Notes under the pieces: model-generated
What the model saw: only the letters and a program-made list of their open reading frames with translations
The model's database searches: none
What the model was told of the DNA's origin: nothing
In this document: positions 1 to 64,000 of the stretch, piece after piece
Position numbering within the stretch: position 1 is the stretch's first letter
Layout: the number at the start of each line of letters is the position of its first letter
NCBI GenBank assembly: GCA_016204045.1
Contig: JACQLQ010000001.1
Span: 193,579-257,578, forward strand
Origin: Parcubacteria group bacterium
GTDB taxonomy: Bacteria > Patescibacteriota > Minisyncoccia > Phycocordibacterales > UBA2135
Length of the DNA: 64,000 nucleotides
Direction: 5' to 3'
Made by a program: the position numbers and the translations under genes

Positions 1-2
1 TT

Positions 3-1175
3 GTTATCGCATTGTCGCACATGCTCGAAGCAGTACCTCTGTCGAAGTGGAAAGCGTACCTTCGCTGGATGGCGCTTCTGTCTTGTGCCGGTGCGTTAAG
101 TGATGACTTTGTGAAGGAACGCTTCAACTTTTACGGCCGCGTACTCTCTGGAGTAAAGAAGATGAAGCCGCGTTGGGAGCGGGTCATACCCGACGTTAAC
201 AATTCGGTGGGAGAGATTCTTGGCAAACTGTATGTGAAGCGTCATTTCAGCGAGGCATCAAAGATGCGAGTTCGCGCCATCGTACAGCATTTGCGAAAAG
301 CGTACGAGGCGCGTATCGCATCACGCCCATGGATGGGGGAGGCGACGAAGGAGCGCGCCCGAGCGAAGCTCCGCGCCGTTGAAGAGAAAATCGGCTATCC
401 AGACACATGGAGAGACTACACTTCGCTCGAATTACCCGGCGGCTCATATTTGGAAAATCGTTTCGCAGTCAATCGTTTTGATTTCGACTACATGCTTTCA
501 AAAGTTGGGAAGCCGCAGAATCGAGAGGAGTGGTATTGTCCTCCGCAGACGGTCAATGCGTTCTTTGAGGGGCTCTTGGTTTCGATTACCTTTCCCGCCG
601 CAGTGCTGCAGCCACCCTTCTTTGATCCAGATGCAGACGAGGCAACAAACTTTGGCGCGATCGGGATGATTATCGGGCACGAGCTCACGCACGGTTTCGA
701 TGATCAAGGAGCAAAGTTCGATGCCAAGGGGTATCTCAAGGACTGGTGGACACCCGAGGATCGAGCGGCGTTCGAAGAGCGCGCGCGCGAATTCACGAAG
801 CAGATTGGCACATATCGAATTGTCGATGATATTCACGCAAACGGAGAGCTTACCCTCGGAGAGGCGGTTGCCGATTTGGGTGGGATTACGCTCGCGTACC
901 ACGCCATGCAAGAATATTTCAAGGAACATGGTAGACCAGAGAATGTGGACGGCTCGACTCCAGAACAGCGTTTCTTCTTTGGGCTTGCACGTGCGTGGCG
1001 CGATATCGTGCGCGACGAGCATCTCCGTGAGAGTGCGGTCACGGATCCACATCTGCCTCCGTATTGGCGTATCAATGGAATGCTTTCCAATATGACTGAA
1101 TTTTTCTCTGCATTTGATGGTGGGCCTGGCGACAAGATGTGGCGTCCAGTAAACGAGCGAGTAGAGATTTGGTAA
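3..1175 (+). CDS. M13-family zinc metallopeptidase (neprilysin/PepO-like), C-terminal part; the gene continues upstream of the window
   Basis: HELTHGFDDQG zincin motif and GEAVADLGG (GENIADxGG-like) M13 signature. The reading frame is open to the window edge. Confidence 0.85.
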   Translation, partial: VIALSHMLEAVPLSKWKAYLRWMALLSCAGALSDDFVKERFNFYGRVLSGVKKMKPRWERVIPDVNNSVGEILGKLYVKRHFSEASKMRVRAIVQHLRKAYEARIASRPWMGEATKERARAKLRAVEEKIGYPDTWRDYTSLELPGGSYLENRFAVNRFDFDYMLSKVGKPQNREEWYCPPQTVNAFFEGLLVSITFPAAVLQPPFFDPDADEATNFGAIGMIIGHELTHGFDDQGAKFDAKGYLKDWWTPEDRAAFEERAREFTKQIGTYRIVDDIHANGELTLGEAVADLGGITLAYHAMQEYFKEHGRPENVDGSTPEQRFFFGLARAWRDIVRDEHLRESAVTDPHLPPYWRINGMLSNMTEFFSAFDGGPGDKMWRPVNERVEIW

Positions 1176-1221
1176 TAGTTGAACGACCCAATTTGTGGGT
1201 CGTTTTATGTTATAGTCATGA

Positions 1222-1672
1222 CATGGCGCTCGTGAGTAACAAAAAGGCATACCATAATTACGAAATCGAGGAAAAGCTCGAGGCGGGTATCGAATTGCTT
1301 GGTCACGAAGTAAAGTCTCTCAAAGGAGGTCGTGGTTCCCTTGAAGGGGCGTATGTAATCACGCGCGGAAAGGAGACCTTTTTGGTCAACATGAACATTC
1401 CTCCGTATCAGGTGGGAAATGTGGATAAGGAGTATGACCCCTATCGGCTTAGAAAGCTCTTGTTAAATAAGCGTGAAATTGCGACCCTGCTAGGTGTGGA
1501 AAAAGAAAAAGGCTTGACAATTATGCCTCTTTCGGTGTATAATAAGTCTAATAAGATAAAGGTTGAAATCGGTATTGCTCGTGGGAAGAAGAAGTATGAC
1601 AAACGCGAAACACTGAAGCGCCGCACCGCAGAGCGCGATGTGGAAAGGGAAGCGAAGTCGCGCTTAAGCTAG
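1222..1672 (+). CDS. smpB: SsrA-binding protein SmpB
   Basis: The protein begins MALVSNKKAYHNYEIEE and contains GHEVKSLKGG, a typical SmpB signature. The ATG at 1222 is preferred over the earlier ORF start. Confidence 0.9.
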
Positions 1673-1731
1673 CACGTTAAAAACTTTTGAACATTGAAAC
1701 GTGGCCCACCCCGAACTCGGAAGGAGTTCTC

Positions 1732-1965
1732 ATGCACACTGCCACGGTTACGCGACGCCACAAACCGACACCTGCCCAACTCGACGCGCAAGCGACGGGT
1801 TTCCTCATGTCCAACGGCTGCACCCCTGATGGTCGCCGCTTGGGCGAGTCACCGGATCCAGCACAGCGGGTGTTCGAACGCTGCTTGGTCCCGGTCGCCA
1901 TCGTTCGGGTTCCCGTCGAACGGCAGTGGCCGCCGGCTCTGTCGGTAGCGTTGCAAGCGGCCTAG
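1732..1965 (+). CDS. hypothetical small Arg/Pro/Ala-rich protein of about 78 aa in a GC-rich insert
   Basis: GGAAGGAG Shine-Dalgarno 5 nt before the ATG at 1732. The ORF ends just before a GC hairpin. Local GC is far above the window average and there is no recognisable domain. Confidence 0.3.
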   Translation: MHTATVTRRHKPTPAQLDAQATGFLMSNGCTPDGRRLGESPDPAQRVFERCLVPVAIVRVPVERQWPPALSVALQAA

Positions 1966-1977
1966 CACCGCTTCGGG

Positions 1978-2021
1978 TCAGGCCTGCGCACAACTAACGC
2001 GCAGGCCTGATCCCCACTTTT
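1978..2021 (+). terminator. GC-rich hairpin (tcaggcctgcgc / gcgcaggcctga) followed by a T-run; putative terminator
   Basis: 12-bp perfect inverted repeat with a 9-nt loop, and TTTT 6 nt downstream. Confidence 0.45.
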
Positions 2022-2083
2022 CAGTGTTTAATCTCACGGCCGGCCATTCGCCTAAAACAAGGTATACGGTATACTATTGTTTA

Positions 2084-2482
2084 GGGGGATGATCGGCTTC
2101 GACAAGGGGCGTACTTTGAAACGCGCAGGTAGAGCCGGGGTAACTCTTTAAAAGGCCCCAAACCACAAGTGCAAACAAATTGCGCTCAATCGTTTCTCCT
2201 TACTTTAAGGCGAACGACTTTGCGTTCGTGTACGCTTAAGCGACGAACGTGAACGCTCTCACTTTTGATTTCTGGTAGATGGATGAGAGTGTTATACCAC
2301 CAGGATAGGCAAACGACTCGTTCCGATCGTTTCGCTGAAACCAAGGAGCTCGATGCAGTTCGATTTTGTATCTTTCATACGATCTGCATTTAAATCCGTC
2401 ACATGACGGACTGAAAAATACTAAACCTGTAGATCCGTTTTAAACAACTCTTTGCACGCGGGTTCGATTCCCGCCATCTCCA
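2084..2482 (+). ncRNA. ssrA: tmRNA (ssrA)
   Basis: The 5' end GGGGGAUGAUCGGCUUCGACAAGGG matches the tmRNA consensus GGGGcUGAUUcuGGaUUCGACgGG. The 3' end GCGGGUUCGAUUCCCGCCAUCUCCA is a tRNA-Ala-like T-arm and acceptor. The gene sits next to smpB. Putative tag reading frame GCG AAC GAC TTT GCG TTC GTG TAC GCT TAA at 2210-2239. Confidence 0.85.
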
Positions 2483-2604
2483 TTCGACTCGCCTCTTGAG
2501 GCTCGCTCATGGCAAGCCACCCAAGAAGTCATGCTATTCGCATGGCTTTTTGATTTACGCGAGACGCGAGTCGAATGCCCTGAGCGTTAGTCGAAGGGCT
2601 CGTG

Positions 2605-2610
2605 TATAAT
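2605..2610 (+). promoter_or_regulatory. TATAAT -10 box 6 nt upstream of the GIY-YIG start codon, implying a leaderless or near-leaderless mRNA
   Basis: Sequence gtgTATAATcgaattATG. Confidence 0.35.
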
Positions 2611-2616
2611 CGAATT

Positions 2617-2901
2617 ATGTATTTTGTCTATATGATGAAAAACTCAATAAATAAATTATATGTTGGGATCACTCAAAATCCTGACGCGAGAGCCAGACAT
2701 CATAATGAACAACGCGGAGCAAAATTTACAAAATACAAAACTGATTTTGGTATAGTTTTTCTGGAAAAATACACCACTCTCGCGGAAGCACGAAAACGAG
2801 AAATACAAATCAAAAAGTGGCGACGAGAAAAGAAAGAAAATCTGATTGAGCGATACAGCCAAGGATTGCCGACAAAAATGTCGCAGGTTTCCAAAGAGTG
2901 A
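2617..2901 (+). CDS. GIY-YIG nuclease-superfamily protein (YhbQ/UPF0213-like)
   Basis: The protein begins YFVYMMKN, followed by LYVGIT and a basic KKWRREKKENLI tail. About 94 aa, typical of this family. Confidence 0.75.
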   Translation: MYFVYMMKNSINKLYVGITQNPDARARHHNEQRGAKFTKYKTDFGIVFLEKYTTLAEARKREIQIKKWRREKKENLIERYSQGLPTKMSQVSKE

Positions 2902-3087
2902 GATAGCGAAGCGTCCCGTAATCTCCACTCAACAAAAATGAGCTCGCCACAAGCGGGCCATTTTTGTTGAGTGAAAAATGATGATAAAGAAAGCACCAGA
3001 AGTGTTTGCGAATTGCCGATCGCTATTGATTTTTTTGGAGGAGCTGGTAATCTTCCGATAGATTGATATGGGGTTTCTAGAGAAAAA

Positions 3088-3279
3088 ATGCCACAAAAAA
3101 TAAGCAGGCGTATAAACCTTTGTGATGAAAGAGGTGGTTTTCGGGTAATGGGTGAAGGCGGAATAGCCCTCAAGATCGGTGGTGGTGTGACAGAAGACGA
3201 GCGTAAAGAGATTCATGCGGCAGTGGAAGAGGCTATCAAAAAACTAGGATACGATACTGACTGGATTCCAATATTATAA
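3088..3279 (+). CDS. hypothetical small protein (63 aa)
   Basis: ORF followed by a clean intrinsic terminator. No recognisable domain. Confidence 0.35.
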   Translation: MPQKISRRINLCDERGGFRVMGEGGIALKIGGGVTEDERKEIHAAVEEAIKKLGYDTDWIPIL

Positions 3280-3298
3280 TCAACAAACAACAAACCCA

Positions 3299-3322
3299 AC
3301 TGCACATTCGTGCAGTTTTTTC
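3299..3322 (+). terminator. intrinsic terminator (actgcac-attc-gtgcagt + TTTTTT)
   Basis: 7-bp stem, 4-nt loop, T6 run. Confidence 0.7.
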
Positions 3323-3368
3323 TTTATAAAACACGAAGCACGAGCACATTTTTTGATATACTTGTAAC

Positions 3369-3890
3369 ATGTCAGTTGGTCTTAAACGTGGCACAGTCAA
3401 AGTCATTCCCTATCAGAAGAAATGGGCTAAGGAATTTGAGAAAGAAAAAGCTCGCATTTTGAAGGTATGCGGAGACAAAATCATTGCCATTGAACACATA
3501 GGAAGTACATCAGTGCCAGGATTGGCTGCAAAACCGATCATTGATATTGCGGTCGGGGTAGCAAAGCTTAAGGATGCCGAAAAGTTACTACAACCACTTA
3601 AAAAGATTGGCTACAATTTTTATAAAAAGTTTCAACGCCAGAGATTGTTTATTGCGAAAGGTCCAGATGAGAGACGTACCCACTATCTCCATGTGATGCG
3701 CTACAACGGTTCTAAATGGAAAACAGATCAGCTCTTTCGTAATTACTTGCGCACGCATTCCGCAGAAGTTAAACGATACGCCGATCTTAAAAAAAGTCTT
3801 GCCAAAGAATATGCAGACGATAGAAAGAGCTACTCTGACCACAAAAATAAGTTTATACAATCGATTATTACTAAAGCCCAAAAATATTGA
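3369..3890 (+). CDS. GrpB/UPF0157 family nucleotidyltransferase-like protein
   Basis: HIGSTSVPGLAAKPIIDI motif characteristic of GrpB. Confidence 0.8.
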   Translation: MSVGLKRGTVKVIPYQKKWAKEFEKEKARILKVCGDKIIAIEHIGSTSVPGLAAKPIIDIAVGVAKLKDAEKLLQPLKKIGYNFYKKFQRQRLFIAKGPDERRTHYLHVMRYNGSKWKTDQLFRNYLRTHSAEVKRYADLKKSLAKEYADDRKSYSDHKNKFIQSIITKAQKY

Positions 3891-3945
3891 AGTTTTTTAA
3901 GTCTCCGAATACGCTATACTGTGCTTAGTCGACGAGTACACTAGT

Positions 3946-4296
3946 ATGCCCCACGACATACCGCCGCCAGAAAAGCGTCCTGAACCAGGATACTATTACC
4001 ATTACAAACACGATCCGAACGGACCTGTAAACAATTACGCATATTATATTTACGGGGTTGGTCATCATACTGAAGATAATTGTCGCCCCGAAGACGCATT
4101 CATGCAGGTGTATAGGCCGCTCTACGAAGCATATGTATACAAGAATGGTCGCATGTTTGATCTTCGCCCCCTGCATATGTTCTATGAACTAGCCGAACGG
4201 CATGGGCAAAAAGTGGAGCGCTTCACCAAGATTACTGATCCAGAGGTGATCGCTCTGCTTCGTGAGATTAAAGAGCGGATGTATTCTGACGAATAG
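3946..4296 (+). CDS. DUF1653-like protein
   Basis: GYYYHYKHDPNGPVNNYAYYIYGVGHHTE followed by RPLHMF pattern, resembling DUF1653. Confidence 0.55.
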   Translation: MPHDIPPPEKRPEPGYYYHYKHDPNGPVNNYAYYIYGVGHHTEDNCRPEDAFMQVYRPLYEAYVYKNGRMFDLRPLHMFYELAERHGQKVERFTKITDPEVIALLREIKERMYSDE

Positions 4297-4445
4297 GATA
4301 AATGAATAAGCACGACCTCGAGAGTCCCACCGCACGGACTCTTTTTGTTGATTATTGACACACACGCACTATGCGTGTTACTCTCTTGCAGGCTATCGGG
4401 TAGTACGAGTAGTAAAACCCCACAACAAGGATTCGGAGGAAAACG

Positions 4446-4688
4446 GTGGAAGCGATCGGGACGTATTGGTGGGTTTGGCTCTTGGGATGGGCTCTCTGTC
4501 TCGCGTACCTTGTCTTCAATCAACTTCGGCGCATGAATGGAATGCTTGGTGGCATCTGGAGGGCAGACGCACGTGGTGCCGTCAGGAGTTTCCAGCAAGG
4601 TCTCTTCGGCATGGTCATTGCTGGCGGTGCGGGAACGCTCTGCATTGTCCTTTTCATCGTCGCTGTTCTCATTAACATCGTCAGCTAA
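4446..4688 (+). CDS. small two-TM membrane protein (80 aa; GTG start likely)
   Basis: Two hydrophobic helices (WWVWLLGWALCLAYLVF and LFGMVIAGGAGTLCIVLFIVAVLINIV). Sits immediately upstream of, and same-strand as, ORF 4707. Confidence 0.45.
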   Translation: MEAIGTYWWVWLLGWALCLAYLVFNQLRRMNGMLGGIWRADARGAVRSFQQGLFGMVIAGGAGTLCIVLFIVAVLINIVS

Positions 4689-4706
4689 TAGAGAGGAGCA
4701 ACAGCA

Positions 4707-5555
4707 ATGTGCATCTCGATGGCTAAGGCAGATTTCAGAGGTACGAAGATTTGCATCAATGCGACGAGAATGCCCAATGAGGGCATCGTGCACGTGCTCA
4801 TGTACCAGAACGAAGTTGCGAACTTGGGTGTCGGACCCAATGCCATGTTGCTTCACATTCCTGCCGAGGGTATCGGCCAGAGGAATTTCATTGACACGCG
4901 CAAATTCAGCAGCATCATGGACGACATGGTTACTGCAGTAACGCCACGGTCTCGTGATAGCGGCGCGAAGAGCATGGGCTTTTCGAGGGTGGGTGGAAGC
5001 CGTGTGCAAGTGTTTGATGTCGGTATCTACACCATCATCCTTGCTGAAAAGGCCTCCGACATTCCTGCAGCGCTCAACCGTGTGCCGCAAGGGAAGCGCC
5101 CGAAAGTGAACAGGGAGCTCTTTGCGTTCTACGAACAGGCCTTCCCGGGGTATGCCGTCGCCTTGTGTTGTTTCAACAATCAAAGGTCGGTTAAGGCAGA
5201 GCCCATCATGGTGTGGTACAAGCCCCTGAAGAACACGGACGGCATGTACCGATTCCCGGCAATCGACTGCCACACGGGTGGAGTGCCCGATCTTACCGCC
5301 GATGTCGAGGTTGACCACTGGCTCTTCCTTGCCGCGGACGGGATGCGCGGCGGTAGCCACGTCACCTACAGTGAGGCGGCGGCGATTAAGCCTGAGGTTC
5401 ACCAGCTTCTCCCGAAGCGCGTCTACGGCGCGTACTTCCGTGGACCGAGGCGGAACGGCGACTTCGGCGTTAGGCAGCCCGAAGATTTGAGCTCCTTTGG
5501 TTCGAACGACGCGGTACTGCGTCTTCCGCCTCCCGGGTTCAGGGTAGCGGCGTAA
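4707..5555 (+). CDS. hypothetical protein (282 aa) beginning MC-. Possible N-terminal-nucleophile (Cys2) hydrolase, which is speculative
   Basis: GAGAGGAG Shine-Dalgarno 8 nt before the ATG. Better protein-like composition than the overlapping minus-strand ORF. GC-rich cassette ending at a terminator. Confidence 0.5.
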   Translation: MCISMAKADFRGTKICINATRMPNEGIVHVLMYQNEVANLGVGPNAMLLHIPAEGIGQRNFIDTRKFSSIMDDMVTAVTPRSRDSGAKSMGFSRVGGSRVQVFDVGIYTIILAEKASDIPAALNRVPQGKRPKVNRELFAFYEQAFPGYAVALCCFNNQRSVKAEPIMVWYKPLKNTDGMYRFPAIDCHTGGVPDLTADVEVDHWLFLAADGMRGGSHVTYSEAAAIKPEVHQLLPKRVYGAYFRGPRRNGDFGVRQPEDLSSFGSNDAVLRLPPPGFRVAA

Positions 5556-5570
5556 GTTCTTTAATCGTTG

Positions 5571-5600
5571 ACCGCAGGGTTATTACCCCGCGGTTTTTTA
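5571..5600 (+). terminator. intrinsic terminator (accgcaggg...ccccgcggt + TTTTTT)
   Basis: Stem 8 of 9 bp, then a T6 run. Confidence 0.6.
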
Positions 5601-5714
5601 ATTACACCGATACGGCAATGTGCGGCGCCGACATTGACTCATCTCAAACCACGTGATACAACGTTGCAAGATATATAGTATCAACTCGGGACAAGGGCGG
5701 CCTGATGGGGAACA

Positions 5715-6050
5715 ATGATGACGCTTGGTGAGAGATGGATGGAGAAACTGCGCTCGAGAAGCGCAGAAGCGGTGCTCTGGCTTGACCGCGAACGAAAGCG
5801 TGCCGACCAAATCATTGTGAATATCCAACGAACCATCGAGATTGCGGGGGACAACAGCAAACATCTTGCTGTTGCGATGGTCTTACAATACGGAGAAGAT
5901 TATTACACAGAAGATGCGACCATGGAGAGTTTGCGCGGAGCCGCAAGATTGGTATGCAACTACTGTGTAGAAGAAGGTCTACACCCGCGCGTTGTTCGCG
6001 TGAATGGTCAGACCAATCTCGTCGTTTCGCCAAAGGAACTCGAAATCTAA
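5715..6050 (+). CDS. hypothetical protein (111 aa)
   Basis: ORF followed by a terminator. No recognisable domain. Confidence 0.45.
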   Translation: MMTLGERWMEKLRSRSAEAVLWLDRERKRADQIIVNIQRTIEIAGDNSKHLAVAMVLQYGEDYYTEDATMESLRGAARLVCNYCVEEGLHPRVVRVNGQTNLVVSPKELEI

Positions 6051-6068
6051 AATATTGTCTTGGTTTAA

Positions 6069-6092
6069 CGGCACCGCATCGGTGCTTTTTTG
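6069..6092 (+). terminator. intrinsic terminator (gcacc-gcatc-ggtgc + TTTTTT)
   Basis: Hairpin plus T-run. Confidence 0.65.
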
Positions 6093-6138
6093 TTTACAAA
6101 AAAACCACCCTTCGACAAGCCCCGGGTGGCGATTGTAT

Positions 6139-7365
6139 TTACTTCGGAAATTGAGAAAGTGCGACAAGAACTCCACTTGTAATATCTTTGTACGTATGTG
6201 CGGCCGTGACTTGGAAGCGAATCTCTTCTTCACCCCTCGGCACAACTGGGTATGTGATGCCCGTCGCGAGAATGTTCTTTTCGAAGAGATGCGCCACCAA
6301 TTTCTGTGTTTTCTCTGTGTCTCGTGTGAGTAGGGGAACGATCGGGTGTTCATCTCCAAGCGTTTCAAATCCACGCGCTTCGAGCCCGAAGCGCAGATGC
6401 TCCGCCAAAGTGCGTGCTATTCTGACGCGTTCGATTCCCTCGAGACCGTCCAAGATCTGAAGGGCGCGCAAAGCGGCGGCCGCTTCGCCTGGAGTTATAG
6501 GGTTTGAATAGATGTAGGTAGGAGCTGTTTCCTTCAAATAAGCAACAGTTCTGCCATCTGCCACAACATACCCCCCATTGACCCCAAACGATTTACCCAA
6601 GGTGCCAATGAGTACATCTGCTTTCGCTCCGACATATTCTTCGGTGCCACGGCCAGTAGGCCCAAATGCTCCAACGCCGTGTGAATCATCGACGACGACG
6701 AACACCCCCTCCTCGTACTTGTCATTATGGGCTCGTGCGATTGCCATTATTTCGTGAAGTGGCGCATGATCGCCGCGCATACTGAAGATTCCATCCGTCA
6801 CAATGCAGGCGCGTTTCGCCATGTGAGCATAGTGATCGAGTGACCACGCAAGCTCACTCATATCGAGGTGACGATAGACGGCACTCTTCACAGGGCGTGA
6901 GAGGCGAACAGCATTGATGATACTGTTGTGGTTGAGTTTATCGCTCACCACTAGTGTCTTGTCAGTGATGAGAGCATTCAAGGTTCCAAGAACAGCAGCA
7001 TATGCGGAGCTAAAGAGTATCGCGTCTTCCCTCTCATGGAATGATGCGAGTCCCCGCTCCAATTCAATATGAGGGGTGGATGTGCCGGAGATGAATCGCA
7101 CCGCTCCTGGGCCAACACCAAAGCGGTGAGTGGCCTCGACCTCGGCTGTGATGACTCGTTCGTCGCAGTCTAGCCCGAGATAGGAGTTTGAATTCATCTT
7201 TAAGAATGTTCTGTCGCCGTGCCCCAAAAGCATAACGCGTGGTCCCGTGCCGTCTTTGGCTGGCACGACAGCGGACACGACGTGTTCATTGCCTTTCAAT
7301 GTGCCAGTAGCACCAAGCTCTCGCAATTTTGCCGAGAAAACGTGAGCGAGCTTCTCTGTGGGCAT
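6139..7365 (-). CDS. kbl: 2-amino-3-ketobutyrate CoA ligase / glycine C-acetyltransferase (class II PLP aminotransferase, 8-amino-7-oxononanoate synthase family)
   Basis: PLP-lysine region TLGKSFG and alpha-oxoamine synthase fold motifs. Adjacent to tdh. Confidence 0.8.
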   Translation of the reverse strand: MPTEKLAHVFSAKLRELGATGTLKGNEHVVSAVVPAKDGTGPRVMLLGHGDRTFLKMNSNSYLGLDCDERVITAEVEATHRFGVGPGAVRFISGTSTPHIELERGLASFHEREDAILFSSAYAAVLGTLNALITDKTLVVSDKLNHNSIINAVRLSRPVKSAVYRHLDMSELAWSLDHYAHMAKRACIVTDGIFSMRGDHAPLHEIMAIARAHNDKYEEGVFVVVDDSHGVGAFGPTGRGTEEYVGAKADVLIGTLGKSFGVNGGYVVADGRTVAYLKETAPTYIYSNPITPGEAAAALRALQILDGLEGIERVRIARTLAEHLRFGLEARGFETLGDEHPIVPLLTRDTEKTQKLVAHLFEKNILATGITYPVVPRGEEEIRFQVTAAHTYKDITSGVLVALSQFPK

Positions 7366-7367
7366 TG

Positions 7368-8324
7368 TTACACCCTGCCTTTCGCAGACAATTTATTCAA
7401 CATGTCCGCAACCATTGGCTCTAGATCAAATACGTGATTCCAACCCCACTCATGACGTGCAGCGGAATCATCGAGGGACTGTGGCCATGAATCCGCAATG
7501 GCTTGCCGAGCCGGATCAATCTTGTAGGTCATCCTGAAGGTCGGAATGAAGTTCCTGATCTCTAGGGCAAGTTCCCGGGGAGTGAAGCTCATGGCGGTAA
7601 CGTTGAATCCGTTACGGTGCATGAGTCGTGTCTCGGGAGCCTCCATGAGTTCAATGGCGGCGCGTACAGCATCGGGCATGTAGATCATCGGGAGCGCAGT
7701 CTCTGGCTTCAGATAGCATTCGTAGTGCCCGCGAGTGAGGGCCGCCTTGAAGATTTCTACTGCGTAGTCTGTCGTGCCGCCGCCTGGCGTGTGGGACCAC
7801 GAAATGATCCCTGGGTAACGAATACCACGAGTGTCAACGCCATGGTGACGGTGATAATAGTCGCACAGAAGTTCCCCAGTCAACTTTGTAATCCCGTACA
7901 TTGTATTGGGGCGCTGAATCGTATCTTGTGGCGTATTCATCCGCGGCGAGAGTGGGCCGAAGGTGCCAATAGAGCTTGGAAAGAAGACTCGACATCTATG
8001 AGCACGAGCGGTTTCCAGGACATTCAACAGACCGTCCATGTTGACTCTCCATGCTCGTACCGGCTCCTTTTCCGCTACTGCCGAAAGCACTGCCGCGAGG
8101 TGAAAAATGGTGCCAACTCCGTAATCGACAACAACCTCATTGAGTTCGTCTTTGTCACTCGTGTCAAGGCGTCTCCACAATCCAACATGTTCAAGATCGT
8201 TCTTGTCGCTTGCTACCACGTTTCCATCGCCGTATCTCTGCCTAAGCGCTGTGGTCAGATCAGAACCAACCTGTCCCCCAGCCCCTGTTACCAAGATTTT
8301 TCCTGGCGTACTCATTTCGTTCAC
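7368..8324 (-). CDS. tdh: L-threonine 3-dehydrogenase (NAD-dependent epimerase/dehydratase-type TDH)
   Basis: N-terminal Rossmann motif ILVTGAGGQVGS and an SDR-extended fold. Operon partner of kbl (3-nt spacing). Confidence 0.75.
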   Translation of the reverse strand: MNEMSTPGKILVTGAGGQVGSDLTTALRQRYGDGNVVASDKNDLEHVGLWRRLDTSDKDELNEVVVDYGVGTIFHLAAVLSAVAEKEPVRAWRVNMDGLLNVLETARAHRCRVFFPSSIGTFGPLSPRMNTPQDTIQRPNTMYGITKLTGELLCDYYHRHHGVDTRGIRYPGIISWSHTPGGGTTDYAVEIFKAALTRGHYECYLKPETALPMIYMPDAVRAAIELMEAPETRLMHRNGFNVTAMSFTPRELALEIRNFIPTFRMTYKIDPARQAIADSWPQSLDDSAARHEWGWNHVFDLEPMVADMLNKLSAKGRV

Positions 8325-8487
8325 CTTGCCGCAAGGCTTGTGGTCTTGTTCTAGCGTAGCAGTGCCTGGCAGGGTGTCAATTCCGGTTTGGCAAAGAGAA
8401 TTGCCTAATTTCTTGTGTGGAAAAGATTCCTATTCCGCAGTGTGGTTTACTGCTATTATGTATATATCGCGCAAGGCGCCTTATTTC

Positions 8488-8874
8488 ATGCCCGAAGGAA
8501 TCCCAGAAGACAAGAAAATACTGATAGTTGAAGATGATTTGTTTTTGAGCGACCTACTCGCGAAGCGTTTGGGTAAAGAGGGCTTTCACTTTGCCATCAA
8601 GTTAGACGGGGAGACAGGGTTGGAAGAGGCACGGAAAACACATCCGAACCTCATCCTGCTTGACCTCCTTCTTCCTGGCATGGACGGGTATGAGGTTCTG
8701 CGGCAGATCAAGGCTGATCCAGCACTTAAGGACACTCCCGTGCTTATCGTCTCCAATCTTGGCCAAAAGGACGAGGTTGAGAAGGGTATGCAGCTTGGTG
8801 CGGCGGGCTTCCTTGTTAAGGCCCACGTCGACCTAGACGATATTGTGGCAAAGATCCAGCAATTTCTTAAATAG
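8488..8874 (+). CDS. single-domain response regulator (CheY-like receiver)
   Basis: ILIVEDD, followed by LILLDLLLPGMDGYEVLRQIK, followed by PVLIVSN, followed by KAHV. The ORF-track N-terminal extension overlaps tdh and is rejected. Confidence 0.85.
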   Translation: MPEGIPEDKKILIVEDDLFLSDLLAKRLGKEGFHFAIKLDGETGLEEARKTHPNLILLDLLLPGMDGYEVLRQIKADPALKDTPVLIVSNLGQKDEVEKGMQLGAAGFLVKAHVDLDDIVAKIQQFLK

Positions 8875-8944
8875 TAAAGTTATTAATAATAATGAGGTTT
8901 TTCTCCGGCGTTTAACCAGGAGACGACCTTAAGCAGATTAGACT

Positions 8945-9643
8945 ATGGGACACTTTTTAGTTTTATTACCACTCCTTATCATCGCGTCGGCGTTTCTGCA
9001 TCGAGCATACAAGAAGGATCCAGACAACCTTTATGCTCACTACTTTAGGAACTTCGCCGTGGCTTGGACAGGGTGTACGTTGGTTGGGGCTACGGCCGTC
9101 GTCGTTGGTGGAACCGTCTACGCCCAGCTTATGGGAGCAGCGTTCAGCTTGCCGCTCCACTATTTTGCAAGCGCATATCTCGTGCTCTTGGCATTTGCGT
9201 TGTACAAAAAACACGGATTTCTGCCGAAGTTTATTGTCGGAGTCATTATCGCGGCAGGTCTCTTTATCGGCTCAGTCATCTTGTTTAGTCCGAAGGTGCT
9301 GAACCTTTTTGGCGAGCTCGGCCCACTCACCGCTGTCTATAAATGGACGTCCGCACACTTTGCATATGTGCGACTCGGCGTGCTAAGTGGAATACTAATT
9401 CCGTTAGGACTCTTCTTCTTGAGTGAGTCGTTCAGGGCGGTTAGCAAGAGAGTTCGCGTACGCGCGCTCCTTATTGGTCTTGGTACGATTGTTATCGGTA
9501 TTTTCGGTGGAGTTCACGTGTTTCTTGGCCCTGTCCCACTGGAATTCAACGTTCACTGGGCAGACCTTGTCGTCCCGCTTGGCTTCCTCCTCGTTTTTAT
9601 TGGTCTCGTCTACGGCAAGACGCCGTCTGGCATCGACAAATAA
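8945..9643 (+). CDS. polytopic membrane protein (about 7 TM), hypothetical
   Basis: Hydrophobic helices throughout. Lies between the response regulator and histidine kinase genes. Confidence 0.6.
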   Translation: MGHFLVLLPLLIIASAFLHRAYKKDPDNLYAHYFRNFAVAWTGCTLVGATAVVVGGTVYAQLMGAAFSLPLHYFASAYLVLLAFALYKKHGFLPKFIVGVIIAAGLFIGSVILFSPKVLNLFGELGPLTAVYKWTSAHFAYVRLGVLSGILIPLGLFFLSESFRAVSKRVRVRALLIGLGTIVIGIFGGVHVFLGPVPLEFNVHWADLVVPLGFLLVFIGLVYGKTPSGIDK

Positions 9644-9670
9644 CAGAATCAAGTTTTGGTCTATTAGTTC

Positions 9671-10720
9671 ATGGATGCTGAAGAGAACCGCATACCGGAT
9701 GAGGGATTGATAAAGGAAAACCTACTGACGCTTTCTGCTGGGCTCCTTATTGGTGCCTACGCGGGAATAGCGTTCGTAGCGTTTTTTGTGTATGAAGTGC
9801 CCACGCGCGACATCGAGGCACTGAGCGTCTTCTTTAGTGCGGTATCGTCATCAACAAAAGCATTTTTCCAGTTCCTGATACTCTTTACGGCGTTTGCTCT
9901 CCTTGGAGCACTTGCGAGTTACGCTCTGGTTCTTACCCGAACTGTGAACAAACTTCGTCGAGAGGTGGTGGTCGTGCGCACCGTAGACAAATCAAAGGAT
10001 CAGTTCATCTCAATGGTGCTTCACCATATTCGCACCCCACTCGCGGGTATCAAATGGAGTATCAAAGAAGCGTTCAAGGAGGCAGAGAAGCAGAGCCTCG
10101 GCAATGATGGTGTCAAAAGCATCCAAGATGTGCTCCTGGAAAATGAACGTGTGCTTACTGCAGTAGAGCATTTAATCGAAGCATCACAGGCAAGCATGGG
10201 CAGGGTGACCTACAACTTCAAAGTGGTTCCTGTGCAGGATGTGGTTACGCGCGTGAAGGAAATAGTGACCTCCCTAGAGGCGCTCGTCACCGCCAAAGGT
10301 ATTTCGCTCCGATCAGACATCAAGGTGGCGTCTAACTCGTCTGTCAAAGTCGATATGGAAAAAGTAGCGATTGTAGTACAGACGCTTTTTGAAAATGCTG
10401 TGTCGTATAGCGACCCAGGTGGTTCGATCGCGGTAGAAACAGAAGAAGTTGCCTCTCACTTCATCTTTCGCATTACTGACACTGGTATCGGCATTCCGAA
10501 AGAGGATCAGGCAAAGATCTTTCAGCAGTTTTTCCGAACTGAAAGTGCACGACGGAAGGACCCTGGGGGGTTTGGTGTCGGTCTCTTCATTGTAAAAACC
10601 TTTCTTAAAGAACATGGTGGCGATATCTGGTTTACCTCCGAGAGTGGAAAGGGGACAACCTTTAGTTTCAAAATCCCGCTTATTACATCAGAGACAGAAA
10701 AGCATCTTGAAAAGCTATAG
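9671..10720 (+). CDS. sensor histidine kinase
   Basis: H-box VLHHIRTPLAGI. HATPase_c G-boxes ITDTGIGIP and GGFGVGL. Two N-terminal TM helices. Confidence 0.85.
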   Translation: MDAEENRIPDEGLIKENLLTLSAGLLIGAYAGIAFVAFFVYEVPTRDIEALSVFFSAVSSSTKAFFQFLILFTAFALLGALASYALVLTRTVNKLRREVVVVRTVDKSKDQFISMVLHHIRTPLAGIKWSIKEAFKEAEKQSLGNDGVKSIQDVLLENERVLTAVEHLIEASQASMGRVTYNFKVVPVQDVVTRVKEIVTSLEALVTAKGISLRSDIKVASNSSVKVDMEKVAIVVQTLFENAVSYSDPGGSIAVETEEVASHFIFRITDTGIGIPKEDQAKIFQQFFRTESARRKDPGGFGVGLFIVKTFLKEHGGDIWFTSESGKGTTFSFKIPLITSETEKHLEKL

Positions 10721-10821
10721 ATTCGAACAAACAAAAGACCTCCATGGGTTTGACTGTGGAGGTCTTTTGTACTACAACAAAGGGCAGAAGGGGGTGTTTG
10801 CGCACCCCTAAGGAGGCAGAA

Positions 10822-12018
10822 ATGGCGCGCAGTTCTCGTATTGGCATCCTTCGCGAGCGCATGGATGGCGAGCACAGAGTGGCTCTCACACCCGATGGTG
10901 TTCGCGCGTTACGTGCAGATGGTCATATTGTCTATGTTGAGATGGGTGCTGGAGCGGGGTCAGGTTTCTCGGATGATGAATACAGAGCAGTTGGAGCTGC
11001 ACTCGCCCCCACCACTGAACATGTTGTTCGTAACTCAGGCGTTGTCGTCAAAGTAAAGGGTCTTCTTCCCGAAGAATCGCCACTACTCCCACTCCTTCAC
11101 GGCAAAACACTTTGTTGTTTTCCGCACTTTGCTGGTACATCAAGAGAGTGGCTACAACGTTTCTTGGACGAACAAATCACCGTGTTTGGTTACGAGACGG
11201 TCCGCGATGACAACGGGAGGTTCCCCATACTTGCTCCGATGAGCGCGATTGCAGGTGTTGCTGCTGTACAATACGGCGCGCACTATCTTCAGAAATATTG
11301 CGGCGGGCTCGGTGTCCTACTCGGGAATTTTTCACCCACCGGTCACATCATGACGCCGCGGATCCTCACGGATTTTCCAAGGGCACACGTCGTCATCATT
11401 GGAGGTGGTATTGCAGGATATCATGCCGCAGAGACTGCGTGTGGGGCGGGTGCCCTTGTTACCTTGTTTGAGAAAAACCCCGAGACGCGCAAATACCTAG
11501 CGGGGCATTATAGAAACAATCTAAATGTCATTGTTGCAGGAGATCATCCTGATAACAAAGACCTGTTTCCGCAGTCGCTTCAAAATGCAGACATGGTCGT
11601 GAGCGCTGTCGCAAGTCCGGGAGCTCACGCTCCAGTCGTTCTCACAAAAGAACGTGTGCGTTTGATGAAATGCGGAGCAGTTATTGTCGATATCGCTATT
11701 GATCAGGGTGGTTCGGTGGAAGGGATGGTGGGCCCCACGACACACAAGGAGCCCATACGTGTGCTGGAGAACAAAGTCTTATACTGCGCAATCCCCAATA
11801 TCCCAGGACAATTTCCTCGACAATCGACTCCCGCATTCTCACGAGCGCTTCTGCCAATTCTTTCGACACTTGCCGCGGAAGGGTTAACGCTAGGGGTACT
11901 AAGACATCCAGTCCTTGAGTCAGGTATCCAAACGCATACCGGGTTTATCACAAATGTGGCCGTTGCTAACGATCTTGGTATGGTAGACGGTTATCGCAAT
12001 GTAAGAGATGTTATCTAA
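10822..12018 (+). CDS. alanine dehydrogenase / PNT-family NAD(P)-binding dehydrogenase
   Basis: AlaDH/PNT N-domain and the VIIGGGIAGYHAAETA dinucleotide-binding motif. AAGGAGG Shine-Dalgarno before the ATG at 10822. Confidence 0.65.
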   Translation: MARSSRIGILRERMDGEHRVALTPDGVRALRADGHIVYVEMGAGAGSGFSDDEYRAVGAALAPTTEHVVRNSGVVVKVKGLLPEESPLLPLLHGKTLCCFPHFAGTSREWLQRFLDEQITVFGYETVRDDNGRFPILAPMSAIAGVAAVQYGAHYLQKYCGGLGVLLGNFSPTGHIMTPRILTDFPRAHVVIIGGGIAGYHAAETACGAGALVTLFEKNPETRKYLAGHYRNNLNVIVAGDHPDNKDLFPQSLQNADMVVSAVASPGAHAPVVLTKERVRLMKCGAVIVDIAIDQGGSVEGMVGPTTHKEPIRVLENKVLYCAIPNIPGQFPRQSTPAFSRALLPILSTLAAEGLTLGVLRHPVLESGIQTHTGFITNVAVANDLGMVDGYRNVRDVI

Positions 12019-12078
12019 AGGTGTGGCGCCATCGGCAGACCGACGGCGCCTTTTTCATGATTTGCCACCAATATTCGT

Positions 12079-14052
12079 TTGTTGTACAATGCTTTTATGC
12101 AAAGTAAGGAGAAAAATAAAGGCCAAAAGATAGGCAAAAGGATACTAAAGGGGGTCAAGGATGGTAGCAAGAGCCTGTCGCCAAGGCAGGGCTTTTTCGG
12201 TAATCTCCTCACGACCTTTGTCATTCTCCTCATGATTATTTTGGCGACCTCTCTTTTTATAACAGGGGAAAACAAAACAGAAGAAATCGCCATCTCCCAA
12301 GTTGCCAAAGATATTCAGGCGGGGGCTGTGACAAAAGTTGTTGTTGAGGGAGAAGAGATCACGCTCACATACAAAGACGAGACTATCAGAAAATCAAAAA
12401 AGGAACGCGAAACAGCGCTTTCAGAGACACTTGCTAATTACGGAGTCACCACAAAAGAGCTCGCTACTATCGAGGTTGAAATCAAAAAAGAATCGGGCTT
12501 TCTCTTTTGGCTCCTCCAAGTAGCACCTTTCCTGTTGCCACTCATACTTATTGTCATTTTCTTCTGGTACGTCTCGCGTCAGGTGAAGGGGGCTGGCATG
12601 CAGGCATTTACCTTTGGCCAATCAAAGGCGCGGATGATTGATCCAGACGACAAAGCGCAACGCGTGCTCTTCAAAGATGTTGCCGGGGTAAAAGAGGCCA
12701 AACATGAACTCGAAGAAGTCGTAGACTTCTTGAGGAGTCCGAAAAAATTCCTCGACATTGGTGCGCGCATTCCCAAGGGCGTGCTCCTCATGGGTGCTCC
12801 AGGCACAGGCAAGACCATGCTCGCGCGTGCAGTTGCGGGTGAAGCAAAGGTGCCCTTTTTCTCCATCTCCGGTTCAGAATTTGTAGAAATGTTTGTCGGT
12901 GTCGGTGCTTCTCGAGTACGAGATCTCTTTAAGTTGGCAAAGAAAGTTGCTCCCGCAATTGTTTTTATCGATGAGATCGACGCAGTCGGGCGCATCCGCG
13001 GTACGGGAATGGGTGGTGGGCATGACGAGCGCGAGCAGACACTGAACCAGATTCTAGTTGAGATGGACGGCTTTGAACCAAACGAGAAGGTGATCGTGAT
13101 GGCCGCAACCAACCGACCAGATGTGCTTGACCCGGCACTCCTTCGTCCTGGTCGTTTCGATCGTCGCGTAATTCTCGACCTCCCCGATGTACATGATCGT
13201 GAAGCGATCTTGAAAATCCATGCAGAAAAAAAGCCACTTGCAGAAGACGTGAACCTCCACGTGATTGCCGAACGCACCCCGGGCTTCTCTGGAGCAGATC
13301 TCTATTCGCTTATGAACGAAGGAGCTATTCTCGCTGCGCGTCATGACAGAAAGACAGTGACACAGCACGACCTTATTCGATCCATCGAAAAGGTCATGTT
13401 GGGACCGGAACGCCAAAGCCACCTCCTTACAAAGAAAGAAAAAGAAATCACTGCATATCACGAAGCGGGTCATGCGCTCGTCGCTTCAGTACTTCCCTAC
13501 GCAGACCCTGTGCACAAGATTTCTATTGTTTCGCGTGGACATGCTGGTGGGTACACGTTGAAGCTTCCCCTCGAAGAAAGGCGTCTTCAGTCACGTCGCG
13601 AATTTCTTGATGATATTGCCGTCTCGCTCGGTGGATACGTTGCCGAAGAGATGATCTTTGGTGATATAACAACTGGGCCGTCTAACGACCTTCAGGTTGG
13701 GTCCGCACTTGCTCGTGACATGGTTACAAAGTATGGCATGTCAGACGGATTGGGTGCCGTGGCTTATGAAGAATCGGGTGGCCGTTCATACTTAGGTCGT
13801 GCGCGCGGAAGCGCCGATCGAGAATATTCCGAAGATATTTCTGCAAAGATCGATAGAGAAGTCGCCAAAATCGTTGACAACGCCTTACAACAGGTGAAAG
13901 ATCTTTTGGGGGAACACCGGAAAGTATTGGAGTCCATCGCTCAAGAACTTATTCGGGTTGAGACGCTTGAACGTGCTGAATTTGAATCTCTCCTCCGCAA
14001 GCACGGCATAGAACCTAAAAGAAAAGTTGAGGTGGTGGCAGAAACAAAGTAG
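12079..14052 (+). CDS. ftsH: ATP-dependent zinc metalloprotease FtsH
   Basis: Walker [12 protein letters not shown] region, HEAGHALV zinc site, N-terminal TM anchors. Confidence 0.95.
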
Positions 14053-14087
14053 TATAAAGAAGGCTAAAGGCTCTTACGGCTTAAGCC

Positions 14088-14313
14088 CGACCCGTAGCTC
14101 AATTGGTTAGAGCACAGAGCTTCCAATGTCGAGCGAGGATGACAAAAACGAATACATGTGCCCGTAGCTCAATTGGTTAGAGCACAGAGCTTATACCTCT
14201 GCGGTTCCTGGTTCGAGTCCAGGCGGGCACACATTTGTTTTTGTCCCGAGCGAAGGCATTATATCAGTTTGTGATATACTCTGCGGTTCCTGGTTCGAGT
14301 CCAGGCGGGTCGA
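14088..14313 (+). tRNA. tRNA-like gene A, interrupted in the anticodon loop by a 152-nt insert (14126-14277) that contains a complete tRNA. If spliced at the canonical 37/38 position the anticodon would be UCC (Gly)
   Basis: 5' half at 14088-14125 with acceptor cgacccg. 3' half at 14278-14313 with acceptor cgggtcg, the exact reverse complement. D-arm, anticodon stem and T-arm are identical to the nested tRNA. Confidence 0.4.
14158..14231 (+). tRNA. tRNA with anticodon UAU (Ile, AUA-reading), nested inside the locus above
   Basis: Acceptor gtgcccg/cgggcac. D-arm gctc-aattggtta-gagc. Anticodon stem cagag/ctctg with loop cTTATac. T-arm cctgg-ttcgagt-ccagg. Discriminator A. Confidence 0.8.
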
Positions 14314-14322
14314 TTCATAATC

Positions 14323-15240
14323 ATGCGTTCTGTATTTGAGAAAAACGGTATAACGTGGGTAAAGATCACTGAACCCGGGAAGGGCGACTTTAAGTTTATA
14401 AAAAATCTCTTTCCTTTTCACCCCCTTGTTATCGAATCCATTGAAACGCCAACACTTCATCCGGCGCTAGAAAAATACAAGGATCACTTATTCCTTATCC
14501 TCCACTTCCCGATCATCTACAGAGACCAATCGAAAAATAAGGCGGTTGAAGTAGACTTTCTCATCACTAAGAACGCGCTTGTAACGTTGACGTACGAGTC
14601 GCACCCCCAACTCGACGAACTGTTTAAGAAATTTCAGAAAGATGAGGAGTGGCAAAATGAGCTCCTCGGGGATAACACGGGGAAGCTTGTCCACGGCATT
14701 ATTGAGTGGCTCATGAAGTCACTCTTGAGTGACCTCGATTTCCTTGAAGAGACGGTGACGGACATCGAAGACCGTATCTTTGACGAGAAGCATGCCTCAA
14801 TCATTGAAGAAATCTCAAACGCAAGGCGCGACATACTTGATTTTCGTCGGGTGACTGCCCCACACCAAACGATTCTAAAGCAACTTTTACCGCAGGTGGC
14901 GAAAGAGTTTTATGGTGCCGAGATGGAACCATACTTCGTCGACCTTGCGAGAAATGAAAGTAAAATTAGGCACTTGATTGAAAACCATAAGGAAACTATT
15001 GAGGCTTTGCACGCCACAAACGAGTCGCTCACCTCTAACCGAGTCTCTAAGATTGTGACCCTTCTTACTATATTTTCAACCATCATTTTGCCACTTAACT
15101 TCATGGCCTCACTTTGGGGAATGAATCATGAGTTCTTGCCGCTTCGGGACGGGCCTTATGATTTTTGGGTCCTTCTAGGATTGATGCTCCTCATCGGGTC
15201 AACGCTCATTTTCTATTTCCGCTACAAGAAATGGTTGTAA
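14323..15240 (+). CDS. corA: CorA-family Mg2+/Co2+ transporter
   Basis: GMN signature (LWGMNHEF) and two C-terminal TM helices ending YFRYKKWL. Confidence 0.85.
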   Translation: MRSVFEKNGITWVKITEPGKGDFKFIKNLFPFHPLVIESIETPTLHPALEKYKDHLFLILHFPIIYRDQSKNKAVEVDFLITKNALVTLTYESHPQLDELFKKFQKDEEWQNELLGDNTGKLVHGIIEWLMKSLLSDLDFLEETVTDIEDRIFDEKHASIIEEISNARRDILDFRRVTAPHQTILKQLLPQVAKEFYGAEMEPYFVDLARNESKIRHLIENHKETIEALHATNESLTSNRVSKIVTLLTIFSTIILPLNFMASLWGMNHEFLPLRDGPYDFWVLLGLMLLIGSTLIFYFRYKKWL

Positions 15241-15259
15241 GTGACGGAGGAAACTCCTC

Positions 15260-16513
15260 ATGAATAAGAAAAACATTTTCTATTGGTCCCTCTACGATTT
15301 CGCGAACTCTGTTGTCGAGATTGTTTTCTTTCTCTATTTTGCCCAGTGGCTTGTCGTTGAAAATGGAGTTGCCGATATCTGGTACAATTTGATCTTTGCC
15401 ATCGGTTCACTCATGCTTCTGGCGACTGCGCCTATTTTGGGGAGTATTGCTGACAAAACCGGCCGGCAACAGAGATATTTGAACTCCATCACCTTTCTCA
15501 CTTTCTTCTGCTTTCTCGGTGCTTCACTCACAACGCTCTTCTTTTCAGGCGAAGTGGTTCTTGCGGCCCTTTTCTTCCTTTTAGCGAATTACTTTTACCA
15601 GTTTTCATTTGTTTTTTACAACGCCCTCCTCCACTACATTGCCCCTCGGGAGAAATGGGGCCTTATCTCTGGCATCGGCCAAGCGGGCAATTGGTTGGGA
15701 CAGATTGTCGGGCTTTTAGTTGCTCTTCCCTTTGCCGAGGGGGCGGTCTATTTGATCGGCGAAGTTGGGCGCGCGCAAGCGTTCCTTGTGCCGACCGTTC
15801 TATTCTTTGTCCTCGCTCTTCCAATGGTTTTCTTTTTTAGGTTGCCGAAACAAAAAGAAATCGTGGCAGATGTTAGTTTGAAAGACGAATATCGAAGTCA
15901 ATGGAAAAAGTTTAAGACACTCATTAAAGCACCGGGCATGGGACTGTTTCTCCTCGCGTACTTCTTTTTCAATGACGCCATCATAACTGCTTCAAATAAC
16001 TTCCCCATCTTTCTCGAGAATGTGTTTTCTATACCAGACGACACCAAGTCGTTACTTTTGGTGGGTATCCTTGGGACTTCGGTCGTTGGCGCACTCGGCT
16101 CTGGCTTCGTTGCAGATAAGATCGGGTTGAAGAGGGCAGTGCTCCTCGTTATTGGGAGCTGGGTCGTGCTCTTTCCACTCCTCGGCGTTATCACTGACTT
16201 CACCCTCTTTGTCGTCGCCGCTATTTTCATGGGATTTCTTTTTGGGGCGATTTGGACGGTGACGAGAGCGGCAATGATCGCACTTTGTCCAAAGGACCAG
16301 CTTAACTTTGGATTTAGTTTCTACACTCTCGCGGAAAGGGTCTCGACTCTTTTGGGGCCCGTGGCGTGGGGGCTTATCACAACCCTCCTTGTACCCTTGG
16401 GGCCAGTTCGTTATAGGATCGCACTCATTGCCATGGGGGTCTTTGTCGCCATTGGGTTTTATTTCATGAGAAAAGTGCATGTTCCGGAGTTGGAACGGAT
16501 CCATCAAGCATAA
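15260..16513 (+). CDS. MFS transporter (UMF1/Atg22-like family)
   Basis: N-terminal YDFANS motif and about 12 TM helices. Confidence 0.75.
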   Translation: MNKKNIFYWSLYDFANSVVEIVFFLYFAQWLVVENGVADIWYNLIFAIGSLMLLATAPILGSIADKTGRQQRYLNSITFLTFFCFLGASLTTLFFSGEVVLAALFFLLANYFYQFSFVFYNALLHYIAPREKWGLISGIGQAGNWLGQIVGLLVALPFAEGAVYLIGEVGRAQAFLVPTVLFFVLALPMVFFFRLPKQKEIVADVSLKDEYRSQWKKFKTLIKAPGMGLFLLAYFFFNDAIITASNNFPIFLENVFSIPDDTKSLLLVGILGTSVVGALGSGFVADKIGLKRAVLLVIGSWVVLFPLLGVITDFTLFVVAAIFMGFLFGAIWTVTRAAMIALCPKDQLNFGFSFYTLAERVSTLLGPVAWGLITTLLVPLGPVRYRIALIAMGVFVAIGFYFMRKVHVPELERIHQA

Positions 16514-16532
16514 ACTTGCCTTTTGATTCTTG

Positions 16533-16577
16533 GTGTGACACTTCTCCTCTATTTCCGGCACAAAAAGTGGTTGTAAG
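16533..16577 (+). pseudogene. remnant of a CorA paralogue C-terminus (reads GVTLLLYFRHKKWL*)
   Basis: 29-nt stretch ctatttccggcacaaaaagtggttgtaag matches the corA 3' end at 15213-15241 (4 mismatches), in frame with a stop. Confidence 0.5.
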
Positions 16578-16631
16578 TTGTTTTAAGGTAATCATGCTCA
16601 TCGAAAGTTTTCCACTTGATGGGCGTTTTTG

Positions 16632-16640
16632 TGATATAAT
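16632..16640 (+). promoter_or_regulatory. extended -10 promoter (TGaTATAAT) upstream of the DoxX gene
   Basis: Sequence tgTGaTATAATg, about 50 nt before the start codon. Confidence 0.35.
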
Positions 16641-16689
16641 GAAAAGGAAAATTAGTCACATTTAATAATTAGTCGCAAGAGGAATATCT

Positions 16690-17124
16690 ATGCAAAAAAT
16701 GATTCATTGTGCGTGTACAGAGCGTTGTGCTGATGTCGCACCGCTTGTTCTTCGCATTGCTACAGGTCTCGTCTTTTTTATACACGGGTACACGAAACTC
16801 ACGACGCAGGGTGTCCCAGGAGTCTCAGAGTTTCTGGGCTCTCTCGGGTTTCCAGCCCCAGATCTGTTTGCAATAGTTCTACTTACTGTTGAGATCGTCG
16901 GAGGTATTGCGTTGATTGCCGGTCTCTTCACGCACTGGGCGGCAAAGCTTACTGGTATTGTGGCCATTGTTGCCCTTGTGTTAGTTCACGTCAGCAACGG
17001 CTTTTTTGTGCAGAATGGTGGCTATGAGTTTGTTCTTCTCCTCATTGCCGCACTAGTCTCAATCATGGTAACTGGTCCAGGAAAGTACTCGCTCGATCAC
17101 CACTGGCTCAAGAAGCACATGTAA
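16690..17124 (+). CDS. DoxX-family membrane protein
   Basis: LVLRIATGLVFFIHGYTKL and four TM helices, typical of DoxX. Confidence 0.75.
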   Translation: MQKMIHCACTERCADVAPLVLRIATGLVFFIHGYTKLTTQGVPGVSEFLGSLGFPAPDLFAIVLLTVEIVGGIALIAGLFTHWAAKLTGIVAIVALVLVHVSNGFFVQNGGYEFVLLLIAALVSIMVTGPGKYSLDHHWLKKHM

Positions 17125-17186
17125 TTTGTGCGGAGATTAGTAGCTGTGTGTAATAAAGAGGCATTCCTCTCCTAAACTTACAGAAT

Positions 17187-17429
17187 ATGAACACTGAGAC
17201 AAAAATTAATCCTTCTATGATTGGGGTGGGAATTCTCGTCCTCGCTCTTATCGTTGCCGGCCTTTGGTATTTGACCAAGAATAAAGAGGGGTCGGGGGGC
17301 GTTGTGCAAAGCGTCGAAGAAGTAAGCGATGCAGTACCAGAAATCTCGACTAACCCGGCCGAAGATGTGCCGGAGGTGAACCCTGTCGATCGGGCAAACC
17401 CCTTTAAATACGATAATCCACTCCGATAA
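17187..17429 (+). CDS. small membrane-anchored acidic protein (80 aa)
   Basis: One TM helix (IGVGILVLALIVAGLWYL). Stop codon abuts the start of the next gene. Confidence 0.5.
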   Translation: MNTETKINPSMIGVGILVLALIVAGLWYLTKNKEGSGGVVQSVEEVSDAVPEISTNPAEDVPEVNPVDRANPFKYDNPLR

Positions 17430-17432
17430 CCT

Positions 17433-19955
17433 ATGTCTCTTGCTCTATCTAAAAAAGTCTTAGCCCTCCTAATTCTTTCTGTTGGGCTATTTGCAAGTTT
17501 CGGAATGATTGCCTTTGCTGCGGCGCAGGACTCCTCAATCTCCCTCAAGAAAGATGAAAGCAGCGGTTTCTACACTCTTACCTTGAGAGACCCCGACGGT
17601 ATCCAGGAATTTTCGATGAATCCCGCGAAGGGGTCATCGTACGGAGGTGGGCTTGGCGGCTGCCCAAGATCTTTTAGCAGCAACAACATCGCGGTATTTA
17701 ATGATCTCTCATTTGATCCTGCGATGCCAGCGTACATTATTGACTGTGCCAACAATACCACCAAGCTTGAAATTGGAGCCCCAAAGAACGGCATCGCATC
17801 AAGTAAAATTGTAAAAGAGGAGCCCAAAGAAGATGTCGTCTCTTCTAAAGCGGTAGAACAAAAAGAGGACAAGAAGAGCAATGAGGGTTCGTTAGGAAAC
17901 GTAACATTCCCAGTCAGAGAGTTAGGTAACTGCAAAAACGAAGGAGACTGTCGGACGTATTGCGATAATGCAGACCACGCACGTGAGTGTCTCGCCTTTG
18001 CGAAAAAGCACCAACTTATTTCCGAAGATGAGGAGAAAGACGCCAAGGAAAAGTTTTTGAATGTTCAAAACGGCCCCGGCGGTTGCAACTCGTGGTCTTC
18101 ATGTGAGGCGTATTGTAGCAGTATAGACCGCTTGGACGAATGCATCGCCTTTGCGGAAAAAATGGGGCATGCAGACGAAAAGATACAAGAGGCAAAGAAA
18201 ATTCAGGCATTAGTCAAAAGTGGTAAGCAGTTCCCTGGAGGCTGTAAAGACAGAAACTCCTGCGAGCTTTACTGCGCTGATGTCAACCACATGGACGAGT
18301 GTATCGCTTTTGCGGAAGACGCGGGCTTTATGCCGGAAGAAGAGTTGAGGCAGGCAAAAAAGATATTGCCACTTATGAAGCGTGGGGAAACACCAGGAGG
18401 GTGTACATCAAAGGAGCAATGTGAGAAGTATTGTGAAGCAGAAGGCCATCTTGATGAATGTATAGCCTTTGCAGAAAAAGCAGATCTTCTCTCTGCTGAT
18501 GAAAAAGAAATGATTCGAAAAACCGGCGGCAAAGGGCCAGGGGGCTGTAAGGGCAAAAAGCAGTGTGAGGCATATTGCGAAGCCAACGGTGAGGAATGTT
18601 TTAAGTGGGCACAGGCGAACGGCGTTATGAAAGAAGAGGATTTGGCACGGATGCGAGAGGGGACAGACCGTTTCAGAAAGGAACTTGAGCGAATGCCTCC
18701 CGAGGTTGTCTCGTGTCTGAAGGAAAACATGGGTGAAGAGAACTTCAGCAAAATGTCGAGTGGTGAACCGGTGTTTGACCGCTCACTCGAAGGCAAGATG
18801 AAGGGATGCTTCAGCCAGTTAACTAAGCAAGTGGGTCAACAGCTCAATTCACTTCCACCAGAAGCAGCCGAATGTATCAAAGAAACAGTGGGCGAAGACG
18901 GATTGCGGAAACTTCAGGGTGGTGAGTTTGACCCAACCAAAACTGACTTCAGTGAATTAGAGGGTTGCTTCCAGAAATTACAGGAATCATTTGGCGGACC
19001 CGGAGGATTCGGCGGCCCAGGCGGATGCAAGACACGTGAAGAGTGTGAGGCGTATTGTGAGGAGCATGGTGAAGAATGCCAAGGGTTCGGCCCCCCAGGC
19101 GGTGGTCCCGGAGGTGATTTCCGCGGCGGTGGCCCGGGTGGTTTTTCAGGCCCTGGTGGTTGTACCTCGATAGAGGAGTGTACAAGCTATTGCCAGTCAA
19201 ATCTAGAAGAATGTGAAAAGTTTATGCCGCCTTCGGGAGCTCCCGGAGGGGAGAGGCGCGGCGAAGAGCACCGAGAGTTTCCTGGTGGCGGGGCGACTGA
19301 AGAGCAATTCCCTGGTAGAGGGAGAACTGGCGGTGAGTTCCCCGGTGGGCCAGGAGGATGCAAGACAAAGGAAGAATGTCAACGCGTTTGTGAAGAACAC
19401 CCCGAAGAGTGTCGAGGCTTTAGTGGCGGAGTAGGTGGAGAGGGGAGATTAGACAGCATTCCGCCGCAAGGTAATTCACAAAAGCCGTTTGAACAACCCG
19501 GAAGCGATGAATATCGCAAGCAATACGAAGAGCAGTACAAGGCACAATATCAAAAACAATACGAAGGGCAGTTTGAAGGACGACCGCGAGAGCTCCCAAT
19601 GGAACCTCCGCACAGGGAAGGAGTTGAGATCCAGCAAGAGCAATATCAGAGACAATATGAGGAGCAATACAAAGCGGAGTATCAGAAACAGTTTGAGCAA
19701 CAGCAACAGTATCAATATCAACAAAACACACTGCCGTCACCAGAACCAACCCATCAGGATGTACCAGTGTATCAACAGTACCAACAACCTCCGCAGTCAT
19801 CTGAAACTCAGCAATATTACAAAACAGATGAAGTGAATTTTGTGCCGCCTCCCGCTTCAACCCAAGGGGGAGCAGTGCGGCTCTACCGGGCTCCCAGAGG
19901 GTCACTCTACGAAAATACCAATCAACTCCTCAAGGGTTTTTCTCCTAGTCAATAA
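17433..19955 (+). CDS. secreted cysteine-rich repeat protein (840 aa) of unknown family
   Basis: Signal peptide MSLALSKKVLALLILSVGLFASFGMIAFAAAQ. At least 8 modules matching GGC-x5-C-x2-YC-x5-9-EC. Gly/Pro-rich linkers. C-terminal Q/Y/E-rich low-complexity tail. Confidence 0.8.
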   Translation: MSLALSKKVLALLILSVGLFASFGMIAFAAAQDSSISLKKDESSGFYTLTLRDPDGIQEFSMNPAKGSSYGGGLGGCPRSFSSNNIAVFNDLSFDPAMPAYIIDCANNTTKLEIGAPKNGIASSKIVKEEPKEDVVSSKAVEQKEDKKSNEGSLGNVTFPVRELGNCKNEGDCRTYCDNADHARECLAFAKKHQLISEDEEKDAKEKFLNVQNGPGGCNSWSSCEAYCSSIDRLDECIAFAEKMGHADEKIQEAKKIQALVKSGKQFPGGCKDRNSCELYCADVNHMDECIAFAEDAGFMPEEELRQAKKILPLMKRGETPGGCTSKEQCEKYCEAEGHLDECIAFAEKADLLSADEKEMIRKTGGKGPGGCKGKKQCEAYCEANGEECFKWAQANGVMKEEDLARMREGTDRFRKELERMPPEVVSCLKENMGEENFSKMSSGEPVFDRSLEGKMKGCFSQLTKQVGQQLNSLPPEAAECIKETVGEDGLRKLQGGEFDPTKTDFSELEGCFQKLQESFGGPGGFGGPGGCKTREECEAYCEEHGEECQGFGPPGGGPGGDFRGGGPGGFSGPGGCTSIEECTSYCQSNLEECEKFMPPSGAPGGERRGEEHREFPGGGATEEQFPGRGRTGGEFPGGPGGCKTKEECQRVCEEHPEECRGFSGGVGGEGRLDSIPPQGNSQKPFEQPGSDEYRKQYEEQYKAQYQKQYEGQFEGRPRELPMEPPHREGVEIQQEQYQRQYEEQYKAEYQKQFEQQQQYQYQQNTLPSPEPTHQDVPVYQQYQQPPQSSETQQYYKTDEVNFVPPPASTQGGAVRLYRAPRGSLYENTNQLLKGFSPSQ
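17928..19420 (+). repeat. array of at least 8 degenerate coding repeats, each about 135-150 nt, the 4-Cys module of the gene above
   Basis: Recurring CxxYC...DEC-IAFAE / EEC peptide pattern at 17940, 18085, 18245, 18405, 18545, 19025, 19165 and 19355. Confidence 0.7.
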
Positions 19956-19975
19956 AGACTATAAAGTGAAGAAAG

Positions 19976-20010
19976 TAAAAACTACTCCGACCATAGTCGG
20001 AGTGGTTTTT
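19976..20010 (+). terminator. intrinsic terminator (aaaaactactccgac-cata-gtcggagtggttttt)
   Basis: 15-bp stem followed by a T-run. Confidence 0.8.
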
Positions 20011-20099
20011 ACTTGATAGCGGGAGCGAGATTACGTCAATTGTGTCCCAACTTTCGTTATGGTATCCCTAGATAAGATCCCTGGTGCACATAGTAAGAA

Positions 20100-20771
20100 A
20101 TGAAGACACCAAGACGTGGTGGGGGCCGAAGAATGGTAAAGAGAGGAGCATCTCCTCAAGAGGCAGGTGAACAGCTTTCGGCATTTATTCAGAGCACGGT
20201 TGCCGATGTTGCGAGCGATCTTCTAGGCAGTCTCTGGGGGCGTGTGTACTTGCCTCTAATATTAAAGCGGCGCGTCCTTCTTTTTGGCGTAATCGATGAG
20301 GATGCGGCAGAACGCTTAACGGAGCAATTGTTACTGCTTGATGCAGCGGCGTCTTTTCCCATCACACTTTTCATAAACTCTCGAGGCGGCGACTTTGAAG
20401 AGACGCTCAAGATAGTGGACACCATCCAACATCTTGAGTCGCCTGTTGATGCCGTTGTGGTCGGAAATGCACAGTCGTGCGCGTTCTTCATTCTTCAGGC
20501 ATGTCGGAGAAGGGTCGCCTATCCGCACGCCTCCTTCATGATTCATGGGGTGAGCTTGCCAGACTCACGAATAGACCAGACTGATTTCGGGAGTATTGTG
20601 AGGGGCGCCAAAGATGAGCTAGATACAGTGTTTGAGATGATGGCCAAGAAAAGCGGTCTCTCGCTCTCACGTATCCAGAAATTGAGCAAGAAAGAAAAGA
20701 TCTTGAACGCAGAGGAAGCGCTAAGCTCCAACTTCATCGATACCATATCGAAAAATCGACAGCGCCCATAA
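20100..20771 (+). CDS. clpP: ClpP-family serine protease (S14), with an Arg-rich N-terminal extension
   Basis: The protein aligns with the ClpP core: INSRGGDFEETLKIVDTIQ, followed by the active-site region GNAQSCAFF, followed by MIHG, with a C-terminal EEALSSNFIDTI. The catalytic Ser and His contexts are present. Confidence 0.7.
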   Translation: MKTPRRGGGRRMVKRGASPQEAGEQLSAFIQSTVADVASDLLGSLWGRVYLPLILKRRVLLFGVIDEDAAERLTEQLLLLDAAASFPITLFINSRGGDFEETLKIVDTIQHLESPVDAVVVGNAQSCAFFILQACRRRVAYPHASFMIHGVSLPDSRIDQTDFGSIVRGAKDELDTVFEMMAKKSGLSLSRIQKLSKKEKILNAEEALSSNFIDTISKNRQRP

Positions 20772-20833
20772 TCGGGTGCTTTTTTCTAACAAAAATACTC
20801 CAACAATCTTGAGATTGTTGGAGTATTTTTGTG

Positions 20834-22993
20834 CTATTCCCAATGTGTTTCTTCTGTCGTCATGCGTTCGCGAAGAAGGGGATATTTCACAAGGCCAGAG
20901 TCTTTTTCGAGAAGGATTGCCGCTTCAGCACGCGCTGCCTCGACCATCTTTAGGTTTTGGATCGCCTCCATCCCAATGTCCGAGATGCCCCATTGTTTTT
21001 TGCCGGAGAGTTCTCCGGCACCGCGTAGGCGGAGATCCAGTTCAGCGAGCTCAAACCCATTTTTTGCATCACGAAGTGCACGCAATCGCGCGAGTCCCGC
21101 TACTTTTGTGTCGGGAAAGACAAAGCAGTATGCCTGATGGGTCGAGCGGAGCACGCGTCCACGAAGTTGATGGAGTTGTGAGAGGCCAAATCGTTCCGCG
21201 CCCTCAATAATAATCACGGTTGCATTTGGCACGTTCACGCCAACCTCAATGACCGATGTCGCGACGAGAATATTGACCTCTTTTTTCAAAAACTTTTGCA
21301 TTACGCTCTCGCGCTCTTTTGGTTTCATCTTGCTATGAAGGATTGCTATCTCATACTCAGGAAACACCTCTTTTTTGAGCCGCGCCGCCTCCTCCTTTAC
21401 CGATTTCACCATAAGCGCACCCTCTTTCTCTGGATCGGGCTCGTCGATGCGAGGGCATATGACATACACCTGTCGTCCTGCTCGCAGCTCTTCCAGCGCC
21501 TTTTCATATGCACGTGCCCGCTCTTTGGGCTCAACAATCTCGGTCATAATGGGCTTTCTGCCTCGTGGCATTTCTGCAATAAGGGTGAGGTCCAGGTCGC
21601 CGTATATGGTGAGTGCGAGCGTACGCGGTATTGGGGTCGCAGTCATTGAGAGTAAATGCGGCACACGTTTGTCCTTTCGCACGAGCTCAAAACGCTGCAT
21701 GGTACCGAAGCGGTGTTGTTCGTCAATCACCACAAATGCAAGGTCTTTAAACTTCACGTGTTTCTGAATGAGCGCGTGCGTGCCGACGACAATAGGAATC
21801 TCACCATTCGCTACCCACTTTAAAAGTTGCGTGCGCGAGATGGGGGTTGAACCGTTGCCGTTCTGCCAGCTAGCGGATACTTTCGAAGGAAACTTGCGAC
21901 ACTCGCTTCCGGTGATGAGTCCGATCTGGATTGGTAGGTGGGAAAACAGTTGTATGAACGATTCAAAATGTTGTCTGGCGAGGATCTCTGTTGGTGCCAT
22001 TATGGCGGCTTGGAGATTTCCAAAGTCTTGCCCCCTGGGGCGTGAGGTAACCACAGCGTGCGCCGTCACGGCCGCAACCGCCGTTTTACCCGAACCGACA
22101 TCTCCTTCGAGGAGTCGTGTCATTGGTTTACCCTTACAGAAGTCATCGAGAATCGCGTGAATCGCATCCTGTTGCGAGTGTGTGAGTTCAAACGGGAAAC
22201 GCTCGGCAAATCCAGAGATTGCCTCGTCTGCAACCTCCACAGGAAATGTCTCATGTGTCTGGTATTCCTGGCGAGCCTTTTGTCGTGAGAGCTGGATGAA
22301 GAATACTTCTTCAAACGAAAAACGTTTGCGTGCCGCCTCCGCATTCCCCATCGTCTTAGGTTGGTGCATCCAGACAAGTGCAGTTGAGAGAGAGGGGAGG
22401 TGGTACTTCTTGAGGATTGCCTCTGGAAGATATTCCTCTATCTTTTTATGTACGTTTGCGGCAAATACCTTTTTCAAAGCGTAGTAGAACCAGCGACTTG
22501 AGATGCCACGACTTTCGGAATAGCTCGCTTGCAGGGTGCCACTTTCTCCCTCTCCCCCCAAGAGTCCGCCCTTCACACCGGGGAGGATGTTTGTCGTATC
22601 TGTCGTCGGGTTTGCAAGATACAATCCGTTCTTGTCCTCGCCAACCTTACCTTTAAGGGTCACGATTGCCCCCTCCTGCATCATCTTTGCAAGGTAGGGC
22701 TGGTTGAACCAAACGATGCGTAGTTTGCCACTCTGATCTTCTAAGGTTGCCCGGGTCATAGAGATTCTCTTTTTCCAACCCCTCGTTTTTTCGAGTTTGA
22801 GCAGTTTCCCCGAGACGACCACCTCATCACCTTTCTTGAGCTCGTTAATGTTTTTTTGAGGCATGGCCACTCCATAACGCGTGGGGAAGTGATAGAGCAA
22901 ATCACTAACCGTCTCTATCCTTAGTTTTTTGAGCGCAGCCTTCTGCTGTTTGATAAGACGAAAATGTTTTTCGAGAGCGTCTTTGGGATGCAT
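20834..22993 (-). CDS. recG: ATP-dependent DNA helicase RecG
   Basis: Wedge domain, Walker A GDVGSGKT, DEQHRFG box, helicase C motifs. Confidence 0.9.
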   Translation of the reverse strand: MHPKDALEKHFRLIKQQKAALKKLRIETVSDLLYHFPTRYGVAMPQKNINELKKGDEVVVSGKLLKLEKTRGWKKRISMTRATLEDQSGKLRIVWFNQPYLAKMMQEGAIVTLKGKVGEDKNGLYLANPTTDTTNILPGVKGGLLGGEGESGTLQASYSESRGISSRWFYYALKKVFAANVHKKIEEYLPEAILKKYHLPSLSTALVWMHQPKTMGNAEAARKRFSFEEVFFIQLSRQKARQEYQTHETFPVEVADEAISGFAERFPFELTHSQQDAIHAILDDFCKGKPMTRLLEGDVGSGKTAVAAVTAHAVVTSRPRGQDFGNLQAAIMAPTEILARQHFESFIQLFSHLPIQIGLITGSECRKFPSKVSASWQNGNGSTPISRTQLLKWVANGEIPIVVGTHALIQKHVKFKDLAFVVIDEQHRFGTMQRFELVRKDKRVPHLLSMTATPIPRTLALTIYGDLDLTLIAEMPRGRKPIMTEIVEPKERARAYEKALEELRAGRQVYVICPRIDEPDPEKEGALMVKSVKEEAARLKKEVFPEYEIAILHSKMKPKERESVMQKFLKKEVNILVATSVIEVGVNVPNATVIIIEGAERFGLSQLHQLRGRVLRSTHQAYCFVFPDTKVAGLARLRALRDAKNGFELAELDLRLRGAGELSGKKQWGISDIGMEAIQNLKMVEAARAEAAILLEKDSGLVKYPLLRERMTTEETHWE

Positions 22994-23055
22994 CCCTATA
23001 CTTTACCCTGTCATACATAGAAGGTAAACAAAGAAAAAACCTGGCACACAGTGTG

Positions 23056-24123
23056 TCAGGTTGTACGAGGCTCCAAGAACCCTTTTTGTATTTGCTCGGG
23101 CGTTGGTTCATGCAAATCCCAAATAATCCCGATTCGCTCGAGCCACTTGATGATTGGGTACGCCCAGTCTTCTTCTCCGTCAAAGAGCGCAAACCGGACG
23201 CTTTTTTCATGACGGTGATGATTGTTGTGGTTCTGCTCTCCGGCGGTTGCGCGTAGAGCGGGGGTGTTTTTGCTCGTGTCCTCCGGTGTGATCTTGTAGT
23301 TCACAGTACCAAAGACGTGCGCAAATGAATTGATCGCGTATGTCCAGTGCCAGACAAGAAAGGTCGAGAAGAAGAATCCGACAATGAGCGTCGAAATGCC
23401 ACCCACCCATCCGCCCCAAGCGAAACCGAGAAGGAAAACAAGTATGCCGAGAATGGACGGTGGCACAACATACCACCGATCGAGCCAGACAATTTCTGGG
23501 AACTGCCCAAAATCTCTGAGTACTCGAGTGCTTCGATAGTCCGCGTATTTGGGAGACATTATCCAGCCAACATGGCTCCACCAGAACCCCTTCTTTGGAG
23601 TGTGGGGGTCTTTTGGTGTGTCTGACCATGTGTGGTGGTCACGATGATTGCTTGCCCACTGGAGGACACCTTTTTGCAACGCCATTTCTGTAACAAACGC
23701 GAGTACGCACTGGCTCAATCGCCCCGTCCTGAACCCTGTGTGACTGAAGTAGATGTGGTGCCCCGTGTGGACGAAAAAGAGTCTCACAAAAAAGAGCACA
23801 AAGCAGATATCCATACTCAGGAGCACGAGGAAGTCTGAGGGGGACGGGAGGGAGAGGAGGATTGCAGCGTGTGTCACAAGAAGTATGCCCGCCGTCGTTT
23901 CCCACGTTTTCTTTTTGCATGCGAGCGTATAGAGGAGCAGAGCAAAGACCGCGGACACAAGGATCGCATGCCAAAAGGGGAGGAAAGAGAGAAGCAGGAA
24001 AGGTCCCGCTACAGCGATTGCGTTAAAGACAAAGTACAGAGTTGAGCCCCGCCAGTCGATTATTTCGTCGGGTGCTCGAGGGATTTCAGGCGGCTTGAAG
24101 AGTAGGCGAATCAACGCAAACAT
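23056..24123 (-). CDS. membrane acyl-lipid/acyl-CoA desaturase (delta-9-type fatty acid desaturase family)
   Basis: Histidine boxes HRDHH, HTWSDTPKDPHTP and HNNHHRHE, with 4 TM helices. Confidence 0.8.
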   Translation of the reverse strand: MFALIRLLFKPPEIPRAPDEIIDWRGSTLYFVFNAIAVAGPFLLLSFLPFWHAILVSAVFALLLYTLACKKKTWETTAGILLVTHAAILLSLPSPSDFLVLLSMDICFVLFFVRLFFVHTGHHIYFSHTGFRTGRLSQCVLAFVTEMALQKGVLQWASNHRDHHTWSDTPKDPHTPKKGFWWSHVGWIMSPKYADYRSTRVLRDFGQFPEIVWLDRWYVVPPSILGILVFLLGFAWGGWVGGISTLIVGFFFSTFLVWHWTYAINSFAHVFGTVNYKITPEDTSKNTPALRATAGEQNHNNHHRHEKSVRFALFDGEEDWAYPIIKWLERIGIIWDLHEPTPEQIQKGFLEPRTT

Positions 24124-24256
24124 TGCATTTTTTCACCCCCATTGTTCTGCGCCAAGCATAGCGGAGAACCATGGGAAATACAATGGAATGTTTGACAAGG
24201 TACTTTTAAAGTGTTATTTTCTAAGTTAGCGAGAAACCGAGCCTTGAGGTATTCAA

Positions 24257-24517
24257 ATGGCAACTCCCTCGCGCGAACTGCGGAGGTTTGTTGGAAACGC
24301 GCTTGCGTTGACCGCTATCGTGACCTATGGGTGCTTTGTGATTGGCCTCATCTGGATGACCTTCGCAGACAGCGAGACGGTAGTCACGGTTACTTTTGAA
24401 GGATGGCTTTGGGTAAGTTTAGGGATCTCGGCCGCAATTACCACGTGTGCGGCGACCATTCCCTCATGGAGGAAGGAGTGGACACAGCCGTGGTTGGATC
24501 TACTTGCCATTGATTAG
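24257..24517 (+). CDS. small membrane protein (86 aa), hypothetical
   Basis: Two TM helices. Convergent terminator downstream. Confidence 0.45.
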   Translation: MATPSRELRRFVGNALALTAIVTYGCFVIGLIWMTFADSETVVTVTFEGWLWVSLGISAAITTCAATIPSWRKEWTQPWLDLLAID

Positions 24518-24553
24518 ATATCACCTATGCTTTGAAGGTGCTTAGAATACGCA

Positions 24554-24583
24554 AAACTGGCCGCCGAGCGCGACCAGTTTTTT
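24554..24583. terminator. bidirectional hairpin terminator between convergent genes
   Basis: Sequence aaactggccgc-cga-gcgcgaccagtttttt, with an A-run upstream and a T-run downstream. Confidence 0.6.
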
Positions 24584-24624
24584 AATTTTTTCTGACGTTA
24601 TAGTGTAGGTATGCTCACTCGGCT

Positions 24625-25617
24625 TTAAGCTTTAATATACTTCTTGTTGATGGTGATGGAGGCGTACCCTAGACCGATGAAGATGAAGCCCAAAATGACA
24701 AGCGAGATAGGCCAACCGAGCGAATCTGCGAAATACTCACTCGTAATATATCCGACATAGGCAAGGAGGAATACCGTGCTCATGACAAGAACATTTCTGC
24801 TCTTCATGTATACCGAAAGGAAAAGGCCCCCAAAGACAAGTGGGGCGTAAATAAGCTCCCAGAAAATGTTGTCCCACACTTGGGTAAATGCGGCCCCAAG
24901 AAAGCCCGCGACGCCGAAGAAGTAGAGAGCATCGACAAGTTTCTTGTTCCAGCTGTCGCGGAAGGAGTGTCCCAGCAACAAATAAGAAGCTCCAACGACC
25001 ATGGTTAGGTACGCATCCAGATCTCGCCACTGGAGGCCCGTGCTGTCTACGATCGCGTGGACGATAAGGTATACAAACGCCGTACCGTTCGTTATGGCGA
25101 AGAGTGTCAAAACAAGGTGTTTGTGTACGGTGCTCAAGAGTACATACGAAAGGAAAAGTACCCCAAAGATAATGGCGAGAGGCCACACGGAGTCGACTTT
25201 AACACCTAACTCGGAGAGAGTCACCACGACTCCGCTCGGAATAAGCACTCCTCCGATAAAGTGGAAGACTGCACCAATGTATTGGTCAGGTTTTTGTTTC
25301 AACAGCACTGATCCGGTGACGGCAAAGATGAGGCCAAGTCCGAGTGTTACCAATATGCGTCCGATAGAACCGATATCTTCCCAGATTTGCGCGATAAAGA
25401 TGATGATACCGACTGCCACGATTGCTGCGCCGATGATATAGAGAATCTTGGTTATCGAAAGATGCGAGAGCTTGCTCATAATCCCGCTTGCGGCTAGAGA
25501 TTCTCCCTGCGCTGTTTGTGTTGGTACTGTGCCCAACCGGCTCATCACTTCCGCGCGAGTAACTTCCCCAGCGCCCACCTTTGCCGAAAGTTCTCTTAAG
25601 AGTTCTTCCTTATTCAT
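24625..25617 (-). CDS. polytopic membrane protein with a soluble N-terminal segment, hypothetical
   Basis: About 8 TM helices. Start overlaps the upstream gene by 8 nt (coupled). Confidence 0.55.
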   Translation of the reverse strand: MNKEELLRELSAKVGAGEVTRAEVMSRLGTVPTQTAQGESLAASGIMSKLSHLSITKILYIIGAAIVAVGIIIFIAQIWEDIGSIGRILVTLGLGLIFAVTGSVLLKQKPDQYIGAVFHFIGGVLIPSGVVVTLSELGVKVDSVWPLAIIFGVLFLSYVLLSTVHKHLVLTLFAITNGTAFVYLIVHAIVDSTGLQWRDLDAYLTMVVGASYLLLGHSFRDSWNKKLVDALYFFGVAGFLGAAFTQVWDNIFWELIYAPLVFGGLFLSVYMKSRNVLVMSTVFLLAYVGYITSEYFADSLGWPISLVILGFIFIGLGYASITINKKYIKA

Positions 25618-26218
25618 AGATCGTTGTCTCGGTTACACTTCTCCCTGGTAAGACCCACCCAATAAACTGAAAATTGTTTTGATAATAATATCTACCGTTG
25701 TCGTTAATGAGGTTAAGCCGCGTTTTGCTTTTCCCCTTGGTCAGGTAGTGACCGTACGAAGAACCCCCGCCGAAAAACGGAAACATCTCGGGTGCGCGGC
25801 TATAGTCGCTCGATATACTCACTCCGTCGGGGGAGGTGAGAAGGTTGTTTAACGTCAATTGTTTTGCCTCTTCAATCGTAATCTCGCGGCTCTCGTTTGT
25901 CTTTGTATCGTGGAGGAACAATCGGGCAGTATAGCTTTCCTTCACATCCAATACCCCGTTTTTATCTAAGTCCTGGTTTGGGTCTATGTTGTTTACGACA
26001 AGAGAGCCCTCTCCCACTGAATAGCGCTGTTGCAGATATTTATCACAGGGTTGGGGACGATATTCAGAGCCGTCGACACAAGATGCGTACACAAAGTTGT
26101 GGTCAGTGGAGAGGAAAAGTGACGGGAGATAAGCGCCCACAGCAATGATGGTAATAAGTGCCAAAGGAAGCGCAAAAGCGAGTACTAATGCGAAGTTTTG
26201 CTTTACAAAGTCTTTCAT
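25610..26218 (-). CDS. signal-anchored extracytoplasmic protein (202 aa), hypothetical
   Basis: N-terminal TM helix (FALVLAFALPLALITIIAVGAYL), with the remainder hydrophilic. Confidence 0.55.
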   Translation of the reverse strand: MKDFVKQNFALVLAFALPLALITIIAVGAYLPSLFLSTDHNFVYASCVDGSEYRPQPCDKYLQQRYSVGEGSLVVNNIDPNQDLDKNGVLDVKESYTARLFLHDTKTNESREITIEEAKQLTLNNLLTSPDGVSISSDYSRAPEMFPFFGGGSSYGHYLTKGKSKTRLNLINDNGRYYYQNNFQFIGWVLPGRSVTETTIYE

Positions 26219-26454
26219 CCCGTACGAAATAGGACGCGGACAAAAAATGTCCGTCTTCCTATTGTTAAATTACGAATAAAGTTTTTTATCTGTGCTATTA
26301 AACACATGGTAGTGGCGTCCGCGATTTCGTACGGGATTCATGCGTATAACTGTAGCACAAAATAACAGCAGATTGAAGCAGGACTTTCGTCGGTGGACAT
26401 TTGTAAACTACTCCGATATTCTGGAGGCCAGATAGGTGAAGGGGATATATAGAG

Positions 26455-26931
26455 ATGATTCAGGTCTATGCCCACGAGCATCACGAGGAGACAGGAGGCC
26501 CAAGCATTTTCCTCGCCGGTCCCAGTCCGCGCACAAAGCGCGATTACAATTGGCGACCACTCGCTTTGCGCCACCTCTCGGAGGTAAGGTTTCCAGGGTC
26601 TGTCTTTATTCCGCTTCCGCGGGATGGAAAGTGGCCCGATTATTTTGACCACGCACAGATTGAGTGGGAACTGAAGTATTTGAACGAAGCGACAGTAATC
26701 GCATTCTGGGTTCCACGCGACTTGAGGCACCTTCCCGGCTTTACGACCAATGTTGAGTTTGGCATGTTCTGCGGGTCGGGGAAAATTGTGCTCGGATACC
26801 CGCGTGGCGCGCCGAAAATGGAGTATGTAGATCACGTCGCGCGCAAATACAACGTCCCCGTATGTCATACACTCGGGGAAACAATGATCGCAGCAGCTGT
26901 GATGGTGGCGACGCGGACACCCAAAGGTTAA
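26455..26931 (+). CDS. nucleoside 2-deoxyribosyltransferase-like protein
   Basis: PSIFLAGP N-terminal motif and the size of the family. The overlapping minus-strand ORF is rejected. Confidence 0.45.
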   Translation: MIQVYAHEHHEETGGPSIFLAGPSPRTKRDYNWRPLALRHLSEVRFPGSVFIPLPRDGKWPDYFDHAQIEWELKYLNEATVIAFWVPRDLRHLPGFTTNVEFGMFCGSGKIVLGYPRGAPKMEYVDHVARKYNVPVCHTLGETMIAAAVMVATRTPKG

Positions 26932-26976
26932 AGGCTCCAGTTTCGGAGTCTTTTTTAAAAGTGTCTTTCGGGAGAA

Positions 26977-27402
26977 TTAGATATTCCGAAAATAGCAGGT
27001 GTAATCCGTGCCCTTCTCGAATCCGAGTGCGGCGTAGCGTGCCTCGAAATCTTTGTTGCCCACAGGTGCCAAGACGAGGACTTGGGAGTGCCCGCGGCTT
27101 TGCAAGATTGCGAGCGCCTTGTCGCATAGGACAGTAAGGACATCTTTTTCATTTGCGTCTTTCAGTACCGCAAAACGGAAAAGCCATGCAGTCCGCGTAT
27201 CTTCAATGAGTGAAATTGTTCCCACTGTCTTTCCTCCGGACTCGCAGATGAGAATTGCCTCCGGGTCCTCGGCAATTTTCCGTGCCAAGCGTTCTTCTGA
27301 GTCGCGATTGAGGTCAAATTGCCCACCATAAAGTTCGCCTTGTTTGTAAAGCGAAGCAACCGCCGCGTAATCAGATGTTTTGTAATTCCGTATGGAAAAC
27401 AT
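26977..27402 (-). CDS. GNAT-family N-acetyltransferase
   Basis: 141 aa, with acetyl-CoA motif region ISLIEDT...AWLFRFAV and the RGHSQVLVLA pattern. Confidence 0.65.
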   Translation of the reverse strand: MFSIRNYKTSDYAAVASLYKQGELYGGQFDLNRDSEERLARKIAEDPEAILICESGGKTVGTISLIEDTRTAWLFRFAVLKDANEKDVLTVLCDKALAILQSRGHSQVLVLAPVGNKDFEARYAALGFEKGTDYTCYFRNI

Positions 27403-27407
27403 TGTGT

Positions 27408-28010
27408 TTATGATGTCTCAGGGAGTTTTTGTAAAATCGTTGGTTGGTTTCCTATACCATTTTGAAGGATTCTGCATCTTTTCTCGGTAACCATTTTTTG
27501 TATGATTTCTTCTATGTTTGTGTCACGGGAGAATGCAAGTGCGGGTGCATACCGCAACTCTCCGCCAACTTTTAAAACGCGCAAAGCCTCCTTAAAAAAC
27601 TGACTTACCTGTTGGTGCGTGCCGTAAAGCGGCAGAGAATAGTGAGCAATGATTAAATCAAAAGTCTCGTCTTCAAAGGGAAGCATCTCCGCAATTCCAG
27701 CAACAGTTTTTTCGCGTACCCCGGGAGTGTTTGTTTCTTGTAAAAGTTTTTCTAGGGGCTCTTCAACGCGTATCCTCTCATGAAAACGTTGTTTTTCTTC
27801 CGGAGACGCAAAGACGGGGTCGAGTGATACCACTTGAGCGTCTATTCCCGCCTCTTGTAATTCTTTGGTGAATCTTCTCGTCCCGCTCCCCACATCAAGA
27901 ATTGTCTTACCACTCAAAACCTCCGGCGTTAATTGCAGGTCACGCATGTAGTCCTTCAGCCCCCAATTAGTTGTTGGTATCTCCACCCACTGTCTAGGAG
28001 GTTTTTCCAT
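27408..28010 (-). CDS. class I SAM-dependent methyltransferase
   Basis: Motif I ILDVGSGTRRF. Confidence 0.75.
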   Translation of the reverse strand: MEKPPRQWVEIPTTNWGLKDYMRDLQLTPEVLSGKTILDVGSGTRRFTKELQEAGIDAQVVSLDPVFASPEEKQRFHERIRVEEPLEKLLQETNTPGVREKTVAGIAEMLPFEDETFDLIIAHYSLPLYGTHQQVSQFFKEALRVLKVGGELRYAPALAFSRDTNIEEIIQKMVTEKRCRILQNGIGNQPTILQKLPETS

Positions 28011-28113
28011 AGATTGCTTACTAGTTTATATTGAGTCCTTACCCATGAAGCAGGGATTCAGTCTTCCTTACTCAAAAGTTTTCCAGAGAGCGTCGTCCTT
28101 GTCTATTGGCAGA

Positions 28114-28155
28114 TTCCAACATTCTAATATTCTATAGAATGTTGGAATGTTTTTT
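28114..28155 (+). terminator. perfect 13-bp palindrome (ttccaacattcta / tagaatgttggaa) followed by TGTTTTTT on the plus strand
   Basis: Inverted repeat with an 8-nt loop. The T-run is on the plus strand only, although both flanking genes are on the minus strand. Confidence 0.5.
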
Positions 28156-28915
28156 AACGTGCTTCAACGGCGAGGAAGAGGGGAATTTCTTTGCGTGCTC
28201 GATCTTCGCCCTCGGTGCGCGGGCCCTTCTGGCTTTTCTTGTGCGAGATCCACTCCTCCATACGCGTAATAGCGAAGCCCGCCGTACGGAGTGCTTTCGC
28301 AAAGTCCTGGAGCGAACGGTGGAATGTCCACGTGTATGAACTGTCTGCACCGGGATGCATTTCTATTTTTGCTTTCGCGGGAGTGAGGTATTGCTCGACG
28401 CGGCGGTATTGTGTTTTGTTTTTGTCGTCCCAGACCCAGCTTGAATGTTTGGGTATGCGAAAGGCCGGATGATTCACGACAAAGATAAATCTGCCGTCTT
28501 TGGTAAGCACCCTGCGCACCTCTTTGAGTGTCGTGAGAAGGTTCTCGATGTTCTGTAGTGCAAGGATGCACACGACCGTGTCGAAGGTATCGTCGCCGAA
28601 GGGGAGCTTCGCTGCATCTGCGACATGAAAAATTGCTTTCGGAAGTGCGTGCCTAGCTTTTTCTACAAGCGCCTCTGACGCATCAACACCGACGACACCC
28701 GCCCCTTTTTCGAGCAAGTGTTTTGCGAAGTACCCTTGTCCGCAAGCAAGGTCGAGCACCCGCTCTCCCTTCTTGAGCTCTAGGATGCGGAGCAGGTTCG
28801 GCAGGATTACTTTCTCCTGATACGTGTCAGCGCCCGTAAGGTACTCATCGTACCACTCTGCCGACTCTTCCCATGATGTTTTAGTTTGTTTCGGCATAGT
28901 GTAAGTGTACACCAT
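28154..28915 (-). CDS. class I SAM-dependent methyltransferase (Methyltransf_11/UbiE-like)
   Basis: Motif I VLDLACGQGYF. Motif post-I VVGVDASE. Confidence 0.8.
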   Translation of the reverse strand: MVYTYTMPKQTKTSWEESAEWYDEYLTGADTYQEKVILPNLLRILELKKGERVLDLACGQGYFAKHLLEKGAGVVGVDASEALVEKARHALPKAIFHVADAAKLPFGDDTFDTVVCILALQNIENLLTTLKEVRRVLTKDGRFIFVVNHPAFRIPKHSSWVWDDKNKTQYRRVEQYLTPAKAKIEMHPGADSSYTWTFHRSLQDFAKALRTAGFAITRMEEWISHKKSQKGPRTEGEDRARKEIPLFLAVEAR

Positions 28916-29856
28916 TACCCGTGGAGTATGTATTCAACGGCAACGAAAACTATGTAGAGCAAGACAAGGAGAACACCTTCTTTTTTAGTCAGCAGTTTTC
29001 CCGAGCGCATGAATTGGAACAGCACTAAGGCCGATGCGACCATGAACGCGGCGGTGATGTAGACGATCTCTTTGGGAAAGTAAAAAGGGCTAATGAGGGC
29101 CAAGATACCAACAACAATCGTTGCGTCAGAGATGACGGTGCCGAGGATATCGCCCAGGGCAAGCTCATCTCTGTTTTGCCGGACAGCGCGAATGGAGAAA
29201 AGGAGTTCAGGAAGAGTGGTGCCCAAACCGACAACAAGCATGCCGATGAGTATGGGGCTCAAGCTCACCGATTCGGCGAGGGCGATACCGTATTGTACGG
29301 TTAAATGCGAGCCCACAATGAGACCACCCGTACTCAAGAGTAGGTACAAGAGGTTCAAGAGGTAGTGATAGTGGTGGTGTTCTCCCTGCGAAGGGGCGTG
29401 GTGATGATTTTCTCTGAATGTCCAGTAGAAAAAGAAGAGACCAGCGGCGATGAGGAGTACGCCCTCGATTCTCGAGTAGTAGCCATCGAAGCCGACGAAA
29501 ATCGGCAAGGCGAGGAGGAGGGGATACCAGCGGTTCTGTTCGAGGATCTTACTCCCGACTTTTATCCCGCTCACAGTTGCGAAAACGACAATGGCAAAGA
29601 CGAGTGTGAGGTCTGCCACGTTTGAACCGAAAAGTGTCCCCAATCCGAAAGCGGGGACACCGCGTAGCGATGCGTCTATGCCGATAAGTGTCTCCGGAAG
29701 TATGGAAATGACTGCGACAACAAGAAAGCCAACGACATATTTGGGGAGCCGGAGGATGTGCGCAAAATATGTAGCGTATTTGATCGCCAGGTCAGCGCTT
29801 TTAATGACCACAAAGAGCGACGCGGCGAGAAAGAGTAGGTTGGACATGAGTTTCAA
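28915..29856 (-). CDS. Na+/Ca2+ exchanger (CaCA family, YrbG-like) membrane protein
   Basis: Alpha-repeat motifs GTLFGSNVADLTL and GLGTTLPELLFS. His-rich central loop. Confidence 0.75.
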   Translation of the reverse strand: MKLMSNLLFLAASLFVVIKSADLAIKYATYFAHILRLPKYVVGFLVVAVISILPETLIGIDASLRGVPAFGLGTLFGSNVADLTLVFAIVVFATVSGIKVGSKILEQNRWYPLLLALPIFVGFDGYYSRIEGVLLIAAGLFFFYWTFRENHHHAPSQGEHHHYHYLLNLLYLLLSTGGLIVGSHLTVQYGIALAESVSLSPILIGMLVVGLGTTLPELLFSIRAVRQNRDELALGDILGTVISDATIVVGILALISPFYFPKEIVYITAAFMVASALVLFQFMRSGKLLTKKEGVLLVLLYIVFVAVEYILHG

Positions 29857-29921
29857 TTGTACAAAATTGCAGTGTGAGTCGGTCGGGATAGGAGCGACTA
29901 CTTTAGCTAAGTATCGCTGGA

Positions 29922-30365
29922 CTAAGAACCGGGAAGGTTCTTCGATATTTCCTTGTGCTCACTTATTCCCTTGGGTATATAATTACCCACTCTAAGAACA
30001 TGTCCGACCGCAGAAATGAAATTATATTTTCTTGCATATTTTATAAATTTTTTATTTTCCTCAATCATATTTTGTGCTTCAACGACTTTCCTAAAATTAT
30101 CAGCACCTTCGCCAAGAGTTTGGGGGGTTATGGATTTTTCAACCAATTGAACCATCTTTTCAAGTAATTTTTCTAGAAGTGGCAACGAGCGTTCTACTTC
30201 ATCGGCATGTGCATTTAATAATCTTTTTTCTTTCTTTGAAAATATATATATAAGAGTGGCGATTGGTGTTGCGCCACCTACCACAGTAAAAAATGAGAAC
30301 ACGAAAGGTACTGCAATATTATCCGCAACAAACCGTATTAACAGATTTAAGAAATTGGCCAGCAT
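29922..30365 (-). CDS. hypothetical protein with an N-terminal TM helix (147 aa)
   Basis: ORF in the AT-rich island with no recognisable domain. Confidence 0.45.
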   Translation of the reverse strand: MLANFLNLLIRFVADNIAVPFVFSFFTVVGGATPIATLIYIFSKKEKRLLNAHADEVERSLPLLEKLLEKMVQLVEKSITPQTLGEGADNFRKVVEAQNMIEENKKFIKYARKYNFISAVGHVLRVGNYIPKGISEHKEISKNLPGS

Positions 30366-30387
30366 GTTTATAAAATTTGATTAAGTT

Positions 30388-30430
30388 CACAATTTGCCCG
30401 GTCTCTCGGACGAGCGTTCAATCCTGCGGA
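30388..30430. repeat. copy 1 of an approximately 42-nt repeat (cccggtctctcg...tgcggagcgag) resembling a tRNA-Ser 3' end
   Basis: Second copy at 30788-30840. Both lie just upstream of small minus-strand ORFs. Confidence 0.5.
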
Positions 30431-30469
30431 GCGAGTGGAATTCAATTGCCTTTCGGGAATCCACTGATA

Positions 30470-30751
30470 TTAAGAGAAGTCAATAACCACTAGAACCACA
30501 GTGGCAACTGCTAAAATTATAGTGGCAACAGCTAAAGCCCTTGTCCATACCACTAATCTAGAAGATAGCTCAGATGAGGTTTGATTGAATTTTTCCATGT
30601 TCTTATTTAGTTGTTTTGCTTGATTTTCAACTTGTTGTATTGAAATAGTAAGAGCTATCATCGCGTTTGTAGTACCCGTTGTATCAGGGTGTGTACGTAT
30701 ATAGTTCCCGGCGGCAGTTATATAATTATCTATTTTCTTTTCCTTATCCAT
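30470..30751 (-). CDS. hypothetical tail-anchored protein (93 aa, start at MDKEKK)
   Basis: C-terminal TM helix. The longer ORF-track version would run across the tRNA-like repeat. Confidence 0.45.
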   Translation of the reverse strand: MDKEKKIDNYITAAGNYIRTHPDTTGTTNAMIALTISIQQVENQAKQLNKNMEKFNQTSSELSSRLVVWTRALAVATIILAVATVVLVVIDFS

Positions 30752-30787
30752 ACAAATATAGTTTACTAATTGATTATGACAAAGCAA

Positions 30788-30840
30788 CCCCGGTCTCTCG
30801 AGCGCGAAGTTACGATTTGCGGAGACGGGAGGGATAGAAC
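30788..30840. repeat. copy 2 of the approximately 42-nt repeat, including gcggagacgggagg, which is identical to the 3' acceptor/T-stem of tRNA-Ser at 33291-33304 (putative att remnant)
   Basis: Direct comparison with the tRNA-Ser gene 2.45 kb away, in the same orientation. Confidence 0.5.
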
Positions 30841-30924
30841 TCTTTGAGAACCCACGGTTCTCAACGTGGGGCTCCAGTCGGAAGATGCCCTCATCAGGTG
30901 AGCCCCCCTCTTTATCTGGGCACA

Positions 30925-31455
30925 TCAGGGAGTCTGTAAAATTACATCGCTACAGCTCCTCTCACTAAACCCCACCATTTCCAAATTTGAGGCGATCGTT
31001 TTTGAGATGTCGGTGAGGTCTTTGAATACTTGATTTTTTAGTTGGTCTACTGCACGCTGTCCTCCATCAATGCCGACAAAAGGCTCTTGATATTCAAGTC
31101 TCCCAAGTATTCTATTTGCGGCCTCCATGTTGTGTATTGTTGCAATTAAACTCTGCCTCGCAGAAACATCTTTCGCGTATTCGTTATTTATCATACTACC
31201 CCAATTAGAGAAATATTCATCTGTCCGATATCGCGTGTTCCAATTCCATGTTTGTCCCTCACTTTTTGTAAATAACGTGGCGACTCTGTGATTATAGCAA
31301 AATGTGGTTCGCAATGTATCATCGATTAAGTTTTCGTGCCCCAGATATTGCCACAGAGTAAGGGCTATTCCAACGACCACCAGAGTCGGTCCCCAATGTC
31401 GGAAGACAGAGTTTAAGTTTTCTGCAATAGAGCCCTCAGAATCAATTGGTTCCAT
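30925..31455 (-). CDS. hypothetical membrane-anchored protein (176 aa)
   Basis: ORF whose stop overlaps the downstream gene's start (ATGA). One TM helix. Confidence 0.5.
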   Translation of the reverse strand: MEPIDSEGSIAENLNSVFRHWGPTLVVVGIALTLWQYLGHENLIDDTLRTTFCYNHRVATLFTKSEGQTWNWNTRYRTDEYFSNWGSMINNEYAKDVSARQSLIATIHNMEAANRILGRLEYQEPFVGIDGGQRAVDQLKNQVFKDLTDISKTIASNLEMVGFSERSCSDVILQTP

Positions 31456-31583
31456 ATAGGTTCATGACCTTATTTACAATTTTTGTAGAGACAAAAGAGA
31501 TAGAACTGAACCACATAATATTTAAGAGTTTCTTGGGCCGCTTGCCATGTCTCGTTTTGGTGCGGCTCACTCGGCTATTTTAG

Positions 31584-32216
31584 TTACAAGTTTAAATTTA
31601 GAAGCGCCTCCTCGATCGTTGGTAATAATTTTAAGAAAGATTGAGGATTATTTGGGTCGACCCCAGACAAACTAATTGCCTGATTAACAGCGCCCTGAAT
31701 GTTTCCTTGCAATATCGTGTCTGGGTACTTAGACGCAAAATAGACATCGAATAAGCGAAACAACGGGACATTGTGTTTAGTGAGAAGTAGATACATGCGC
31801 GTTGAATCCATCATGTAATATTCTGTTGCCCCGAAGTTGAATTTAATTATTCCATCCGGATCTTTATCGGCGTGTTTAAAAAAGTTTTTGGCTGCATTTA
31901 TTGCTTTGAATACTTCATCCTTTTTTTCTGGCTTTACCCAATCGAGCAACTGGCCATGAACACTCTTTATCTTCTGTTTTTCTCCGATATCGTTCAAAAT
32001 TTGAAAAGCTGCACCCGCGAGTGTGTGTATCGCAATAGGGTCTCCGCCCCTAAAAAATAAATTTATAGCTGTTTCGAGCTGACGCTTGGCGGCGTCCAAT
32101 TTTGAAATATGTAATTCCATGATTTTTTTGTAGAAATCTTTGTTTGCGGGGACGTGAGGATGCGAACCTTTAATGTGGGACAGGAAGGAATACGTGCCCC
32201 TCTTTTTCAACAACAT
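31584..32216 (-). CDS. hypothetical protein (up to 210 aa; real start may be the internal MELHI)
   Basis: ORF in the AT-rich island. Confidence 0.45.
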   Translation of the reverse strand: MLLKKRGTYSFLSHIKGSHPHVPANKDFYKKIMELHISKLDAAKRQLETAINLFFRGGDPIAIHTLAGAAFQILNDIGEKQKIKSVHGQLLDWVKPEKKDEVFKAINAAKNFFKHADKDPDGIIKFNFGATEYYMMDSTRMYLLLTKHNVPLFRLFDVYFASKYPDTILQGNIQGAVNQAISLSGVDPNNPQSFLKLLPTIEEALLNLNL

Positions 32217-32685
32217 CTTTCAATGAAAGATCGTAAAACTTGACTCGTTTCCCATTGTCGAAGGTAATAAAGTATGGCTGACAGTACGGACCTTGGTCTT
32301 GTCTCCCCGACATCGCATCTTTGTGAATCCGAGCGAATTCTTCGAGCGTATCGCCAATGACGATACCGCAGTGCTCAAGACCGGGAGGGTATGGCACGTT
32401 TGGTTTCGGCGGCATGAGTTCGATCAAATCAACCCTGAAGCCGTTGAGCAAAGAAAGAGGTTCTCTGAGTAGCAACTTTGAGATTGGTCGTCCGTTGTGC
32501 TCATTTTCTACATATGAAACGCAATGCTTTTTTATATCCTCACGTAGTCGCTCGTATGCTTCAAAGGTTGTGGTACGGACGCCGAGATGACTTATGGCAT
32601 AGCCGGCAATATCAATCCCAAGCCCTTTGAGTCGACTGACTATATCTTGGAAAAACGATTTGTAGTCTCCGATGAGTTCTTCCAT
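32170..32685 (-). CDS. hypothetical protein (171 aa)
   Basis: ORF in the AT-rich island. No recognisable domain. Confidence 0.45.
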   Translation of the reverse strand: MEELIGDYKSFFQDIVSRLKGLGIDIAGYAISHLGVRTTTFEAYERLREDIKKHCVSYVENEHNGRPISKLLLREPLSLLNGFRVDLIELMPPKPNVPYPPGLEHCGIVIGDTLEEFARIHKDAMSGRQDQGPYCQPYFITFDNGKRVKFYDLSLKDVVEKEGHVFLPVPH

Positions 32686-32799
32686 AGTAAGTTTATTCTA
32701 TCTGCGGTGAGGGTTGGTTTAGAACCTTGCTCGTACAAGTATTGTAAGGGTTTTTTGAGCTTTTTCCTAGAGTGCAGCTTGACTGGAGTCGATCGCAAC

Positions 32800-33249
32800 T
32801 TAAAATAAGCGTTTGCATCTTCGAGATCCGCAGCCGCATTTAATCACTCCGCCACCTTTATATGAAAAATCAGCAGTTAGTTCCTCTCCCCCAAGGATTT
32901 TCTTCTTTGCGATCATCACTAATTTATCTAGTATCGTACAATTTGGGGTGCATGAATGATTTACAAAATCACCGGAGTCTAACTCCGTTGTACTCTTTTC
33001 AGCTAACCAAAAACCTGGGTAAACTTCGATAGCATAATTTGAGGAAATACGTCTGGGTAAACTCTCCAGCTCTTTCGATGTCATCGCGTGGCCACCCCAA
33101 ACAGCAACTACAGTACCTTTTTGCAACTCACTCGTAGCGAATAAACCTATCCCATGGATCGAGCTCGGTCGAACTTCTGTATTTGGAGATACATAGTTAT
33201 TTCTTCTGGGCTTTTCATTTATTCGTTTGATAATTCTTTTATAGTCCAT
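32800..33249 (-). CDS. SET-domain protein (putative protein-lysine methyltransferase) with a post-SET Cys cluster
   Basis: IHGIGLFA, NHSCTPNC and C-terminal CGCGSRRC motifs. Confidence 0.75.
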   Translation of the reverse strand: MDYKRIIKRINEKPRRNNYVSPNTEVRPSSIHGIGLFATSELQKGTVVAVWGGHAMTSKELESLPRRISSNYAIEVYPGFWLAEKSTTELDSGDFVNHSCTPNCTILDKLVMIAKKKILGGEELTADFSYKGGGVIKCGCGSRRCKRLF

Positions 33250-33289
33250 GCACGAGAATCACGCTTCGTAGAAGCTTCGAATGTAAAAC

Positions 33290-33381
33290 TTGGCGGAGAC
33301 GGGAGGATTCGAACCTCCGAGGGGGTTTAATCCCCCTAACTCCTTAGCACGGAGCCGGTTTCAACCACTCACCCACGTCTC
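33290..33381 (-). tRNA. tRNA-Ser (GCU), type II with a long variable arm and CCA encoded
   Basis: Reverse complement reads GGAGACG-tg-ggtg...gctcc-gtGCTaa-ggagt-tagggggattaaaccccct-cggag-gttcgaat-cctcc-cgtctcc-G-CCA. Confidence 0.85.
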
Positions 33382-33448
33382 CAATCCACACAAAATAGCA
33401 CATTTTTCTGGCGATTTAAACCTTGCGCCCAGAGCCTGACCGTGTAGA

Positions 33449-33715
33449 GTGCAAAGTAGAAGGATCGTCACTGTGTACAGGAGATTCGTCGTGACCAAGA
33501 GAAACACACCGCTGTTTGCCATGTTTGCCGGATTTACCCCCACAGGTAGCACAGACGGCGTCTCTCATGCGTTACATTCCGGTTCCCCGAATTGTCCGAG
33601 TTGTGGCGCTCCACCGAGTGAACATGAAGTGAGGAATCACGATCTTGCGGCTCACGACGGCGATGTACACTGCAAGCGGTGTGGTGCGTACGTGAGGATG
33701 TATGACGCTGGCTAG
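33449..33715 (+). CDS. putative small zinc-ribbon protein (CPSC...CKRC)
   Basis: Two CxxC pairs. The start codon is uncertain. Confidence 0.3.
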   Translation: MQSRRIVTVYRRFVVTKRNTPLFAMFAGFTPTGSTDGVSHALHSGSPNCPSCGAPPSEHEVRNHDLAAHDGDVHCKRCGAYVRMYDAG

Positions 33716-33862
33716 GTTCGATAACGAGGTTTTCGCGCAAAGCGAAGACCTCTTTTAATTAATGCGTCTGTGTACGCCGCCGCTTACTTCGCGCCAACTG
33801 TGCAAGAGATGCGGTGAAAGTGGCTATCACAAAAAAATAAGACCTGCGTTATAATAGATTCT

Positions 33863-34945
33863 ATGACCCCGCGTAATGTTTTTGTAGGCGCAGCCCTCAT
33901 TTTTGTGATTGCAGCAGGAGTTTTGTGGAGTGAAAACTCTGGCACAACGCAAGCGCAGCTTGGAAGTTTGAGCAAAATCAAAGATCACAAGAACTGCGAT
34001 CTGGTACCGCACAAGAGACAGTTTTCACATCAGCCATATTATACGGGGCCATTGATTGACGCCCACCTGCACATGCCGGTTTCTTCTAAAATTGTAAGCG
34101 CTGTAGGGAAAAAGATTGGCTTCAGTCAAATGACAGCTTTTGGCGGCAAGGTGACACTCGATTATATAATGTGTCTCTTTCAGAGCGAGGGGATAACACA
34201 GACAATAGGGTTTTTTATGACCACTCCTTTTTCTTCTTCGGCAGAGCTTGGTACGGCAAAAAGAGCGGAAAAAACATATCCCAAGAGAATAGCCGTTTTC
34301 TATATGCCGGGGCCATATGAAACGCTTAGGGTAGCTCCCGAGAAAGTGAGAAGTGTCATTGAAAAAAACAAAGCCCTTTTCAGGGGCATCGGTGAGTTAA
34401 AGAGTTTTGATGGCTCCTCCCTCGACAATCCCTATTTTTCAGAGATGTTCAAAATTGCAAACGATAACAACTTGGTGATAATGATGCATCCGTATCACAA
34501 CCACAAGGCAGTTGTGGAAAAGATAGTGAAAGAATATCCAAAGGTTACGTTCCTGTTACATGGCGGGCATGATAGTGAGTGGATCACTGATGTGATGAGG
34601 AAGTATAACAATGTGTACTATTCAATCGATGCCGATATCGCTGCTCTTTACGGTTGGGAGCGTCAACACAAGGACAAAGAACCCACCAAAGAAGAATTTC
34701 TCGCCTATCTCCATGACAATTTTGATGCACAGCTCAATGAACAAATAAGGTACTGGGGGCCCAAGATTGCGTCTTACCCAGACAAGTTTATGTGGGGGAC
34801 GGATCGTTGGTACGGCTGGCATTTTGATTATGAGGTTGGGGGGCTTATAGAAGAGTTTGGCAGAACATTTATCGGAAGACTGGATCCTTCTATTCGCGAA
34901 AGATTTGCTTATAAAAACGCAGAGAGGTTGTTGCAATCGAGGTAA
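33863..34945 (+). CDS. secreted or membrane-anchored amidohydrolase-2 (TIM-barrel metal-dependent hydrolase) family protein
   Basis: N-terminal signal-anchor. IDAHLHM metal-binding motif, and HGGHD followed by WGTDRWYGWHF. Confidence 0.65.
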   Translation: MTPRNVFVGAALIFVIAAGVLWSENSGTTQAQLGSLSKIKDHKNCDLVPHKRQFSHQPYYTGPLIDAHLHMPVSSKIVSAVGKKIGFSQMTAFGGKVTLDYIMCLFQSEGITQTIGFFMTTPFSSSAELGTAKRAEKTYPKRIAVFYMPGPYETLRVAPEKVRSVIEKNKALFRGIGELKSFDGSSLDNPYFSEMFKIANDNNLVIMMHPYHNHKAVVEKIVKEYPKVTFLLHGGHDSEWITDVMRKYNNVYYSIDADIAALYGWERQHKDKEPTKEEFLAYLHDNFDAQLNEQIRYWGPKIASYPDKFMWGTDRWYGWHFDYEVGGLIEEFGRTFIGRLDPSIRERFAYKNAERLLQSR

Positions 34946-35015
34946 AATAAGTGTTTAAGGCAATTGCAGATATGTGTTTAGTTGTACATCATTCGTCTTT
35001 TGGTATGATTCATGT

Positions 35016-35984
35016 ATGAGTATCGAAAGGCCACGACGTGGAGAAAAAGCGCCGAGTCAGGAAAAGCTTCCCGAAGCGAAGTTTGCTGTCGGCATAGATA
35101 AGGGAAAACTTCGCGCCACAGACATTGATGCCATCGTTGCTACGATGCACTTCCCGATGGGAGAAGAAGGTGAGCGCGAAGCGAAAACCCAGGAGTTGCG
35201 CAAGCTCGTAGAAACCTTTGCCCAACTACCTGAACATCTGGAGTTTAAACCGGGAACCACAATCATTGTCGGACCAAACGGGGCTGGCAAGACAACACTC
35301 GCGAAAGCTGTTCTCTACAGTATTATCATGGAGCAAAGGATTGCACAGGAACAAGATTCTGGCAGACCTTTTACGAGAGCTGACGCAGAGAAGGAGATTT
35401 TTGAGCCAAAGGGCATGGCATCTTTGTTTTTTGGGAATAGAGTAAAAAGTGACGGACCAATAGTTGGTCATATTGCCCAAGCGCTCCACACGGAGAAATA
35501 CAATAATATTTCGGACGGAACCCCACAGTATTGGGATCTTGCGCAAGAAGCGGGAGTGACAGCAATGCTACATAACCACAGGACCTCAAGTCTTCTCGAA
35601 GAGAGCGAGGGAGGCTATACCTCGAATTTCAAGGGAGAGATGAAACGTACAAGAGGTACCGGTTCGAAGGCAATACATGTAGCGAGGAACTCAAATCGTC
35701 AGACACTCGACAGAGGCATGATGCTTAAAATTCGTTACATGAAAGAACAAGCTGAAGGCAAGCCACAAGTAGGATTCTTTGATGAACCAGAAGCGGGCAT
35801 GGACCCGCGTCGCCACATGGGGCTGCTTGCAGAAGTCGATGACTTTTCAGGGCCAGAATCTATACGGATCGTCGTCACCAACTCCCCAGTGCTTTTTGCT
35901 GACCCAAACGTGGCAAGGATTGACCTCGCCTTTCCAGAGCGCGGCATTTTCTACCCAAGAGATTATCCTGAAGACAAGAACTAG
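35016..35984 (+). CDS. P-loop ATPase of the ABC/AAA_21-like class (standalone, no transmembrane partner)
   Basis: Walker A GPNGAGKTT. Walker B-like VGFFDEPEAGMD, with D-loop. No nuclease or TM domain. Confidence 0.6.
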   Translation: MSIERPRRGEKAPSQEKLPEAKFAVGIDKGKLRATDIDAIVATMHFPMGEEGEREAKTQELRKLVETFAQLPEHLEFKPGTTIIVGPNGAGKTTLAKAVLYSIIMEQRIAQEQDSGRPFTRADAEKEIFEPKGMASLFFGNRVKSDGPIVGHIAQALHTEKYNNISDGTPQYWDLAQEAGVTAMLHNHRTSSLLEESEGGYTSNFKGEMKRTRGTGSKAIHVARNSNRQTLDRGMMLKIRYMKEQAEGKPQVGFFDEPEAGMDPRRHMGLLAEVDDFSGPESIRIVVTNSPVLFADPNVARIDLAFPERGIFYPRDYPEDKN

Positions 35985-36640
35985 TGCGCCACGGTGTAGG
36001 CAAGAACTTTCTTCGCGCCTGCGGCACGAAGGGTTTTTGCCGCTTCCTCGAGTGTTGCGCCGGTGGTGTAGACATCGTCGAGCAGAATGACAGTCTTGCC
36101 CGCAACAATCTCCGGGTTTGAAACAAGAAAACAATCTTTGATATTTCGTAGACGCGCAGCGCGTTCTCGCAGCTTTGTCTGCGGGAGGGTAGCCCGCGTC
36201 TTTTTCAATACCTTCGGGATATAGACGAACGAAACGCCACGGTCGAGGGCAGAGAGTTCGAGAGCAAGCATCTCTGTTTGGTTAAACCCACGCATGCGTT
36301 CGCGCCAGAAGGCGAGTGGTAATGGAACAAGGAGGGGCGATTCACTCCCCGTAAACAACAACTCGTCACCAATGTCTTCAAGGAGGCGGTCATACAGTGC
36401 TTGTGCAAAGATTTTTAAAATAGTGCGTCTACCCCTATATTTCCAGAGCCATATACCGCGCCGCACGGTTGGGTCGCGGTAATCAAAGATGGCTTCGATG
36501 TGGAGGCCGCTTTGCCGCCGGCTCCACGTTTGCGGGGCCGGCGGCAGTTCTTGCAAGCACCCTTCACAGAACACGGCGCCTTCTTCGTTGCACCGAATGC
36601 ATTTTTGAGGGAAAAGGAGGTCGAAGAGATAGGAAAACAT
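35981..36640 (-). CDS. comF: ComF/GntX-family phosphoribosyltransferase-domain competence protein
   Basis: N-terminal CxxC...CxxC zinc finger (CIRCNEEGAVFCEGC). PRTase motif LLDDVYTTGATL. Confidence 0.8.
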   Translation of the reverse strand: MFSYLFDLLFPQKCIRCNEEGAVFCEGCLQELPPAPQTWSRRQSGLHIEAIFDYRDPTVRRGIWLWKYRGRRTILKIFAQALYDRLLEDIGDELLFTGSESPLLVPLPLAFWRERMRGFNQTEMLALELSALDRGVSFVYIPKVLKKTRATLPQTKLRERAARLRNIKDCFLVSNPEIVAGKTVILLDDVYTTGATLEEAAKTLRAAGAKKVLAYTVAH

Positions 36641-36831
36641 AGCGTATGTTGCCTGCACCGTTAGAAGTTTCCAAAGAGGATGCTCTGTGCGGTGCCTGCA
36701 ACGTACGAAGCAGGAAAACCGTGTTTTCCGCAGCTTCGTACGTTGTGGATAAGTATCCCACGCCTTAATACATAAGGCAAAACGGGTGTGATACAATAAG
36801 AGGGAAGTAATAATGTTGGGTAACATGGCGC

Positions 36832-38004
36832 TTGACTATGGCAGAGTCTCTTCCTTTCGGCACATCAAACACGCTTGGACGTGCGAGGGGTTTCGTACTT
36901 GATTTTATTGATGACCTCTTAAAGAGGAAAGACAAAAGCGTGGTTGGTGTCGACATCGGCTCTTCGTCAATTAAAGTCGTCCAGCTAAAGAAAAGGGGCG
37001 GCAAGGCCGTTCTCGAGACCTATGGTGAACTGTCCCTCGGACCTTACGCGAATCTTGAGGTTGGGCAAGCGACAAAGCTCCCACAGGAGAAGGTGAGCGA
37101 GGCTCTTATCGACCTCATGCGCGAAGCAAATGTCGATGCCGTCGCCGGAGGCCTCGCTATACCGCTTTCGCAGAGTCTACTTTCTATCATCGAAATTCCG
37201 CTCGTTTCAGAACGGAAGATTGCTGACATGGTCCCACTTGAGGCACGCCGCTATATTCCTGTACCCATTTCTGAAGTCACGCTTGACTGGAGGATTGTAC
37301 CAGAGCTCGACAGCACGTCGAGGGTGGCGGAGGGCGAAGGGGACAAGGCGGCTCTTAAGAAAGTGAAAGTGCAGATTGCCGCCATTCACAATGAAGTCAT
37401 CAGCCGCTATTCGAACATTGCAGCGACCAGCGGACTCGCGATTGATTTTCTGGAAATCGAAGCATTCAGTCTGATACGCGCGCTTGATATTCGAGCGCGA
37501 GAGGCCGTCCTCATCATTGACATTGGCGCCGGCTCGACAAAGGTGGTCATCGCGGAAGGGGAGTTGCCGTTTCGATCGCACATCATTAATCGCGGCGCGC
37601 AAGATATTACACAAGCACTTTCAAAATCCCTTGGCGTCTCGGTCCTTAAGGCCGAGGAGATGAAACGCACGGTCGGGCTTACGGATGGTGTAGAGAATCA
37701 GAATACTCGCGACGTGATACGGCTTATCATGCAAGGTATCTTCTCTGAAGCGAATCGGATTCTCCTCGACTATGAGCGTTCATATAGTGTCGCCGTTAGC
37801 AAGGTTATCTTGTCCGGAGGAGGAGCACTTCTCCGTGGCACGCTCGAACTCGCAAAAGAGAATTTCGAAGTCGAGGTTGCTTTGGCGCATCCATTTGCAA
37901 ACATCAACATCCCAGCATTTATGGAGGGGACACTCAAAGAAGCAGGTCCAAGCTTTTCTGTTGCACTTGGCATTGCGATGAGAAAGCTTCAAGAAATCGA
38001 ATAA
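36832..38004 (+). CDS. pilM: type IV pilus assembly protein PilM
   Basis: Actin-like ATPase N-terminus VVGVDIGSSSIKVVQL. Confidence 0.85.
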   Translation: MTMAESLPFGTSNTLGRARGFVLDFIDDLLKRKDKSVVGVDIGSSSIKVVQLKKRGGKAVLETYGELSLGPYANLEVGQATKLPQEKVSEALIDLMREANVDAVAGGLAIPLSQSLLSIIEIPLVSERKIADMVPLEARRYIPVPISEVTLDWRIVPELDSTSRVAEGEGDKAALKKVKVQIAAIHNEVISRYSNIAATSGLAIDFLEIEAFSLIRALDIRAREAVLIIDIGAGSTKVVIAEGELPFRSHIINRGAQDITQALSKSLGVSVLKAEEMKRTVGLTDGVENQNTRDVIRLIMQGIFSEANRILLDYERSYSVAVSKVILSGGGALLRGTLELAKENFEVEVALAHPFANINIPAFMEGTLKEAGPSFSVALGIAMRKLQEIE

Positions 38005-38007
38005 ATT

Positions 38008-38604
38008 ATGGTAGACGTAAAAACAGCTTTTATACCAAAAAAGACGCTTCCCACAATCGGCACTCGCCGAAGCGAGCCGGTTGGCTTGTTCATGGTCGGC
38101 GGTCTTGTCATCTTCTTCTCCTCACTTCTCATTGCCGGAGGGCTGTATTTCTATCGCGCGCTCCTCACCACTCAAATTGAGGATATGAGCGAAGACGTGG
38201 TGATCGCAAAAGAAGAAATCCAGCCCAAGCTCATCGAAAGCATCACGCGTTTCGATAAGCGTGTCACCATCGCTGAAACATTGATAGGGAAGCACCTTGT
38301 CGCAACCCCCCTCTTCTTCCTTTTGGAGGACGCAACGCTTCCCACGGTTAGGTACGATCGTTTCTCTGCAAATGTTGATGACGACGGCAGCATTCTTCTC
38401 ACCCTCACGGGCGAGGCGCGCACGTACAAGGATCTTGCGGTACAAGCAGACATCTTTGGTCGCGACGAAAACATTACCGAACCCATTTTTTCGGGGCTCC
38501 GTCTCAACAATACAGGAAATGTGGCATTTCAGTTCACAGGGAGACTGAAGCCGGCATTCTTGCTTCTCGAAAGCAACCTAACTCCAACTCCCGCAACCCC
38601 CTAG
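38008..38604 (+). CDS. pilN: PilN-like pilus assembly protein
   Basis: N-terminal TM helix followed by a periplasmic coiled region. Position after pilM. Confidence 0.6.
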   Translation: MVDVKTAFIPKKTLPTIGTRRSEPVGLFMVGGLVIFFSSLLIAGGLYFYRALLTTQIEDMSEDVVIAKEEIQPKLIESITRFDKRVTIAETLIGKHLVATPLFFLLEDATLPTVRYDRFSANVDDDGSILLTLTGEARTYKDLAVQADIFGRDENITEPIFSGLRLNNTGNVAFQFTGRLKPAFLLLESNLTPTPATP

Positions 38605-38620
38605 TTGTTAAACAAACTAC

Positions 38621-39160
38621 ATGGCACGCTATTTTTTCCCCATCATTCTCGTCTTAATCGCTGTCGGCGTTTATCTCGCCGCCATTGATCCTATGTATAC
38701 TGATATCAAGGACCTTTCCGAAAAACGACGCCTCCTGAGTGGGGCACTGGCAAACTCTCGGCAGATTGCCGAGAGACGTGACGAGCTTCTCGGAGCGTTT
38801 AATAGTGTTGCGTCGGCAGCCATCGAACGCCTTCGTAGAGTTTTGCCCGACAACGTAGATAACGTTCGGCTCATTCTCGAGATAGACAGCATCGCCGCGC
38901 GATACGGCATGGCGCTCCAAGATGTTGTTATTGATACAGACACACGAGCGCTTGAGGGGGCGCTTGGGCCCGACATGCATCCCTACGGGACGCTCGGTCT
39001 CCACTTCACGGTTACGGGTTCCTATGCCGCGTACATGCAATTCCTCGCGGATTTGGAGCGAAGTTTGCGCTTGGTAGATATCACGGAGCTTTCATTTGTC
39101 GCAGGGAGTACCGACTTCCACCAATATGAGGTCGGAGTTAAGACGTATTGGCTTAAATAA
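38621..39160 (+). CDS. pilO: PilO-like pilus assembly protein
   Basis: TM helix plus coiled-coil. Position in the pilMNO operon. Confidence 0.6.
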   Translation: MARYFFPIILVLIAVGVYLAAIDPMYTDIKDLSEKRRLLSGALANSRQIAERRDELLGAFNSVASAAIERLRRVLPDNVDNVRLILEIDSIAARYGMALQDVVIDTDTRALEGALGPDMHPYGTLGLHFTVTGSYAAYMQFLADLERSLRLVDITELSFVAGSTDFHQYEVGVKTYWLK

Positions 39161-39161
39161 T

Positions 39162-39461
39162 ATGTCAAAAACAGTCATCAACATTGTCCTCATTGTACTT
39201 GTCGCGACGGGGCTTTTCTTTGGTTACAACTTTTTCTTTGGCGGCGAGAGTGAAGGCGCACTCCTGACGACGGTTGGGCAAGCCTCGACCGAACAAAACG
39301 CCGCCGGCGAGCTCCTCGCCATATTAAAGACGCTTGAGCAGCTCACACTTGATGCGAGTTTTCTCGAGACAAGTGTTTTTAAAGCACTCCGCGATTTTAG
39401 CGTTGCTTTGCCCGAAAGTGTGCCGGGCCGGAGGAATCCGTTTGCTCCGCTAGGGCAATAG
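39162..39461 (+). CDS. small TM protein, PilP-like by position
   Basis: One TM helix. Sits between pilO and pilB. Confidence 0.45.
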   Translation: MSKTVINIVLIVLVATGLFFGYNFFFGGESEGALLTTVGQASTEQNAAGELLAILKTLEQLTLDASFLETSVFKALRDFSVALPESVPGRRNPFAPLGQ

Positions 39462-39545
39462 GTATAGGCGGGCGACCAGAAGTTATTTGACCAGACACAT
39501 AACCCCAAGGATGTATGTGTTCGGTGCTTCGAATTTTAAATCACC

Positions 39546-41255
39546 ATGCCATTTTTAGACTATCTCTTACAGAAAGGCGTCATAAAGGCGAAAGAAGTTG
39601 AAACCGTACGCAATGAAGCTGGCGAAAACAACGAGGCGCCAGAGAGTGTTTTGATGCGACGCGGCATGGGGAGGGATGAACTCCTGAAACTCAAGTCAGA
39701 ATACTTTAGCGTGCCCTACAAGTCGGTTGACCCAAGCAAAGTGCCGCTCGATGTCATGAAGCTTATCCCCGAAGAGTCTGCGAAGCATTACAAGTTTGTA
39801 CCGGTCGGAGTTGAAGAAGGGGTGCTACAAGTTGGAATGGTGGAGCCGGACAACATCGACGCCAAGGATGCGTTGCAGTTTATTTCTGCAAAAGTGGAGA
39901 TGCCGTACAAGCTTTTCTTGATTGGTGAGGACGATTTTAACGCAGTCTTCGAGAACTATCAGAGCTTATCGGGCGAGGTTACCAAGGCACTCTCGCAGTT
40001 GGAGACAGACGAGCCCGTGCTGGGAAGTGTCGCAAAAGAAGAGCCTGAAAAAGCGAAACCAGGAGTCACCATCGTAGAGGAAGCGCCAATCTCGAAGATC
40101 GTTGCGGTTATTTTGAAACACGCCGTCGAAGGCGGTGCTTCTGACATTCATATCGAACCTACCGAAGAAAAAGTGCAGGTGCGCTTTCGTGTCGGCGGAC
40201 TCCTCCAGACAAGCCTCCTCCTTCCTCGAGATGTGCTTCCGGCTGTTGTTGCCCGAATAAAAGTGTTGGCAGGGCTACGCCTCGATGAAAAAAGGAAGCC
40301 TCAAGACGGTAGTTTTGGCGCACGCATCGAAAAGAGAAAAATCGACTTCCGTGTTTCGACACTACCCACATACTATGGAGAAAAGGTAGTGATGCGTATT
40401 CTCGACCCAGGCATGGGTATTAAGAAACTTGAGGAAACTGGGCTCACTAAGGAGGGGATGGACATGATAAGAGCTGCGCTCCACCTACCTTTCGGACTCA
40501 TTTTGCTTACTGGTCCCACCGGCTCTGGAAAGACGACCACACTCTACGCCATGTTGAACGAGCTCAATCGCGAGGTAGACAACGTCGTTTCACTCGAAGA
40601 CCCAGTTGAGTACTTGATTAAGGGGGTTTCGCAGTCACAGGTGCGCCCGGAAATCGGTTACACGTTTGCAACCGGACTCCGATCTATCTTCCGCCAAGAC
40701 CCAGACATTATTTTGGTTGGTGAGATCCGTGACAAGGAAACAGCAACGCTCGCTATTCAGGCCGCACTCACGGGACACCTCGTCTTGTCGACAATACACA
40801 CAAACAATGCCGCCGGCGTGGTGCCCCGTCTCGTTGACATGGGGATAGACCCGTATCTCATCGCGCCCACATTGGTGCTTGCCGTTGCACAGCGACTGGT
40901 CCCTATACTTTGTGATGAAAAAAAAGCTATTCCCATTGAGGGCGCAATGAAAGAAATGATTGATCGGCAGTTTGCAGAGATTCCCGCAGAGTTTCGCAAG
41001 AATCTTCCGCATGGGACCCAAGTGTATGAGGCGGCGCCATCTTCTACGTGTCCGACGGGTACACGAGGGCGAGTGGGTGTCTATGAAATGTTTACCATCA
41101 ACAAGGAAATGGAGCGCGTGATTCTCGAGAACCCTGTTGAAGAGGCGATTTTGAAAGTCGCGCGAAATAAGGGAATGCTTACCATGAAAGACGATGCGAT
41201 GATTAAGGCCATTCAAGGTAAGATTTCGTTCCTCGAAGTGAATCGATTTGAGTAG
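39546..41255 (+). CDS. pilB: type IV pilus assembly ATPase PilB (GspE family)
   Basis: GSPII_E N-terminal domain. Walker A LLTGPTGSGKTTTL. Asp and His boxes. Tetracysteine CxxC...CPTG zinc motif. Confidence 0.9.
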   Translation: MPFLDYLLQKGVIKAKEVETVRNEAGENNEAPESVLMRRGMGRDELLKLKSEYFSVPYKSVDPSKVPLDVMKLIPEESAKHYKFVPVGVEEGVLQVGMVEPDNIDAKDALQFISAKVEMPYKLFLIGEDDFNAVFENYQSLSGEVTKALSQLETDEPVLGSVAKEEPEKAKPGVTIVEEAPISKIVAVILKHAVEGGASDIHIEPTEEKVQVRFRVGGLLQTSLLLPRDVLPAVVARIKVLAGLRLDEKRKPQDGSFGARIEKRKIDFRVSTLPTYYGEKVVMRILDPGMGIKKLEETGLTKEGMDMIRAALHLPFGLILLTGPTGSGKTTTLYAMLNELNREVDNVVSLEDPVEYLIKGVSQSQVRPEIGYTFATGLRSIFRQDPDIILVGEIRDKETATLAIQAALTGHLVLSTIHTNNAAGVVPRLVDMGIDPYLIAPTLVLAVAQRLVPILCDEKKAIPIEGAMKEMIDRQFAEIPAEFRKNLPHGTQVYEAAPSSTCPTGTRGRVGVYEMFTINKEMERVILENPVEEAILKVARNKGMLTMKDDAMIKAIQGKISFLEVNRFE

Positions 41256-41273
41256 TGTAGTATACTTGTATGT

Positions 41274-41393
41274 ATGGACAAGACAGTTCTCATTGTTGAC
41301 GACGACCCCGGTACCACGACGCCTCTGGTGTCGGCTACGGGGCGGGATGAAGTATCTCTAACCATGCACGCAGTATATGACCTCCGAAGCTAA
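41274..41393 (+). pseudogene. 5' fragment of a response-regulator gene (MDKTVLIVDDDPG...*), a partial duplicate of the start of the next gene
   Basis: ctcattgttgacgacgac duplicates ttatagtagacgacgat of the downstream gene. Ends in a stop after 39 codons. Confidence 0.4.
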
Positions 41394-41772
41394 TTCCAAC
41401 GTCCTTATAGTAGACGACGATAAATTTCTGCTCGACATGTATTCCCTCAAGTTTAAGGAAGCAGCGTTCCGGGTTGAGACGGCTGATTCGAGCGAGGCTG
41501 CGTATGAAGCCGTCAAAAAGGGAGGGCAAGACGTGGTCCTCTTGGACATCCTCATGCCTTCTATGGATGGGTTTGAACTCCTGAAACGTATTAAGGGCGA
41601 AGGATTAGGACAAACCACGAAGTTCATTGTACTTTCGAATCTTGGCGAACCGTCTGATATAGAAAAAGCGAGGGAGCTTGGCGCCGACGGCTATATTGTT
41701 AAAGCGACAGCAACGCCAACTGAAGTTGTCGAAGTGGTTCGCAAAGTGTTGCTGTCAGAAAACAAGAAATAA
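41377..41772 (+). CDS. CheY-like response regulator (PilH-like) embedded in the pilus operon
   Basis: The sequence reads VLIVDDD, followed by VVLLDILMPSMDGFELLKRIK, followed by KFIVLSNLG, followed by YIVKA. Confidence 0.85.
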   Translation: MTSEANSNVLIVDDDKFLLDMYSLKFKEAAFRVETADSSEAAYEAVKKGGQDVVLLDILMPSMDGFELLKRIKGEGLGQTTKFIVLSNLGEPSDIEKARELGADGYIVKATATPTEVVEVVRKVLLSENKK

Positions 41773-41779
41773 AATTTTT

Positions 41780-42859
41780 ATGGATAACGCGCACGTGACA
41801 ATCGAAAGGCTTGCCGACACTGTCTCCAAAGAGGGTGGTTCCGACCTGCACCTTCATGATGGTGGGCATCCCATTATTCGTGTTGCTGGTTCGCTCATTC
41901 CGCTAGTTAAGGAGCCGGTGCTTTCTGTGACGGACATGCAGGGCATCGCAGAGTACCTTTTGGGCAAGGAACGGTACGAACGCTTTCTTCTCGAGCGCGA
42001 AATCGACTTTTCCTATACTACGACCAAGGATGGAGGTGGAGAAAAGGCTCGTTTTCGTGGTAATGCCTATTTTGAGCGGGGGAGTATCTCCATCGCTCTT
42101 CGGCTTATTCCCGCGAAGATACAGACACTCGATGAATTGAACCTACCGAAGACACTTGAGATATTCGCGCGTCGAGAGCAAGGGTTTTTCTTGGTTGTCG
42201 GTCCTGTGGGTCACGGCAAGTCAACAACACTTGCCTCACTTGTCGATACCGTGAACCGCGAACGCGCAGCGCACATCTTGACCATCGAGGATCCGATTGA
42301 GTTCACCTACACTCCAGCGCAGTCCTTGATTGATCAGCGAGAGGTTGGTATAGATACGGCCGATTTTGCTACGGCGCTTCGGGCGATGTTTCGTCAAGAC
42401 ATTGACGTCGTCATGATTGGAGAAATGCGCGGACCGGCGACTATTTCTGCCGCGGTTACAGCCGCAGAGACAGGGCATCTTGTTTACTCAACACTTCACA
42501 CCAACAACGCGGCACAGACAGTAGACCGTATTATCGACTCTTTCCCCGGAGAACAGCAAAACCAGATCAAAAGCCAGCTAGCGCAAAGCTTGGCGGGTAT
42601 TTTCTCGCAACGCCTGATCCCACGCATTTCAGGCGGACTCATCCCAGCGTATGAGCTTCTCATCAATAACAGCGCGGTCTCAAACCTTATCCGTGAAGGC
42701 CGTGTATATGAACTCAATGTCGTTATAGAGACGGGCGCCGGAGAAGGTATGATTGATATGAATCGCACACTAGCCGAACTCGTACGCCGTGGTGAAATTA
42801 CTGTAGAAAATGCGCAACTGTACTCGCCCAACCCGCAAGGGTTAGGCAGGCTAGTGTAA
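41780..42859 (+). CDS. pilT: twitching-motility (retraction) ATPase PilT
   Basis: Walker A VVGPVGHGKSTTL, Asp/His boxes, and the PilT-specific C-terminal region. Confidence 0.9.
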   Translation: MDNAHVTIERLADTVSKEGGSDLHLHDGGHPIIRVAGSLIPLVKEPVLSVTDMQGIAEYLLGKERYERFLLEREIDFSYTTTKDGGGEKARFRGNAYFERGSISIALRLIPAKIQTLDELNLPKTLEIFARREQGFFLVVGPVGHGKSTTLASLVDTVNRERAAHILTIEDPIEFTYTPAQSLIDQREVGIDTADFATALRAMFRQDIDVVMIGEMRGPATISAAVTAAETGHLVYSTLHTNNAAQTVDRIIDSFPGEQQNQIKSQLAQSLAGIFSQRLIPRISGGLIPAYELLINNSAVSNLIREGRVYELNVVIETGAGEGMIDMNRTLAELVRRGEITVENAQLYSPNPQGLGRLV

Positions 42860-42863
42860 TCCT

Positions 42864-44069
42864 ATGCTTTTCGAATACAAGGCACTAACTAAAGAAGGCG
42901 AGGAGAGGGGCGGATCGATTGAAGCCCTGAACCGAGATGTCGCCATTCGCTCGCTACAGGAGCGAGGGCTTACTATTGTTTCTATTTCAGGAGGAGACAA
43001 ACAACCCTTTTGGCAAATACGCCTTACGTGGTTTGATCGCGTACCCAACCGAGACGTAGTCATTCTCTCTCGCCAGATCGCCACACTTTTTCTTGCCGAA
43101 GTGTCTGCGCTTCGGGTGTTTCGCCTTCTTGCCGACGAATCAGAAAACGTACTCTTGCGAAGCATTCTTTCTGATGTTGCCCAAGAAATTCAAGGAGGTT
43201 CTGCCATATCCGATGCTATGGCAAAGCACCCGAGTGTCTTCTCGCATTTCTATGTGAACATGGTTCGCGCGGGTGAGGAGGCGGGGAAATTGAACGAAAC
43301 ATTTGCCTATTTGGCAGATTACCTTGACCGTTCCTACGCGCTCACCATAAAGACGAGGAATGCCCTTATCTATCCCGCCTTCGTACTCACAGTTTTTCTT
43401 GTCGTCATTGTGCTCCTCCTGACGTTGGTGTTCCCACGCCTCACCTCGATTTTGACCGAGGCAGGACAAGATATTCCTATTTACACGCAAATCGTTATCT
43501 CAATCAGCAATTTTCTCGTGAACTACGGCATCTTCCTCCTCGTTCTTTTGGCGGCAGGAGGCATCTGGGCATGGAAGTTTGGTGGGACCGAGCGGGGTAA
43601 GATGTATTTCAGTCGCCTTATTATCACGGTGCCTGTTTTGGGCGGCCTCACGCGAAAGCTTTATCTTTCGCGCATAGCTGACAACATGTACACCATGCTT
43701 ACAAGCGGCATATCGATTGTCCGCGCGCTCGAGGTAACTTCGTCCGTGGTGGGGAACGCGGTCTATCGCGAGCTTCTTATTGAGGCCGCAGAAGGAGTCA
43801 AGACAGGGCGCTCGATTTCCGAAATGTTTACGGGACACAGGGAAATCCCGAATATCATGGTTCAGATTTTGAAAGTCGGAGAAGAAACGGGAGAGCTGGG
43901 TAATATTTTGAAAACCCTGTCTGGCTTTTACCAACGAGAAGTAAACGATTCGATCGACACCTTCATCGGGCTTATAGAGCCGGCATTAATCGTGGGACTT
44001 GCCGCCTGTGCGGGGCTTCTCCTCTCATCCGTCCTTTTGCCGATTTACAATCTCTCTTCAGGAATATAA
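42864..44069 (+). CDS. pilC: type IV pilus inner-membrane platform protein PilC (GspF family)
   Basis: Two T2SSF repeats and 3 TM helices. Confidence 0.85.
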   Translation: MLFEYKALTKEGEERGGSIEALNRDVAIRSLQERGLTIVSISGGDKQPFWQIRLTWFDRVPNRDVVILSRQIATLFLAEVSALRVFRLLADESENVLLRSILSDVAQEIQGGSAISDAMAKHPSVFSHFYVNMVRAGEEAGKLNETFAYLADYLDRSYALTIKTRNALIYPAFVLTVFLVVIVLLLTLVFPRLTSILTEAGQDIPIYTQIVISISNFLVNYGIFLLVLLAAGGIWAWKFGGTERGKMYFSRLIITVPVLGGLTRKLYLSRIADNMYTMLTSGISIVRALEVTSSVVGNAVYRELLIEAAEGVKTGRSISEMFTGHREIPNIMVQILKVGEETGELGNILKTLSGFYQREVNDSIDTFIGLIEPALIVGLAACAGLLLSSVLLPIYNLSSGI

Positions 44070-44203
44070 TCAAATGTTTTTCCACATTGCCTTTGCATTG
44101 AGAGGGCTCCTTGCTATACTATTACCTAGTGAAGGGATTCTATCTCTTTACCAGAAAACATGTTTTTTGGTCGAGAATGCAATTAATGGATAATTTTTAC
44201 ATT

Positions 44204-44674
44204 ATGTTTTACTCACAACGAAAACAAGGAGAAACTCGCGGTTTTACATTGATTGAACTTTTGGTCGTCATCTCGATTATTGGGCTTCTTTCGGCAGTTG
44301 TGTTGGCATCTTTGAACACAGCCCGTCAAAAGTCACGTGACGCAAAGCGCGTTGCTGACATCAAACAGCTTCAATTGGCGCTCGAGCTTTACTTTGATGA
44401 CGAGGGGAACTACCCGGCAAACATTACAGACGTTGGGAACTTGATAACCCCTGGTTATCTCCCAGCTCTTCCAAAGGATCCGACCGATGACGCTGTGTAT
44501 CCTTACACCCAACTTTCAAGTGGTGCTGACTACCACCTCGGGGCGAGCTTAGAGGACGACCAGCATGTAGCCCTTGATGCAGATGTCGACGCTGACAGCA
44601 CCAACGTTGACGGTGCAGACGCCGACGGCTGTGCGGATGAGGCAACTAGGTTTTGCTACGACGTAGCGCCGTAA
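44204..44674 (+). CDS. type IV major pilin (prepilin)
   Basis: Leader MFYSQRKQGETRG followed by FTLIELLVVISIIGLL (class III signal). C-terminal Cys pair. Confidence 0.85.
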   Translation: MFYSQRKQGETRGFTLIELLVVISIIGLLSAVVLASLNTARQKSRDAKRVADIKQLQLALELYFDDEGNYPANITDVGNLITPGYLPALPKDPTDDAVYPYTQLSSGADYHLGASLEDDQHVALDADVDADSTNVDGADADGCADEATRFCYDVAP

Positions 44675-44741
44675 CATTAGCAGTAGTTAGTTTGTACATA
44701 ACACACGCCCGCTTCAAGCGGGCGTGTGTTATTATAAAGGG

Positions 44742-45584
44742 ATGGATAGCATCGTATTTTTCTATTTTGTACTCGGCCTCTTCGTGGGCAGCTTTCTCAA
44801 TGTTGTCGTTCTGCGCCTCAACACAGGACGTGACATGGTGCACTCTCGGTCTAGCTGTTTTTCGTGCGGAAAAACACTTTCATGGTATGAGCTCATCCCG
44901 CTCGTCAGTTTCTTTGTACAGAACGGCCGCTGTCGGAGATGTAAAAGCAAAATATCATGGCAATACCCCATCGTAGAACTTACGAGTGGGTTCTTATTTG
45001 CATCTGTCGCGTGGCACGAGTTTGGGATTTGGAATGGCGATGTTTTAATAGGCCAGATTCTAGATTCTATATTCTACATACTTATTTTCTCTGTGCTTCT
45101 TGCCATTACCGTGTATGACGCCCGCCACAAAATCATCCCCAATATACTCGTCTATGTTTTCGATGCGCTCGCGTTCCTCACTGTTTTAGGCTTTGGAAAT
45201 TGGAGCTTGCTTGGAGATTCGTCATTAAAAATTGAAAATTTCATCACAGGACTTATCTTTTTTTCTTTTTTTGCGGGTATTTGGTTTTTATCGCAAGGGC
45301 GGTGGATGGGTTTTGGCGACGCAAAGCTGGCACTAGGACTGGGCTGGCTCCTCGGACCGTCACTCGGCATTGCGGGGCTGGTCCTTTCCTTTTGGATAGG
45401 TGCCCTCTTCGGGCTTGCCGCGCTCTCAATCAGACGTTTGTTTTCGAGATGGGGGCGAGATACAATATCATTACAAAGTGAAATTCCGTTTGCGCCATTC
45501 CTCGTCGTTGGCGCCTTCCTCGCATTCTTGTTTGATATCGGCTTCTTTGATCTCCAGAATCTCTTTGTCCTGTATGTTTTTTAG
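44742..45584 (+). CDS. pilD: prepilin peptidase PilD (A24 family)
   Basis: N-terminal CxxC...CxxC zinc finger (CFSCGK...CRRCKS). Polytopic membrane core with catalytic Asp regions. Confidence 0.85.
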   Translation: MDSIVFFYFVLGLFVGSFLNVVVLRLNTGRDMVHSRSSCFSCGKTLSWYELIPLVSFFVQNGRCRRCKSKISWQYPIVELTSGFLFASVAWHEFGIWNGDVLIGQILDSIFYILIFSVLLAITVYDARHKIIPNILVYVFDALAFLTVLGFGNWSLLGDSSLKIENFITGLIFFSFFAGIWFLSQGRWMGFGDAKLALGLGWLLGPSLGIAGLVLSFWIGALFGLAALSIRRLFSRWGRDTISLQSEIPFAPFLVVGAFLAFLFDIGFFDLQNLFVLYVF

Positions 45585-46203
45585 TCCACCTACTCATTTT
45601 GCCGCAGGTGTGCCCGCACGGGGGCGCAACACACGCCGCTACGCGCAAGGCTTCACGTTGGTGGAACTCATTGTGACAATCTCCATCTTTGTCATCATCT
45701 CTGCCATTACCCTCTTCAACTATCCGAGCTTCTCTAGTCGCATTGCGTTGGACAACTTGGCTCACGAGATAGCTCTGACAGTACGTGAGGCGCAGGTGTT
45801 TGGCACCAGTGTTCGGGAATTCGGCGCGGGGAGCGGTACGTTCCCTGGACATGGGATTTACTTCGCGACGAGCGACAATACACACTTCACTCTTTTTGCC
45901 GATGTCGATTCAGATGGGTTTTACGGGGGGTGTGTAGGTGATGTCTGCGCTGAGCAGGTGGACGAGTACGCCATGCAACAAGGGCACACCCTGTCACAGT
46001 TGTGTGTTTACGCCTCTCCGGGAGGGGGGTGTATTTCGGTTCCCGCACTTCACATTACGTATGTGCGTCCCAATCCGGAAGCGCAGATCCGAGATAATGG
46101 TGGTTCTCTCTATGCGTATGCCGCGATCGCCGTGTCCTCTTCTCGCGGCGATACGCGAACGGTTGAAGTGTGGTCAAACGGGCAGATAACTGTCCGTCGA
46201 TAG
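45574..46203 (+). CDS. minor pilin / pseudopilin
   Basis: Prepilin motif GFTLVELIVTISIFV. Confidence 0.7.
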   Translation: MFFSPPTHFAAGVPARGRNTRRYAQGFTLVELIVTISIFVIISAITLFNYPSFSSRIALDNLAHEIALTVREAQVFGTSVREFGAGSGTFPGHGIYFATSDNTHFTLFADVDSDGFYGGCVGDVCAEQVDEYAMQQGHTLSQLCVYASPGGGCISVPALHITYVRPNPEAQIRDNGGSLYAYAAIAVSSSRGDTRTVEVWSNGQITVRR

Positions 46204-46217
46204 CTTTTTCTAACCAG

Positions 46218-46787
46218 ATGCTAAAGTCTAAAAGTCAAAAGTCGCAAAAGGGGTTCACGGTGCTTGAGATGATCGTTGCGCTCGGGCTTTTTACCGTTGT
46301 CGTCACGGTCGCCGTCGGTGCATTAACTGCACTCGGTACCGCCTCAGGAAAGGCGCAGTCATCCCGCATCGTTATGGATAACTTGAATTTCACCGTTGAG
46401 AACATTGCGCGAAGTATGCGCGTGGGTACGAAGTATCATTGCGGATCAGGAGGAACTCTTACGGACCCACTACCTTGCCAGGTTAATGGAGAACAGTTCA
46501 TAGCATTTTTGGATTCTCAATCAAGGACGGTCGCCTTCCGCCTCAACGCAGGTCGCATTGAGAAATCGACAAATTGTAGCCCTTTTTTGTGCAGTGACTG
46601 GCTCGGCATTACCGACCCTGCACTCACCATTACGGAATTTCGTTTCTTTGTCACTGGGGCATTCTCGGGGGACGGTGTTCAGCCGAAGGCGCTTTTAGTG
46701 GTAGTGGGCACTGCTGGCAGAAAAGACATTGAGGAGGCGACATTTAATCTGCAAACACTCATTACTCAGCGTCTCTTAGATTCATAA
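46218..46787 (+). CDS. minor pilin / pseudopilin
   Basis: Prepilin motif KGFTVLEMIVALGLF. Confidence 0.7.
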   Translation: MLKSKSQKSQKGFTVLEMIVALGLFTVVVTVAVGALTALGTASGKAQSSRIVMDNLNFTVENIARSMRVGTKYHCGSGGTLTDPLPCQVNGEQFIAFLDSQSRTVAFRLNAGRIEKSTNCSPFLCSDWLGITDPALTITEFRFFVTGAFSGDGVQPKALLVVVGTAGRKDIEEATFNLQTLITQRLLDS

Positions 46788-46795
46788 CGTAACGT

Positions 46796-47314
46796 ATGGC
46801 ATACAGACAGGATCTAAAACTGCATGAAGGGTTCTCGCTTATCGAGGCGCTCGTTGCCATATCGGTTCTTGTGCTTGCGTTGACGGGTACCATGACCGTG
46901 GCGTCGAAGGGGCTAGTTTCCTCTGATGTCGCGCGTGACCAAATTGTGGCGTTCTATCTTGCCCAAGAAGCTGTGGAGTTTGTCCGCAACACTCGGGACA
47001 ACAACTCTCTTGCGGAGAACGATTGGCTGAGCCGCCTTGAGCCAGCATGTACGGCTACAGATTGTCGCATTGACGTGAATGCCACTCCACCTAATGACAT
47101 TGTTGGTTGCCCAACGACATGCCCTGTCCTAAGACTTTCGGCAAGTGGCATCTACAACCACGGGAGTGGTAATGATACGGTGTTTCGAAGGTCGGTGCGC
47201 ATAGCCGAGACGGTTGCGGATCGTGAAGCAACTATTGATGTCACTATTGCGTGGGATCGTCGTGGGCACCCGCGCGACTTCACTATTCGCGAGCATATCT
47301 TTCATTGGAAATGA
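46796..47314 (+). CDS. minor pilin / pseudopilin
   Basis: Prepilin motif EGFSLIEALVAISVL. Confidence 0.7.
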   Translation: MAYRQDLKLHEGFSLIEALVAISVLVLALTGTMTVASKGLVSSDVARDQIVAFYLAQEAVEFVRNTRDNNSLAENDWLSRLEPACTATDCRIDVNATPPNDIVGCPTTCPVLRLSASGIYNHGSGNDTVFRRSVRIAETVADREATIDVTIAWDRRGHPRDFTIREHIFHWK

Positions 47315-47371
47315 TTCCGGTTGTTAACTTTCAGTTTTTAGCTGTTAGCAAAGCCTGTTCAATTTAAACGC

Positions 47372-49907
<2,536 letters not shown>

Positions 49908-49976
49908 TGCCACTTTGATTTGCAGGGGGCATTTTTTTGTTGTATAAGCTGGGGAGACTTGAGTGGAGAAAAACCA

Positions 49977-51482
49977 ATGGATTGGCGGACGATTGTCGAT
50001 CCCATGGCGTATCATACCCCGTCTTTTTTCCGAGAAGGTGTCTATGCTCACCCTTCGGGAGAGCGGTTCACTATTGTCCACCCTGCTACAGGTGAGCGAG
50101 TCTGCACCTTCCACGTCGGAGATGCCCACAATACGACATTTGCTGTGTCCGTTGCAGATCGTGCTTTTCGTGAAAGCGGGTGGGCAAAGGCATCGCGCTT
50201 CGAACGCGCGGGGGCACTGATTAAGCTAGCCCAGTTGCTACGAGCAAACAAGGAACGTCTCGGAACACTTGAGGCGCTCCAAACAGGCAAACTTCTTTCG
50301 GAGTGTGTTGGTCACGACGCAGATCGTGCGGCGCAGAACTTCGAGATGTTTGCTAAAGCAGTCGGAGGTGGCGACCTCAAGGAAGAAGTTCTCGAGCAAG
50401 AAACAGCATTTCTAGATCGGAAAGGTCGCGCTTCGACAACGGTCTACCGCAATGCGGTTGGAGTCGTGGGCATCATCATTCCATGGAATAGCCCGCTCAT
50501 GCTTTCCTCATGGCATGTGGCGCCAGCTCTTGCTGTAGGAAACACGGTGGTCTTGAAACTTCCGTTGTGGGCGCCTCTCGCGGTGCTTGAGCTTGGTAAG
50601 CTAGCCAACGAGGCGGGGATTCCTCCTGGGGTCTTCAACATCATTGTCGGAGACAAAGAAGCAGGCGAAGCACTAGTTGCTGATCCGCGTGTAAAGCGCA
50701 TCTCGTTTACCGGCAGCGTCCCTGTTGGGAAGGCGATCAATGTCGCAAACGCGAAAGTGCGCCTTACTCCGCCAATGCTCGAGCTGGGCGGCAAGGGAGC
50801 GAACATTGTCTTCAGCGATGCATCTCTCGACGCGGTCAAGGGTGTCGCGCGAAGCATCTGGAGAAGCCAAGGGCAGTCCTGTGTTGCGGGTTCTCGTCTC
50901 TTGCTCCAAGAAGGCATCTATGATGATTTTATGCAGCGACTTAAGGATTACACCGCAAGTCTTCGCATTGGCAATCACATGGAGCACGGCACTGAGATTG
51001 GCCCGGTCATTACAAGGAAACACCGCGATCGGGTAATGGAGATGATTGAGATGGCAAAAGGGGAGGGTGCGCGCCTCTCTCATGGCGGCACGGTCCTTGT
51101 AGGAGAAGGGTGCGCAAACGGAAACTTCGTTGTGCCAACGATCTTTGAAGAAGTAACGCCAGAGATGCGGATTTTCCAAGAAGAAGTGTTTGGTCCGGTG
51201 CTTACCGTAACGCCGTTTGCTGATGCGAATGATGCCATCACGCTCGCGAATGCGACGCCATTCGGTCTTTCCTCGAACGTGTGGTCAAGCGATGTGGGTT
51301 TCGCACATGGCGTTGCCCAGAGCATTGAGGCGGGCATGGTGTGGGTCAACTCCCATTTTGTCCGCGATCTCCGAGCGCCTTTTGGTGGGGTTAAGGACAG
51401 CGGCACTGGTCGCGCAGGTGGAAAGTGGAGCTTGGAATATTTTACCGAGCCGCAGATGATCTGCGATTTCGTGCCAAACTAA
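49977..51482 (+). CDS. NAD(P)-dependent aldehyde dehydrogenase
   Basis: ALDH motifs FTGSVPVGKAI, ELGGKGANIVF and catalytic Cys region GQSCVAGSR. GGAG Shine-Dalgarno upstream. Confidence 0.85.
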   Translation: MDWRTIVDPMAYHTPSFFREGVYAHPSGERFTIVHPATGERVCTFHVGDAHNTTFAVSVADRAFRESGWAKASRFERAGALIKLAQLLRANKERLGTLEALQTGKLLSECVGHDADRAAQNFEMFAKAVGGGDLKEEVLEQETAFLDRKGRASTTVYRNAVGVVGIIIPWNSPLMLSSWHVAPALAVGNTVVLKLPLWAPLAVLELGKLANEAGIPPGVFNIIVGDKEAGEALVADPRVKRISFTGSVPVGKAINVANAKVRLTPPMLELGGKGANIVFSDASLDAVKGVARSIWRSQGQSCVAGSRLLLQEGIYDDFMQRLKDYTASLRIGNHMEHGTEIGPVITRKHRDRVMEMIEMAKGEGARLSHGGTVLVGEGCANGNFVVPTIFEEVTPEMRIFQEEVFGPVLTVTPFADANDAITLANATPFGLSSNVWSSDVGFAHGVAQSIEAGMVWVNSHFVRDLRAPFGGVKDSGTGRAGGKWSLEYFTEPQMICDFVPN

Positions 51483-51538
51483 AGTAAAAGAAAATACCCT
51501 CCGATTAGAATCGGAGGGCTTTTATTTTATGCGATGTC

Positions 51539-52453
51539 TTATGCTGCGATAGTCTCGCGCAATATTGCTAGATTCTTCCGTAACTGCGGCTCGAAGTCGT
51601 TTTTGGGTAGCATATACGGTGCGCGTGGCTTCCCCATGTCGATACCCGTGACAATGGATGCAGCGAGCTTTGTCGACCCGACATGTCGCTGGTTGTCCTC
51701 TCCACCGCGGGGGAAGGTGATATTGGTCTGGTTCTGGATATCCTCGATTTTGCGGTGGACAACAGATCTCCCCGTCTTGTCGAAGATGCGCCACATGGCG
51801 ACCACGGCCTCAAGTGCAAAGATGTTCACGAAGCCGCCACCAGAACCAAGGACCAGTCCTGTGGAAAATGCTCGGAATGTCGTGAAAATTGGAACGACCC
51901 CACCCACCTCAATGAACAAAGGCTCGAGATGCGATTGCCGATCAGTCTTTACTTCTTTCATTCCCACAACACCGGGGATGCGCACGAGCCTACCAGCAAA
52001 TTCTGGAGAAATACTCACTTTGGAGAGCTTTGGATTATGGTACACCACAACGGGGAGGCCTAAGGCCGCCACCTCGCTGAAGTGTTGGAACACTTCGTCT
52101 TTGTCGGGCACCCAATAATATGGGGGAACGACCTGCGCCGCCATGTACCCGAGATCTCTTGCCCTTTTCGTGTGGGTGCGGATCTTCCAAAGGCATGTGT
52201 CAGCAGTGGTCGCGATAAGGCGAAGCCGTGGGTGGTATTTTGCGACATGGTTGGCGCAAACGCCGAAGCATGCCCACCGCTCGATGTCATCGAGACAAGC
52301 GAATTCACCAATACTTGGTGTTACCACAATTCCATCGGCACCGTGTGTTGCGCACCAGTCGATCTCTGCGCGAAGGGCGCCGTAATCGATGCGCCCCTCT
52401 TCATCCATGGGCGTGACAAGCATCGCGTAGATGCCATGAGGAAGGCGATTCAT
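51539..52453 (-). CDS. DapA-family (dihydrodipicolinate synthase / N-acetylneuraminate lyase-like) class I aldolase
   Basis: N-terminal LVTPMDEEG...GADGIVV pattern and a Schiff-base lysine region. Confidence 0.7.
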   Translation of the reverse strand: MNRLPHGIYAMLVTPMDEEGRIDYGALRAEIDWCATHGADGIVVTPSIGEFACLDDIERWACFGVCANHVAKYHPRLRLIATTADTCLWKIRTHTKRARDLGYMAAQVVPPYYWVPDKDEVFQHFSEVAALGLPVVVYHNPKLSKVSISPEFAGRLVRIPGVVGMKEVKTDRQSHLEPLFIEVGGVVPIFTTFRAFSTGLVLGSGGGFVNIFALEAVVAMWRIFDKTGRSVVHRKIEDIQNQTNITFPRGGEDNQRHVGSTKLAASIVTGIDMGKPRAPYMLPKNDFEPQLRKNLAILRETIAA

Positions 52454-52536
52454 ACGTTTCCTCTACCACATCTTTCTGTCTGAAATGTGTTCTTTTTTGA
52501 TCTGTTTGTCAAGAAAAAACCACCAGTGTGGTGGTA

Positions 52537-53406
52537 TCAATGCGGTACATCGAACCAAAGATTCACTTGGCCCGTGCCGACAGCGGCCTCGTATTCGCCC
52601 AACTGCTCGGCCTTAAGTGTGCAATACTGCCCGCCGAGCGTACCTACCATGCGGAGGTAGTGCGAGAAGCGACCCTCTGGTGAGGCAACGCGGCGATATG
52701 CGGGGGCAAGGTCAATGACCCTCTCATGTCGCCCGGCTTTCAGAAGTTCAATAATCTGTTCATCCATCGCTCTATTCTCGGGAGGAATGTTTGCCAAGTC
52801 AGGTGAAGCTTTTTGGAAAAGCTCATCAAATGGATGGAATTTATGGGAGAGGCCTCCAGACGCGACCAATACGACACGGCGACCACTTTTCCCGATGGCT
52901 TCGCGGATGGCAGCCCCGAGATCGAGATCGTTTTGCACCGACGTCGTGAAGTTGTTGCTAATGGGGAGAACTCGTCGTTTCTTCCTCGTGTTTAGGAAGT
53001 GCATCGGCACAAGTGTTGGATAGTGGTATGGCAGGTGTTTCTCTGTCGACCGCATGACTCGGATCAAAAACCGCATGTCGTTAGCCGTGTACCCGATTTC
53101 CTCTGCAAGCTCTGGGTCACCAGGGTAGTCGAAGCGGAGATCGTGTATCATAGTGGGCACTTCTTCCGAGGTGTAGATTCCTCGGTGGCGTGCCCGACCG
53201 TCAACCACAATGTGCGTGAGTGCATTCCAGTGCGTATCAAAGACGATGAAGGTGTCGAACTCTAGCGCCGCAAGCTTCTCTTTAATGCGCGCGTAAGCGT
53301 CGAAAAAAGTAGTACCCTTGCCTTGCGTGTATCTCGCTCGCTCCTCCGCCGACATCATAAGTCGTGGAATATGCGAAAGAAGCACGGCACCTACGATTTC
53401 GCCCAT
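52537..53406 (-). CDS. putative class III extradiol ring-cleavage dioxygenase (LigB-family catalytic subunit-like)
   Basis: N-terminal LLSHIP His motif, and DTHW followed by a GGLSHKF pattern. Assignment is by motif resemblance only. Confidence 0.4.
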   Translation of the reverse strand: MGEIVGAVLLSHIPRLMMSAEERARYTQGKGTTFFDAYARIKEKLAALEFDTFIVFDTHWNALTHIVVDGRARHRGIYTSEEVPTMIHDLRFDYPGDPELAEEIGYTANDMRFLIRVMRSTEKHLPYHYPTLVPMHFLNTRKKRRVLPISNNFTTSVQNDLDLGAAIREAIGKSGRRVVLVASGGLSHKFHPFDELFQKASPDLANIPPENRAMDEQIIELLKAGRHERVIDLAPAYRRVASPEGRFSHYLRMVGTLGGQYCTLKAEQLGEYEAAVGTGQVNLWFDVPH

Positions 53407-53478
53407 TGTGTTTTTGCCCCGCTCTCTGCCGTCAGACTAACTGTTTTCCAAGGTGGCGTCAAACAAAAAGCGCAAAGA

Positions 53479-54099
53479 TTACTTTGCGCTAGTCTTCAAA
53501 CTATCCAATATGCGACGGGGGATGAAGACTCCATGGTGTTCTTCTCGCGCCGCCTCCTCGACGTCGTGGTAGAGATCCCGGGCGAAATCGGAGGAGAAAC
53601 TGTCGCCTGAAGAAAAAGTACTACCCACTTGTGGTCGCTCTACGAATTCAAAAAATGGGGCTTCGTCTGACGGCAGTCTTTCGTCAAAGGGATATCCAAA
53701 AATCTGTTTTATTTCGCCACCCCACGGATCCTGACGTTGCAGAAGTTCACCCAGGAAACCGACACCCCTCTCCCTTGATTCATCGAGGAATGCCGCAATG
53801 TTCTTTATTGCCACAGCGATATGCTGGATGCTGTGATCCCCATGTCGTTCGACATACTTTGTGACCTGAGATTTTTCTTCACGGTCGATTCCTGCGATGA
53901 GAGCAATGGATAGATTGCCTGCCTTGATGCCGCAGAGCCGCATACTTGAACTGCCGCCAGGGTTTGCATCCGCAATGTCATAGAATACTCGCCCGCCGAA
54001 GATTTTTGTCCAAACCCCCTTCCATGAGTCGAATGTCTCTTGCATTACCGCAATAGCGACGTGGTCCACCCCAAGGATTTCCCAATTGCGAGAGGACAT
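53479..54099 (-). CDS. VOC-superfamily (glyoxalase / extradiol dioxygenase-like) protein
   Basis: VDHVAIAV and HIAVAIKNI beta-alpha-beta-beta-beta module signatures. Confidence 0.55.
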   Translation of the reverse strand: MSSRNWEILGVDHVAIAVMQETFDSWKGVWTKIFGGRVFYDIADANPGGSSSMRLCGIKAGNLSIALIAGIDREEKSQVTKYVERHGDHSIQHIAVAIKNIAAFLDESRERGVGFLGELLQRQDPWGGEIKQIFGYPFDERLPSDEAPFFEFVERPQVGSTFSSGDSFSSDFARDLYHDVEEAAREEHHGVFIPRRILDSLKTSAK

Positions 54100-54224
54100 T
54101 CGTCTCTCCGCGCGAAGGATTCTTCCTGTGTTGTATCACGGGGTCGTAGACTGTACACTTGACAGGCGTCCGTTTTGTCTTCCTCTCTGATGTTTTTTTT
54201 GTTACTATAAGAGATATATCGTGT

Positions 54225-54506
54225 ATGGAAAAGACTGAAATCCAACATCTCGCAGAACTTGCGCGAGTAAAGATTACCGACACACAACTAGAAGCGCTTC
54301 GAGGGGACCTAGGAGCGATTTTGAACTATGTCTCGAAGATAAAAGAGGTGAGCGGAGACACCTCTGGGGTAAGTGATCTGGGTCTTGTGCGCAACGTAAT
54401 GCGTGAAGACGGAGAGCCGCACGAGAGCGGAGTCTATTCTGAAGACTTGCTTGCCGAGGTGCCACAGCGTGAGGGGCAGTATATCAAAGTCAAAAAGATT
54501 CTTTAA
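54225..54506 (+). CDS. gatC: Asp/Glu-tRNA(Asn/Gln) amidotransferase subunit C
   Basis: 93 aa beginning MEKTEIQHLAELARVKITDTQLEAL, typical of GatC. Upstream of gatA. Confidence 0.8.
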   Translation: MEKTEIQHLAELARVKITDTQLEALRGDLGAILNYVSKIKEVSGDTSGVSDLGLVRNVMREDGEPHESGVYSEDLLAEVPQREGQYIKVKKIL

Positions 54507-54519
54507 GCTCTTATTTCTG

Positions 54520-55962
54520 ATGAAGATCGCATTACAAGAACTCACAATTTCAAAAGCGCGCGAGGGGCTACTAAGGGGCGAGTTTAGCGCTCGCGATTTA
54601 ACCACGGCCTATCTGAAGCGCGTCGAGGAGGGGAATGGCGAGATTAACGCATACCTCGAGGTTTTTGACGACGCTGAATCACAAGCGAAGGAGGCGGACA
54701 AAGTCATAAAGGCAAAAGGCGCCGAAAGCCCGATGCTTTGCGGCATCCCACTCGCAATCAAGGACAATATTCTCATCAAAGGGCGAAAAGTGTCAGCCGC
54801 TTCAAAGATTTTGGAAGGGTATCGTGCGACGTATGATGCGACCGCAATAATGCGACTTAAGAAACACCATTCCGTTTTTCTTGGTCGTGCGAATATGGAC
54901 GAGTTTGCGATGGGCGCCTCAACCGAAAACTCCGCTTTCGGTGTAGTAAGGAACCCGCATGACCAAACACGTGTCGCGGGCGGTTCCTCGGGTGGGTCAG
55001 CAGCGGCTGTTGCCGCAGATTTCGCCCTCGCGGCACTTGGATCTGACACTGCAGGTTCTGTACGCCAACCCTCTGCCTTTTGTGGCACAGTGGGCCTCAA
55101 GCCGACGTACGGAAGCGTTTCCCGCTCCGGCCTCATCGCCATGGGCTCATCGCTCGATGTCATCGGCCCCATCGGCAAGACAGTCGAAGATTGTAAACTC
55201 ATTTTCAAAGCAATAGCCGGTCAAGACCCGCTCGACAGCACCTCTATTGAGGCCTCGCCAGCGACTGATGAATTGCGCCGCCCCCTTGTCATAGGAGTTC
55301 CGGGGGATTTCGTGAAGAACGGAGTTGACGAAGACATTTCGGCGAACTTCTTGGAAATAGTCGCCAAACTTGAACGTGCCGGTATCGCAAAGGTAAAAGA
55401 AATCAGCCTTCCGCTCCTGCCGTATTCTTTGCCCGCGTATTACACGATCATTCCTGCAGAAGTGTCCACCAACCTTGCACGTTTTGATGGTGTAAAGTAC
55501 GGAGCGTACAAGGGCGGGAGCTCTCTCCTCGCAGACTACCTGGAGACGCGTGCTCTGTTTGGCCACGAAGCACATCGGAGGATTTTGCTCGGCACGTATG
55601 TGCTCTCTGCGGGGCATGCCGATGCGTATTACAACAAAGCAACCGCTGTGCGCGCGCTTGTGCGCAAGGAGTTGTGCGCCGTGTTTGCGGGAGAAGAAGC
55701 GGTTGACGTTATCATGACCCCCACGACTCCGACACCCGCTTTCTCCATAGGAGAGAAGTCGCAGGACCCGCTCTCTATGTATCTCGCAGATATTTTTACC
55801 GTCATTGCGAACATTGCCGGCGTTCCTGCTTTGTCAGTCCCATCGGGCACGACACTTCGAGACGGAAAGAAGCTTCCGCTAGGCATACAGTTTATGGCGG
55901 CCCACAGGAACGAAGCCGCCCTGTTCGCTGCTGGAGTCGCAATCGAGCAAATCAGATCGTAA
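54520..55962 (+). CDS. gatA: Glu-tRNA(Gln) amidotransferase subunit A (amidase signature family)
   Basis: Amidase signature GGSSGGSAAAV. The catalytic Ser-cisSer-Lys triad context is present. Confidence 0.9.
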   Translation: MKIALQELTISKAREGLLRGEFSARDLTTAYLKRVEEGNGEINAYLEVFDDAESQAKEADKVIKAKGAESPMLCGIPLAIKDNILIKGRKVSAASKILEGYRATYDATAIMRLKKHHSVFLGRANMDEFAMGASTENSAFGVVRNPHDQTRVAGGSSGGSAAAVAADFALAALGSDTAGSVRQPSAFCGTVGLKPTYGSVSRSGLIAMGSSLDVIGPIGKTVEDCKLIFKAIAGQDPLDSTSIEASPATDELRRPLVIGVPGDFVKNGVDEDISANFLEIVAKLERAGIAKVKEISLPLLPYSLPAYYTIIPAEVSTNLARFDGVKYGAYKGGSSLLADYLETRALFGHEAHRRILLGTYVLSAGHADAYYNKATAVRALVRKELCAVFAGEEAVDVIMTPTTPTPAFSIGEKSQDPLSMYLADIFTVIANIAGVPALSVPSGTTLRDGKKLPLGIQFMAAHRNEAALFAAGVAIEQIRS

Positions 55963-56559
55963 TTGTTTATGGCGCCATTTGAACCAAACTATTTAAACGT
56001 CGAATATTTCTTCAACCTGTTGCTCTACCTCTTGGGAAGGGCGTACCTCTTTCTTCTGTGGCTCCTCGATTGGCTTGCACGTACCGACTTCACCATTTGG
56101 AAAATTCTCTTTTGGATACTAACGTTTATCATCCTCGGCCTTATCGTATACGCGGTAGTAAAGCACAGGAAGTTGGACAAAGCGATGGAGGAGAAATATG
56201 GCGAAGTGCAGATTAAGTATCTCGAGCGCCAGTCGCTTGCAGACCGCAACCTCAAATGGCAGCGCGTGCTCGATTATATTGATTCACAAAATGAGTCCGA
56301 CTGGCGCTTCGCCATCATGGAGGCAGACTCAATGCTTGACGAAGTACTCGACGCTGCCGGGTATGTCGGCGATACGTTAGGGGAGAAGTTAAAGGGCGCG
56401 GTAATCGGTGACTTCAAAACTTTGAACGAAGCGTGGGAGGCGCACAAAATTCGAAACCAAATTGCGCACGAAGGAACAAACTTCTATCTTTCAAAACGCG
56501 AAACAGAGCGTATCATTAACCTCTATCGCAAAGTGTTTGAAGAGTTTCACTTTGTGTAA
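55963..56559 (+). CDS. hypothetical membrane protein (198 aa)
   Basis: Two or three N-terminal TM helices. Start codon overlaps the gatA stop. Confidence 0.5.
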   Translation: MFMAPFEPNYLNVEYFFNLLLYLLGRAYLFLLWLLDWLARTDFTIWKILFWILTFIILGLIVYAVVKHRKLDKAMEEKYGEVQIKYLERQSLADRNLKWQRVLDYIDSQNESDWRFAIMEADSMLDEVLDAAGYVGDTLGEKLKGAVIGDFKTLNEAWEAHKIRNQIAHEGTNFYLSKRETERIINLYRKVFEEFHFV

Positions 56560-56562
56560 ACA

Positions 56563-56589
56563 AAACGTCCGCGGAAGCGGACGTTTTGT
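56563..56589. terminator. bidirectional intrinsic terminator (aaaacgtccgc-ggaa-gcggacgtttt)
   Basis: Perfect 11-bp stem flanked by A- and T-runs, between convergent genes. Confidence 0.8.
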
Positions 56590-56602
56590 TTTGTCTCACG
56601 CA

Positions 56603-57367
56603 TCAGTTTTTAGTGTGTTTCTGTACAAGATTGTTAACTAATGCATCAATGTGTTCTCTGCCGAGGCGAAACACATCTGCATCCTGAATGTCCCTTTCGC
56701 TAATCGGCGAGGGGGTGGGGTCAAGATCAGCTATCACCATCCTAGGGAAGCGGCGCACGCCCAACAAATCTTTTCTTTTTTCAATGGGGCGGGGCACAGC
56801 CGCATCATCCATTTCGTCCGTGTACACGGTAAAATCACCGACATAAAAGGCGCTCGCCTCGAGGAAGCCCTTCATGTGTTCGACATCCTCGGGATTCTTG
56901 TTGATTGCTAAGAAGATTCCAATATCGAAAGGAATGCCGTATTTCCGTAATTCTCGCGTCGCATCAATGAGGCTGTCACCCTTAAACAATGTGTCGTCAA
57001 TAATAAGTACTCTTTTACCCTCACTTTTTATTTTTTCTGCGTCATCAAACAGGGCCTTGAGTTGAGGGGTTGAGGTTGCTTCATAGTGCGGAGCCACAAA
57101 CAGACGTTGAGGAGGTGGCTGGCCACCTCGCTTGTATAGTTCTGAAATATATTTACCCACAATGAGTGCTGGAATGCGCCCCGATGCCTCAAGGCCAATC
57201 ACGTACGGATACTCACCCCTCCTGATGCTTGCGTCTAGTTGCAGAAGGAGCAGGTCTGCCGGCTCCTCAAAAGAGCGGATATATCGTTCGATTCGTTCCT
57301 GCTCTGATAAATGATCCAGGGATCCCGCAGGCTCGGCTTCGTACATTTTGGGCGGTTTTTCTGCCAT
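56603..57367 (-). CDS. phosphoribosyltransferase-domain protein, hypothetical
   Basis: Type I PRTase motif RVLIIDDTLFKGDSL. The start is moved to MAEKPP because a hairpin overlaps the longer ORF. Confidence 0.55.
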   Translation of the reverse strand: MAEKPPKMYEAEPAGSLDHLSEQERIERYIRSFEEPADLLLLQLDASIRRGEYPYVIGLEASGRIPALIVGKYISELYKRGGQPPPQRLFVAPHYEATSTPQLKALFDDAEKIKSEGKRVLIIDDTLFKGDSLIDATRELRKYGIPFDIGIFLAINKNPEDVEHMKGFLEASAFYVGDFTVYTDEMDDAAVPRPIEKRKDLLGVRRFPRMVIADLDPTPSPISERDIQDADVFRLGREHIDALVNNLVQKHTKN

Positions 57368-57435
57368 TACTTTCAGTATAGCAAAAGCAAAAGTAAAAAC
57401 GCGCACCTAACGGCACGCGTTTTTACTGTACTTGT

Positions 57436-57506
57436 TGCGGGGACGGGAGTCGAACCCGCTACCTCAAGGTTATGAGCCTCGTGTGCAACCGTTACACTTC
57501 CCCGCG
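57436..57506 (-). tRNA. tRNA-Met (CAU), probably the initiator (C1-A72 mismatch, A73)
   Basis: Reverse complement reads CGCGGGG...CGAGG-cuCAUaa-CCUUG...CGGG-uucgacu-CCCG-CCCCGCA. Compact D-arm. No encoded CCA. Confidence 0.6.
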
Positions 57507-57588
57507 ATCAATGTCTTTTTATACCATAATTGTACGTCGTTTGCAATTGCTCGTGTTTATCAAGGCTCGGGCATGCTGACCAGGCATC

Positions 57589-59484
57589 TTGACTTTTCTC
57601 GTTTATTCCACTATAGTTTTTTGGGGCAACATGCTCCAGAGAGGAGTATACGGAATGTACTTTTGGATCTACGGCGTTCTCGCTGCAGTTCTCACATTCG
57701 TAGGGTTCGCACTTGCTGACCCTGAATCAAAGTCTGATAGAGTCTGGATTCCTATTGTTGCTGGTATTTTCTTTGGCTTGCTTGGCTGGCTCTTTATGCC
57801 AGTCTTCGCCTGGAACTTCTACGAGAATTGGATCTTGCTCCTACTTCTCGGCGTCTGTCTTGTTGTCGGAGTGTATGGGAGACGCGGTAGTTATGAGGAG
57901 GAAGTCTCTAAGTTTGCACTTGTGCTGATTGGCTTAGCCGCCATGGGGATTATGGTGATAATGCCACTCACGACTTGGAGCTTGCTACATGCTGATAGCT
58001 ATCGCAAACTCCTCGGTACGCCTGTCGAAAGCCAGTTCAGTGCAGATGTTTCCCCGGTCGACAGCACCCAGTATCGCATTGTCGATGCCGGGTATGCTCT
58101 CCAGATTGGCAACAAACGCGTCGAAGGAGTTCCTGGACTAGGTTCACGTGTCGACCTCGACACGCTGACCATCCAAAGAGTCAACGGCTGCTTCAGTGTA
58201 CTTGATGATGAGGGCGTTGAGGAAGAGCTCTGCTTCAACGATAAGCTCGTTTGGGTAGGTCCTCTTGCACACTCAGGGTTCTTCAAGTGGTGGGCGAACA
58301 ATGTCACCCCTGGCTATGTCATGGTGAGTGCGACTGATCCATCAAACGTCCATCTGGTTACGGCGATTAAGCCGCATACTTCTATGGTCGCCAGTGGGCG
58401 TACAGAGCCGGCAAGGATGGGCACTCCCGTCACTCGTCCGAATGGATACACCGATCTTGCCATTCGCTACTTCCACAAGGGTGGATACTTTGGTGACTAT
58501 ATCGTTCGGCACTTGCGCACGAATGGCTACGCATCGATGGGGTTGATAGACTATGTTTTCGAGATTGATGACAATGGTCGCCCATACTGGGTCGTCACCA
58601 AGTTCGAGCGGAGAGTTGGATTCAGCGGCGAGGATACGGTCGGCGTCGTCGTGATTGACGCCCAAACGGGTGAGATCAGCGATTATTCTCTCGCAAATAC
58701 GCCTGCGTGGGTTGATCGCATGCAGCCGGAAGACATCGTGACCGCGCAGCTCGACAATTGGGGAGACTTTGTCCATGGCTTTTGGAATGCCCTCTTCGCG
58801 AAACGTGACGTGGTAGAGACTACTCCTGGTATGGAGTTGGTCTACGGCGCCGATGGCAAAGCCTACTGGTATTCGGGCATACAGTCGGGGTCTGGTTCTG
58901 CCCAAGCGACGAACAGCTTTGTGATGGTGAATGCTCGTACAAAAGAAGTTCGCCGTTACATGGTTGCTGGCGCAAGCGAGCAGGCAGCGCAGGCTTCGGC
59001 ACAGAACGCAAAGGGCGTTCGCGAGGCTGGGTTTACGGCCTCATCCCCGATTCTCTACAATGTTGGCGGCGAGCCCACGTATTTCATGCCCCTAAAGGGT
59101 GGTGATGGGCTCGTGAAGATGTTTGCGTTCGTAAGTGTTGCAAACTATGAAGTGACGGGTGTCGGCCGCACTGTCCCAGAAGCGCTTCGGGATTACCAAG
59201 TTGCGCTCGTGAACCGCGGCAGAAATGTCCGCATTGATGATGTAGTGCAGCGTAAGCGCATCGAGACGTTTGTGGTAGCGGTCGCCAAAGAGGGTGACTT
59301 CTATTACCTTCGCCTTGAGGGTCAAGTTGGCCAGGAGTTCTTCGCGTCATCCAACGTGAGCCCGGAGCTCAAGTGGACGATGGTTGGTCACGCTGTGGTG
59401 ATTGAGGTTGATGTCGGAGAATCGCCCAGTGTTCCCATTGTGCGATTCGACAACAAAGATCTTGCCATCTCGACCTTTAATTAA
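57589..59484 (+). CDS. large membrane-anchored protein (4 N-terminal TM helices plus an extracytoplasmic domain of about 450 aa), hypothetical
   Basis: Long ORF, no recognisable domain. The real start may be 57633. Confidence 0.6.
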   Translation: MTFLVYSTIVFWGNMLQRGVYGMYFWIYGVLAAVLTFVGFALADPESKSDRVWIPIVAGIFFGLLGWLFMPVFAWNFYENWILLLLLGVCLVVGVYGRRGSYEEEVSKFALVLIGLAAMGIMVIMPLTTWSLLHADSYRKLLGTPVESQFSADVSPVDSTQYRIVDAGYALQIGNKRVEGVPGLGSRVDLDTLTIQRVNGCFSVLDDEGVEEELCFNDKLVWVGPLAHSGFFKWWANNVTPGYVMVSATDPSNVHLVTAIKPHTSMVASGRTEPARMGTPVTRPNGYTDLAIRYFHKGGYFGDYIVRHLRTNGYASMGLIDYVFEIDDNGRPYWVVTKFERRVGFSGEDTVGVVVIDAQTGEISDYSLANTPAWVDRMQPEDIVTAQLDNWGDFVHGFWNALFAKRDVVETTPGMELVYGADGKAYWYSGIQSGSGSAQATNSFVMVNARTKEVRRYMVAGASEQAAQASAQNAKGVREAGFTASSPILYNVGGEPTYFMPLKGGDGLVKMFAFVSVANYEVTGVGRTVPEALRDYQVALVNRGRNVRIDDVVQRKRIETFVVAVAKEGDFYYLRLEGQVGQEFFASSNVSPELKWTMVGHAVVIEVDVGESPSVPIVRFDNKDLAISTFN

Positions 59485-59542
59485 GTTTTTGACTATCGCT
59501 AGCCGTTCGGGTTATCCCGGCGGCTTTTTTATGCACACATAG

Positions 59543-59570
59543 TTGACCCTTGGGGAGACGTGTGTAGAAT
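59543..59570 (+). promoter_or_regulatory. sigma70-like promoter TTGACC-N16-TAGAAT driving the tRNA array
   Basis: -35 box at 59543-59548 and -10 box at 59565-59570, about 70 nt upstream of the first tRNA. Confidence 0.5.
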
Positions 59571-59642
59571 TGTATACTGATACGAGGGCAGGGGGTCCGA
59601 TTCAAACCGGACAGGTCGCGGGCACACCCCCCACCAAAACAG

Positions 59643-59714
59643 CCCGGAGTAGCTCAGTGGTAGAGCATCTCACTCATAAAGAGAAGGTCGTGAGTTCGAT
59701 CCTCACCTCCGGGA
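59643..59714 (+). tRNA. tRNA with anticodon CAU (elongator Met or lysidine-type Ile2; 1:72 paired)
   Basis: Acceptor cccggag/ctccggg. D-arm gctc-agtggta-gagc. Loop cuCAUaa. T-arm gtgag-ttcgatc-ctcac. Discriminator A. Confidence 0.75.
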
Positions 59715-59833
59715 CAAGAAGAAGATGTTATTTGGTGTGGGGGGTGTGAAATCCCCGTCACCGTCATAAAAAAGAACGCTGGACGAGTCTATGAAATCAG
59801 AGTAAGCTATGTAAACGTGTAAAGTGTAGTCAT

Positions 59834-59908
59834 GCGGGTGTGGTGTAGCCTGGTTAACACATCCCCCTGTCACGGGGAAGATCGTGGGTTCAAATCCCAT
59901 CGCCCGCG
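59834..59908 (+). tRNA. tRNA-Asp (GUC)
   Basis: Acceptor gcgggtg/cgcccgc. Anticodon stem tcccc/gggga with loop cuGUCac. T-loop ttcaaat. Discriminator G. Confidence 0.85.
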
Positions 59909-59915
59909 CATAGAC

Positions 59916-59950
59916 AAAAACCGCCCCGACGTTACGTCGGGGCGGTTTTT
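59916..59950 (+). terminator. intrinsic terminator (aaaaaccgccccgacg-ttac-gtcggggcggttttt)
   Basis: 11-bp GC stem followed by a T-run, after tRNA-Asp. Confidence 0.8.
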
Positions 59951-59989
59951 GCGTAATCGCTGAAAATCGCATATTATGATGAGGTCGCC

Positions 59990-60061
59990 GCCGGAGTAGT
60001 TCAGTGGTAGAACGCCATCTTGGTAAGATGGAGGTCGAGGGTTCGATTCCCTCCTCCGGCT
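59990..60061 (+). tRNA. tRNA-Thr (GGU)
   Basis: Acceptor gccggag/ctccggc. Anticodon stem ccatc/gatgg with loop uuGGUaa. T-arm gaggg-ttcgatt-ccctc. Discriminator U. Confidence 0.85.
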
Positions 60062-60143
60062 TTGATTGAAAGGGTATTCCATCCCAAAATGACGACCACT
60101 TTTAGAGTTTGATATTGGTCGCCGATTCGGGTATAATGAGGAG

Positions 60144-60566
60144 ATGCCAAACCCAAAGAAACCCAGGGAAGACTGTTTAAACTGCGGAGAAGAGACTGCT
60201 CGTGCAGGATATAAGTACTGCAGCAATAAATGTCAGCATGCGTATCAGTATGAAAAATATATCAAAAAATGGAAGGCTGGAGAGGTGGGTGGTTTAATTA
60301 ACATCGGAGTAGTTTCCACTCATGTAAAAAAGTACTTGCGGAAAAAGTTTGGAAATAAGTGTTGCTTGTGCGGATGGGCAAAAGTTAATCCAAAAAGCAG
60401 GCTAGTTCCCCTGGTTGCTGATCATATAGATGGCAATTGGCGGAACAATAAAGAGACCAACTTGCGTCTTTTGTGCCCCAATTGTGATTCTCTAACTCCA
60501 ACGTATGCTGCACTAAACATAGGGCGTGGAAGGAATGGCCGAGCGTTGAGTAAGCGCGCAAAATAA
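60144..60566 (+). CDS. HNH endonuclease with an N-terminal Cys4 zinc finger
   Basis: The protein contains CLNCGEE followed by CSNKCQ, followed by an HNH core CCLCGW...DHIDGNWRNN...LRLLCPNC. Confidence 0.75.
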   Translation: MPNPKKPREDCLNCGEETARAGYKYCSNKCQHAYQYEKYIKKWKAGEVGGLINIGVVSTHVKKYLRKKFGNKCCLCGWAKVNPKSRLVPLVADHIDGNWRNNKETNLRLLCPNCDSLTPTYAALNIGRGRNGRALSKRAK

Positions 60567-60580
60567 GCCCGTAAACTGCT

Positions 60581-60609
60581 TTCCCGTAATAGATAAAGTA
60601 GGCTATAAT
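60581..60609 (+). promoter_or_regulatory. TATAAT -10 box (60604-60609) with a weak TTCCCG -35, 10 nt upstream of tRNA-Thr(CGU)
   Basis: Sequence ggcTATAATgcaagtt followed by the tRNA. Confidence 0.35.
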
Positions 60610-60618
60610 GCAAGTTGC

Positions 60619-60691
60619 GCCAGAGTAGCTCAGTTGGTAGAGCGGACGCTTCGTAAGCGTCAGGCCGTCGGTTCAATCCCGACCTCTGGCT
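60619..60691 (+). tRNA. tRNA-Thr (CGU)
   Basis: Acceptor gccagag/ctctggc. D-arm gctc-agttggta-gagc. Loop uuCGUaa. T-arm gtcgg-ttcaatc-ccgac. Confidence 0.85.
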
Positions 60692-60725
60692 TCAGGGTTT
60701 AAAAAGTAACCAACGCCCAACAATC

Positions 60726-61175
60726 ATGAGAAACATCATAGTTATCGGGGGGATTATCGTACTGCTTGTCGCAGGAGTGTGGTGGTCGCGTTCGGCGTCT
60801 ACAGACAAGGGGGAGGTTATCTCGAAGAGCGGTATCCACTGGCACTCGACTCTCCATGTCTACAACAAGGGAGAAAAGATGGCCATCCCGGCGGACATAG
60901 GAGTTGGTCCACAGTACGCCAGCGTGAGAACTTTTGACACGCAAATGGGTATGGCCGCAGTACACACGCATGCTGCAGACGGTGTCATTCACCTTGAGTT
61001 CCCAGGCATGGTGCTAGAGGAAGACACAACACTCGGCAACTTCTTTGCTATATGGGGTAGGGACAGTATGGATTTCGGTTCCTCCGTACGCATGACGGTA
61101 AACGGAGAGGAGAGCGAAGAACTCCTTAATTATCGGATGAGAGACGGAGACGTTATAGAATTGCGATATGAGTAA
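60726..61175 (+). CDS. signal-anchored hypothetical protein (149 aa)
   Basis: N-terminal TM helix IIVIGGIIVLLVAGVWW. No recognisable domain. Confidence 0.5.
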   Translation: MRNIIVIGGIIVLLVAGVWWSRSASTDKGEVISKSGIHWHSTLHVYNKGEKMAIPADIGVGPQYASVRTFDTQMGMAAVHTHAADGVIHLEFPGMVLEEDTTLGNFFAIWGRDSMDFGSSVRMTVNGEESEELLNYRMRDGDVIELRYE

Positions 61176-61217
61176 CGGTTCGTTCTCAAAGAACAATTTT
61201 TAGAGTATAATAGTACA

Positions 61218-62099
61218 ATGAAAGGGAGGGAACAGATTGAAAAACGTCTTGCCGAGATTGAGAAAGAGATGGGGGCAAGCGATTTCTGGCAAGACAAGGA
61301 TCGTGCTCAGAAAGTCGTCAAAGAGTACAATGAACTGAAAGAAGGAGCTCTAGGTGTCGGTAAGCATGATAAAGGCAATGCAATCCTAACCATTTTCGCA
61401 GGCGCGGGAGGGGATGATGCGGAAGACTTTGCTCGCATGCTTTTCCAAATGTACCGCGTTTTTATTGAAAACAGCGGATGGGAGCTCTTTATACTTCATA
61501 AAAACGAGAATGACCACAACGGGTTTAGAAATATCACCTTCGATGTTCGTGGTAAGGGGGCATATGGTATATTAAAAAACGAAGCAGGGGTACACCGACT
61601 GGTTCGCATTTCACCTTTTTCGGCAAAAAAGCAAAGGCACACGTCATTTGCCATGGTTGACGTCATTCCAGAAATTCCCAAAGCAGAGGCGGTGGAGATT
61701 CCGGAGGGGGACATACGTGTTGAGTTCGCGCGCTCAAGCGGGCCCGGCGGACAAAACGTCAATAAACGTGAGACAGCAGTCAGGATTGTGCACCTTCCCA
61801 CCAACATTGCGGTTCATGTCGAGTCCGAGCGGTCGCAAGAGCGCAACCGAGATAGGGCGCTCGAGATCCTCCGTGGTAAACTCTACCGTAGGAAAGAAGA
61901 AGAGGCGGCGAGCGAGGAGGCGAAGTACCACGTCTCGAAGACCACCGAGGCAGAATGGGGGAGTCAGATGCGCTCCTACGTTCTTCACCCATACAAATTG
62001 GTCAAAGATCATCGCACTGACGTCGAGGTCCGGGATACAGAGGCGGTGCTTGAGCGAGGTGAGTTAGGACCATTTATTGAAGCAGAGAAAGATTTGTAA
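61218..62099 (+). CDS. prfB: peptide chain release factor 2 (short form, 293 aa, no programmed frameshift site)
   Basis: SPF tripeptide (RF2 stop-codon discriminator) and GGQ motif (SGPGGQNVNK). Confidence 0.85.
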   Translation: MKGREQIEKRLAEIEKEMGASDFWQDKDRAQKVVKEYNELKEGALGVGKHDKGNAILTIFAGAGGDDAEDFARMLFQMYRVFIENSGWELFILHKNENDHNGFRNITFDVRGKGAYGILKNEAGVHRLVRISPFSAKKQRHTSFAMVDVIPEIPKAEAVEIPEGDIRVEFARSSGPGGQNVNKRETAVRIVHLPTNIAVHVESERSQERNRDRALEILRGKLYRRKEEEAASEEAKYHVSKTTEAEWGSQMRSYVLHPYKLVKDHRTDVEVRDTEAVLERGELGPFIEAEKDL

Positions 62100-62103
62100 T
62101 GAA

Positions 62104-62784
62104 ATGATCCACTTCGATAACGTTTCAAAAGTATACTCTGATAATGCAAAAGCGCTCGACAGCGTCACTTTTTCGGTCGCCCCCGGGGAGTTTGTCTCCG
62201 TTGTGGGTCATTCCGGCGCAGGCAAATCAACACTCCTCAAAATGCTTTTGCTCGAAGAATGGCCAAGTTCTGGCACAGTCTTTTTTGAGTCGAATGATGT
62301 ACACGGACTTCATTCTCGGGACATCCCCGCGTATCGTCGAAAGATTGGCGTCGTGTTTCAGGACTTTCGTCTCCTTCCGCACAAAACAGCATATGAAAAT
62401 ATTGCATTTGCCATGGAGGTTGCTGGTCGCACTGATGAAGAAATCGCATCTGATGTTCCAGAGGTTCTTAAGCTTGTTGATTTAGGAGACAAGATGTGGA
62501 ACTTCCCGGATGAACTTTCAGGAGGCGAGAAACAGCGCGTTGCCATTGCGCGGGCAATTATCAATCAACCGGACGTCATTTTGGCCGATGAGCCAACAGG
62601 CAACCTAGATCCAAAGAATACCAAAGAGATCGTAGAGATACTTCAGCACATTAACGAGCTTGGCACGACTATCGTTTTGACTACGCACAACAAGGGCGTC
62701 ATTGATTCGCTCGGCAAACGCGTGATTACTATGGAGCGAGGCAAAATCGTTCGGGACGACAAAAAGGGGAGATACGTTTTGTAA
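62104..62784 (+). CDS. ftsE: cell-division ABC ATPase FtsE
   Basis: Walker A GHSGAGKST. ABC signature LSGGEKQRVAIARA. Walker B ILADEPTGNLD. Confidence 0.9.
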   Translation: MIHFDNVSKVYSDNAKALDSVTFSVAPGEFVSVVGHSGAGKSTLLKMLLLEEWPSSGTVFFESNDVHGLHSRDIPAYRRKIGVVFQDFRLLPHKTAYENIAFAMEVAGRTDEEIASDVPEVLKLVDLGDKMWNFPDELSGGEKQRVAIARAIINQPDVILADEPTGNLDPKNTKEIVEILQHINELGTTIVLTTHNKGVIDSLGKRVITMERGKIVRDDKKGRYVL

Positions 62785-62820
62785 TGACTAATTCCTAATT
62801 TCTAATTATTAACGAAGCCT

Positions 62821-63759
62821 ATGTTCACTGATTTTAAGCGCGTCATTAGAGCGGGTATACTCAACTTCTTTCGCAATGGATTTGTTTCCCTTGCGTCGGT
62901 TTTGGTTTTGACGATTACACTCTTCATGATCGGTTCACTCGTTTTCTTCAGTGCAATAATGGAGACGGCCCTCGCGCAAATCAAAGACAAGGTAGACGTT
63001 AACGTGTATTTCTTGACCGGCGCCGAAGAGGCAGCAATCCTCGCTTTGCAAAAAGAACTCTCCACACTCCCCGAGATCGAAAAGGTGACCTACACCTCGA
63101 AGGAGGATGCCCTCGCGCTATTTAAAGACCGACACTCAAACGACATTTTGACCCTCCAAGCCTTGGAGGAGCTTGGTGAGAACCCGCTGGGTGCGAGTCT
63201 GAATATTAAAGCCAAAGACGCAGAGCAGTACGCGTCTATCGCGCGTTTCCTGGAAAACAAAAATACCGAAGCACCCGCAGGCGAGCGCATTATCGACAAG
63301 GTCAACTACTACCAAAACAAAGTGGTCATCGACCGCCTTGCTCGCGTCATCGACAGCGCAGAGACTCTGGGCATCGCAATCGTCGCCATCCTCGCCTTCA
63401 TATCCCTCATCATCACCTTTAATACCATTCGTCTCGCTATCTACACGGCGCGCGAAGAGATTTCTGTCATGCGCCTTGTCGGTGCAGAGAAACGCTACAT
63501 TCGAGGGCCTTTTCTTGTCGAAGGGTTTCTCCATGGGGTCATTTCTGCGGTTATCGTCCTCGTCCTCTTCTTTCCGCTTACCTACTATCTTGGAGGACCG
63601 ACTGCGCGCTTTTTTGGCGGCGTCAATGTATACGAGTACTACCTTGGAAACTTTGGCGAACTCTTCCTCATCGTCGTTCTCTCCGGCATCGCACTTGGTA
63701 TTGGTTCAAGCTTCATCGCAGTTCGCAGATACATCACCAAGAAATATTTGAAACACTAA
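62821..63759 (+). CDS. ftsX: cell-division permease-like protein FtsX
   Basis: FtsX topology: TM1, a large extracytoplasmic loop, then 3 C-terminal TM helices. Follows ftsE. Confidence 0.85.
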   Translation: MFTDFKRVIRAGILNFFRNGFVSLASVLVLTITLFMIGSLVFFSAIMETALAQIKDKVDVNVYFLTGAEEAAILALQKELSTLPEIEKVTYTSKEDALALFKDRHSNDILTLQALEELGENPLGASLNIKAKDAEQYASIARFLENKNTEAPAGERIIDKVNYYQNKVVIDRLARVIDSAETLGIAIVAILAFISLIITFNTIRLAIYTAREEISVMRLVGAEKRYIRGPFLVEGFLHGVISAVIVLVLFFPLTYYLGGPTARFFGGVNVYEYYLGNFGELFLIVVLSGIALGIGSSFIAVRRYITKKYLKH

Positions 63760-63789
63760 GCATTAAAGCGCAGCACTGTACAAAGCCAC

Positions 63790-64000
63790 ATGTCTTCTAA
63801 AAAACATAAATATATCTTCGTAATCGGCGGTGTCATGTCCGGCGTCGGCAAGGGTATTGCCGCTGCTTCAATGGGGCGGATTCTTCAGGGCAAAGGGTTC
63901 AAGGTCAACGCCATCAAGATCGACCCGTATTTGAATGTGGACGCGGGGACGATGAACCCAACTGAACACGGCGAAGTGTTCGTGCTTGGTTCCGGGCTTG
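63790..64000 (+). CDS. pyrG: CTP synthase, N-terminal fragment; the gene continues past the window end
   Basis: Begins [20 protein letters not shown]...[21 protein letters not shown], the canonical CTP synthase N-terminus. Confidence 0.9.

What the first reader, a model, noticed from the sequence alone, without database searches (positions are those of the whole stretch)
4340..5600. GC-rich two-gene cassette (2-TM peptide plus a 282-aa MC- protein) of unknown function
Between the DUF1653 gene and a hypothetical gene lies a roughly 1.2 kb stretch that is visibly more GC-rich than the flanks. It encodes an 80-aa two-helix membrane protein (4446-4688, probable GTG start). After a GAGAGGAG Shine-Dalgarno it encodes a 282-aa protein beginning Met-Cys-Ile-Ser, and the cassette is closed by an intrinsic terminator at 5571-5600. 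The six-frame track shows a longer antisense ORF, but its product is low-complexity. The 282-aa protein has no motif I recognise. The Cys2 start is reminiscent of N-terminal-nucleophile hydrolases, but that is a guess. A small membrane protein followed by a cytosolic enzyme-like protein in a compositionally foreign segment is a common shape for toxin/immunity or defence cassettes.
Basis: partly seen in the sequence, partly recalled or inferred. Interest (0 to 1): 0.6.

Follow-up and report, generated by a model that had tools for sequence, protein, structure and literature searches.

The report
Bacterial relative of baculovirus P35
The 282-aa "Met-Cys" protein belongs to a large, unannotated bacterial family whose predicted fold, invariant N-terminal cysteine and floppy loop match baculovirus P35, the viral suicide inhibitor of caspases, so it is probably a protease trap; the small membrane gene beside it is only a local companion.

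Summary
Window 4355-5601 is a self-contained two-gene unit on the + strand. It has a promoter-like site, an 80-aa two-helix membrane ORF (4446-4688), a Shine-Dalgarno site, a 282-aa ORF (4707-5555) and a terminator. Its GC content is in the 99th percentile of the window.

The 282-aa protein matches nothing in Pfam, NCBIfam, PADLOC, PHROGs or PDB sequences. It nevertheless has 656 cluster representatives and occurs in at least 198 species. These are mainly filamentous actinomycetes, plus candidate-phyla bacteria, Ktedonobacteria and one 393-kb viral contig.

Best reading (about 0.4): a P35-type bait-and-trap inhibitor of an Arg-specific protease. Main rival (about 0.3): an enzyme that uses the N-terminal Cys on this scaffold. 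The fold is not that of an Ntn hydrolase, and nothing supports a toxin/immunity cassette. The membrane gene recurs in only one related genome.

The parts
4320..4343 (+). Terminator-like hairpin of the upstream DUF1653 gene. It marks the 5' boundary of the unit.
   Evidence: A hairpin sits at the same place in L005.
4355..4384 (+). Inferred promoter: -35 TTGACA (4355-4360), 18-nt spacer, extended -10 TGtTACTCT (4376-4384). A conserved leader (GGCTAYCGGGTAGTA) follows.
   Evidence: Read from the sequence. The region is 78% identical to L005 although synonymous sites of the ORFs are saturated. The consensus scan did not report it because the -10 is weak. This is an inference.
4446..4688 (+). 80-aa small membrane protein with two predicted transmembrane helices and a basic connecting loop. 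It has a GTG start with GGAGG upstream. It is a lineage-specific companion gene.
   Evidence: The only homologue is the ORF directly upstream of the family gene in L005 (56% identity, dN/dS 0.25). The protein database holds only the protein itself.
4694..4701 (+). Shine-Dalgarno GAGAGGAG, 5 nt before the ATG at 4707.
4707..5555 (+). 282-aa protein with a predicted P35/P49-like fold. It belongs to an unannotated prokaryotic family.
4710..4712 (+). Codon for Cys2, which becomes the mature N-terminal residue once the Met is removed.
   Evidence: C2 is 99% conserved. 189 of 231 sequences start MC. About 13 secreted homologues carry a signal peptide ending AxA or SxS immediately before this Cys.
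4941..5003 (+). Residues 79-99, a disordered hypervariable loop after helix 70-78. It is the candidate bait or reactive-site loop (TPRSRDSGAKSMGFSRVGGSR).
   Evidence: pLDDT is below 50 at residues 82-97. Entropy exceeds 3 bits and length ranges 10-148 aa. R-[GSA] occurs in 193 of 229 loops against 131 +/- 7 in shuffles. The loop is collinear with the P35 loop around D87 in hhalign, at low confidence.
5570..5601 (+). Intrinsic terminator: a 26-nt hairpin followed by T6.
   Evidence: dG -16.2, z -3.5.

Best explanation
The 282-aa gene encodes a prokaryotic member of the structural superfamily of baculovirus P35/P49 caspase inhibitors. I propose that it works the way P35 does.

1. The initiator Met is removed, or in secreted relatives the signal peptide is cleaved. 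Either event leaves Cys as the free N-terminal residue, tucked into the beta core.
2. The exposed, flexible loop (residues about 79-99) is offered as a pseudo-substrate. Its recurrent Pro-x-Ser/Thr-Arg-Gly/Ser motif suggests a protease that cuts after Arg.
3. After cleavage, the acyl-enzyme intermediate is not resolved by water. The N-terminal Cys is released by the cleavage-induced rearrangement, and its 1,2-aminothiol shields or captures the intermediate. The protease is then stoichiometrically trapped.

What is shown:
- the gene is real and conserved;
- the predicted fold matches P35/P49;
- the N-terminal Cys is conserved;
- the loop is at the equivalent position and carries an enriched Arg-small motif.

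What is inferred:
- that the loop is cleaved;
- that Cys2 traps an acyl-enzyme;
- the identity of the target. Candidates are orthocaspase/metacaspase-like or other clan CD Arg-specific cysteine proteases, or a trypsin-like protease.

The 80-aa membrane protein is co-transcribed here. It is a lineage-specific add-on and not part of the family's mechanism.
For: Model quality: pLDDT 89.7, pTM 0.87, and the only disordered stretch is residues 82-97.

Structural matches:
- Foldseek against PDB: the top 7 hits are all P35 chains, E = 3.8e-6 to 5e-4, probability 1.00. The next hit has E = 1.5e-2.
- Foldseek against viral models: the only hits below 1e-3 are entomopoxvirus P35, two P49s, a P35/P49-like granulovirus protein, one further entomopoxvirus protein and two giant-virus proteins (TM 0.60-0.61). 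The next hit has E = 0.17.
- The query model is not a memorised P35, because AlphaFold2 models P35 itself poorly from a shallow alignment (pLDDT 40).

P35 mechanism: the reactive loop DQMD87 forms a thioester with the caspase Cys, and Cys2 is essential for trapping it (PMC7863939 section 3.3). M1-C2-V3 is invariant in P35.

Family features:
- C2 is 99% conserved, and the consensus N-terminus is MCVS.
- Homology starts at residue 1 in all 80 genomic loci.
- The secreted subfamily has AxA|C cleavage sites, so a free N-terminal Cys is maintained in both compartments.
- hhalign places MC on MC and the P35 scissile site inside the query's disordered loop. It also aligns YxN, F103/F96, Y108/Y101, Y142/Y133, YVAxC and YxP collinearly.

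Loop features:
- It is hypervariable, yet R-[GSA] is enriched with z of about 9. The logo is P-x-[ST]-R-[GS].
- Its omega is 0.49 against 0.22 for the rest of the protein, so it is relaxed but still constrained.

Distribution and context:
- There are periplasmic versions with TonB_C anchors and a copy on a 393-kb viral contig. Both fit a protease-inhibitor role.
- The family is concentrated in filamentous actinomycetes and Ktedonobacteria. Apoptosis-like conflict systems are enriched in such multicellular bacteria (PMC7159879).
- No metabolic operon context was found.
Against: - Sequence-level similarity to P35 is not significant: hhalign E = 0.34 and 0.18, and none of 54 members hits PF02331.
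- About 20 polar residues outside the loop are invariant or nearly so: Y33, N35, N45, H50, R131, C155, D187, H189, D203, H204, N250, D252. Those that fall in the aligned region are not shared with P35. This pattern looks more like an active or metal site than an inhibitor surface.
- No protease gene is linked to the family in any neighbourhood examined.
- 25 of 229 loops lack [RK][GSA]. One member has a multi-helix membrane insertion of about 150 aa inside the loop.
- The loop shows no positive selection.
- I could not inspect model coordinates, so the spatial relation of Cys2, the loop and the conserved cluster is untested.
Confidence: 0.4

Rival explanations
1. It is an enzyme, either a hydrolase, transferase or ligase, built on a P35-like scaffold. 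It would use the free N-terminal Cys as nucleophile or base, together with the invariant polar cluster (C155, H189, D187, D203, H204, N250, D252, R131). The variable loop would be only a permissive linker.
For: - There are many invariant Cys, His, Asp, Asn, Tyr and Arg residues outside the loop.
- The dual pattern of a cytoplasmic MC- start and a secreted signal peptide|C is, from my own knowledge, also seen in N-terminal-nucleophile enzymes such as the choloylglycine hydrolase/penicillin V acylase family.
- The loop tolerates 10-148 aa, including membrane helices.
- The loop shows no arms-race signature.
- There is one fusion to an HD_4 domain and one neighbouring HD_4 gene.
Against: - The fold is not the Ntn alpha-beta-beta-alpha sandwich, and no enzyme appears among the specific structural matches.
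- No family, motif or solved-structure match to any enzyme was found.
- There is no conserved metabolic or operon context.
- The Arg-small motif in the loop is enriched, which a pure linker would not predict.
Confidence: 0.3
2. It is a toxin/immunity or anti-phage defence cassette. The small membrane protein and the 282-aa protein would act as a functional pair.
For: - The two genes are co-transcribed and the arrangement is conserved in L005.
- The unit lies in a variable region downstream of tmRNA.
- Close relatives sit next to Gp49/HTH and phage-like genes.
Against: - Neither protein hits PADLOC.
- The membrane gene is absent beside every other family member examined.
- The 282-aa gene is a stand-alone gene in about 80 genomes.
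Confidence: 0.07
3. It is a non-catalytic, non-inhibitory protein. Cys2, C154/C155 and the His/Asp residues would bind a metal or sense redox state. The resemblance to P35 would then be fold-level only.
For: - The conserved residues are rich in Cys, His and Asp.
- MsrA lies directly upstream in several Streptomyces loci.
Against: - The MsrA adjacency is confined to one synteny group of related Streptomyces.
- This reading does not explain why the alpha-amine must be free, as implied by a signal-peptidase-type site placed exactly before the Cys.
- It does not explain the loop motif either.
Confidence: 0.12

Closest known systems
Baculovirus P35 (AcMNPV; PDB 1P35, 1I4E, 2FUN; Pfam PF02331; MEROPS I50A)
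   Same: - It is the best and specific structural match.
- The N-terminus is Met-Cys-Val/Ile, with the Cys invariant.
- A helix is followed by a long exposed loop at residues of about 80-100.
- The proteins are of similar length, 282 against 299 aa.
- The order of secondary-structure elements is collinear over the first 185 residues or so (the P35 side is low-confidence).
   Different: - There is no significant sequence or profile similarity.
- The loop has no conserved Asp P1. An Arg-Gly/Ser motif is enriched instead.
- The bacterial family has many extra invariant polar residues.
- It is cellular and mostly chromosomal, with cytoplasmic and secreted forms, rather than an insect-virus gene.
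P49 and entomopoxvirus P35/P33-type apoptosis suppressors (MEROPS I50B and relatives)
   Same: Foldseek retrieves them specifically, at E = 4.6e-7 to 1.3e-4 and probability 1.00.
   Different: TM-scores are 0.37-0.43 and identity is 12-15%. I could not examine their N-termini or loops with the tools available.
Uncharacterised giant-virus proteins (Tupanvirus soda lake A0A6N1NI77; Clandestinovirus A0A8F8PN05, the latter annotated as a UBR-type zinc-finger protein)
   Same: They are the closest structural matches overall, at E = 9.6e-13 and 3.3e-11 with TM 0.60-0.61.
   Different: Their function is unknown.
N-terminal-nucleophile hydrolases with Cys1 (choloylglycine hydrolase/penicillin V acylase, class II amidotransferases)
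   Same: The mature N-terminal Cys is exposed by Met removal or by signal-peptide cleavage (for this family; my own knowledge for the Ntn hydrolases).
Bait-and-trap protease inhibitors of bacteria (periplasmic alpha-2-macroglobulins, serpins, ecotin)
   Same: The functional logic proposed here is the same: an exposed bait loop plus covalent or tight trapping. Periplasmic, anchored versions exist in this family too (TonB_C fusions).
   Different: The folds and the chemistry are unrelated. This is an analogy from my own knowledge and was not tested.

Membership tests
P35/P49 caspase-inhibitor family (Pfam PF02331, MEROPS I50) | Significant match to the family's sequence profile | tested here: not met
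   The query and 54 family members give no PF02331 hit even at E <= 10. hhalign of the family against P35 gives E = 0.34, and against a 7-sequence P35 alignment E = 0.18.
P35/P49 caspase-inhibitor family (Pfam PF02331, MEROPS I50) | P35 fold | tested here: met
P35/P49 caspase-inhibitor family (Pfam PF02331, MEROPS I50) | Mature N-terminal Cys (Cys2) needed to trap the thioester | tested here: met
   C2 is 99% conserved in 231 sequences. Signal-peptidase-type sites fall exactly before the Cys in secreted members. The role of Cys2 in P35 is taken from PMC7863939.
P35/P49 caspase-inhibitor family (Pfam PF02331, MEROPS I50) | Solvent-exposed reactive-site loop after an amphipathic helix | tested here: inconclusive
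   Helix 70-78 is followed by a loop with pLDDT below 50 at residues 82-97. The loop is hypervariable and collinear with P35 residues 79-95 in a low-confidence hhalign alignment. I could not superpose coordinates.
P35/P49 caspase-inhibitor family (Pfam PF02331, MEROPS I50) | Caspase recognition site with Asp at P1 in the loop | tested here: not met
   D-[GSA] is not enriched (55 observed, 57 expected), whereas R-[GSA] is (193 observed, 131 +/- 7 expected).
P35/P49 caspase-inhibitor family (Pfam PF02331, MEROPS I50) | Cleavage-dependent, stoichiometric inhibition of a cysteine protease | not testable with these tools
   This needs biochemistry.
Ntn-hydrolase superfamily | Four-layer alpha-beta-beta-alpha sandwich with the nucleophile at the start of a central strand | tested here: not met
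Ntn-hydrolase superfamily | N-terminal Cys/Ser/Thr exposed in the mature protein | tested here: met
Known anti-phage defence or toxin-antitoxin systems | Match to a known defence or toxin-antitoxin protein model | tested here: not met
   PADLOC gives no hits for either protein. NCBIfam and PHROGs give none.
Known anti-phage defence or toxin-antitoxin systems | Conserved co-occurrence of the two genes | tested here: not met
   The 80-aa gene is found only in the window and in L005. It is absent in L001/L006, L093, L094 and the other loci.

The most novel reading that the evidence does not exclude
These proteins would be the missing cellular relatives of baculovirus P35: a widespread prokaryotic family, also carried by a jumbo phage and by giant viruses, of mechanism-based protease traps. 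They would use an N-terminal cysteine and an Arg-containing bait loop to silence orthocaspase/metacaspase-like or other death or immune proteases. P35-type control of proteolytic cell death would then predate animals and their viruses. A still more speculative variant is that the internal C155/His/Asp cluster cleaves the protein's own loop and Cys2 captures the thioester, giving self-cyclisation.
Probability: 0.3. Interest if true: 0.9.

Novelty: new variant of a known kind. Interest (0 to 1): 0.72.

Why it matters
To my knowledge, P35 has been treated as an orphan viral invention with a unique fold and an unusual chemistry, in which the N-terminal Cys traps a protease thioester. Seven searches of the held literature found no bacterial P35-like protein.

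This family is large. It has 656 representatives at 50% identity and occurs in at least 198 species. It keeps the P35 fold, the N-terminal Cys and a loop at the reactive-loop position.

If the family works like P35, three things would follow:
- it would give P35 an evolutionary origin;
- it would point to regulated Arg-specific proteolysis, possibly caspase-like, in filamentous actinomycetes and candidate-phyla bacteria;
- it would provide a new scaffold for engineered covalent protease inhibitors.

The proposal is directly testable with a recombinant protein, a C2A mutant and a protease panel.

Tried and rejected
Searches with no result:
- Pfam, NCBIfam, PADLOC and PHROGs scans of both proteins found nothing above noise.
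- PDB sequence searches with the single sequence and with the family profile found nothing relevant.
- Profile-profile comparison with P35, as a single sequence and as a 7-sequence alignment, gave collinear but non-significant alignments.
- An attempt to widen the P35 profile from viral contigs found only close P35s. The protein search with P35 returned 7 near-identical sequences.

Structure prediction of P35:
- AlphaFold2 on P35 itself, meant for a comparison of secondary-structure order, gave a poor model (pLDDT 40). It is used only as a rough guide.

Neighbourhood analysis:
- ORFs in 85 loci were clustered.
- The stricter pass found only lineage-specific synteny: MsrA, thiolase, SDR, an XRE regulator, MFS, deacetylase and alcohol dehydrogenase. 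An S8 peptidase lies 2-3 kb away on the opposite strand in 5 loci.
- No conserved partner and no protease linkage emerged.

Hypotheses tested and rejected:
- Positive selection in the loop: rejected, median omega 0.49.
- Recent transfer from actinomycetes: not supported. The window's protein sits in a clade with other Parcubacteria and metagenome sequences. The GC3 of the Parcubacteria copies is nevertheless well above their genomes.
- The antisense ORF as the real gene: rejected.
- A direct repeat or att site flanking the region downstream of tmRNA: none found apart from terminator tails.
Full report
**1. The observation**

The window between 4320 and 5601 contains a compact unit on the + strand.
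- The terminator of the preceding DUF1653 gene lies at 4320-4343.
- A promoter-like site follows: TTGACA at 4355-4360, an 18-nt spacer, then an extended -10, TGtTACTCT, at 4376-4384 (read).
- An 80-aa ORF runs from 4446 to 4688, with a GTG start and GGAGG 7 nt upstream.
- GAGAGGAG lies at 4694-4701.
- A 282-aa ORF runs from 4707 to 5555 and begins MCIS.
- A hairpin at 5570-5595 is followed by T6. Its dG is -16.2 kcal/mol, z = -3.5 against shuffles.

The stretch 4340-5600 has 55.2% GC against a window mean of 49.4%, which is the 99th percentile of 1200-bp windows. GC3 of the 282-aa gene is 0.71.

The 406-aa antisense ORF (4182-5402) exists. It has no family match and lacks a coding-type GC pattern by codon position.

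Against the homologous locus L005, dN/dS is 0.07 for the long gene and 0.25 for the short one. Both + strand ORFs are therefore real genes. The short protein has two hydrophobic helices separated by a basic loop.

**2. Where it sits**

The window comes from a Parcubacteria-group metagenome-assembled genome. The two proteins are deposited as HY455_01170 and HY455_01175, both hypothetical.

Upstream lie an M13 peptidase, SmpB and the tmRNA gene (2085-2485). Downstream lie an unmatched 111-aa ORF and a Kbl-like aminotransferase/dehydrogenase pair, identified from their translations.

A related Parcubacteria genome, L005, has the same order: M13, SmpB, tmRNA, the small membrane gene, the 282-aa homologue (63% identity), Kbl and the dehydrogenase. 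It lacks the three low-GC genes that the window carries between tmRNA and the cassette, namely GIY-YIG, GrpB and DUF1653.

The promoter and leader are 78% identical between the two genomes, although synonymous sites of the ORFs are saturated.

The pair is therefore a real, vertically shared transcription unit, and it lies in a variable region next to ssrA.

**3. The small gene is local, the large gene is a big family**

The 80-aa protein has no relative in the 5.8-billion-protein collection other than itself. The only other copy is the L005 ORF. It is missing beside relatives of 57-61% identity.

The 282-aa protein behaves very differently.
- It has 96 word-indexed homologues.
- It has 656 representatives at E <= 1e-3 in the exhaustive search, of which 238 are below 1e-30.
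- It has relatives in at least 198 GTDB species.
- These are mostly Streptomyces, Actinomadura, Actinoallomurus and other filamentous actinomycetes. Others are Ktedonobacteria, several candidate-phyla lineages (Parcubacteria, Levyibacteriota, Saccharibacteria, Uhrbacteria), some Gammaproteobacteria MAGs and one 393-kb viral contig.

None of these proteins carries a Pfam domain.

Neighbourhoods differ from lineage to lineage and consist of unrelated housekeeping genes. No conserved partner and no linked protease was found.

**4. What the protein looks like**

Conserved residues:
- M1 and C2 are nearly invariant.
- Y33, N35, N45, Y108, R131, C155, D187, H189, P194 and G251 are invariant in the 54-sequence alignment. 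D252 is 100% conserved in the 231-sequence set.
- H50, D203, H204 and N250 are nearly invariant, at 90% or more.

N-terminus, across 231 sequences:
- C2 is 99% conserved.
- 189 sequences begin MC.
- About 13 carry a typical signal peptide whose -3/-1 residues obey the AxA rule immediately before this Cys.

In both the cytoplasmic and the secreted forms, the mature protein therefore starts with a free cysteine.

The AlphaFold2 model built from the 54-sequence alignment is confident (pLDDT 89.7, pTM 0.87). Its only disordered segment is residues 82-97, after helix 70-78.

**5. The fold is that of baculovirus P35**

- Foldseek against PDB lists seven P35 chains first (E = 3.8e-6 to 5e-4, probability 1.00). 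The next hit has E = 1.5e-2.
- Foldseek against predicted viral structures gives seven hits below 1e-3. These are entomopoxvirus P35, two P49s, a granulovirus P35/P49-like protein, another entomopoxvirus protein and two giant-virus proteins. The giant-virus proteins (Tupanvirus, Clandestinovirus) are the closest, with TM about 0.6. The next hit has E = 0.17.
- AlphaFold2 models P35 itself poorly from a shallow alignment (pLDDT 40). The query model is therefore not a recalled copy of P35.

At the sequence level the relationship is not significant: hhalign gives E = 0.34 and 0.18, and no member hits PF02331. The alignment is nonetheless collinear from MC to MC. It passes through YxN, a Phe, Y-[TS], Y-E, YVAxC and YxP, and it puts the P35 cleavage site inside the query's disordered loop.

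I rate common ancestry, or at least a shared core fold, at about 0.8.

**6. Why this suggests a mechanism**

P35 is a suicide substrate. A caspase cleaves its exposed loop after Asp87 and becomes locked as a thioester. The N-terminal Cys2 repositions and its thiol traps that thioester. The N-terminal fragment is recovered as a circular peptide (PMC7863939, section 3.3).

The bacterial family keeps the two features this chemistry needs.

*A free N-terminal Cys.* This was described in section 4.

*A flexible loop at the equivalent position.*
- The loop is hypervariable in sequence and length (10-148 aa, median 19) and rich in Gly, Ser, Ala, Arg and Pro.
- It is not random. An Arg followed by Gly, Ser or Ala occurs in 193 of 229 loops, against 131 +/- 7 when each loop is shuffled.
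- The preferred context is Pro-x-Ser/Thr-Arg-Gly/Ser. Asp-small pairs are not enriched.
- The loop evolves faster than the rest of the protein but is still constrained, with omega 0.49 against 0.22.

My proposal is a P35-type trap for a protease that cuts after Arg. Orthocaspases and metacaspases, which cleave after basic residues (PMC6426788 abstract), and other clan CD enzymes are natural candidates. A trypsin-like target cannot be excluded.

Three further observations fit an inhibitor role:
- periplasmic members are fused to TonB_C domains;
- a copy lies on a jumbo viral contig;
- the family is enriched in multicellular actinomycetes, which are rich in apoptosis-like conflict systems (PMC7159879).

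**7. What argues against it**

- The bacterial family has a constellation of invariant polar residues that P35 does not share in the aligned part: N45, H50, R131, C155, D187, H189, D203, H204, N250 and D252. This looks like an active site or a metal site.
- No protease is genomically linked to the family.
- 25 loops lack a basic-small pair. Several of these carry a D-W-M-G motif instead.
- One member has membrane helices inserted in the loop.
- The loop shows no sign of an arms race.
- I could not examine model coordinates to see whether Cys2 lies next to the loop base or next to the polar cluster.

The main rival is therefore an enzyme that uses the N-terminal Cys on this scaffold (about 0.3). 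One fusion to an HD_4 domain, and an HD_4 gene next to a Parcubacteria copy, are unexplained hints.

**8. Comparison with known families and verdict**

Membership in Pfam PF02331 / MEROPS I50 fails on the sequence criterion and on the Asp P1 site. It passes on fold and on the N-terminal Cys. The loop criterion is inconclusive. I therefore do not file the protein as a P35 family member. I describe it as a new prokaryotic branch, or variant, of the P35/P49 structural superfamily.

It is not an Ntn hydrolase, because the fold test fails. It is not a recognisable defence or toxin-antitoxin system, because there are no PADLOC hits and the gene pairing is not conserved.

Seven full-text searches found no description of bacterial P35-like proteins. 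The two Aravind-group papers on bacterial apoptosis-like systems that one of these searches returned do not mention P35.

The emphasis on Cys2 was right. The Ntn and cassette interpretations are not supported.

Noticed in passing
window 2085-2485 (+); also 1139-1672 and 12-1175: A full-length tmRNA gene (Rfam 123.7 bits) is preceded by SmpB and an M13 peptidase. L005 has the same order. The cassette therefore lies in the variable region just downstream of ssrA, a classic integration hot spot.
   Followed up: partly
window 2602-4296: Three low-GC genes (0.36-0.47) lie between tmRNA and the cassette: GIY-YIG nuclease at 2602-2901, GrpB at 3369-3890 and DUF1653 at 3946-4296. All three are absent from the syntenic L005, so they look like a separate insertion. 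No flanking direct repeat was found.
   Followed up: partly
window 2886-2928 = L005 4024-4066: A 43-nt block is 93% identical between the two genomes and lies downstream of tmRNA in both. In the window it overlaps the 3' end of the GIY-YIG ORF. Its nature is unknown.
   Followed up: no
window 4349-4445 vs L005 4644-4740: The promoter and 5' leader of the cassette are far better conserved (78%) than synonymous sites of the ORFs. The conserved part includes GGCTAYCGGGTAGTA, which may be a regulatory leader.
   Followed up: partly
P0121, P0133, P0148, P0154, P0165, P0177, P0192, P0193, P0196, P0226, P0229, P0231: A secreted subfamily has a signal peptide ending AxA or SxS directly before CCSL. 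P0193, P0148 and P0226 have C-terminal TonB_C/TonB_2 domains, and P0196 has a C-terminal multi-helix membrane region.
   Followed up: partly
P0231, loop region: About 150 aa with several hydrophobic helices are inserted exactly in the variable loop of a secreted family member. This is awkward for a universal bait-loop role.
   Followed up: no
P0110 (= L074, Solirubrobacterales) and L001 6910-7623: There is a C-terminal fusion to an HD_4 domain, the (p)ppGpp-hydrolase-type HD. In a Parcubacteria relative, an HD_4 gene lies directly downstream and a PP2C phosphatase upstream.
   Followed up: no
L085 6001-6864 (IMGVR_UViG_3300012980_000004, 393 kb): A family member (35% identity, starting MCCTL) sits on a jumbo viral contig next to a GIY-YIG homing endonuclease and a collagen-like tail-fibre-like ORF.
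   Followed up: partly
BFVD hits A0A6N1NI77 (Tupanvirus) and A0A8F8PN05 (Clandestinovirus): Giant-virus proteins are structurally closer to the bacterial family (TM about 0.6) than P35 is. One of them is annotated as a UBR-type zinc-finger protein.
   Followed up: no
L012, L013, L014, L045 and 9 other Streptomyces loci: A peptide methionine sulfoxide reductase (MsrA-like, GCFWG motif) lies upstream on the same strand, within 50-100 bp in four loci. This may simply be shared synteny.
   Followed up: partly
Actinomycete members, loop region: A second short motif, D-W-M-G, recurs about 8-10 residues after the Arg-Gly/Ser pair. It is the only motif in several loops that lack Arg.
   Followed up: no
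window 5715-6050: This 111-aa ORF lies after the terminator. It has only sub-threshold hits, the best being HepT-like at E = 0.009, and no homologue in any fetched locus.
   Followed up: partly
window 17433-19955 and 23056-24123: Two large ORFs (840 aa and 355 aa) have no Pfam match. FtsH, ClpP, CorA, RecG and alanine dehydrogenase lie nearby.
   Followed up: no
WIN, L005, L006 family genes: The Parcubacteria copies have GC3 of 0.66-0.74 in genomes of about 0.50 GC. They nevertheless form their own clade, separate from the high-GC actinomycetes. The cause could be ancient transfer or codon bias; it is unexplained.
   Followed up: partly

What the first reader, a model, noticed from the sequence alone, without database searches (positions are those of the whole stretch)
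14088..14313. A complete tRNA(UAU) gene nested inside the anticodon loop of a second, split tRNA-like gene with co-varying acceptor stems
Directly visible in the sequence. The segment has this layout:
- 14088-14125: a tRNA 5' half (acceptor, D-arm, anticodon 5' stem, loop nucleotides cttcca).
- 14126-14157: a 32-nt spacer.
- 14158-14231: a complete canonical tRNA with anticodon UAU.
- 14232-14277: a 46-nt spacer.
- 14278-14313: a tRNA 3' half (a + ctctg anticodon 3' stem, variable loop, T-arm, acceptor, discriminator A).

The outer halves and the inner tRNA share two perfect blocks. Block one is 14091-14122 = 14161-14192 (32 nt). Block two is 14279-14309 = 14197-14227 (31 nt). The acceptor stems differ. 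The outer gene has cgacccg/cgggtcg and the inner has gtgcccg/cgggcac. All three changed base pairs are compensated in both halves, so the outer halves have been kept mutually complementary.

A 13-bp helix (14141-14153 gacaaaaacgaat with 14233-14245 atttgtttttgtc, one G-U) clamps the two spacers together. If RNase P and RNase Z excise the inner tRNA, the outer halves remain base-paired. Joining at the canonical 37/38 position would give the loop cuUCCaa, i.e. tRNA-Gly(UCC). Other junctions would give UCA or UUA.

The insert is too short for a group I intron. I know of no described precedent for a tRNA inside a tRNA intron in bacteria. Possibilities are a novel split or intron-containing tRNA matured by the tRNA-processing machinery plus an RNA ligase, a tRNA-derived regulatory RNA, or a recent segmental duplication. 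The compensated stem argues against pure decay. The UAU anticodon on the inner tRNA (AUA-reading, avoiding the lysidine system) is also uncommon.
Basis: seen in the sequence. Interest (0 to 1): 0.92.

Follow-up and report, generated by a model that had tools for sequence, protein, structure and literature searches.

The report
A tRNA nested inside a tRNA
A tRNA-Ile(UAU) gene in this ultra-small (Patescibacteria) bacterium is split in its anticodon loop by a 152-base folded insert that carries a second, complete copy of the same tRNA; the layout recurs in two other genomes, is missing from the closest relatives, and matches no described kind of tRNA intron.

Summary
Window 14088-14313 is a tRNA 5' half, a spacer, a complete tRNA-Ile(UAU), a spacer and a tRNA 3' half, with exact 32-nt and 31-nt repeats and three compensated acceptor pairs.

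It is not an assembly artefact or a one-off duplication. Two other Patescibacteria assemblies (L004, L017) carry the same layout with homologous spacers. The three fold as a cloverleaf inside a cloverleaf: 18 pairs change on both sides, against 0-3 in slid controls.

The closest relatives of the window (L018) and of L004 (L029, and the more distant L002) have one ordinary tRNA-Ile(UAU) at the same place. The outer gene is therefore an interrupted tRNA-Ile(UAU).

The three outer loops differ (CUUCCAA, CUUAUGG, CCUAUCA), and positions 37/38 pair with the insert and covary.

My best reading, partly inferred, is an intron-like intervening sequence that supplies its own replacement tRNA. Only the inner tRNA decodes. 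The outer halves appear to be kept paired so that they do not compete with the inner tRNA during folding.

How the insert arose and spreads is unknown. I found no published precedent.

The parts
14088..14124 (+). Outer 5' half. It comprises the acceptor 5' strand CGACCCG (14088-14094), the D-arm (14097-14113), the anticodon-stem 5' strand CAGAG (14115-14119) and 5 unpaired loop remnants CUUCC (14120-14124).
   Evidence: Sequence. Exact 32-nt repeat with the inner tRNA. It sits where the single tRNA-Ile(UAU) of relative L018 sits. Its pairs are in the consensus fold.
14125..14157 (+). Left spacer. It comprises the P1 5' strand AAUG (14125-14128, which includes former loop positions 37/38), the GA-rich module UCGAGCGAGGAU (14129-14140), the P2 5' strand GACAAAAACGAAU (14141-14153) and the linker ACAU.
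   Evidence: The motif G-Y-GAGGAU is shared with L004 and L017.
14158..14231 (+). Inner, complete tRNA-Ile(UAU), acceptor GTGCCCG/CGGGCAC, discriminator A, no encoded CCA. It is the only canonical tRNA in the unit.
   Evidence: ARAGORN; Rfam tRNA at 71 bits. The acceptor is identical to that of the single tRNA in relative L018.
14232..14259 (+). Right spacer, first part. It comprises the P2 3' strand AUUUGUUUUUGUC (14233-14245), the GA-rich module CCGAGCGAAGG (14246-14256) and the P1 3' strand CAU(U) (14257-14260).
   Evidence: The motif CGARCGAAGRCA is found only in the three nests among all held sequence.
14260..14278 (+). P3 hairpin UAUAUCA-GUUUG-UGAUAUA, directly abutting the outer anticodon-stem 3' strand. 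Together with P1 and the outer anticodon stem it forms a three-way junction.
   Evidence: Fold. The equivalent hairpins are CAUAUC/GAUAUG in L004 and GAUAC/GUAUC in L017.
14279..14313 (+). Outer 3' half. It comprises the anticodon-stem 3' strand CUCUG, the variable loop, the T-arm (14289-14305), the acceptor 3' strand CGGGUCG (14306-14312) and discriminator A (14313).
   Evidence: Exact 31-nt repeat with the inner tRNA. All 7 outer acceptor pairs form. P(outer acceptor) = 0.99 in the ensemble.

Best explanation
The locus is a tRNA-Ile(UAU) gene interrupted in its anticodon loop by a 152-nt structured intervening sequence. The tip of that insert carries a second, intact tRNA-Ile(UAU).

**Shown:**
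- The unit exists in at least three Patescibacteria genomes, with homologous spacers.
- It is absent from the closest relatives, which have one plain tRNA-Ile(UAU) at the same place.
- It folds on the tRNA-sense strand as a cloverleaf inside a cloverleaf. From outside in: outer acceptor, D, anticodon-stem and T arms; a three-way junction; helix P1; a GA-rich internal-loop module; a leader-trailer helix P2 that stacks on the inner acceptor stem; and hairpin P3.

**Inferred:**
- The whole 226 nt is made as one transcript from the promoter of the interrupted gene.
- The inner tRNA is cut out by the ordinary tRNA end-processing enzymes (RNase P, 3' trimming, CCA addition), possibly after a double-strand-specific cut in the stalk. 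It is the only decoding product.
- The outer halves are not rejoined into a decoding tRNA.
- The outer halves are nevertheless under selection to stay paired with each other and to differ from the inner acceptor. Otherwise the upstream copy of the 5' half would capture the inner 3' half while the RNA is being made.
- The patchy distribution, the fixed insertion site and the conserved internal motifs suggest an intron-like or intervening-sequence-like element. It can be gained and lost, and it is tolerated because it brings its own replacement copy of the gene it interrupts. How it moves is unknown.
For: **Recurrence**
- L004 (NCBI MAG CAYNRJ010000001.1) and L017 (JGI contig Ga0070686_100064720) have the same order of parts.
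- The left distance from the outer CAGAGC to the inner tRNA is the same or nearly the same (41, 41, 40 nt). The right spacers are 47, 47 and 45 nt.
- All three share the motifs G-Y-GAGGAU and CCGA-R-CGAAG.

**Structure**
- RNAalifold gives a nested cloverleaf.
- 93.9% of cells are paired, against 29-47% when partners are slid.
- 18 pairs change on both sides, against 0-3 when slid and a mean of 7.3 in shuffles (0 of 500 shuffles reach 18).
- G-U pairs in the rod place the structure on the tRNA-sense strand.
- Single-sequence folds have z-scores of -4.5, -6.4 and -5.0.

**Presence/absence among relatives**
- L018 (FtsH 92% identical) has a 119-nt intergenic region with one tRNA, against 270 nt in the window. 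The flanks are 70-88% identical right up to the tRNA.
- L029 (malic enzyme 85% identical to L004) and L002 have a plain tRNA behind the same -10 box.
- Only 1 of 15 loci from an unbiased 29-mer scan is nested. Two further fetches gave no usable locus: L019, whose tRNA is not adjacent to ftsH, and L031, which has no tRNA.
- None of the 6 distinct syntenic relatives that carry a tRNA-Ile(UAU) at the expected place is nested: L018, L020/21, L022-24, L025-28, L030 and L032.

**Outer halves are not a decoding tRNA**
- The loops are variable, and positions 37/38 are recruited into P1 and covary.
- The joined outer halves of L004 are not called as a tRNA.

**Selection on the outer halves**
- In the window, differences fall 9/21 in acceptor plus loop and 0/53 elsewhere (p = 2.7e-6). 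The neighbouring intergenic and coding DNA is about 22% diverged from L018.
- In L004 the outer D-arm has become a perfect 6-bp hairpin, and pair 6-67 is U-A where the inner has C-G.

**Interference model**
- In all three nests, the natural nascent RNA (outer 5' half, left spacer and inner tRNA) is predicted to form the inner acceptor stem with P = 1.00, 0.94 and 0.87.
- If the outer 5' acceptor strand is made identical to the inner one, the predicted fold switches to outer-5'/inner-3' mispairing with P = 0.97-0.99.

**No mobile-element genes nearby**
-.
Against: - There are only three examples. One of them (L017) was found with a pattern designed to find nests, so the covariation statistics rest on very few sequences.
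- There are no RNA data. Processing, the absence of ligation and the fate of the outer pieces are all inferred.
- The interference argument rests on equilibrium thermodynamic predictions without kinetics or tertiary structure.
- **A puzzle for a simple 'foreign cassette inserted into the native gene' history:** in the window and in L004, it is the inner tRNA that matches a relative's single tRNA. The window's inner acceptor equals that of L018. The L004 inner tRNA equals the L002 tRNA at 74 of 74 positions. The outer halves, which lie next to the native flanks, are the divergent ones. The L004 outer 3' half equals the L017 3' halves at 35 of 35. This needs either rapid selected divergence of the outer stems, or recombination among related alleles. 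I could not tell which.
- No mechanism of mobility is visible: no ORF, no ribozyme hit, no clear target-site duplication.
- Conserved sequence motifs in the rod (not only pairing) hint at recognition by some factor. That could mean the outer RNA has a function of its own.
Confidence: 0.5

Rival explanations
1. True intron. After the inner tRNA is excised, the outer halves are trimmed and ligated into a second functional tRNA, which would be tRNA-Gly(UCC) in the window.
For:
- CUUCCAA is a well-formed 7-nt loop.
- The outer stems are kept complementary.
- The insert lies at or next to the canonical 37/38 site.
Against: - The outer loops are CUUCCAA, CUUAUGG and CCUAUCA, so no anticodon is conserved and L017 has lost U33.
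- Positions 37/38 pair with the spacer and covary.
- The joined outer halves of L004 are not a tRNA.
- The orthologous gene in L018 is tRNA-Ile(UAU), not Gly.
- There is no bulge-helix-bulge motif and no group I core.
- From known enzymology, RNase P and RNase Z leave 3'-OH and 5'-phosphate ends plus 30-47 nt of spacer on each half, which RtcB cannot join.
- From textbook identity rules, the window's outer acceptor and discriminator do not fit the bacterial glycine determinants.
Confidence: 0.05
2. The outer part is a functional RNA in its own right. After the inner tRNA is released, the two remaining pieces (~70 and ~82 nt) stay annealed as a two-piece tRNA-like molecule: acceptor, T and D arms plus a long GA-rich arm. 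This molecule would be used as a tRNA mimic, a processing scaffold or a protein-binding RNA.
For: - The spacers keep sequence motifs, not only pairing: G-Y-GAGGAU and CCGA-R-CGAAG.
- The outer acceptor, D and T arms are kept paired, with compensated changes.
- The L004 outer D-arm was remodelled into a perfect hairpin rather than decaying.
- The outer acceptor is predicted to form with P = 0.76-0.99.
Against: - Close relatives lack it entirely, so any function is dispensable.
- The outer acceptor sequence, first base pair and loop remnant are not conserved.
- No Rfam family matches.
- L017 has a C-A mismatch and L004 an A-G mismatch in the outer acceptor.
Confidence: 0.2
3. Neutral relic. A rare rearrangement or duplication produced the nest, and intragenic gene conversion between the repeated halves keeps their interiors identical while the edges drift. 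There is no selection on the RNA and no mobility.
For: - All outer-versus-inner differences in the window and in L017 lie at the edges of the repeated blocks. That is where conversion tracts would fail.
- The body of tRNA-Ile(UAU) is nearly invariant across the phylum anyway: 15 genomes share the 29-mer.
Against: - Three of three changed acceptor pairs in the window are exactly compensated.
- P1, the rod, P2 and P3 covary among the three nests.
- The spacers are homologous in lineages whose host genes are far apart. This requires long persistence under constraint, or transfer.
- In L004 the outer and inner 5' halves are too different for conversion, yet still form stems.
Confidence: 0.12
4. 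Scar of a tRNA-targeting integrative element (phage or genomic island) whose att sites duplicate part of the tRNA gene.
For: From established knowledge, integrases commonly target the anticodon-loop region of tRNA genes and leave direct repeats of the tRNA 3' part.
Against: - Both halves are duplicated, in nested rather than flanking order.
- The insert is 152 nt, with no integrase or other mobile-element gene within about 10 kb.
- Gene order around the tRNA is identical in L018, which lacks the insert.
- The sequence just 5' of the outer 3' half is a hairpin, not an anticodon stem-loop remnant.
Confidence: 0.04
5. Assembly artefact: a repeat-induced chimera of two strain variants of the tRNA gene.
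For: - The window contains 31-32-nt exact repeats that can confuse short-read assemblers.
- An independent k=31 (Logan) contig of the same CorA gene stops inside the outer 3' half.
- I could not inspect reads.
Against: - The same architecture occurs in two other assemblies from other projects.
- In L004 the outer and inner copies share no exact run long enough to misjoin.
- A chimera would not create spacers that pair with each other, covary between genomes and share motifs.
Confidence: 0.02

Closest known systems
Group I introns in tRNA anticodon loops of Patescibacteria and other bacteria (Nakagawa et al. 2026, PMC13011429)
   Same: Same phylum and same kind of host gene. The insertion lies in the anticodon loop, the distribution among relatives is patchy, and standard tRNA finders miss the interrupted gene.
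   Different: Only about 78 nt of the insert is not tRNA, which is too small for a group I core. There is no Rfam group I hit even at permissive thresholds and no conserved 5'-splice U or terminal G. The outer loop is not restored to a conserved anticodon loop. The insert carries a complete tRNA, and that paper does not mention nested, split or tandem tRNA genes in a term search.
Intervening sequences (IVS) of bacterial 23S/16S rRNA genes, excised by RNase III without re-ligation (own knowledge)
   Same: A short, extended stem-loop inserted at a loop of a structural RNA gene. It is sporadically present among close relatives and is probably removed by ordinary RNases without rejoining the flanks.
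   Different: The host here is a tRNA, and a nick in the anticodon loop destroys decoding. Function has to be supplied by the cargo tRNA, and no rRNA IVS is known to carry a gene copy. Cleavage was not tested here.
Archaeal and eukaryal tRNA introns and split tRNA genes (bulge-helix-bulge, EndA plus RtcB), including the archaeal pre-tRNA-Trp intron that contains a box C/D RNA (own knowledge)
   Same: The position is at or next to 37/38. Intron-exon pairing involves former loop nucleotides, the halves are held together by complementary flanking sequences, and a functional RNA is carried inside a tRNA intron.
   Different: There is no bulge-helix-bulge geometry: the junction has a 5-nt single strand on one side and a hairpin on the other. 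The host is bacterial, and no splicing endonuclease is known there. The exons do not encode a conserved anticodon loop.
tRNA-targeting integrative elements that carry a replacement for the displaced tRNA segment (own knowledge; Williams 2002)
   Same: The logic of an insertion that is harmless because it brings a copy of what it interrupts. The target is the anticodon-loop region of a tRNA gene.
   Different: The whole tRNA is carried rather than the 3' part. The insert is 152 nt with no integrase, and the order is nested instead of flanking direct repeats.
Small palindromic insertion elements found inside RNA or protein genes (Rickettsia RPE, Neisseria Correia elements) (own knowledge)
   Same: About 100-150-nt non-coding inserts with inverted-repeat arms that fold into a rod in the transcript. 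They are patchily distributed and tolerated inside genes.
   Different: Those occur in many copies per genome and carry no tRNA. Here I saw a single copy per genome, always at the same site.

Membership tests
tRNA (Rfam RF00005), inner gene | Cloverleaf covariance-model score above the gathering threshold, with a 7-nt anticodon loop | tested here: met
   71 bits against 29. ARAGORN calls tRNA-Ile(tat). The L004 and L017 inner genes score 69 and 71 bits.
Intron-containing tRNA gene (outer gene) | Joined exons give a cloverleaf that a tRNA finder accepts | tested here: inconclusive
   Window: yes, tRNA-Gly(tcc) i(39,152). L017: called Ile(tat), but with C33 and a C-A mismatch in the acceptor. 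L004: not called.
Intron-containing tRNA gene (outer gene) | The anticodon loop (U33, anticodon, purine 37) is conserved among homologous copies | tested here: not met
   The loops are CUUCCAA, CUUAUGG and CCUAUCA. Positions 37/38 pair with the right spacer and covary.
Group I intron | Conserved catalytic core (P3-P9) detectable by Rfam RF00028, and length above about 200 nt | tested here: not met
   No hit at E<=10 in the window region, and none at E<=1 in L004 or L017. The non-tRNA part of the insert is about 78 nt.
Archaeal-type (bulge-helix-bulge) tRNA intron | Two 3-nt bulges separated by a 4-bp helix at the exon-intron junctions | tested here: not met
   The consensus fold has a 5-nt single strand, a 4-bp P1 and a hairpin that abuts the anticodon stem.
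Archaeal-type (bulge-helix-bulge) tRNA intron | A splicing endonuclease and an RtcB-type ligase are encoded in the genome | not testable with these tools
   Only 64 kb of the genome is available, and the source MAG could not be fetched.
tRNA-targeting integrative element (att-site duplication) | An integrase gene next to the tRNA, and a direct repeat of only the 3' part flanking a large insert | tested here: not met
   The neighbours are HisKA, AlaDH, FtsH, CorA and MFS, in the same order as in L018, which lacks the insert. Both halves are repeated, in nested order.
rRNA-type intervening sequence | An extended stem-loop insert at a loop of a structural RNA gene, present or absent among close relatives | tested here: met
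   Rod P1 / GA module / P2. Absent in L018, L029 and L002.
rRNA-type intervening sequence | Excised by RNase III or other RNases without re-ligation of the flanks | not testable with these tools
   Needs RNA end-mapping or in vitro cleavage.
Decaying duplicate (pseudogene) | Differences spread evenly and stems broken at random | tested here: not met
   9/21 against 0/53 (p = 2.7e-6). The outer acceptor has 3 pairs changed on both sides among the three nests, and 90.5% of its cells are paired.

The most novel reading that the evidence does not exclude
This is a new class of bacterial tRNA intervening element, a 'tRNA within a tRNA'. A small structured cassette invades the anticodon loop of tRNA-Ile(UAU) genes and carries its own replacement tRNA. 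It would spread among Patescibacteria by an unknown mechanism that needs no protein encoded in the cassette. After the inner tRNA is released, it may also leave a stable two-piece tRNA-like RNA with a function of its own.
Probability: 0.3. Interest if true: 0.9.

Novelty: new variant of a known kind. Interest (0 to 1): 0.78.

Why it matters
- **A possible third kind of interruption in bacterial tRNA genes.** Those genes are thought to be interrupted only by self-splicing group I introns, or rarely group II introns. This insert is too small to be a known ribozyme intron and has no archaeal-type splice motif. It avoids the need for splicing by carrying an intact copy of the gene it interrupts.
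- **A natural test case for RNA folding.** It shows how a cell copes with two copies of the same RNA halves in one transcript. The compensated divergence of the outer acceptor stem looks like selection against misfolding.
- **Consequences for annotation.** Standard tRNA finders report only the inner gene. Intron-aware modes can mis-call the outer one as a different tRNA, here 'tRNA-Gly(UCC)', which would distort tRNA inventories of Patescibacteria genomes.
- **A possible new mobile element.** If it moves, its target and cargo are the same tRNA.

Tried and rejected
1. **Viral contigs and phage records.** Two viral-contig scans and a BLAST search of phage records found no nest, only ordinary tRNA similarity.
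2. **Spurious ORFs.** I searched 5.8 billion proteins with a chimera of translations through the three nests, hoping to find spurious ORFs that read through other nests. It returned two read-throughs of single tRNAs.
3. **Source contig.** The window's FtsH, and its NCBI cluster representative, are not in the contig index. I therefore could not fetch the rest of the genome to look for RtcB, tRNA-Gly(UCC) or other nests.
4. **Logan contig.** The Logan contig for CorA ends at about window position 14297, inside the outer 3' half. That is not at the exact boundary expected for a k=31 repeat break, so I treat it as uninformative.
5. **Known motifs in the GA-rich module.** I considered a K-turn, a sarcin-ricin loop, a hammerhead or other small ribozyme, and a Shine-Dalgarno sequence plus ORF.
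   - The strand geometry does not fit a canonical K-turn or sarcin-ricin motif.
   - Rfam gives no ribozyme.
   - No reading frame is shared.
6. **Direct repeats as a target-site duplication.** I considered the repeats CGAGCGARG flanking P2 as a target-site duplication around an inverted-repeat element. The repeat is weak in L004 and L017, so I left this open and did not adopt it.
7. **Upstream hairpins in other loci.** L003, L005 and L010 have hairpins upstream of their tRNA (GCCCY...GCGAAGC...AGCGAAGU-RGGGC). I considered them remnants of half-nests. They contain no tRNA-half copy and look like lineage-specific leader hairpins.
8. **Promoter or terminator inside the unit.** The consensus scan found none.
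Full report
**1. The observation**

Reading 13900-14500 confirms the layout. In order:
- a tRNA 5' half (14088-14125/6);
- a 32-nt spacer;
- a complete tRNA (14158-14231);
- a 46-47-nt spacer;
- a tRNA 3' half (14279-14313).

ARAGORN finds only the inner gene, tRNA-Ile(UAU). Rfam scores it at 71 bits against a 29-bit threshold.

The repeat finder returns the two exact blocks, 14091-14122 = 14161-14192 and 14197-14227 = 14279-14309. It also returns the 13-bp inverted repeat 14141-14153 / 14233-14245. The 29-mer of the tRNA body occurs nowhere else in the window.

The outer acceptor (CGACCCG/CGGGTCG) differs from the inner one (GTGCCCG/CGGGCAC) at three pairs, all compensated. With long introns allowed, ARAGORN calls the outer gene tRNA-Gly(tcc) with a 152-nt intron.

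**2. It is not unique to this window**

A scan of one genome per species for the 29-mer of the tRNA body gave 15 Patescibacteria loci, all tRNA-Ile(UAU). One of them, L004, has the same nested order.

A scan of JGI metagenomes with a pattern for 'anticodon arm ... second 3' half' gave one contig, L017, again with the same order.

The three units align over their full length:
- The distance from the outer CAGAGC to the inner tRNA is 41, 41 and 40 nt.
- The right spacers are 47, 47 and 45 nt.
- The spacers share G-Y-GAGGAU on the left and CCGA-R-CGAAG on the right. The latter motif occurs only in the three nests among all sequence I held.

In L004 the outer and inner copies are too different to be joined by a repeat-collapse error. 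Together with three independent assemblies, this makes an artefact very unlikely.

**3. The structure is conserved**

RNAalifold predicts a cloverleaf inside a cloverleaf. From the outside in:
- the outer acceptor, D, anticodon-stem and T arms;
- five unpaired nucleotides left from the outer anticodon loop;
- a 4-bp helix P1, whose 5' strand includes former loop positions 37 and 38;
- a GA-rich module: an asymmetric loop, two pairs G-Y/R-C, tandem G-A/A-G, then G-G/C-C;
- a leader-trailer helix P2 that stacks on the inner acceptor stem;
- the inner cloverleaf;
- a hairpin P3 that abuts the outer anticodon-stem 3' strand.

Counting pairs on this structure gave the following:

| Measure | Observed | Partners slid | Shuffles |
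|---|---|---|---|
| Cells paired | 93.9% | 29-47% | mean 86.7% |
| Pairs changed on both sides | 18 | 0-3 | mean 7.3; 0 of 500 reach 18 |

The covarying pairs are 6 of 14 in the rod, 7 of 17 in P2 plus the inner acceptor, and 3 of 7 in the outer acceptor.

P1 is the clearest case. Loop positions 37/38 pair as AA-UU, GG-CC and CA-UG. Several G-U pairs place the structure on the tRNA-sense strand.

With three sequences these numbers are indicative, not proof.

**4. What the outer gene is**

The protein search identified the window's source as an NCBI 'Parcubacteria group' MAG, and its nearest relative as one with 92% identical FtsH. That relative is L018. It has the same HisKA-AlaDH-FtsH-tRNA-CorA order, but its intergenic region is 119 nt instead of 270 nt and holds one ordinary tRNA-Ile(UAU). 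The flanks are 70-88% identical right up to the tRNA on both sides. The difference between the two genomes is thus essentially the 152-nt insert.

Likewise, L002 and L029 are relatives of L004. L029 is the closest, with malic enzyme 85% identical. Both have a plain tRNA-Ile(UAU) behind the same -10 box that precedes the outer 5' half in L004.

The outer gene is therefore an interrupted tRNA-Ile(UAU). Its UCC 'anticodon' in the window is a derived state, since L004 and L017 still have UAU there.

Further relatives all have single genes: L020-28, L030 and L032. A check of all 40 tRNAs in the held sequence found half-copies only at the three nests.

**5. Why I reject the splicing-to-Gly idea**

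- The three outer loops differ, and one lacks U33.
- Two of the seven loop positions are used for P1 and covary.
- The joined outer halves of L004 are not a tRNA.
- There is no bulge-helix-bulge motif and no group I or ribozyme match at permissive thresholds.
- By known enzymology, RNase P and RNase Z would leave long spacer tails with 3'-OH and 5'-phosphate ends.
- From textbook identity rules, the window's outer acceptor and discriminator fit none of the bacterial glycine identity elements.

**6. The outer halves are not simply decaying**

In the window, the differences between outer and inner fall 9 of 21 in acceptor plus loop and 0 of 53 elsewhere (p = 2.7e-6). Neighbouring DNA, by contrast, is about 22% diverged from L018.

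All three changed acceptor pairs are compensated. In L004 the outer D-arm has been remodelled into a perfect 6-bp hairpin, and pair 6-67 is U-A where the inner has C-G.

One possible reason comes from folding predictions. I modelled the nascent RNA up to the end of the inner tRNA.
- With the natural sequences, the inner acceptor stem forms with P = 1.00, 0.94 and 0.87.
- If the outer 5' acceptor strand is made identical to the inner one, all three switch to outer-5'/inner-3' mispairing (P = 0.97-0.99).

Divergence of the outer acceptor, with compensation so that the two outer strands still occupy each other, would protect the production of what is presumably the cell's only AUA-reading tRNA. 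This is an inference from an equilibrium model.

**7. History and mobility: unresolved**

Three features are the usual signature of a mobile intron or an rRNA-type intervening sequence:
- the patchy distribution (1 of 15 in the unbiased scan; absent in each closest relative);
- the fixed insertion site;
- the conserved internal motifs.

No mobility gene lies nearby.

One pattern does not fit a simple 'foreign cassette into native gene' event. The window's inner acceptor equals that of L018, and the L004 inner tRNA equals the L002 tRNA at 74 of 74 positions. Meanwhile the L004 outer 3' half equals the L017 3' halves at 35 of 35. In addition, L029, the closest relative of L004, has a T-stem like the L004 outer half.

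Several histories could give this, and the data cannot separate them:
- an old nest whose outer stems diverged under selection;
- recombination among related alleles;
- repeated loss by recombination between the repeated blocks, which would leave a single tRNA with the outer acceptor.

The L004 and L017 spacers resemble each other more than either resembles the window's. At a coarse scale, the element therefore tracks its hosts.

**8. Comparison with known systems**

The closest analogues are:
- group I introns in Patescibacteria tRNA genes (PMC13011429), which share the site and phylum but not the core or size;
- rRNA intervening sequences, which share the stem-loop insert, patchy presence and lack of re-ligation;
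- archaeal bulge-helix-bulge introns and split tRNAs, which share the position and the pairing of flanks but not the motif;
- tRNA-targeting integrative elements, which share the logic of carrying a replacement;
- small palindromic insertion elements.

The nest fails the tested defining features of all except the structural half of the intervening-sequence definition.

Full-text searches for nested or intron-borne tRNAs found nothing comparable. The 2026 survey of Patescibacteria tRNA introns has no mention of nested, split or tandem genes.

**9. Verdict**

This is a real, recurrent, structurally conserved 'tRNA inside a tRNA' in Patescibacteria.
- **Shown:** the anatomy, the recurrence, the conserved fold, the presence/absence among relatives, and the identity of the outer gene.
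- **Inferred:** single-transcript expression, release of the inner tRNA by standard enzymes, no rejoining of the outer halves, selection against misfolding, and mobility.

I rate it as a new variant of a known kind (an intervening sequence in a tRNA anticodon loop) and of high interest. I give about a 30% chance that it is a distinct class of element or RNA.

Noticed in passing
L003 ~1925-1966 (+); L005 ~2940-2981 (+); L010 minus strand just upstream of the tRNA (tRNA at 5370-5444): Three single tRNA-Ile(UAU) genes are preceded by a ~30-nt hairpin (GCCCY-GCGAAGC...AGCGAAGU-RGGGC). Its 3' strand overlaps the first 2-4 nt of the tRNA. The close relative L008 lacks it at the same place. It may be a leader structure that masks the RNase P site, or another small insertion.
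   Followed up: partly
window 2085-2482 (+): tmRNA gene with a long tag peptide, ANKLRSIVSPYFKANDFAFVYA. Relative L019 has ASPYFKASDFAFVHA.
   Followed up: no
window 17433-19955 (+): An 840-aa ORF with many repeats of a Cys-rich unit (...GGC..xxxCExYC....ECIAFAEK...) and a Gln/Tyr/Glu-rich C-terminal tail. No Pfam hit is on record for the identical gene in L001.
   Followed up: no
window 14158-14232 (-); L004 3306-3380 (+); L017 821-894 (-): Rfam family RF04354 (Plastid-ycf2 5'UTR) matches the antisense strand of the tRNA at 37-44 bits, below its 65.7-bit threshold. This is evidently tRNA-antisense similarity, not a real element.
   Followed up: yes
L032 2835-3113 (+): A reverse-transcriptase (RVT_1) gene lies about 260 nt from a single tRNA-Ile(UAU) gene in another Patescibacteria MAG. 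This is probably coincidental, but it is relevant if the nest spreads through an RNA intermediate.
   Followed up: no
window 57436-60691: A cluster of tRNA genes: two CAU-anticodon tRNAs, Asp, Thr(GGU) and Thr(CGU). I did not determine whether either CAU tRNA is a lysidine-type tRNA-Ile. That bears on whether tRNA-Ile(UAU) is the only AUA decoder.
   Followed up: no
L001 position 1 (= window ~14297): The independent Logan (k=31) contig carrying the identical CorA gene from run SRR12113384 ends inside the outer 3' half. The same organism is therefore present in that public run, which could be used for read-level checks.
   Followed up: partly

What the first reader, a model, noticed from the sequence alone, without database searches (positions are those of the whole stretch)
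17433..19955. 840-aa secreted protein built from at least 8 copies of an undescribed 4-cysteine module
After a clear signal peptide the protein repeats a roughly 45-aa unit eight times. The unit has the pattern GG-C-x5-C-x2-Y-C-x5-9-(D/E)EC, often followed by IAFAE(K/D). The eight copies are:
- NCKNEGDCRTYC...RECLAFAK
- GGCNSWSSCEAYC...DECIAFAE
- GGCKDRNSCELYC...DECIAFAE
- GGCTSKEQCEKYC...DECIAFAE
- GGCKGKKQCEAYC...EECFKWAQ
- GGCKTREECEAYC...EECQGF
- GGCTSIEECTSYC...EECEKF
- GGCKTKEECQRVC...EECRGF

Four Cys per unit implies two disulfides, fitting an extracytoplasmic location. Later units are joined by GPGG-rich linkers, and the protein ends in a Q/Y/E low-complexity tail (QYEEQYKAQYQKQYEGQFEG... 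QYQYQQ). I do not recognise the module as any named domain. It is probably a new extracellular disulfide-stabilised repeat. The architecture suggests an adhesin, S-layer-associated or host/episymbiont-contact protein.
Basis: seen in the sequence. Interest (0 to 1): 0.78.

Follow-up and report, generated by a model that had tools for sequence, protein, structure and literature searches.

The report
Disulfide-stapled helical-repeat surface protein of Parcubacteria
This gene encodes a secreted protein of ultra-small groundwater bacteria (Parcubacteria) built from a previously undescribed cysteine-locked helical repeat; it is always paired with a tiny membrane-protein gene, and the pair probably forms a conserved cell-surface structure of unknown function.

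Summary
ORF 17433..19955 (+) encodes an 840-aa protein with a signal peptide and exactly eight C-x5-C-x3-C-x6/8-C units (chance about 0.03). No Pfam, NCBIfam, PDB-sequence or PDB-fold match was found.

- **Units are helical repeats.** Units 1-5 are three-helix repeats of about 53 aa that stack into a confident helical rod (pLDDT 84-89). They are orthologous position by position and as conserved as RecG.
- **Other ordered parts.** An Ig-like beta-sandwich precedes the rod, and a second repeat type with 2 Cys per copy (two copies) follows it.
- **Variable half.** Only the C-terminal half varies: short units on Gly/Pro linkers, then a Q/Y tail. Relatives carry LamG or Kazal domains there.
- **Distribution.** The module is confined to about 1,900 protein clusters, and all named sources are Parcubacteria.
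- **Partner gene.** In 75 of 79 loci an 80-aa membrane protein with 3-4 NP-phi motifs lies directly upstream (median gap 4 nt).

Best reading: this is a two-gene surface structure in which the small protein anchors a disulfide-stapled stalk that displays a fast-evolving tip. The anchoring step is inferred, not shown. It is a new variant of the secreted disulfide-braced helical-repeat proteins. Interest is moderate.

The parts
17187..17429 (+). Partner gene: an 80-aa single-pass membrane protein. It has an N-terminal TM helix and an acidic, Pro-rich tail with four NP-phi motifs (TNPAEDVPEVNPVDRANPFKYDNPLR).
   Evidence: ORF, sequence. Its stop codon lies 3 nt before the large gene's ATG. The same small protein lies directly upstream in 75 of 79 testable loci, with a median gap of 4 nt. 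No Pfam hit. 100% identical to 'hypothetical protein HY455_01240 [Parcubacteria group bacterium]'.
17433..19955 (+). Large gene: 840-aa secreted, acidic protein with 38 Cys (mature form about 89 kDa, pI 4.9).
   Evidence: More than 1000 homologs. Colinear ortholog L004.
17433..17522 (+). Signal peptide (aa 1-30): MSLALSKK, a hydrophobic run, then AFA/AAQ.
   Evidence: Read from the sequence. A-x-A sites come directly before the conserved I-x-FP-x-x-ELG-x-C motif in relatives. No predictor was run.
17535..17810 (+). Ig/FN3-like beta-sandwich domain (aa 35-126) with an invariant Cys pair, C77/C105.
17820..17885 (+). Disordered, charged linker (aa 130-151).
   Evidence: pLDDT below 50 in the model.
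17901..18692 (+). Rod of five long 4-Cys units (aa 157-420). Each has a GPGG cap, helix A (holding C2 and C3), helix B (holding C4, then xAFAEK) and helix C. Cys cores lie at 17931-17990, 18084-18143, 18243-18302, 18402-18461 and 18546-18599.
   Evidence: coordinates. (pLDDT about 85-95, three helices per unit). (two-unit model, pLDDT 89.4). (unit-by-unit orthology). (fixed spacing of 51/54/53/48 aa in relatives).
18681..18992 (+). Second repeat type: two helical units of about 52 aa with 2 Cys each (aa 417-468 and 470-520; PPE..C(L/I)K...G.E...EGCF).
   Evidence: Seen in the sequence. hhalign of unit X1 against X2 gives probability 99.1%, E 1.3e-18, with no relation to the 4-Cys unit. Helical at high pLDDT.
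18993..19427 (+). Three short 4-Cys units (cores at 19026-19079, 19161-19214 and 19359-19412) strung on GPGG-type Gly/Pro linkers.
   Evidence: An 18-nt micro-repeat in the linker. The number of such units varies between relatives, giving totals of 5 to 13.
19506..19820 (+). Q/Y/E-rich low-complexity tract with a 4-aa period ((Q/E)-Y-x-x).
   Evidence: 12-nt repeats at 19519-19570 and 19637-19669. Similar tracts recur in many relatives, but this region is remodelled even in the closest ortholog.
19878..19952 (+). C-terminal peptide RLYRAPRGSLYENTNQLLKGFSPSQ. It is a degenerate copy of the family's C-terminal amphipathic motif (...SLLxxLLxxFxxLLxR).
   Evidence: Conserved with L004. The family-wide C-terminal motif is seen.

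Best explanation
The two genes 17187..17429 and 17433..19955 form one operon. It encodes a cell-surface structure specific to the Parcubacteria group.

**The large protein.** It is exported by Sec and folded outside the cell with about 19 disulfides. Its conserved half is an Ig-like domain followed by a rigid, acidic rod. The rod is made of five three-helix repeats, each locked by four cysteines, plus two copies of a second, 2-Cys helical repeat. This repeat type has not been described before. Its variable half is a flexible Gly/Pro tether that carries three minimal Cys units and ends in a Q/Y-rich sticky tail. In relatives that position holds LamG or Kazal domains instead.

**The small protein.** It is a single-pass membrane protein whose extended tail carries 3-4 NP-phi motifs.

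**Proposed mechanism (inferred).** The helical rod binds that tail, much as TPR and Sel1-like solenoids bind extended peptides. This would hold the stalk on the membrane. The fast-evolving distal part would reach through the envelope to contact the surroundings or a host.

**Shown:** the anatomy, the fold class, the family distribution, the conservation pattern and the gene pairing.

**Inferred:** disulfide bonding (rather than metal binding), the rod-tail interaction, the orientation of the protein and the biological role.
For: **Repeat and novelty.**
- Eight units against 0.03 expected by chance.
- 926 units in 120 homologs, with all four Cys always kept.
- No Pfam, NCBIfam or PDB-sequence hit.

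**Fold.**
- AF2 gives pLDDT 84.5 for aa 26-530 and 89.4 for two units, with three helices per unit.

**Disulfides are plausible.**
- Cys occur in even, invariant sets in every domain, including the 2-Cys domains.
- MdbA-like oxidoreductase and VKOR families are enriched in CPR (PMC6744442).

**Gene pair.**
- The small gene is directly upstream in 75 of 79 loci.
- The median gap is 4 nt, and 51 of 80 gaps fall within +/-10 nt.
- The pairing also holds in divergent architectures.
- No other neighbour is conserved.
- The partner is present whether or not the beta-sandwich is (43 of 83 loci against 75 of 79). The only universally shared candidate docking surface is therefore the helical array.

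**Conserved stalk, variable tip.**
- The helical core is 44-48% identical where RecG is 38-43%.
- In L004 the core is 83% and RecG 82%, while the C-terminal part is about 30% and is remodelled by indels.
- The only cargo domains in relatives are LamG and Kazal.

**Distribution.** 1,868 representative clusters carry the module, and 343 GTDB species genomes encode a relative. Every lineage-level name is in the Parcubacteria group.
Against: - No direct evidence exists for an interaction between the two proteins.
Metal binding by the four clustered Cys is therefore not excluded.
- The number of NP-phi motifs (3-4) does not track the number of units (5-13), which argues against simple one-motif-per-unit docking.
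- The topology of the small protein is ambiguous by the positive-inside rule.
- The protein has no recognisable cell-wall anchor, and which end is proximal to the cell is unknown.
- There are no expression, localisation or abundance data.
Confidence: 0.45

Rival explanations
1. Metal-binding protein. Each 4-Cys unit would coordinate a metal ion (a Zn, Fe or Cu Cys4 site). The protein would then be an extracellular metal buffer, metal scavenger or redox protein, not a disulfide-stapled scaffold.
For: - Four invariant Cys converge from a loop and two helices.
- A His is frequent in the C3-C4 loop: 52% in x8 units, and N/H in x6 units. The units are very acidic.
- Metal or redox genes lie nearby in some loci. 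DoxX is next to the pair in the window, and L001 has DoxX plus a thioredoxin-like gene. L002 has an ABC-3 transporter, and L003 has a Cu-ATPase, DUF411 and a multicopper oxidase.
Against: - Those neighbours are not conserved across 83 loci.
- There are no CxxC knuckles or known metal-site motifs.
- The beta-sandwich and the 2-Cys repeats carry invariant Cys pairs. These cannot form Cys4 sites but do fit disulfides.
- The protein is extracytoplasmic, and CPR have MdbA/VKOR machinery.
- AF2 folds the units confidently without any ligand.
Confidence: 0.12
2. Classical fast-evolving adhesin or host-contact protein. The Cys units would act only as spacers, and their number would vary between strains.
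For: - The C-terminal half is hypervariable, and the count of short units differs between species.
- Relatives carry LamG and Kazal domains.
- It has a Q/Y-rich tail.
- CPR bacteria are thought to be episymbionts (abstracts).
Against: - The core (five units plus 2-Cys repeats) is fixed in number and orthologous unit by unit. It is as conserved as RecG across candidate-phylum-level lineages.
- The gene is single-copy in the loci recovered.
- An obligatory membrane partner points to a built-in envelope structure.
Confidence: 0.2
3. Self-assembling envelope lattice (S-layer-like) or cell-wall structural protein. The rods would pack laterally or cross-link through disulfide exchange, and the small protein would be its membrane tether.
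For: - Housekeeping-level conservation, wide distribution in the group and an acidic pI of 4.9, which is typical of S-layer proteins.
- Rigid rod plus Ig-like domain.
- The short Cys units on Gly/Pro linkers recall minicollagen Cys-rich domains, which polymerise by disulfide reshuffling (abstract of PMC4863159).
Against: - There is no similarity to any known S-layer protein or SLH domain.
- There is no evidence of abundance or oligomerisation.
- Long disordered and low-complexity parts are unusual for lattice proteins.
Confidence: 0.15
4. Artefact: a frameshifted fusion of separate ORFs, or chance low-complexity sequence.
For: None found.
Against: - A single uninterrupted ORF.
- Colinear full-length orthologs.
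- More than 1000 homologs with the same architecture.
- A confident predicted fold.
Confidence: 0.01

Closest known systems
Helicobacter cysteine-rich proteins (HcpB/HcpC) and other Sel1-like repeat (SLR) solenoids
   Different: - No sequence relation: there is no Sel1 or TPR Pfam hit even at E<=10.
- The unit here has three helices and about 53 aa with four Cys (two putative disulfides) and a GPGG cap. SLR units are two-helix repeats of about 36 aa with one disulfide.
- This protein has a dedicated membrane-protein partner gene.
- It is restricted to Parcubacteria.
TPR and HAT helical-repeat scaffolds
   Different: They are cytoplasmic, lack cysteines and have two-helix 34-aa repeats. There is no sequence match.
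Small disulfide-rich helical domains (CHCH twin-Cx9C/Cx3C proteins; Euplotes pheromones)
   Same: They have short helices pinned by disulfides and a Cx3C element within one helix. Two of 59 units gave a marginal Pfam hit to E_raikovi_mat at E 0.017.
   Different: The hits are below significance. The Cys pattern C-x5-C-x3-C-x6/8-C is different. Those domains are single and free-standing rather than stacked repeats, and they are eukaryotic.
Cnidarian minicollagen Cys-rich domains on Pro/Gly-rich linkers
   Same: Units 6-8 are Cys modules of about 20 aa separated by Gly/Pro-rich segments. This beads-on-a-string layout recalls the minicollagen Cys-rich domains flanking collagen/polyproline stretches (abstract of PMC4863159; otherwise from my own knowledge).
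   Different: The Cys number and pattern differ (6 Cys in minicollagen), there is no homology, and there is no evidence of intermolecular disulfide polymerisation here.

Membership tests
Sel1-like repeat / Hcp family | Sequence match to the Sel1 repeat profile (Pfam Sel1); a two-helix repeat of about 36-44 aa | tested here: not met
   No Sel1 or TPR hit for the whole protein at E<=10, or for 59 single units. AF2 shows three helices per unit of about 53 aa.
Sel1-like repeat / Hcp family | Superhelical alpha/alpha solenoid fold similar to HcpC or HcpB | tested here: inconclusive
Kazal-type inhibitor domain | Match to PF00050 or PF07648 over the unit | tested here: not met
   The window protein has no Kazal hit. 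In relatives the Kazal hits lie between 4-Cys units as separate inserted domains.
LamG domain-containing proteins (the name NCBI gives many relatives) | Presence of a Laminin_G_3 (PF13385) domain | tested here: not met
   The window protein has no LamG hit. Many relatives have one near the C-terminus.
Zinc-ribbon, metallothionein or Fe-S Cys4 metal sites | CxxC knuckles or a known cluster motif; metal bound | tested here: not met
   There is no CxxC in the protein. The spacing C-x5-C-x3-C-x6/8-C fits no Pfam metal-site family beyond noise. Metal occupancy itself cannot be tested with these tools.
CHCH (twin Cx9C / twin Cx3C) helical hairpins | Two helices, each carrying a CxnC pair that forms two inter-helix disulfides | tested here: not met
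   Only helix A carries a Cx3C pair. Helix B has one Cys, and C1 lies in the preceding loop.
Anti-phage defence systems or phage proteins | Match to PADLOC or PHROG models | tested here: not met
   There are no PADLOC hits. PHROG gives only noise, at E>=0.09 and for the small protein only.
The uncharacterised Parcubacteria superfamily defined here | Signal peptide, then I-x-(F/Y)P-x-x-ELG-x-C, then at least four units GPGG-C-x4/5-C-x2-(Y/F)-C-x6-9-C-x2-F at a 48-54 aa period | tested here: met
   consensus of A7.
The uncharacterised Parcubacteria superfamily defined here | Small TM protein with an NP-phi repeat tail encoded directly upstream | tested here: met
   In the window the small gene is 17187..17429 and its stop is 3 nt before the large gene's ATG. 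75 of 79 loci show the same arrangement.

The most novel reading that the evidence does not exclude
The gene pair encodes a so-far unrecognised two-component surface organelle that is shared across the Parcubacteria. A membrane peptide with tandem NP-phi motifs would be clasped by a new class of disulfide-stapled three-helix solenoid. The solenoid would form a rigid stalk and carry an elastic, rapidly diversifying tip (LamG, Kazal or Q/Y modules). This would be the lineage's main device for contacting hosts or surfaces, and a new peptide-recognition repeat fold.
Probability: 0.25. Interest if true: 0.75.

Novelty: new variant of a known kind. Interest (0 to 1): 0.55.

Why it matters
Parcubacteria are among the most abundant uncultivated bacteria in groundwater. 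Most of the protein families that set them apart are unannotated membrane or surface proteins (PMC6744442).

This cassette is widespread in the group and is conserved at the level of a DNA-repair helicase. It still has no name, no Pfam family and no structural relative.

Defining it would give three things:
- a new domain family, and a second smaller one, for annotating about 1,900 protein clusters;
- a concrete two-protein target for studying how these ultra-small cells build their envelope or attach to partners;
- a compact disulfide-locked helical repeat that may interest protein engineers.

If the cysteines bound metal instead, it would point to an unexpected extracellular metal or redox function.

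Tried and rejected
- **Known-domain searches.** I scanned the whole protein and 59 single units against Pfam-A, and the whole protein against NCBIfam. I scanned both proteins of the pair against PADLOC and PHROGs. Only sub-threshold noise came back: UTP20_C at E 0.24, AtDEF-like at 0.015, E_raikovi_mat at 0.017.
- **PDB by sequence.** I searched with the single sequence and with a unit profile. The best E-values were 0.77 and 0.085, and both alignments were meaningless.
- **Kazal as the identity of the unit.** Rejected. Kazal hits in relatives are separate inserts.
- **Cys-loss patterns to deduce disulfide pairing.** Uninformative. All four Cys are always kept, and the apparent losses were loop-length variants.
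- **Conserved neighbourhood beyond the partner gene.** None was found. DoxX, ABC-3 and copper genes are sporadic.
- **Local disulfide machinery.** No secreted CxxC protein is present in the window.
- **Docking test of the partner tail.** An earlier alignment had also misplaced the small proteins on the signal peptide.
- **Recent DNA duplication of units.** Rejected. There are no long tandem repeats, only micro-repeats in the linkers and tail.
- **Literature.** Four searches for a description of this family in CPR/Parcubacteria papers found none.
Full report
**1. Observation.** The ORF at 17433..19955 (+) is intact and encodes 840 aa. It contains 38 Cys. Shuffling the protein 2000 times gives the pattern 0.027 times on average. 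The module occurs nowhere else in the window. The GPGG-rich linkers and the Q/Y/E tail are present, and the tail has 12-nt micro-repeats. The 4-Cys units themselves are not recent DNA duplications. The remaining six Cys form one pair in an N-terminal domain (C77/C105) and one pair in each of two further repeats (C428/C459, C481/C512). Every domain therefore carries an even, self-contained set of Cys.

**2. Anatomy.** I made an AlphaFold2 model of aa 26-530 from a 72-sequence alignment. It is confident: mean pLDDT 84.5, pTM 0.64.
- aa 35-126 form an eight-stranded beta-sandwich.
- aa 130-151 are disordered.
- aa 170-519 are entirely helical.
- In each of units 1-5, C1 sits in the GPGG-capped loop. 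C2 and C3 lie one helical turn apart in a short helix A. C4 lies in helix B (the ...ECxAFAEK segment). A third helix C leads to the next unit.
- A separate model of units 2-3 gives the same picture (pLDDT 89.4, pTM 0.72).

The unit is thus a three-helix repeat of about 53 aa that stacks into a rod, not a free-standing knot of about 45 aa. The two 2-Cys segments (aa 417-468 and 470-520) are homologous to each other (hhalign probability 99.1%, E 1.3e-18). They are unrelated to the 4-Cys unit, so they form a second repeat type. Units 6-8 are only the Cys core of about 25 aa, set on Gly/Pro linkers. The mature protein is acidic (pI 4.9, about 89 kDa).

**3. Is the module known?** No significant match was found in any of these:
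- Pfam-A for the whole protein (E<=10) or for 59 individual units;
- NCBIfam;
- PDB sequences, by phmmer or with a unit profile;
- PADLOC or PHROGs.

**4. Family and distribution.**
- A search with the whole protein returns more than 1000 homologs (top E 1e-258). Every one that a source names comes from a Patescibacteria/Parcubacteria or unclassified-bacterium MAG and is called 'hypothetical' or 'LamG domain-containing'.
- In 120 of them I count 926 units in two length classes (x8 and x6). The consensus is GPGG-C-K-S-x-E-E-C-E-A-Y-C-...-(D/E)-E-C-x-A-F-A-E-K. All four Cys are always retained, and only loop lengths vary.
- A profile of the long unit, searched against 1.84 billion representative proteins, finds just 1,868 at E<=1e-3 and 1,056 at E<=1e-30. 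The module is therefore confined to one superfamily.
- Most of those representatives lack the N-terminal sandwich. They start, right after an A-x-A signal-peptide site, with I-x-(F/Y)P-x-x-ELG-x-C followed by 6-13 units. In some members the sandwich lies C-terminal to the array.
- A scan of one genome per GTDB species finds 343 loci. All lineage-level names belong to the Parcubacteria group: Sung-, Niyogi-, Kaiser-, Nealson-, Harrison-, Giovannoni-, Taylor-, Nomura-, Lloyd-, Lipton-, Jorgensen- and Colwellbacteria.
- About 28 loci carry a bulk-submission label 'uncultured Candidatus Saccharibacteria', which I could not verify.
- The partner protein is 100% identical to a 'Parcubacteria group bacterium' entry, which identifies the kind of organism the window comes from.

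**5. Conserved core, variable end.** In 57 orthologs with the same spacing (51/54/53/48 aa), each unit of the window protein is most similar to the unit at the same position. Identity is 57-67% on the diagonal against 17-50% off it. The array is therefore ancient and fixed. In loci that also carry RecG, the helical core is as conserved as RecG or more so (44-48% against 38-43%). In the closest relative, L004, the core is 83% identical and RecG 82%, but aa 521-840 are only about 30% identical. There the tail has been rebuilt by indels, although the proteins stay colinear. That colinearity also rules out a frameshifted fusion. The total number of units ranges from 5 to 13 between species, and the variation is in the short C-terminal units. 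The only recognisable domains fused to the array across the superfamily are LamG and Kazal. Many relatives end in a short amphipathic peptide (...SLLxxLLxxFxxLLxR) or in a distinct C-terminal Cys module. The window protein has a degenerate form of the first.

**6. The partner gene.** An 80-aa ORF (17187..17429) ends 3 nt before the large gene's ATG. It encodes an N-terminal TM helix and an acidic, Pro-rich tail with four NP-phi motifs (TNPAEDVPEVNPVDRANPFKYDNPLR). It has no Pfam hit.
- The same small protein lies directly upstream in three distant loci examined first.
- An HMM finds it in 75 of 79 testable loci, with a median gap of 4 nt (51 of 80 gaps within +/-10 nt). The tails typically carry 3-4 NP-phi motifs.
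- It is also present next to divergent architectures that lack the sandwich.
- No other neighbouring gene is conserved. RecG, the CCA-adding enzyme and an ABC ATPase recur in only 7-11 loci.
- The sandwich is detectable in 43 of 83 loci, while the partner is nearly universal. If the two proteins touch, the shared surface must therefore be the helical array.

**7. Mechanism.** Shown here: a Sec-type N-terminus, a Cys-paired multi-domain layout, a confident helical-rod fold, housekeeping-level conservation of the rod, a hypervariable distal half, and a translationally coupled membrane-protein partner.

Inferred:
- (a) *The Cys form disulfides.* This is supported by the even Cys sets in every domain, including the 2-Cys ones. 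It is also supported by the MdbA-like oxidoreductase and VKOR families reported as enriched in CPR (PMC6744442).
- (b) *The rod binds the partner's extended NP-phi tail.* The analogy is with TPR and Sel1-like solenoids, which bind extended peptides in their groove (PMC3851747 and the Luthy et al. 2004 title cited there).
- (c) *The result is a membrane-held stalk.* It would present a flexible Gly/Pro tether and a variable tip: Q/Y-rich here, LamG or Kazal elsewhere.

I give about 0.85 to 'secreted, disulfide-rich, new helical-repeat family in a conserved two-gene cassette'. I give about 0.35 to the specific anchor-and-stalk mechanism. The overall figure is 0.45.

**8. Rivals.**
A frequent His in the C3-C4 loop and sporadic metal or redox neighbours speak for it. 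The non-conservation of those neighbours, the absence of any CxxC and the Cys pairs in the other domains speak against it.
- *A classical variable adhesin* fits only the C-terminal half.
- *An S-layer-like lattice* is compatible with the acidity, conservation and rigidity, but nothing supports it directly.
- *An artefact* is excluded.

**9. What could not be done.** I had no coordinates for Cys geometry, no AFDB fold search, no signal-peptide predictor and no expression data.

**10. Verdict.** The interpretation needs revision. This is not a string of independent 45-aa knots in a generic adhesin. It is a conserved, Parcubacteria-restricted, two-gene surface system built around a new disulfide-braced three-helix repeat. 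That makes it a new variant of the known class of secreted, disulfide-stabilised helical-repeat proteins. Its function is still unknown, and its interest is moderate.

Noticed in passing
window 36832-47881 (+): A complete type IV pilus gene cluster: PilM, two unassigned small membrane proteins, the PilB ATPase, a PilT-like ATPase, PilC, the prepilin peptidase and at least two N-methyl pilins. It lies about 17 kb from the finding and is not linked to the cassette in other loci.
   Followed up: yes
window 16690-17124 (+): A DoxX-family membrane protein with a Cys-rich N-terminus (MIHCACTERC) lies just upstream of the gene pair. DoxX also lies about 3 kb from the homolog in L001, next to a thioredoxin-like gene. 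This hints at a possible thiol or redox link, but it is not conserved across the 83 loci.
   Followed up: partly
L002 4216-5720; L003 385-4623: Metal-handling genes lie directly upstream of the cassette in two distant loci. L002 has an ABC-3 type Zn/Mn transporter. L003 has an HMBD P-type ATPase, DUF411 and a multicopper oxidase. They are sporadic, but they prompted the metal-binding rival.
   Followed up: partly
L011 2061-2369; L013 912-1145: Two Niyogibacteria loci carry a second, more divergent copy of the small NP-phi membrane protein about 1.5 kb upstream of the cassette. I did not examine what lies between the copies.
   Followed up: no
C-termini of relatives, e.g. L010, L019, L021, L022, L041, L044, L051, L077 (last ~35 aa): An alternative conserved C-terminal 4-Cys module (DYCxxFxxxPSCSYVGxxxSQNYxYCKQCFPDK) and a shorter form (CxxFxxAPSCDYVPxxxxxLCxKCK). 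Both differ from the main unit. L024 has this module followed by the amphipathic C-terminal peptide.
   Followed up: no
C-termini of many relatives; window 19878-19952: A short amphipathic C-terminal peptide (...PPPS..SLLxxLLxxFxxLLxR/K) recurs across the family. It looks like a sorting or membrane-association tag but is too short for a TM helix. The window protein has a degenerate version.
   Followed up: no
window 19984-20003: A perfect 8-bp palindromic stem-loop (ACTCCGAC-TATG-GTCGGAGT) lies 30 nt after the stop codon of the large gene. It is probably the operon terminator. The scan reports it on the minus strand, with a T-run.
   Followed up: no
window 20100-20771 (+): The ClpP protease homolog has an unusual Arg/Gly-rich N-terminal extension (MKTPRRGGGRRMVKRG...) ahead of the Pfam CLP_protease match, which starts at residue 48. 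The true start codon may lie further downstream.
   Followed up: no
window 2085-2485; 59643-60691: A tmRNA gene (124 bits), and a cluster of four tRNA genes within about 1 kb. Three more tRNAs lie elsewhere in the window.
   Followed up: no
The large-protein search returned no self hit. It also missed the L004 ortholog, which is 78% identical in the best tblastn segment to aa 26-530 and 61% overall. The 80-aa partner, by contrast, did return a 100% self hit.
   Followed up: no
L084 1-2382 and 2424-2901: In this locus, dockerin-domain proteins and a small toxin-antitoxin-like gene pair lie 1-4 kb upstream of a 1431-aa member of the superfamily.
   Followed up: no
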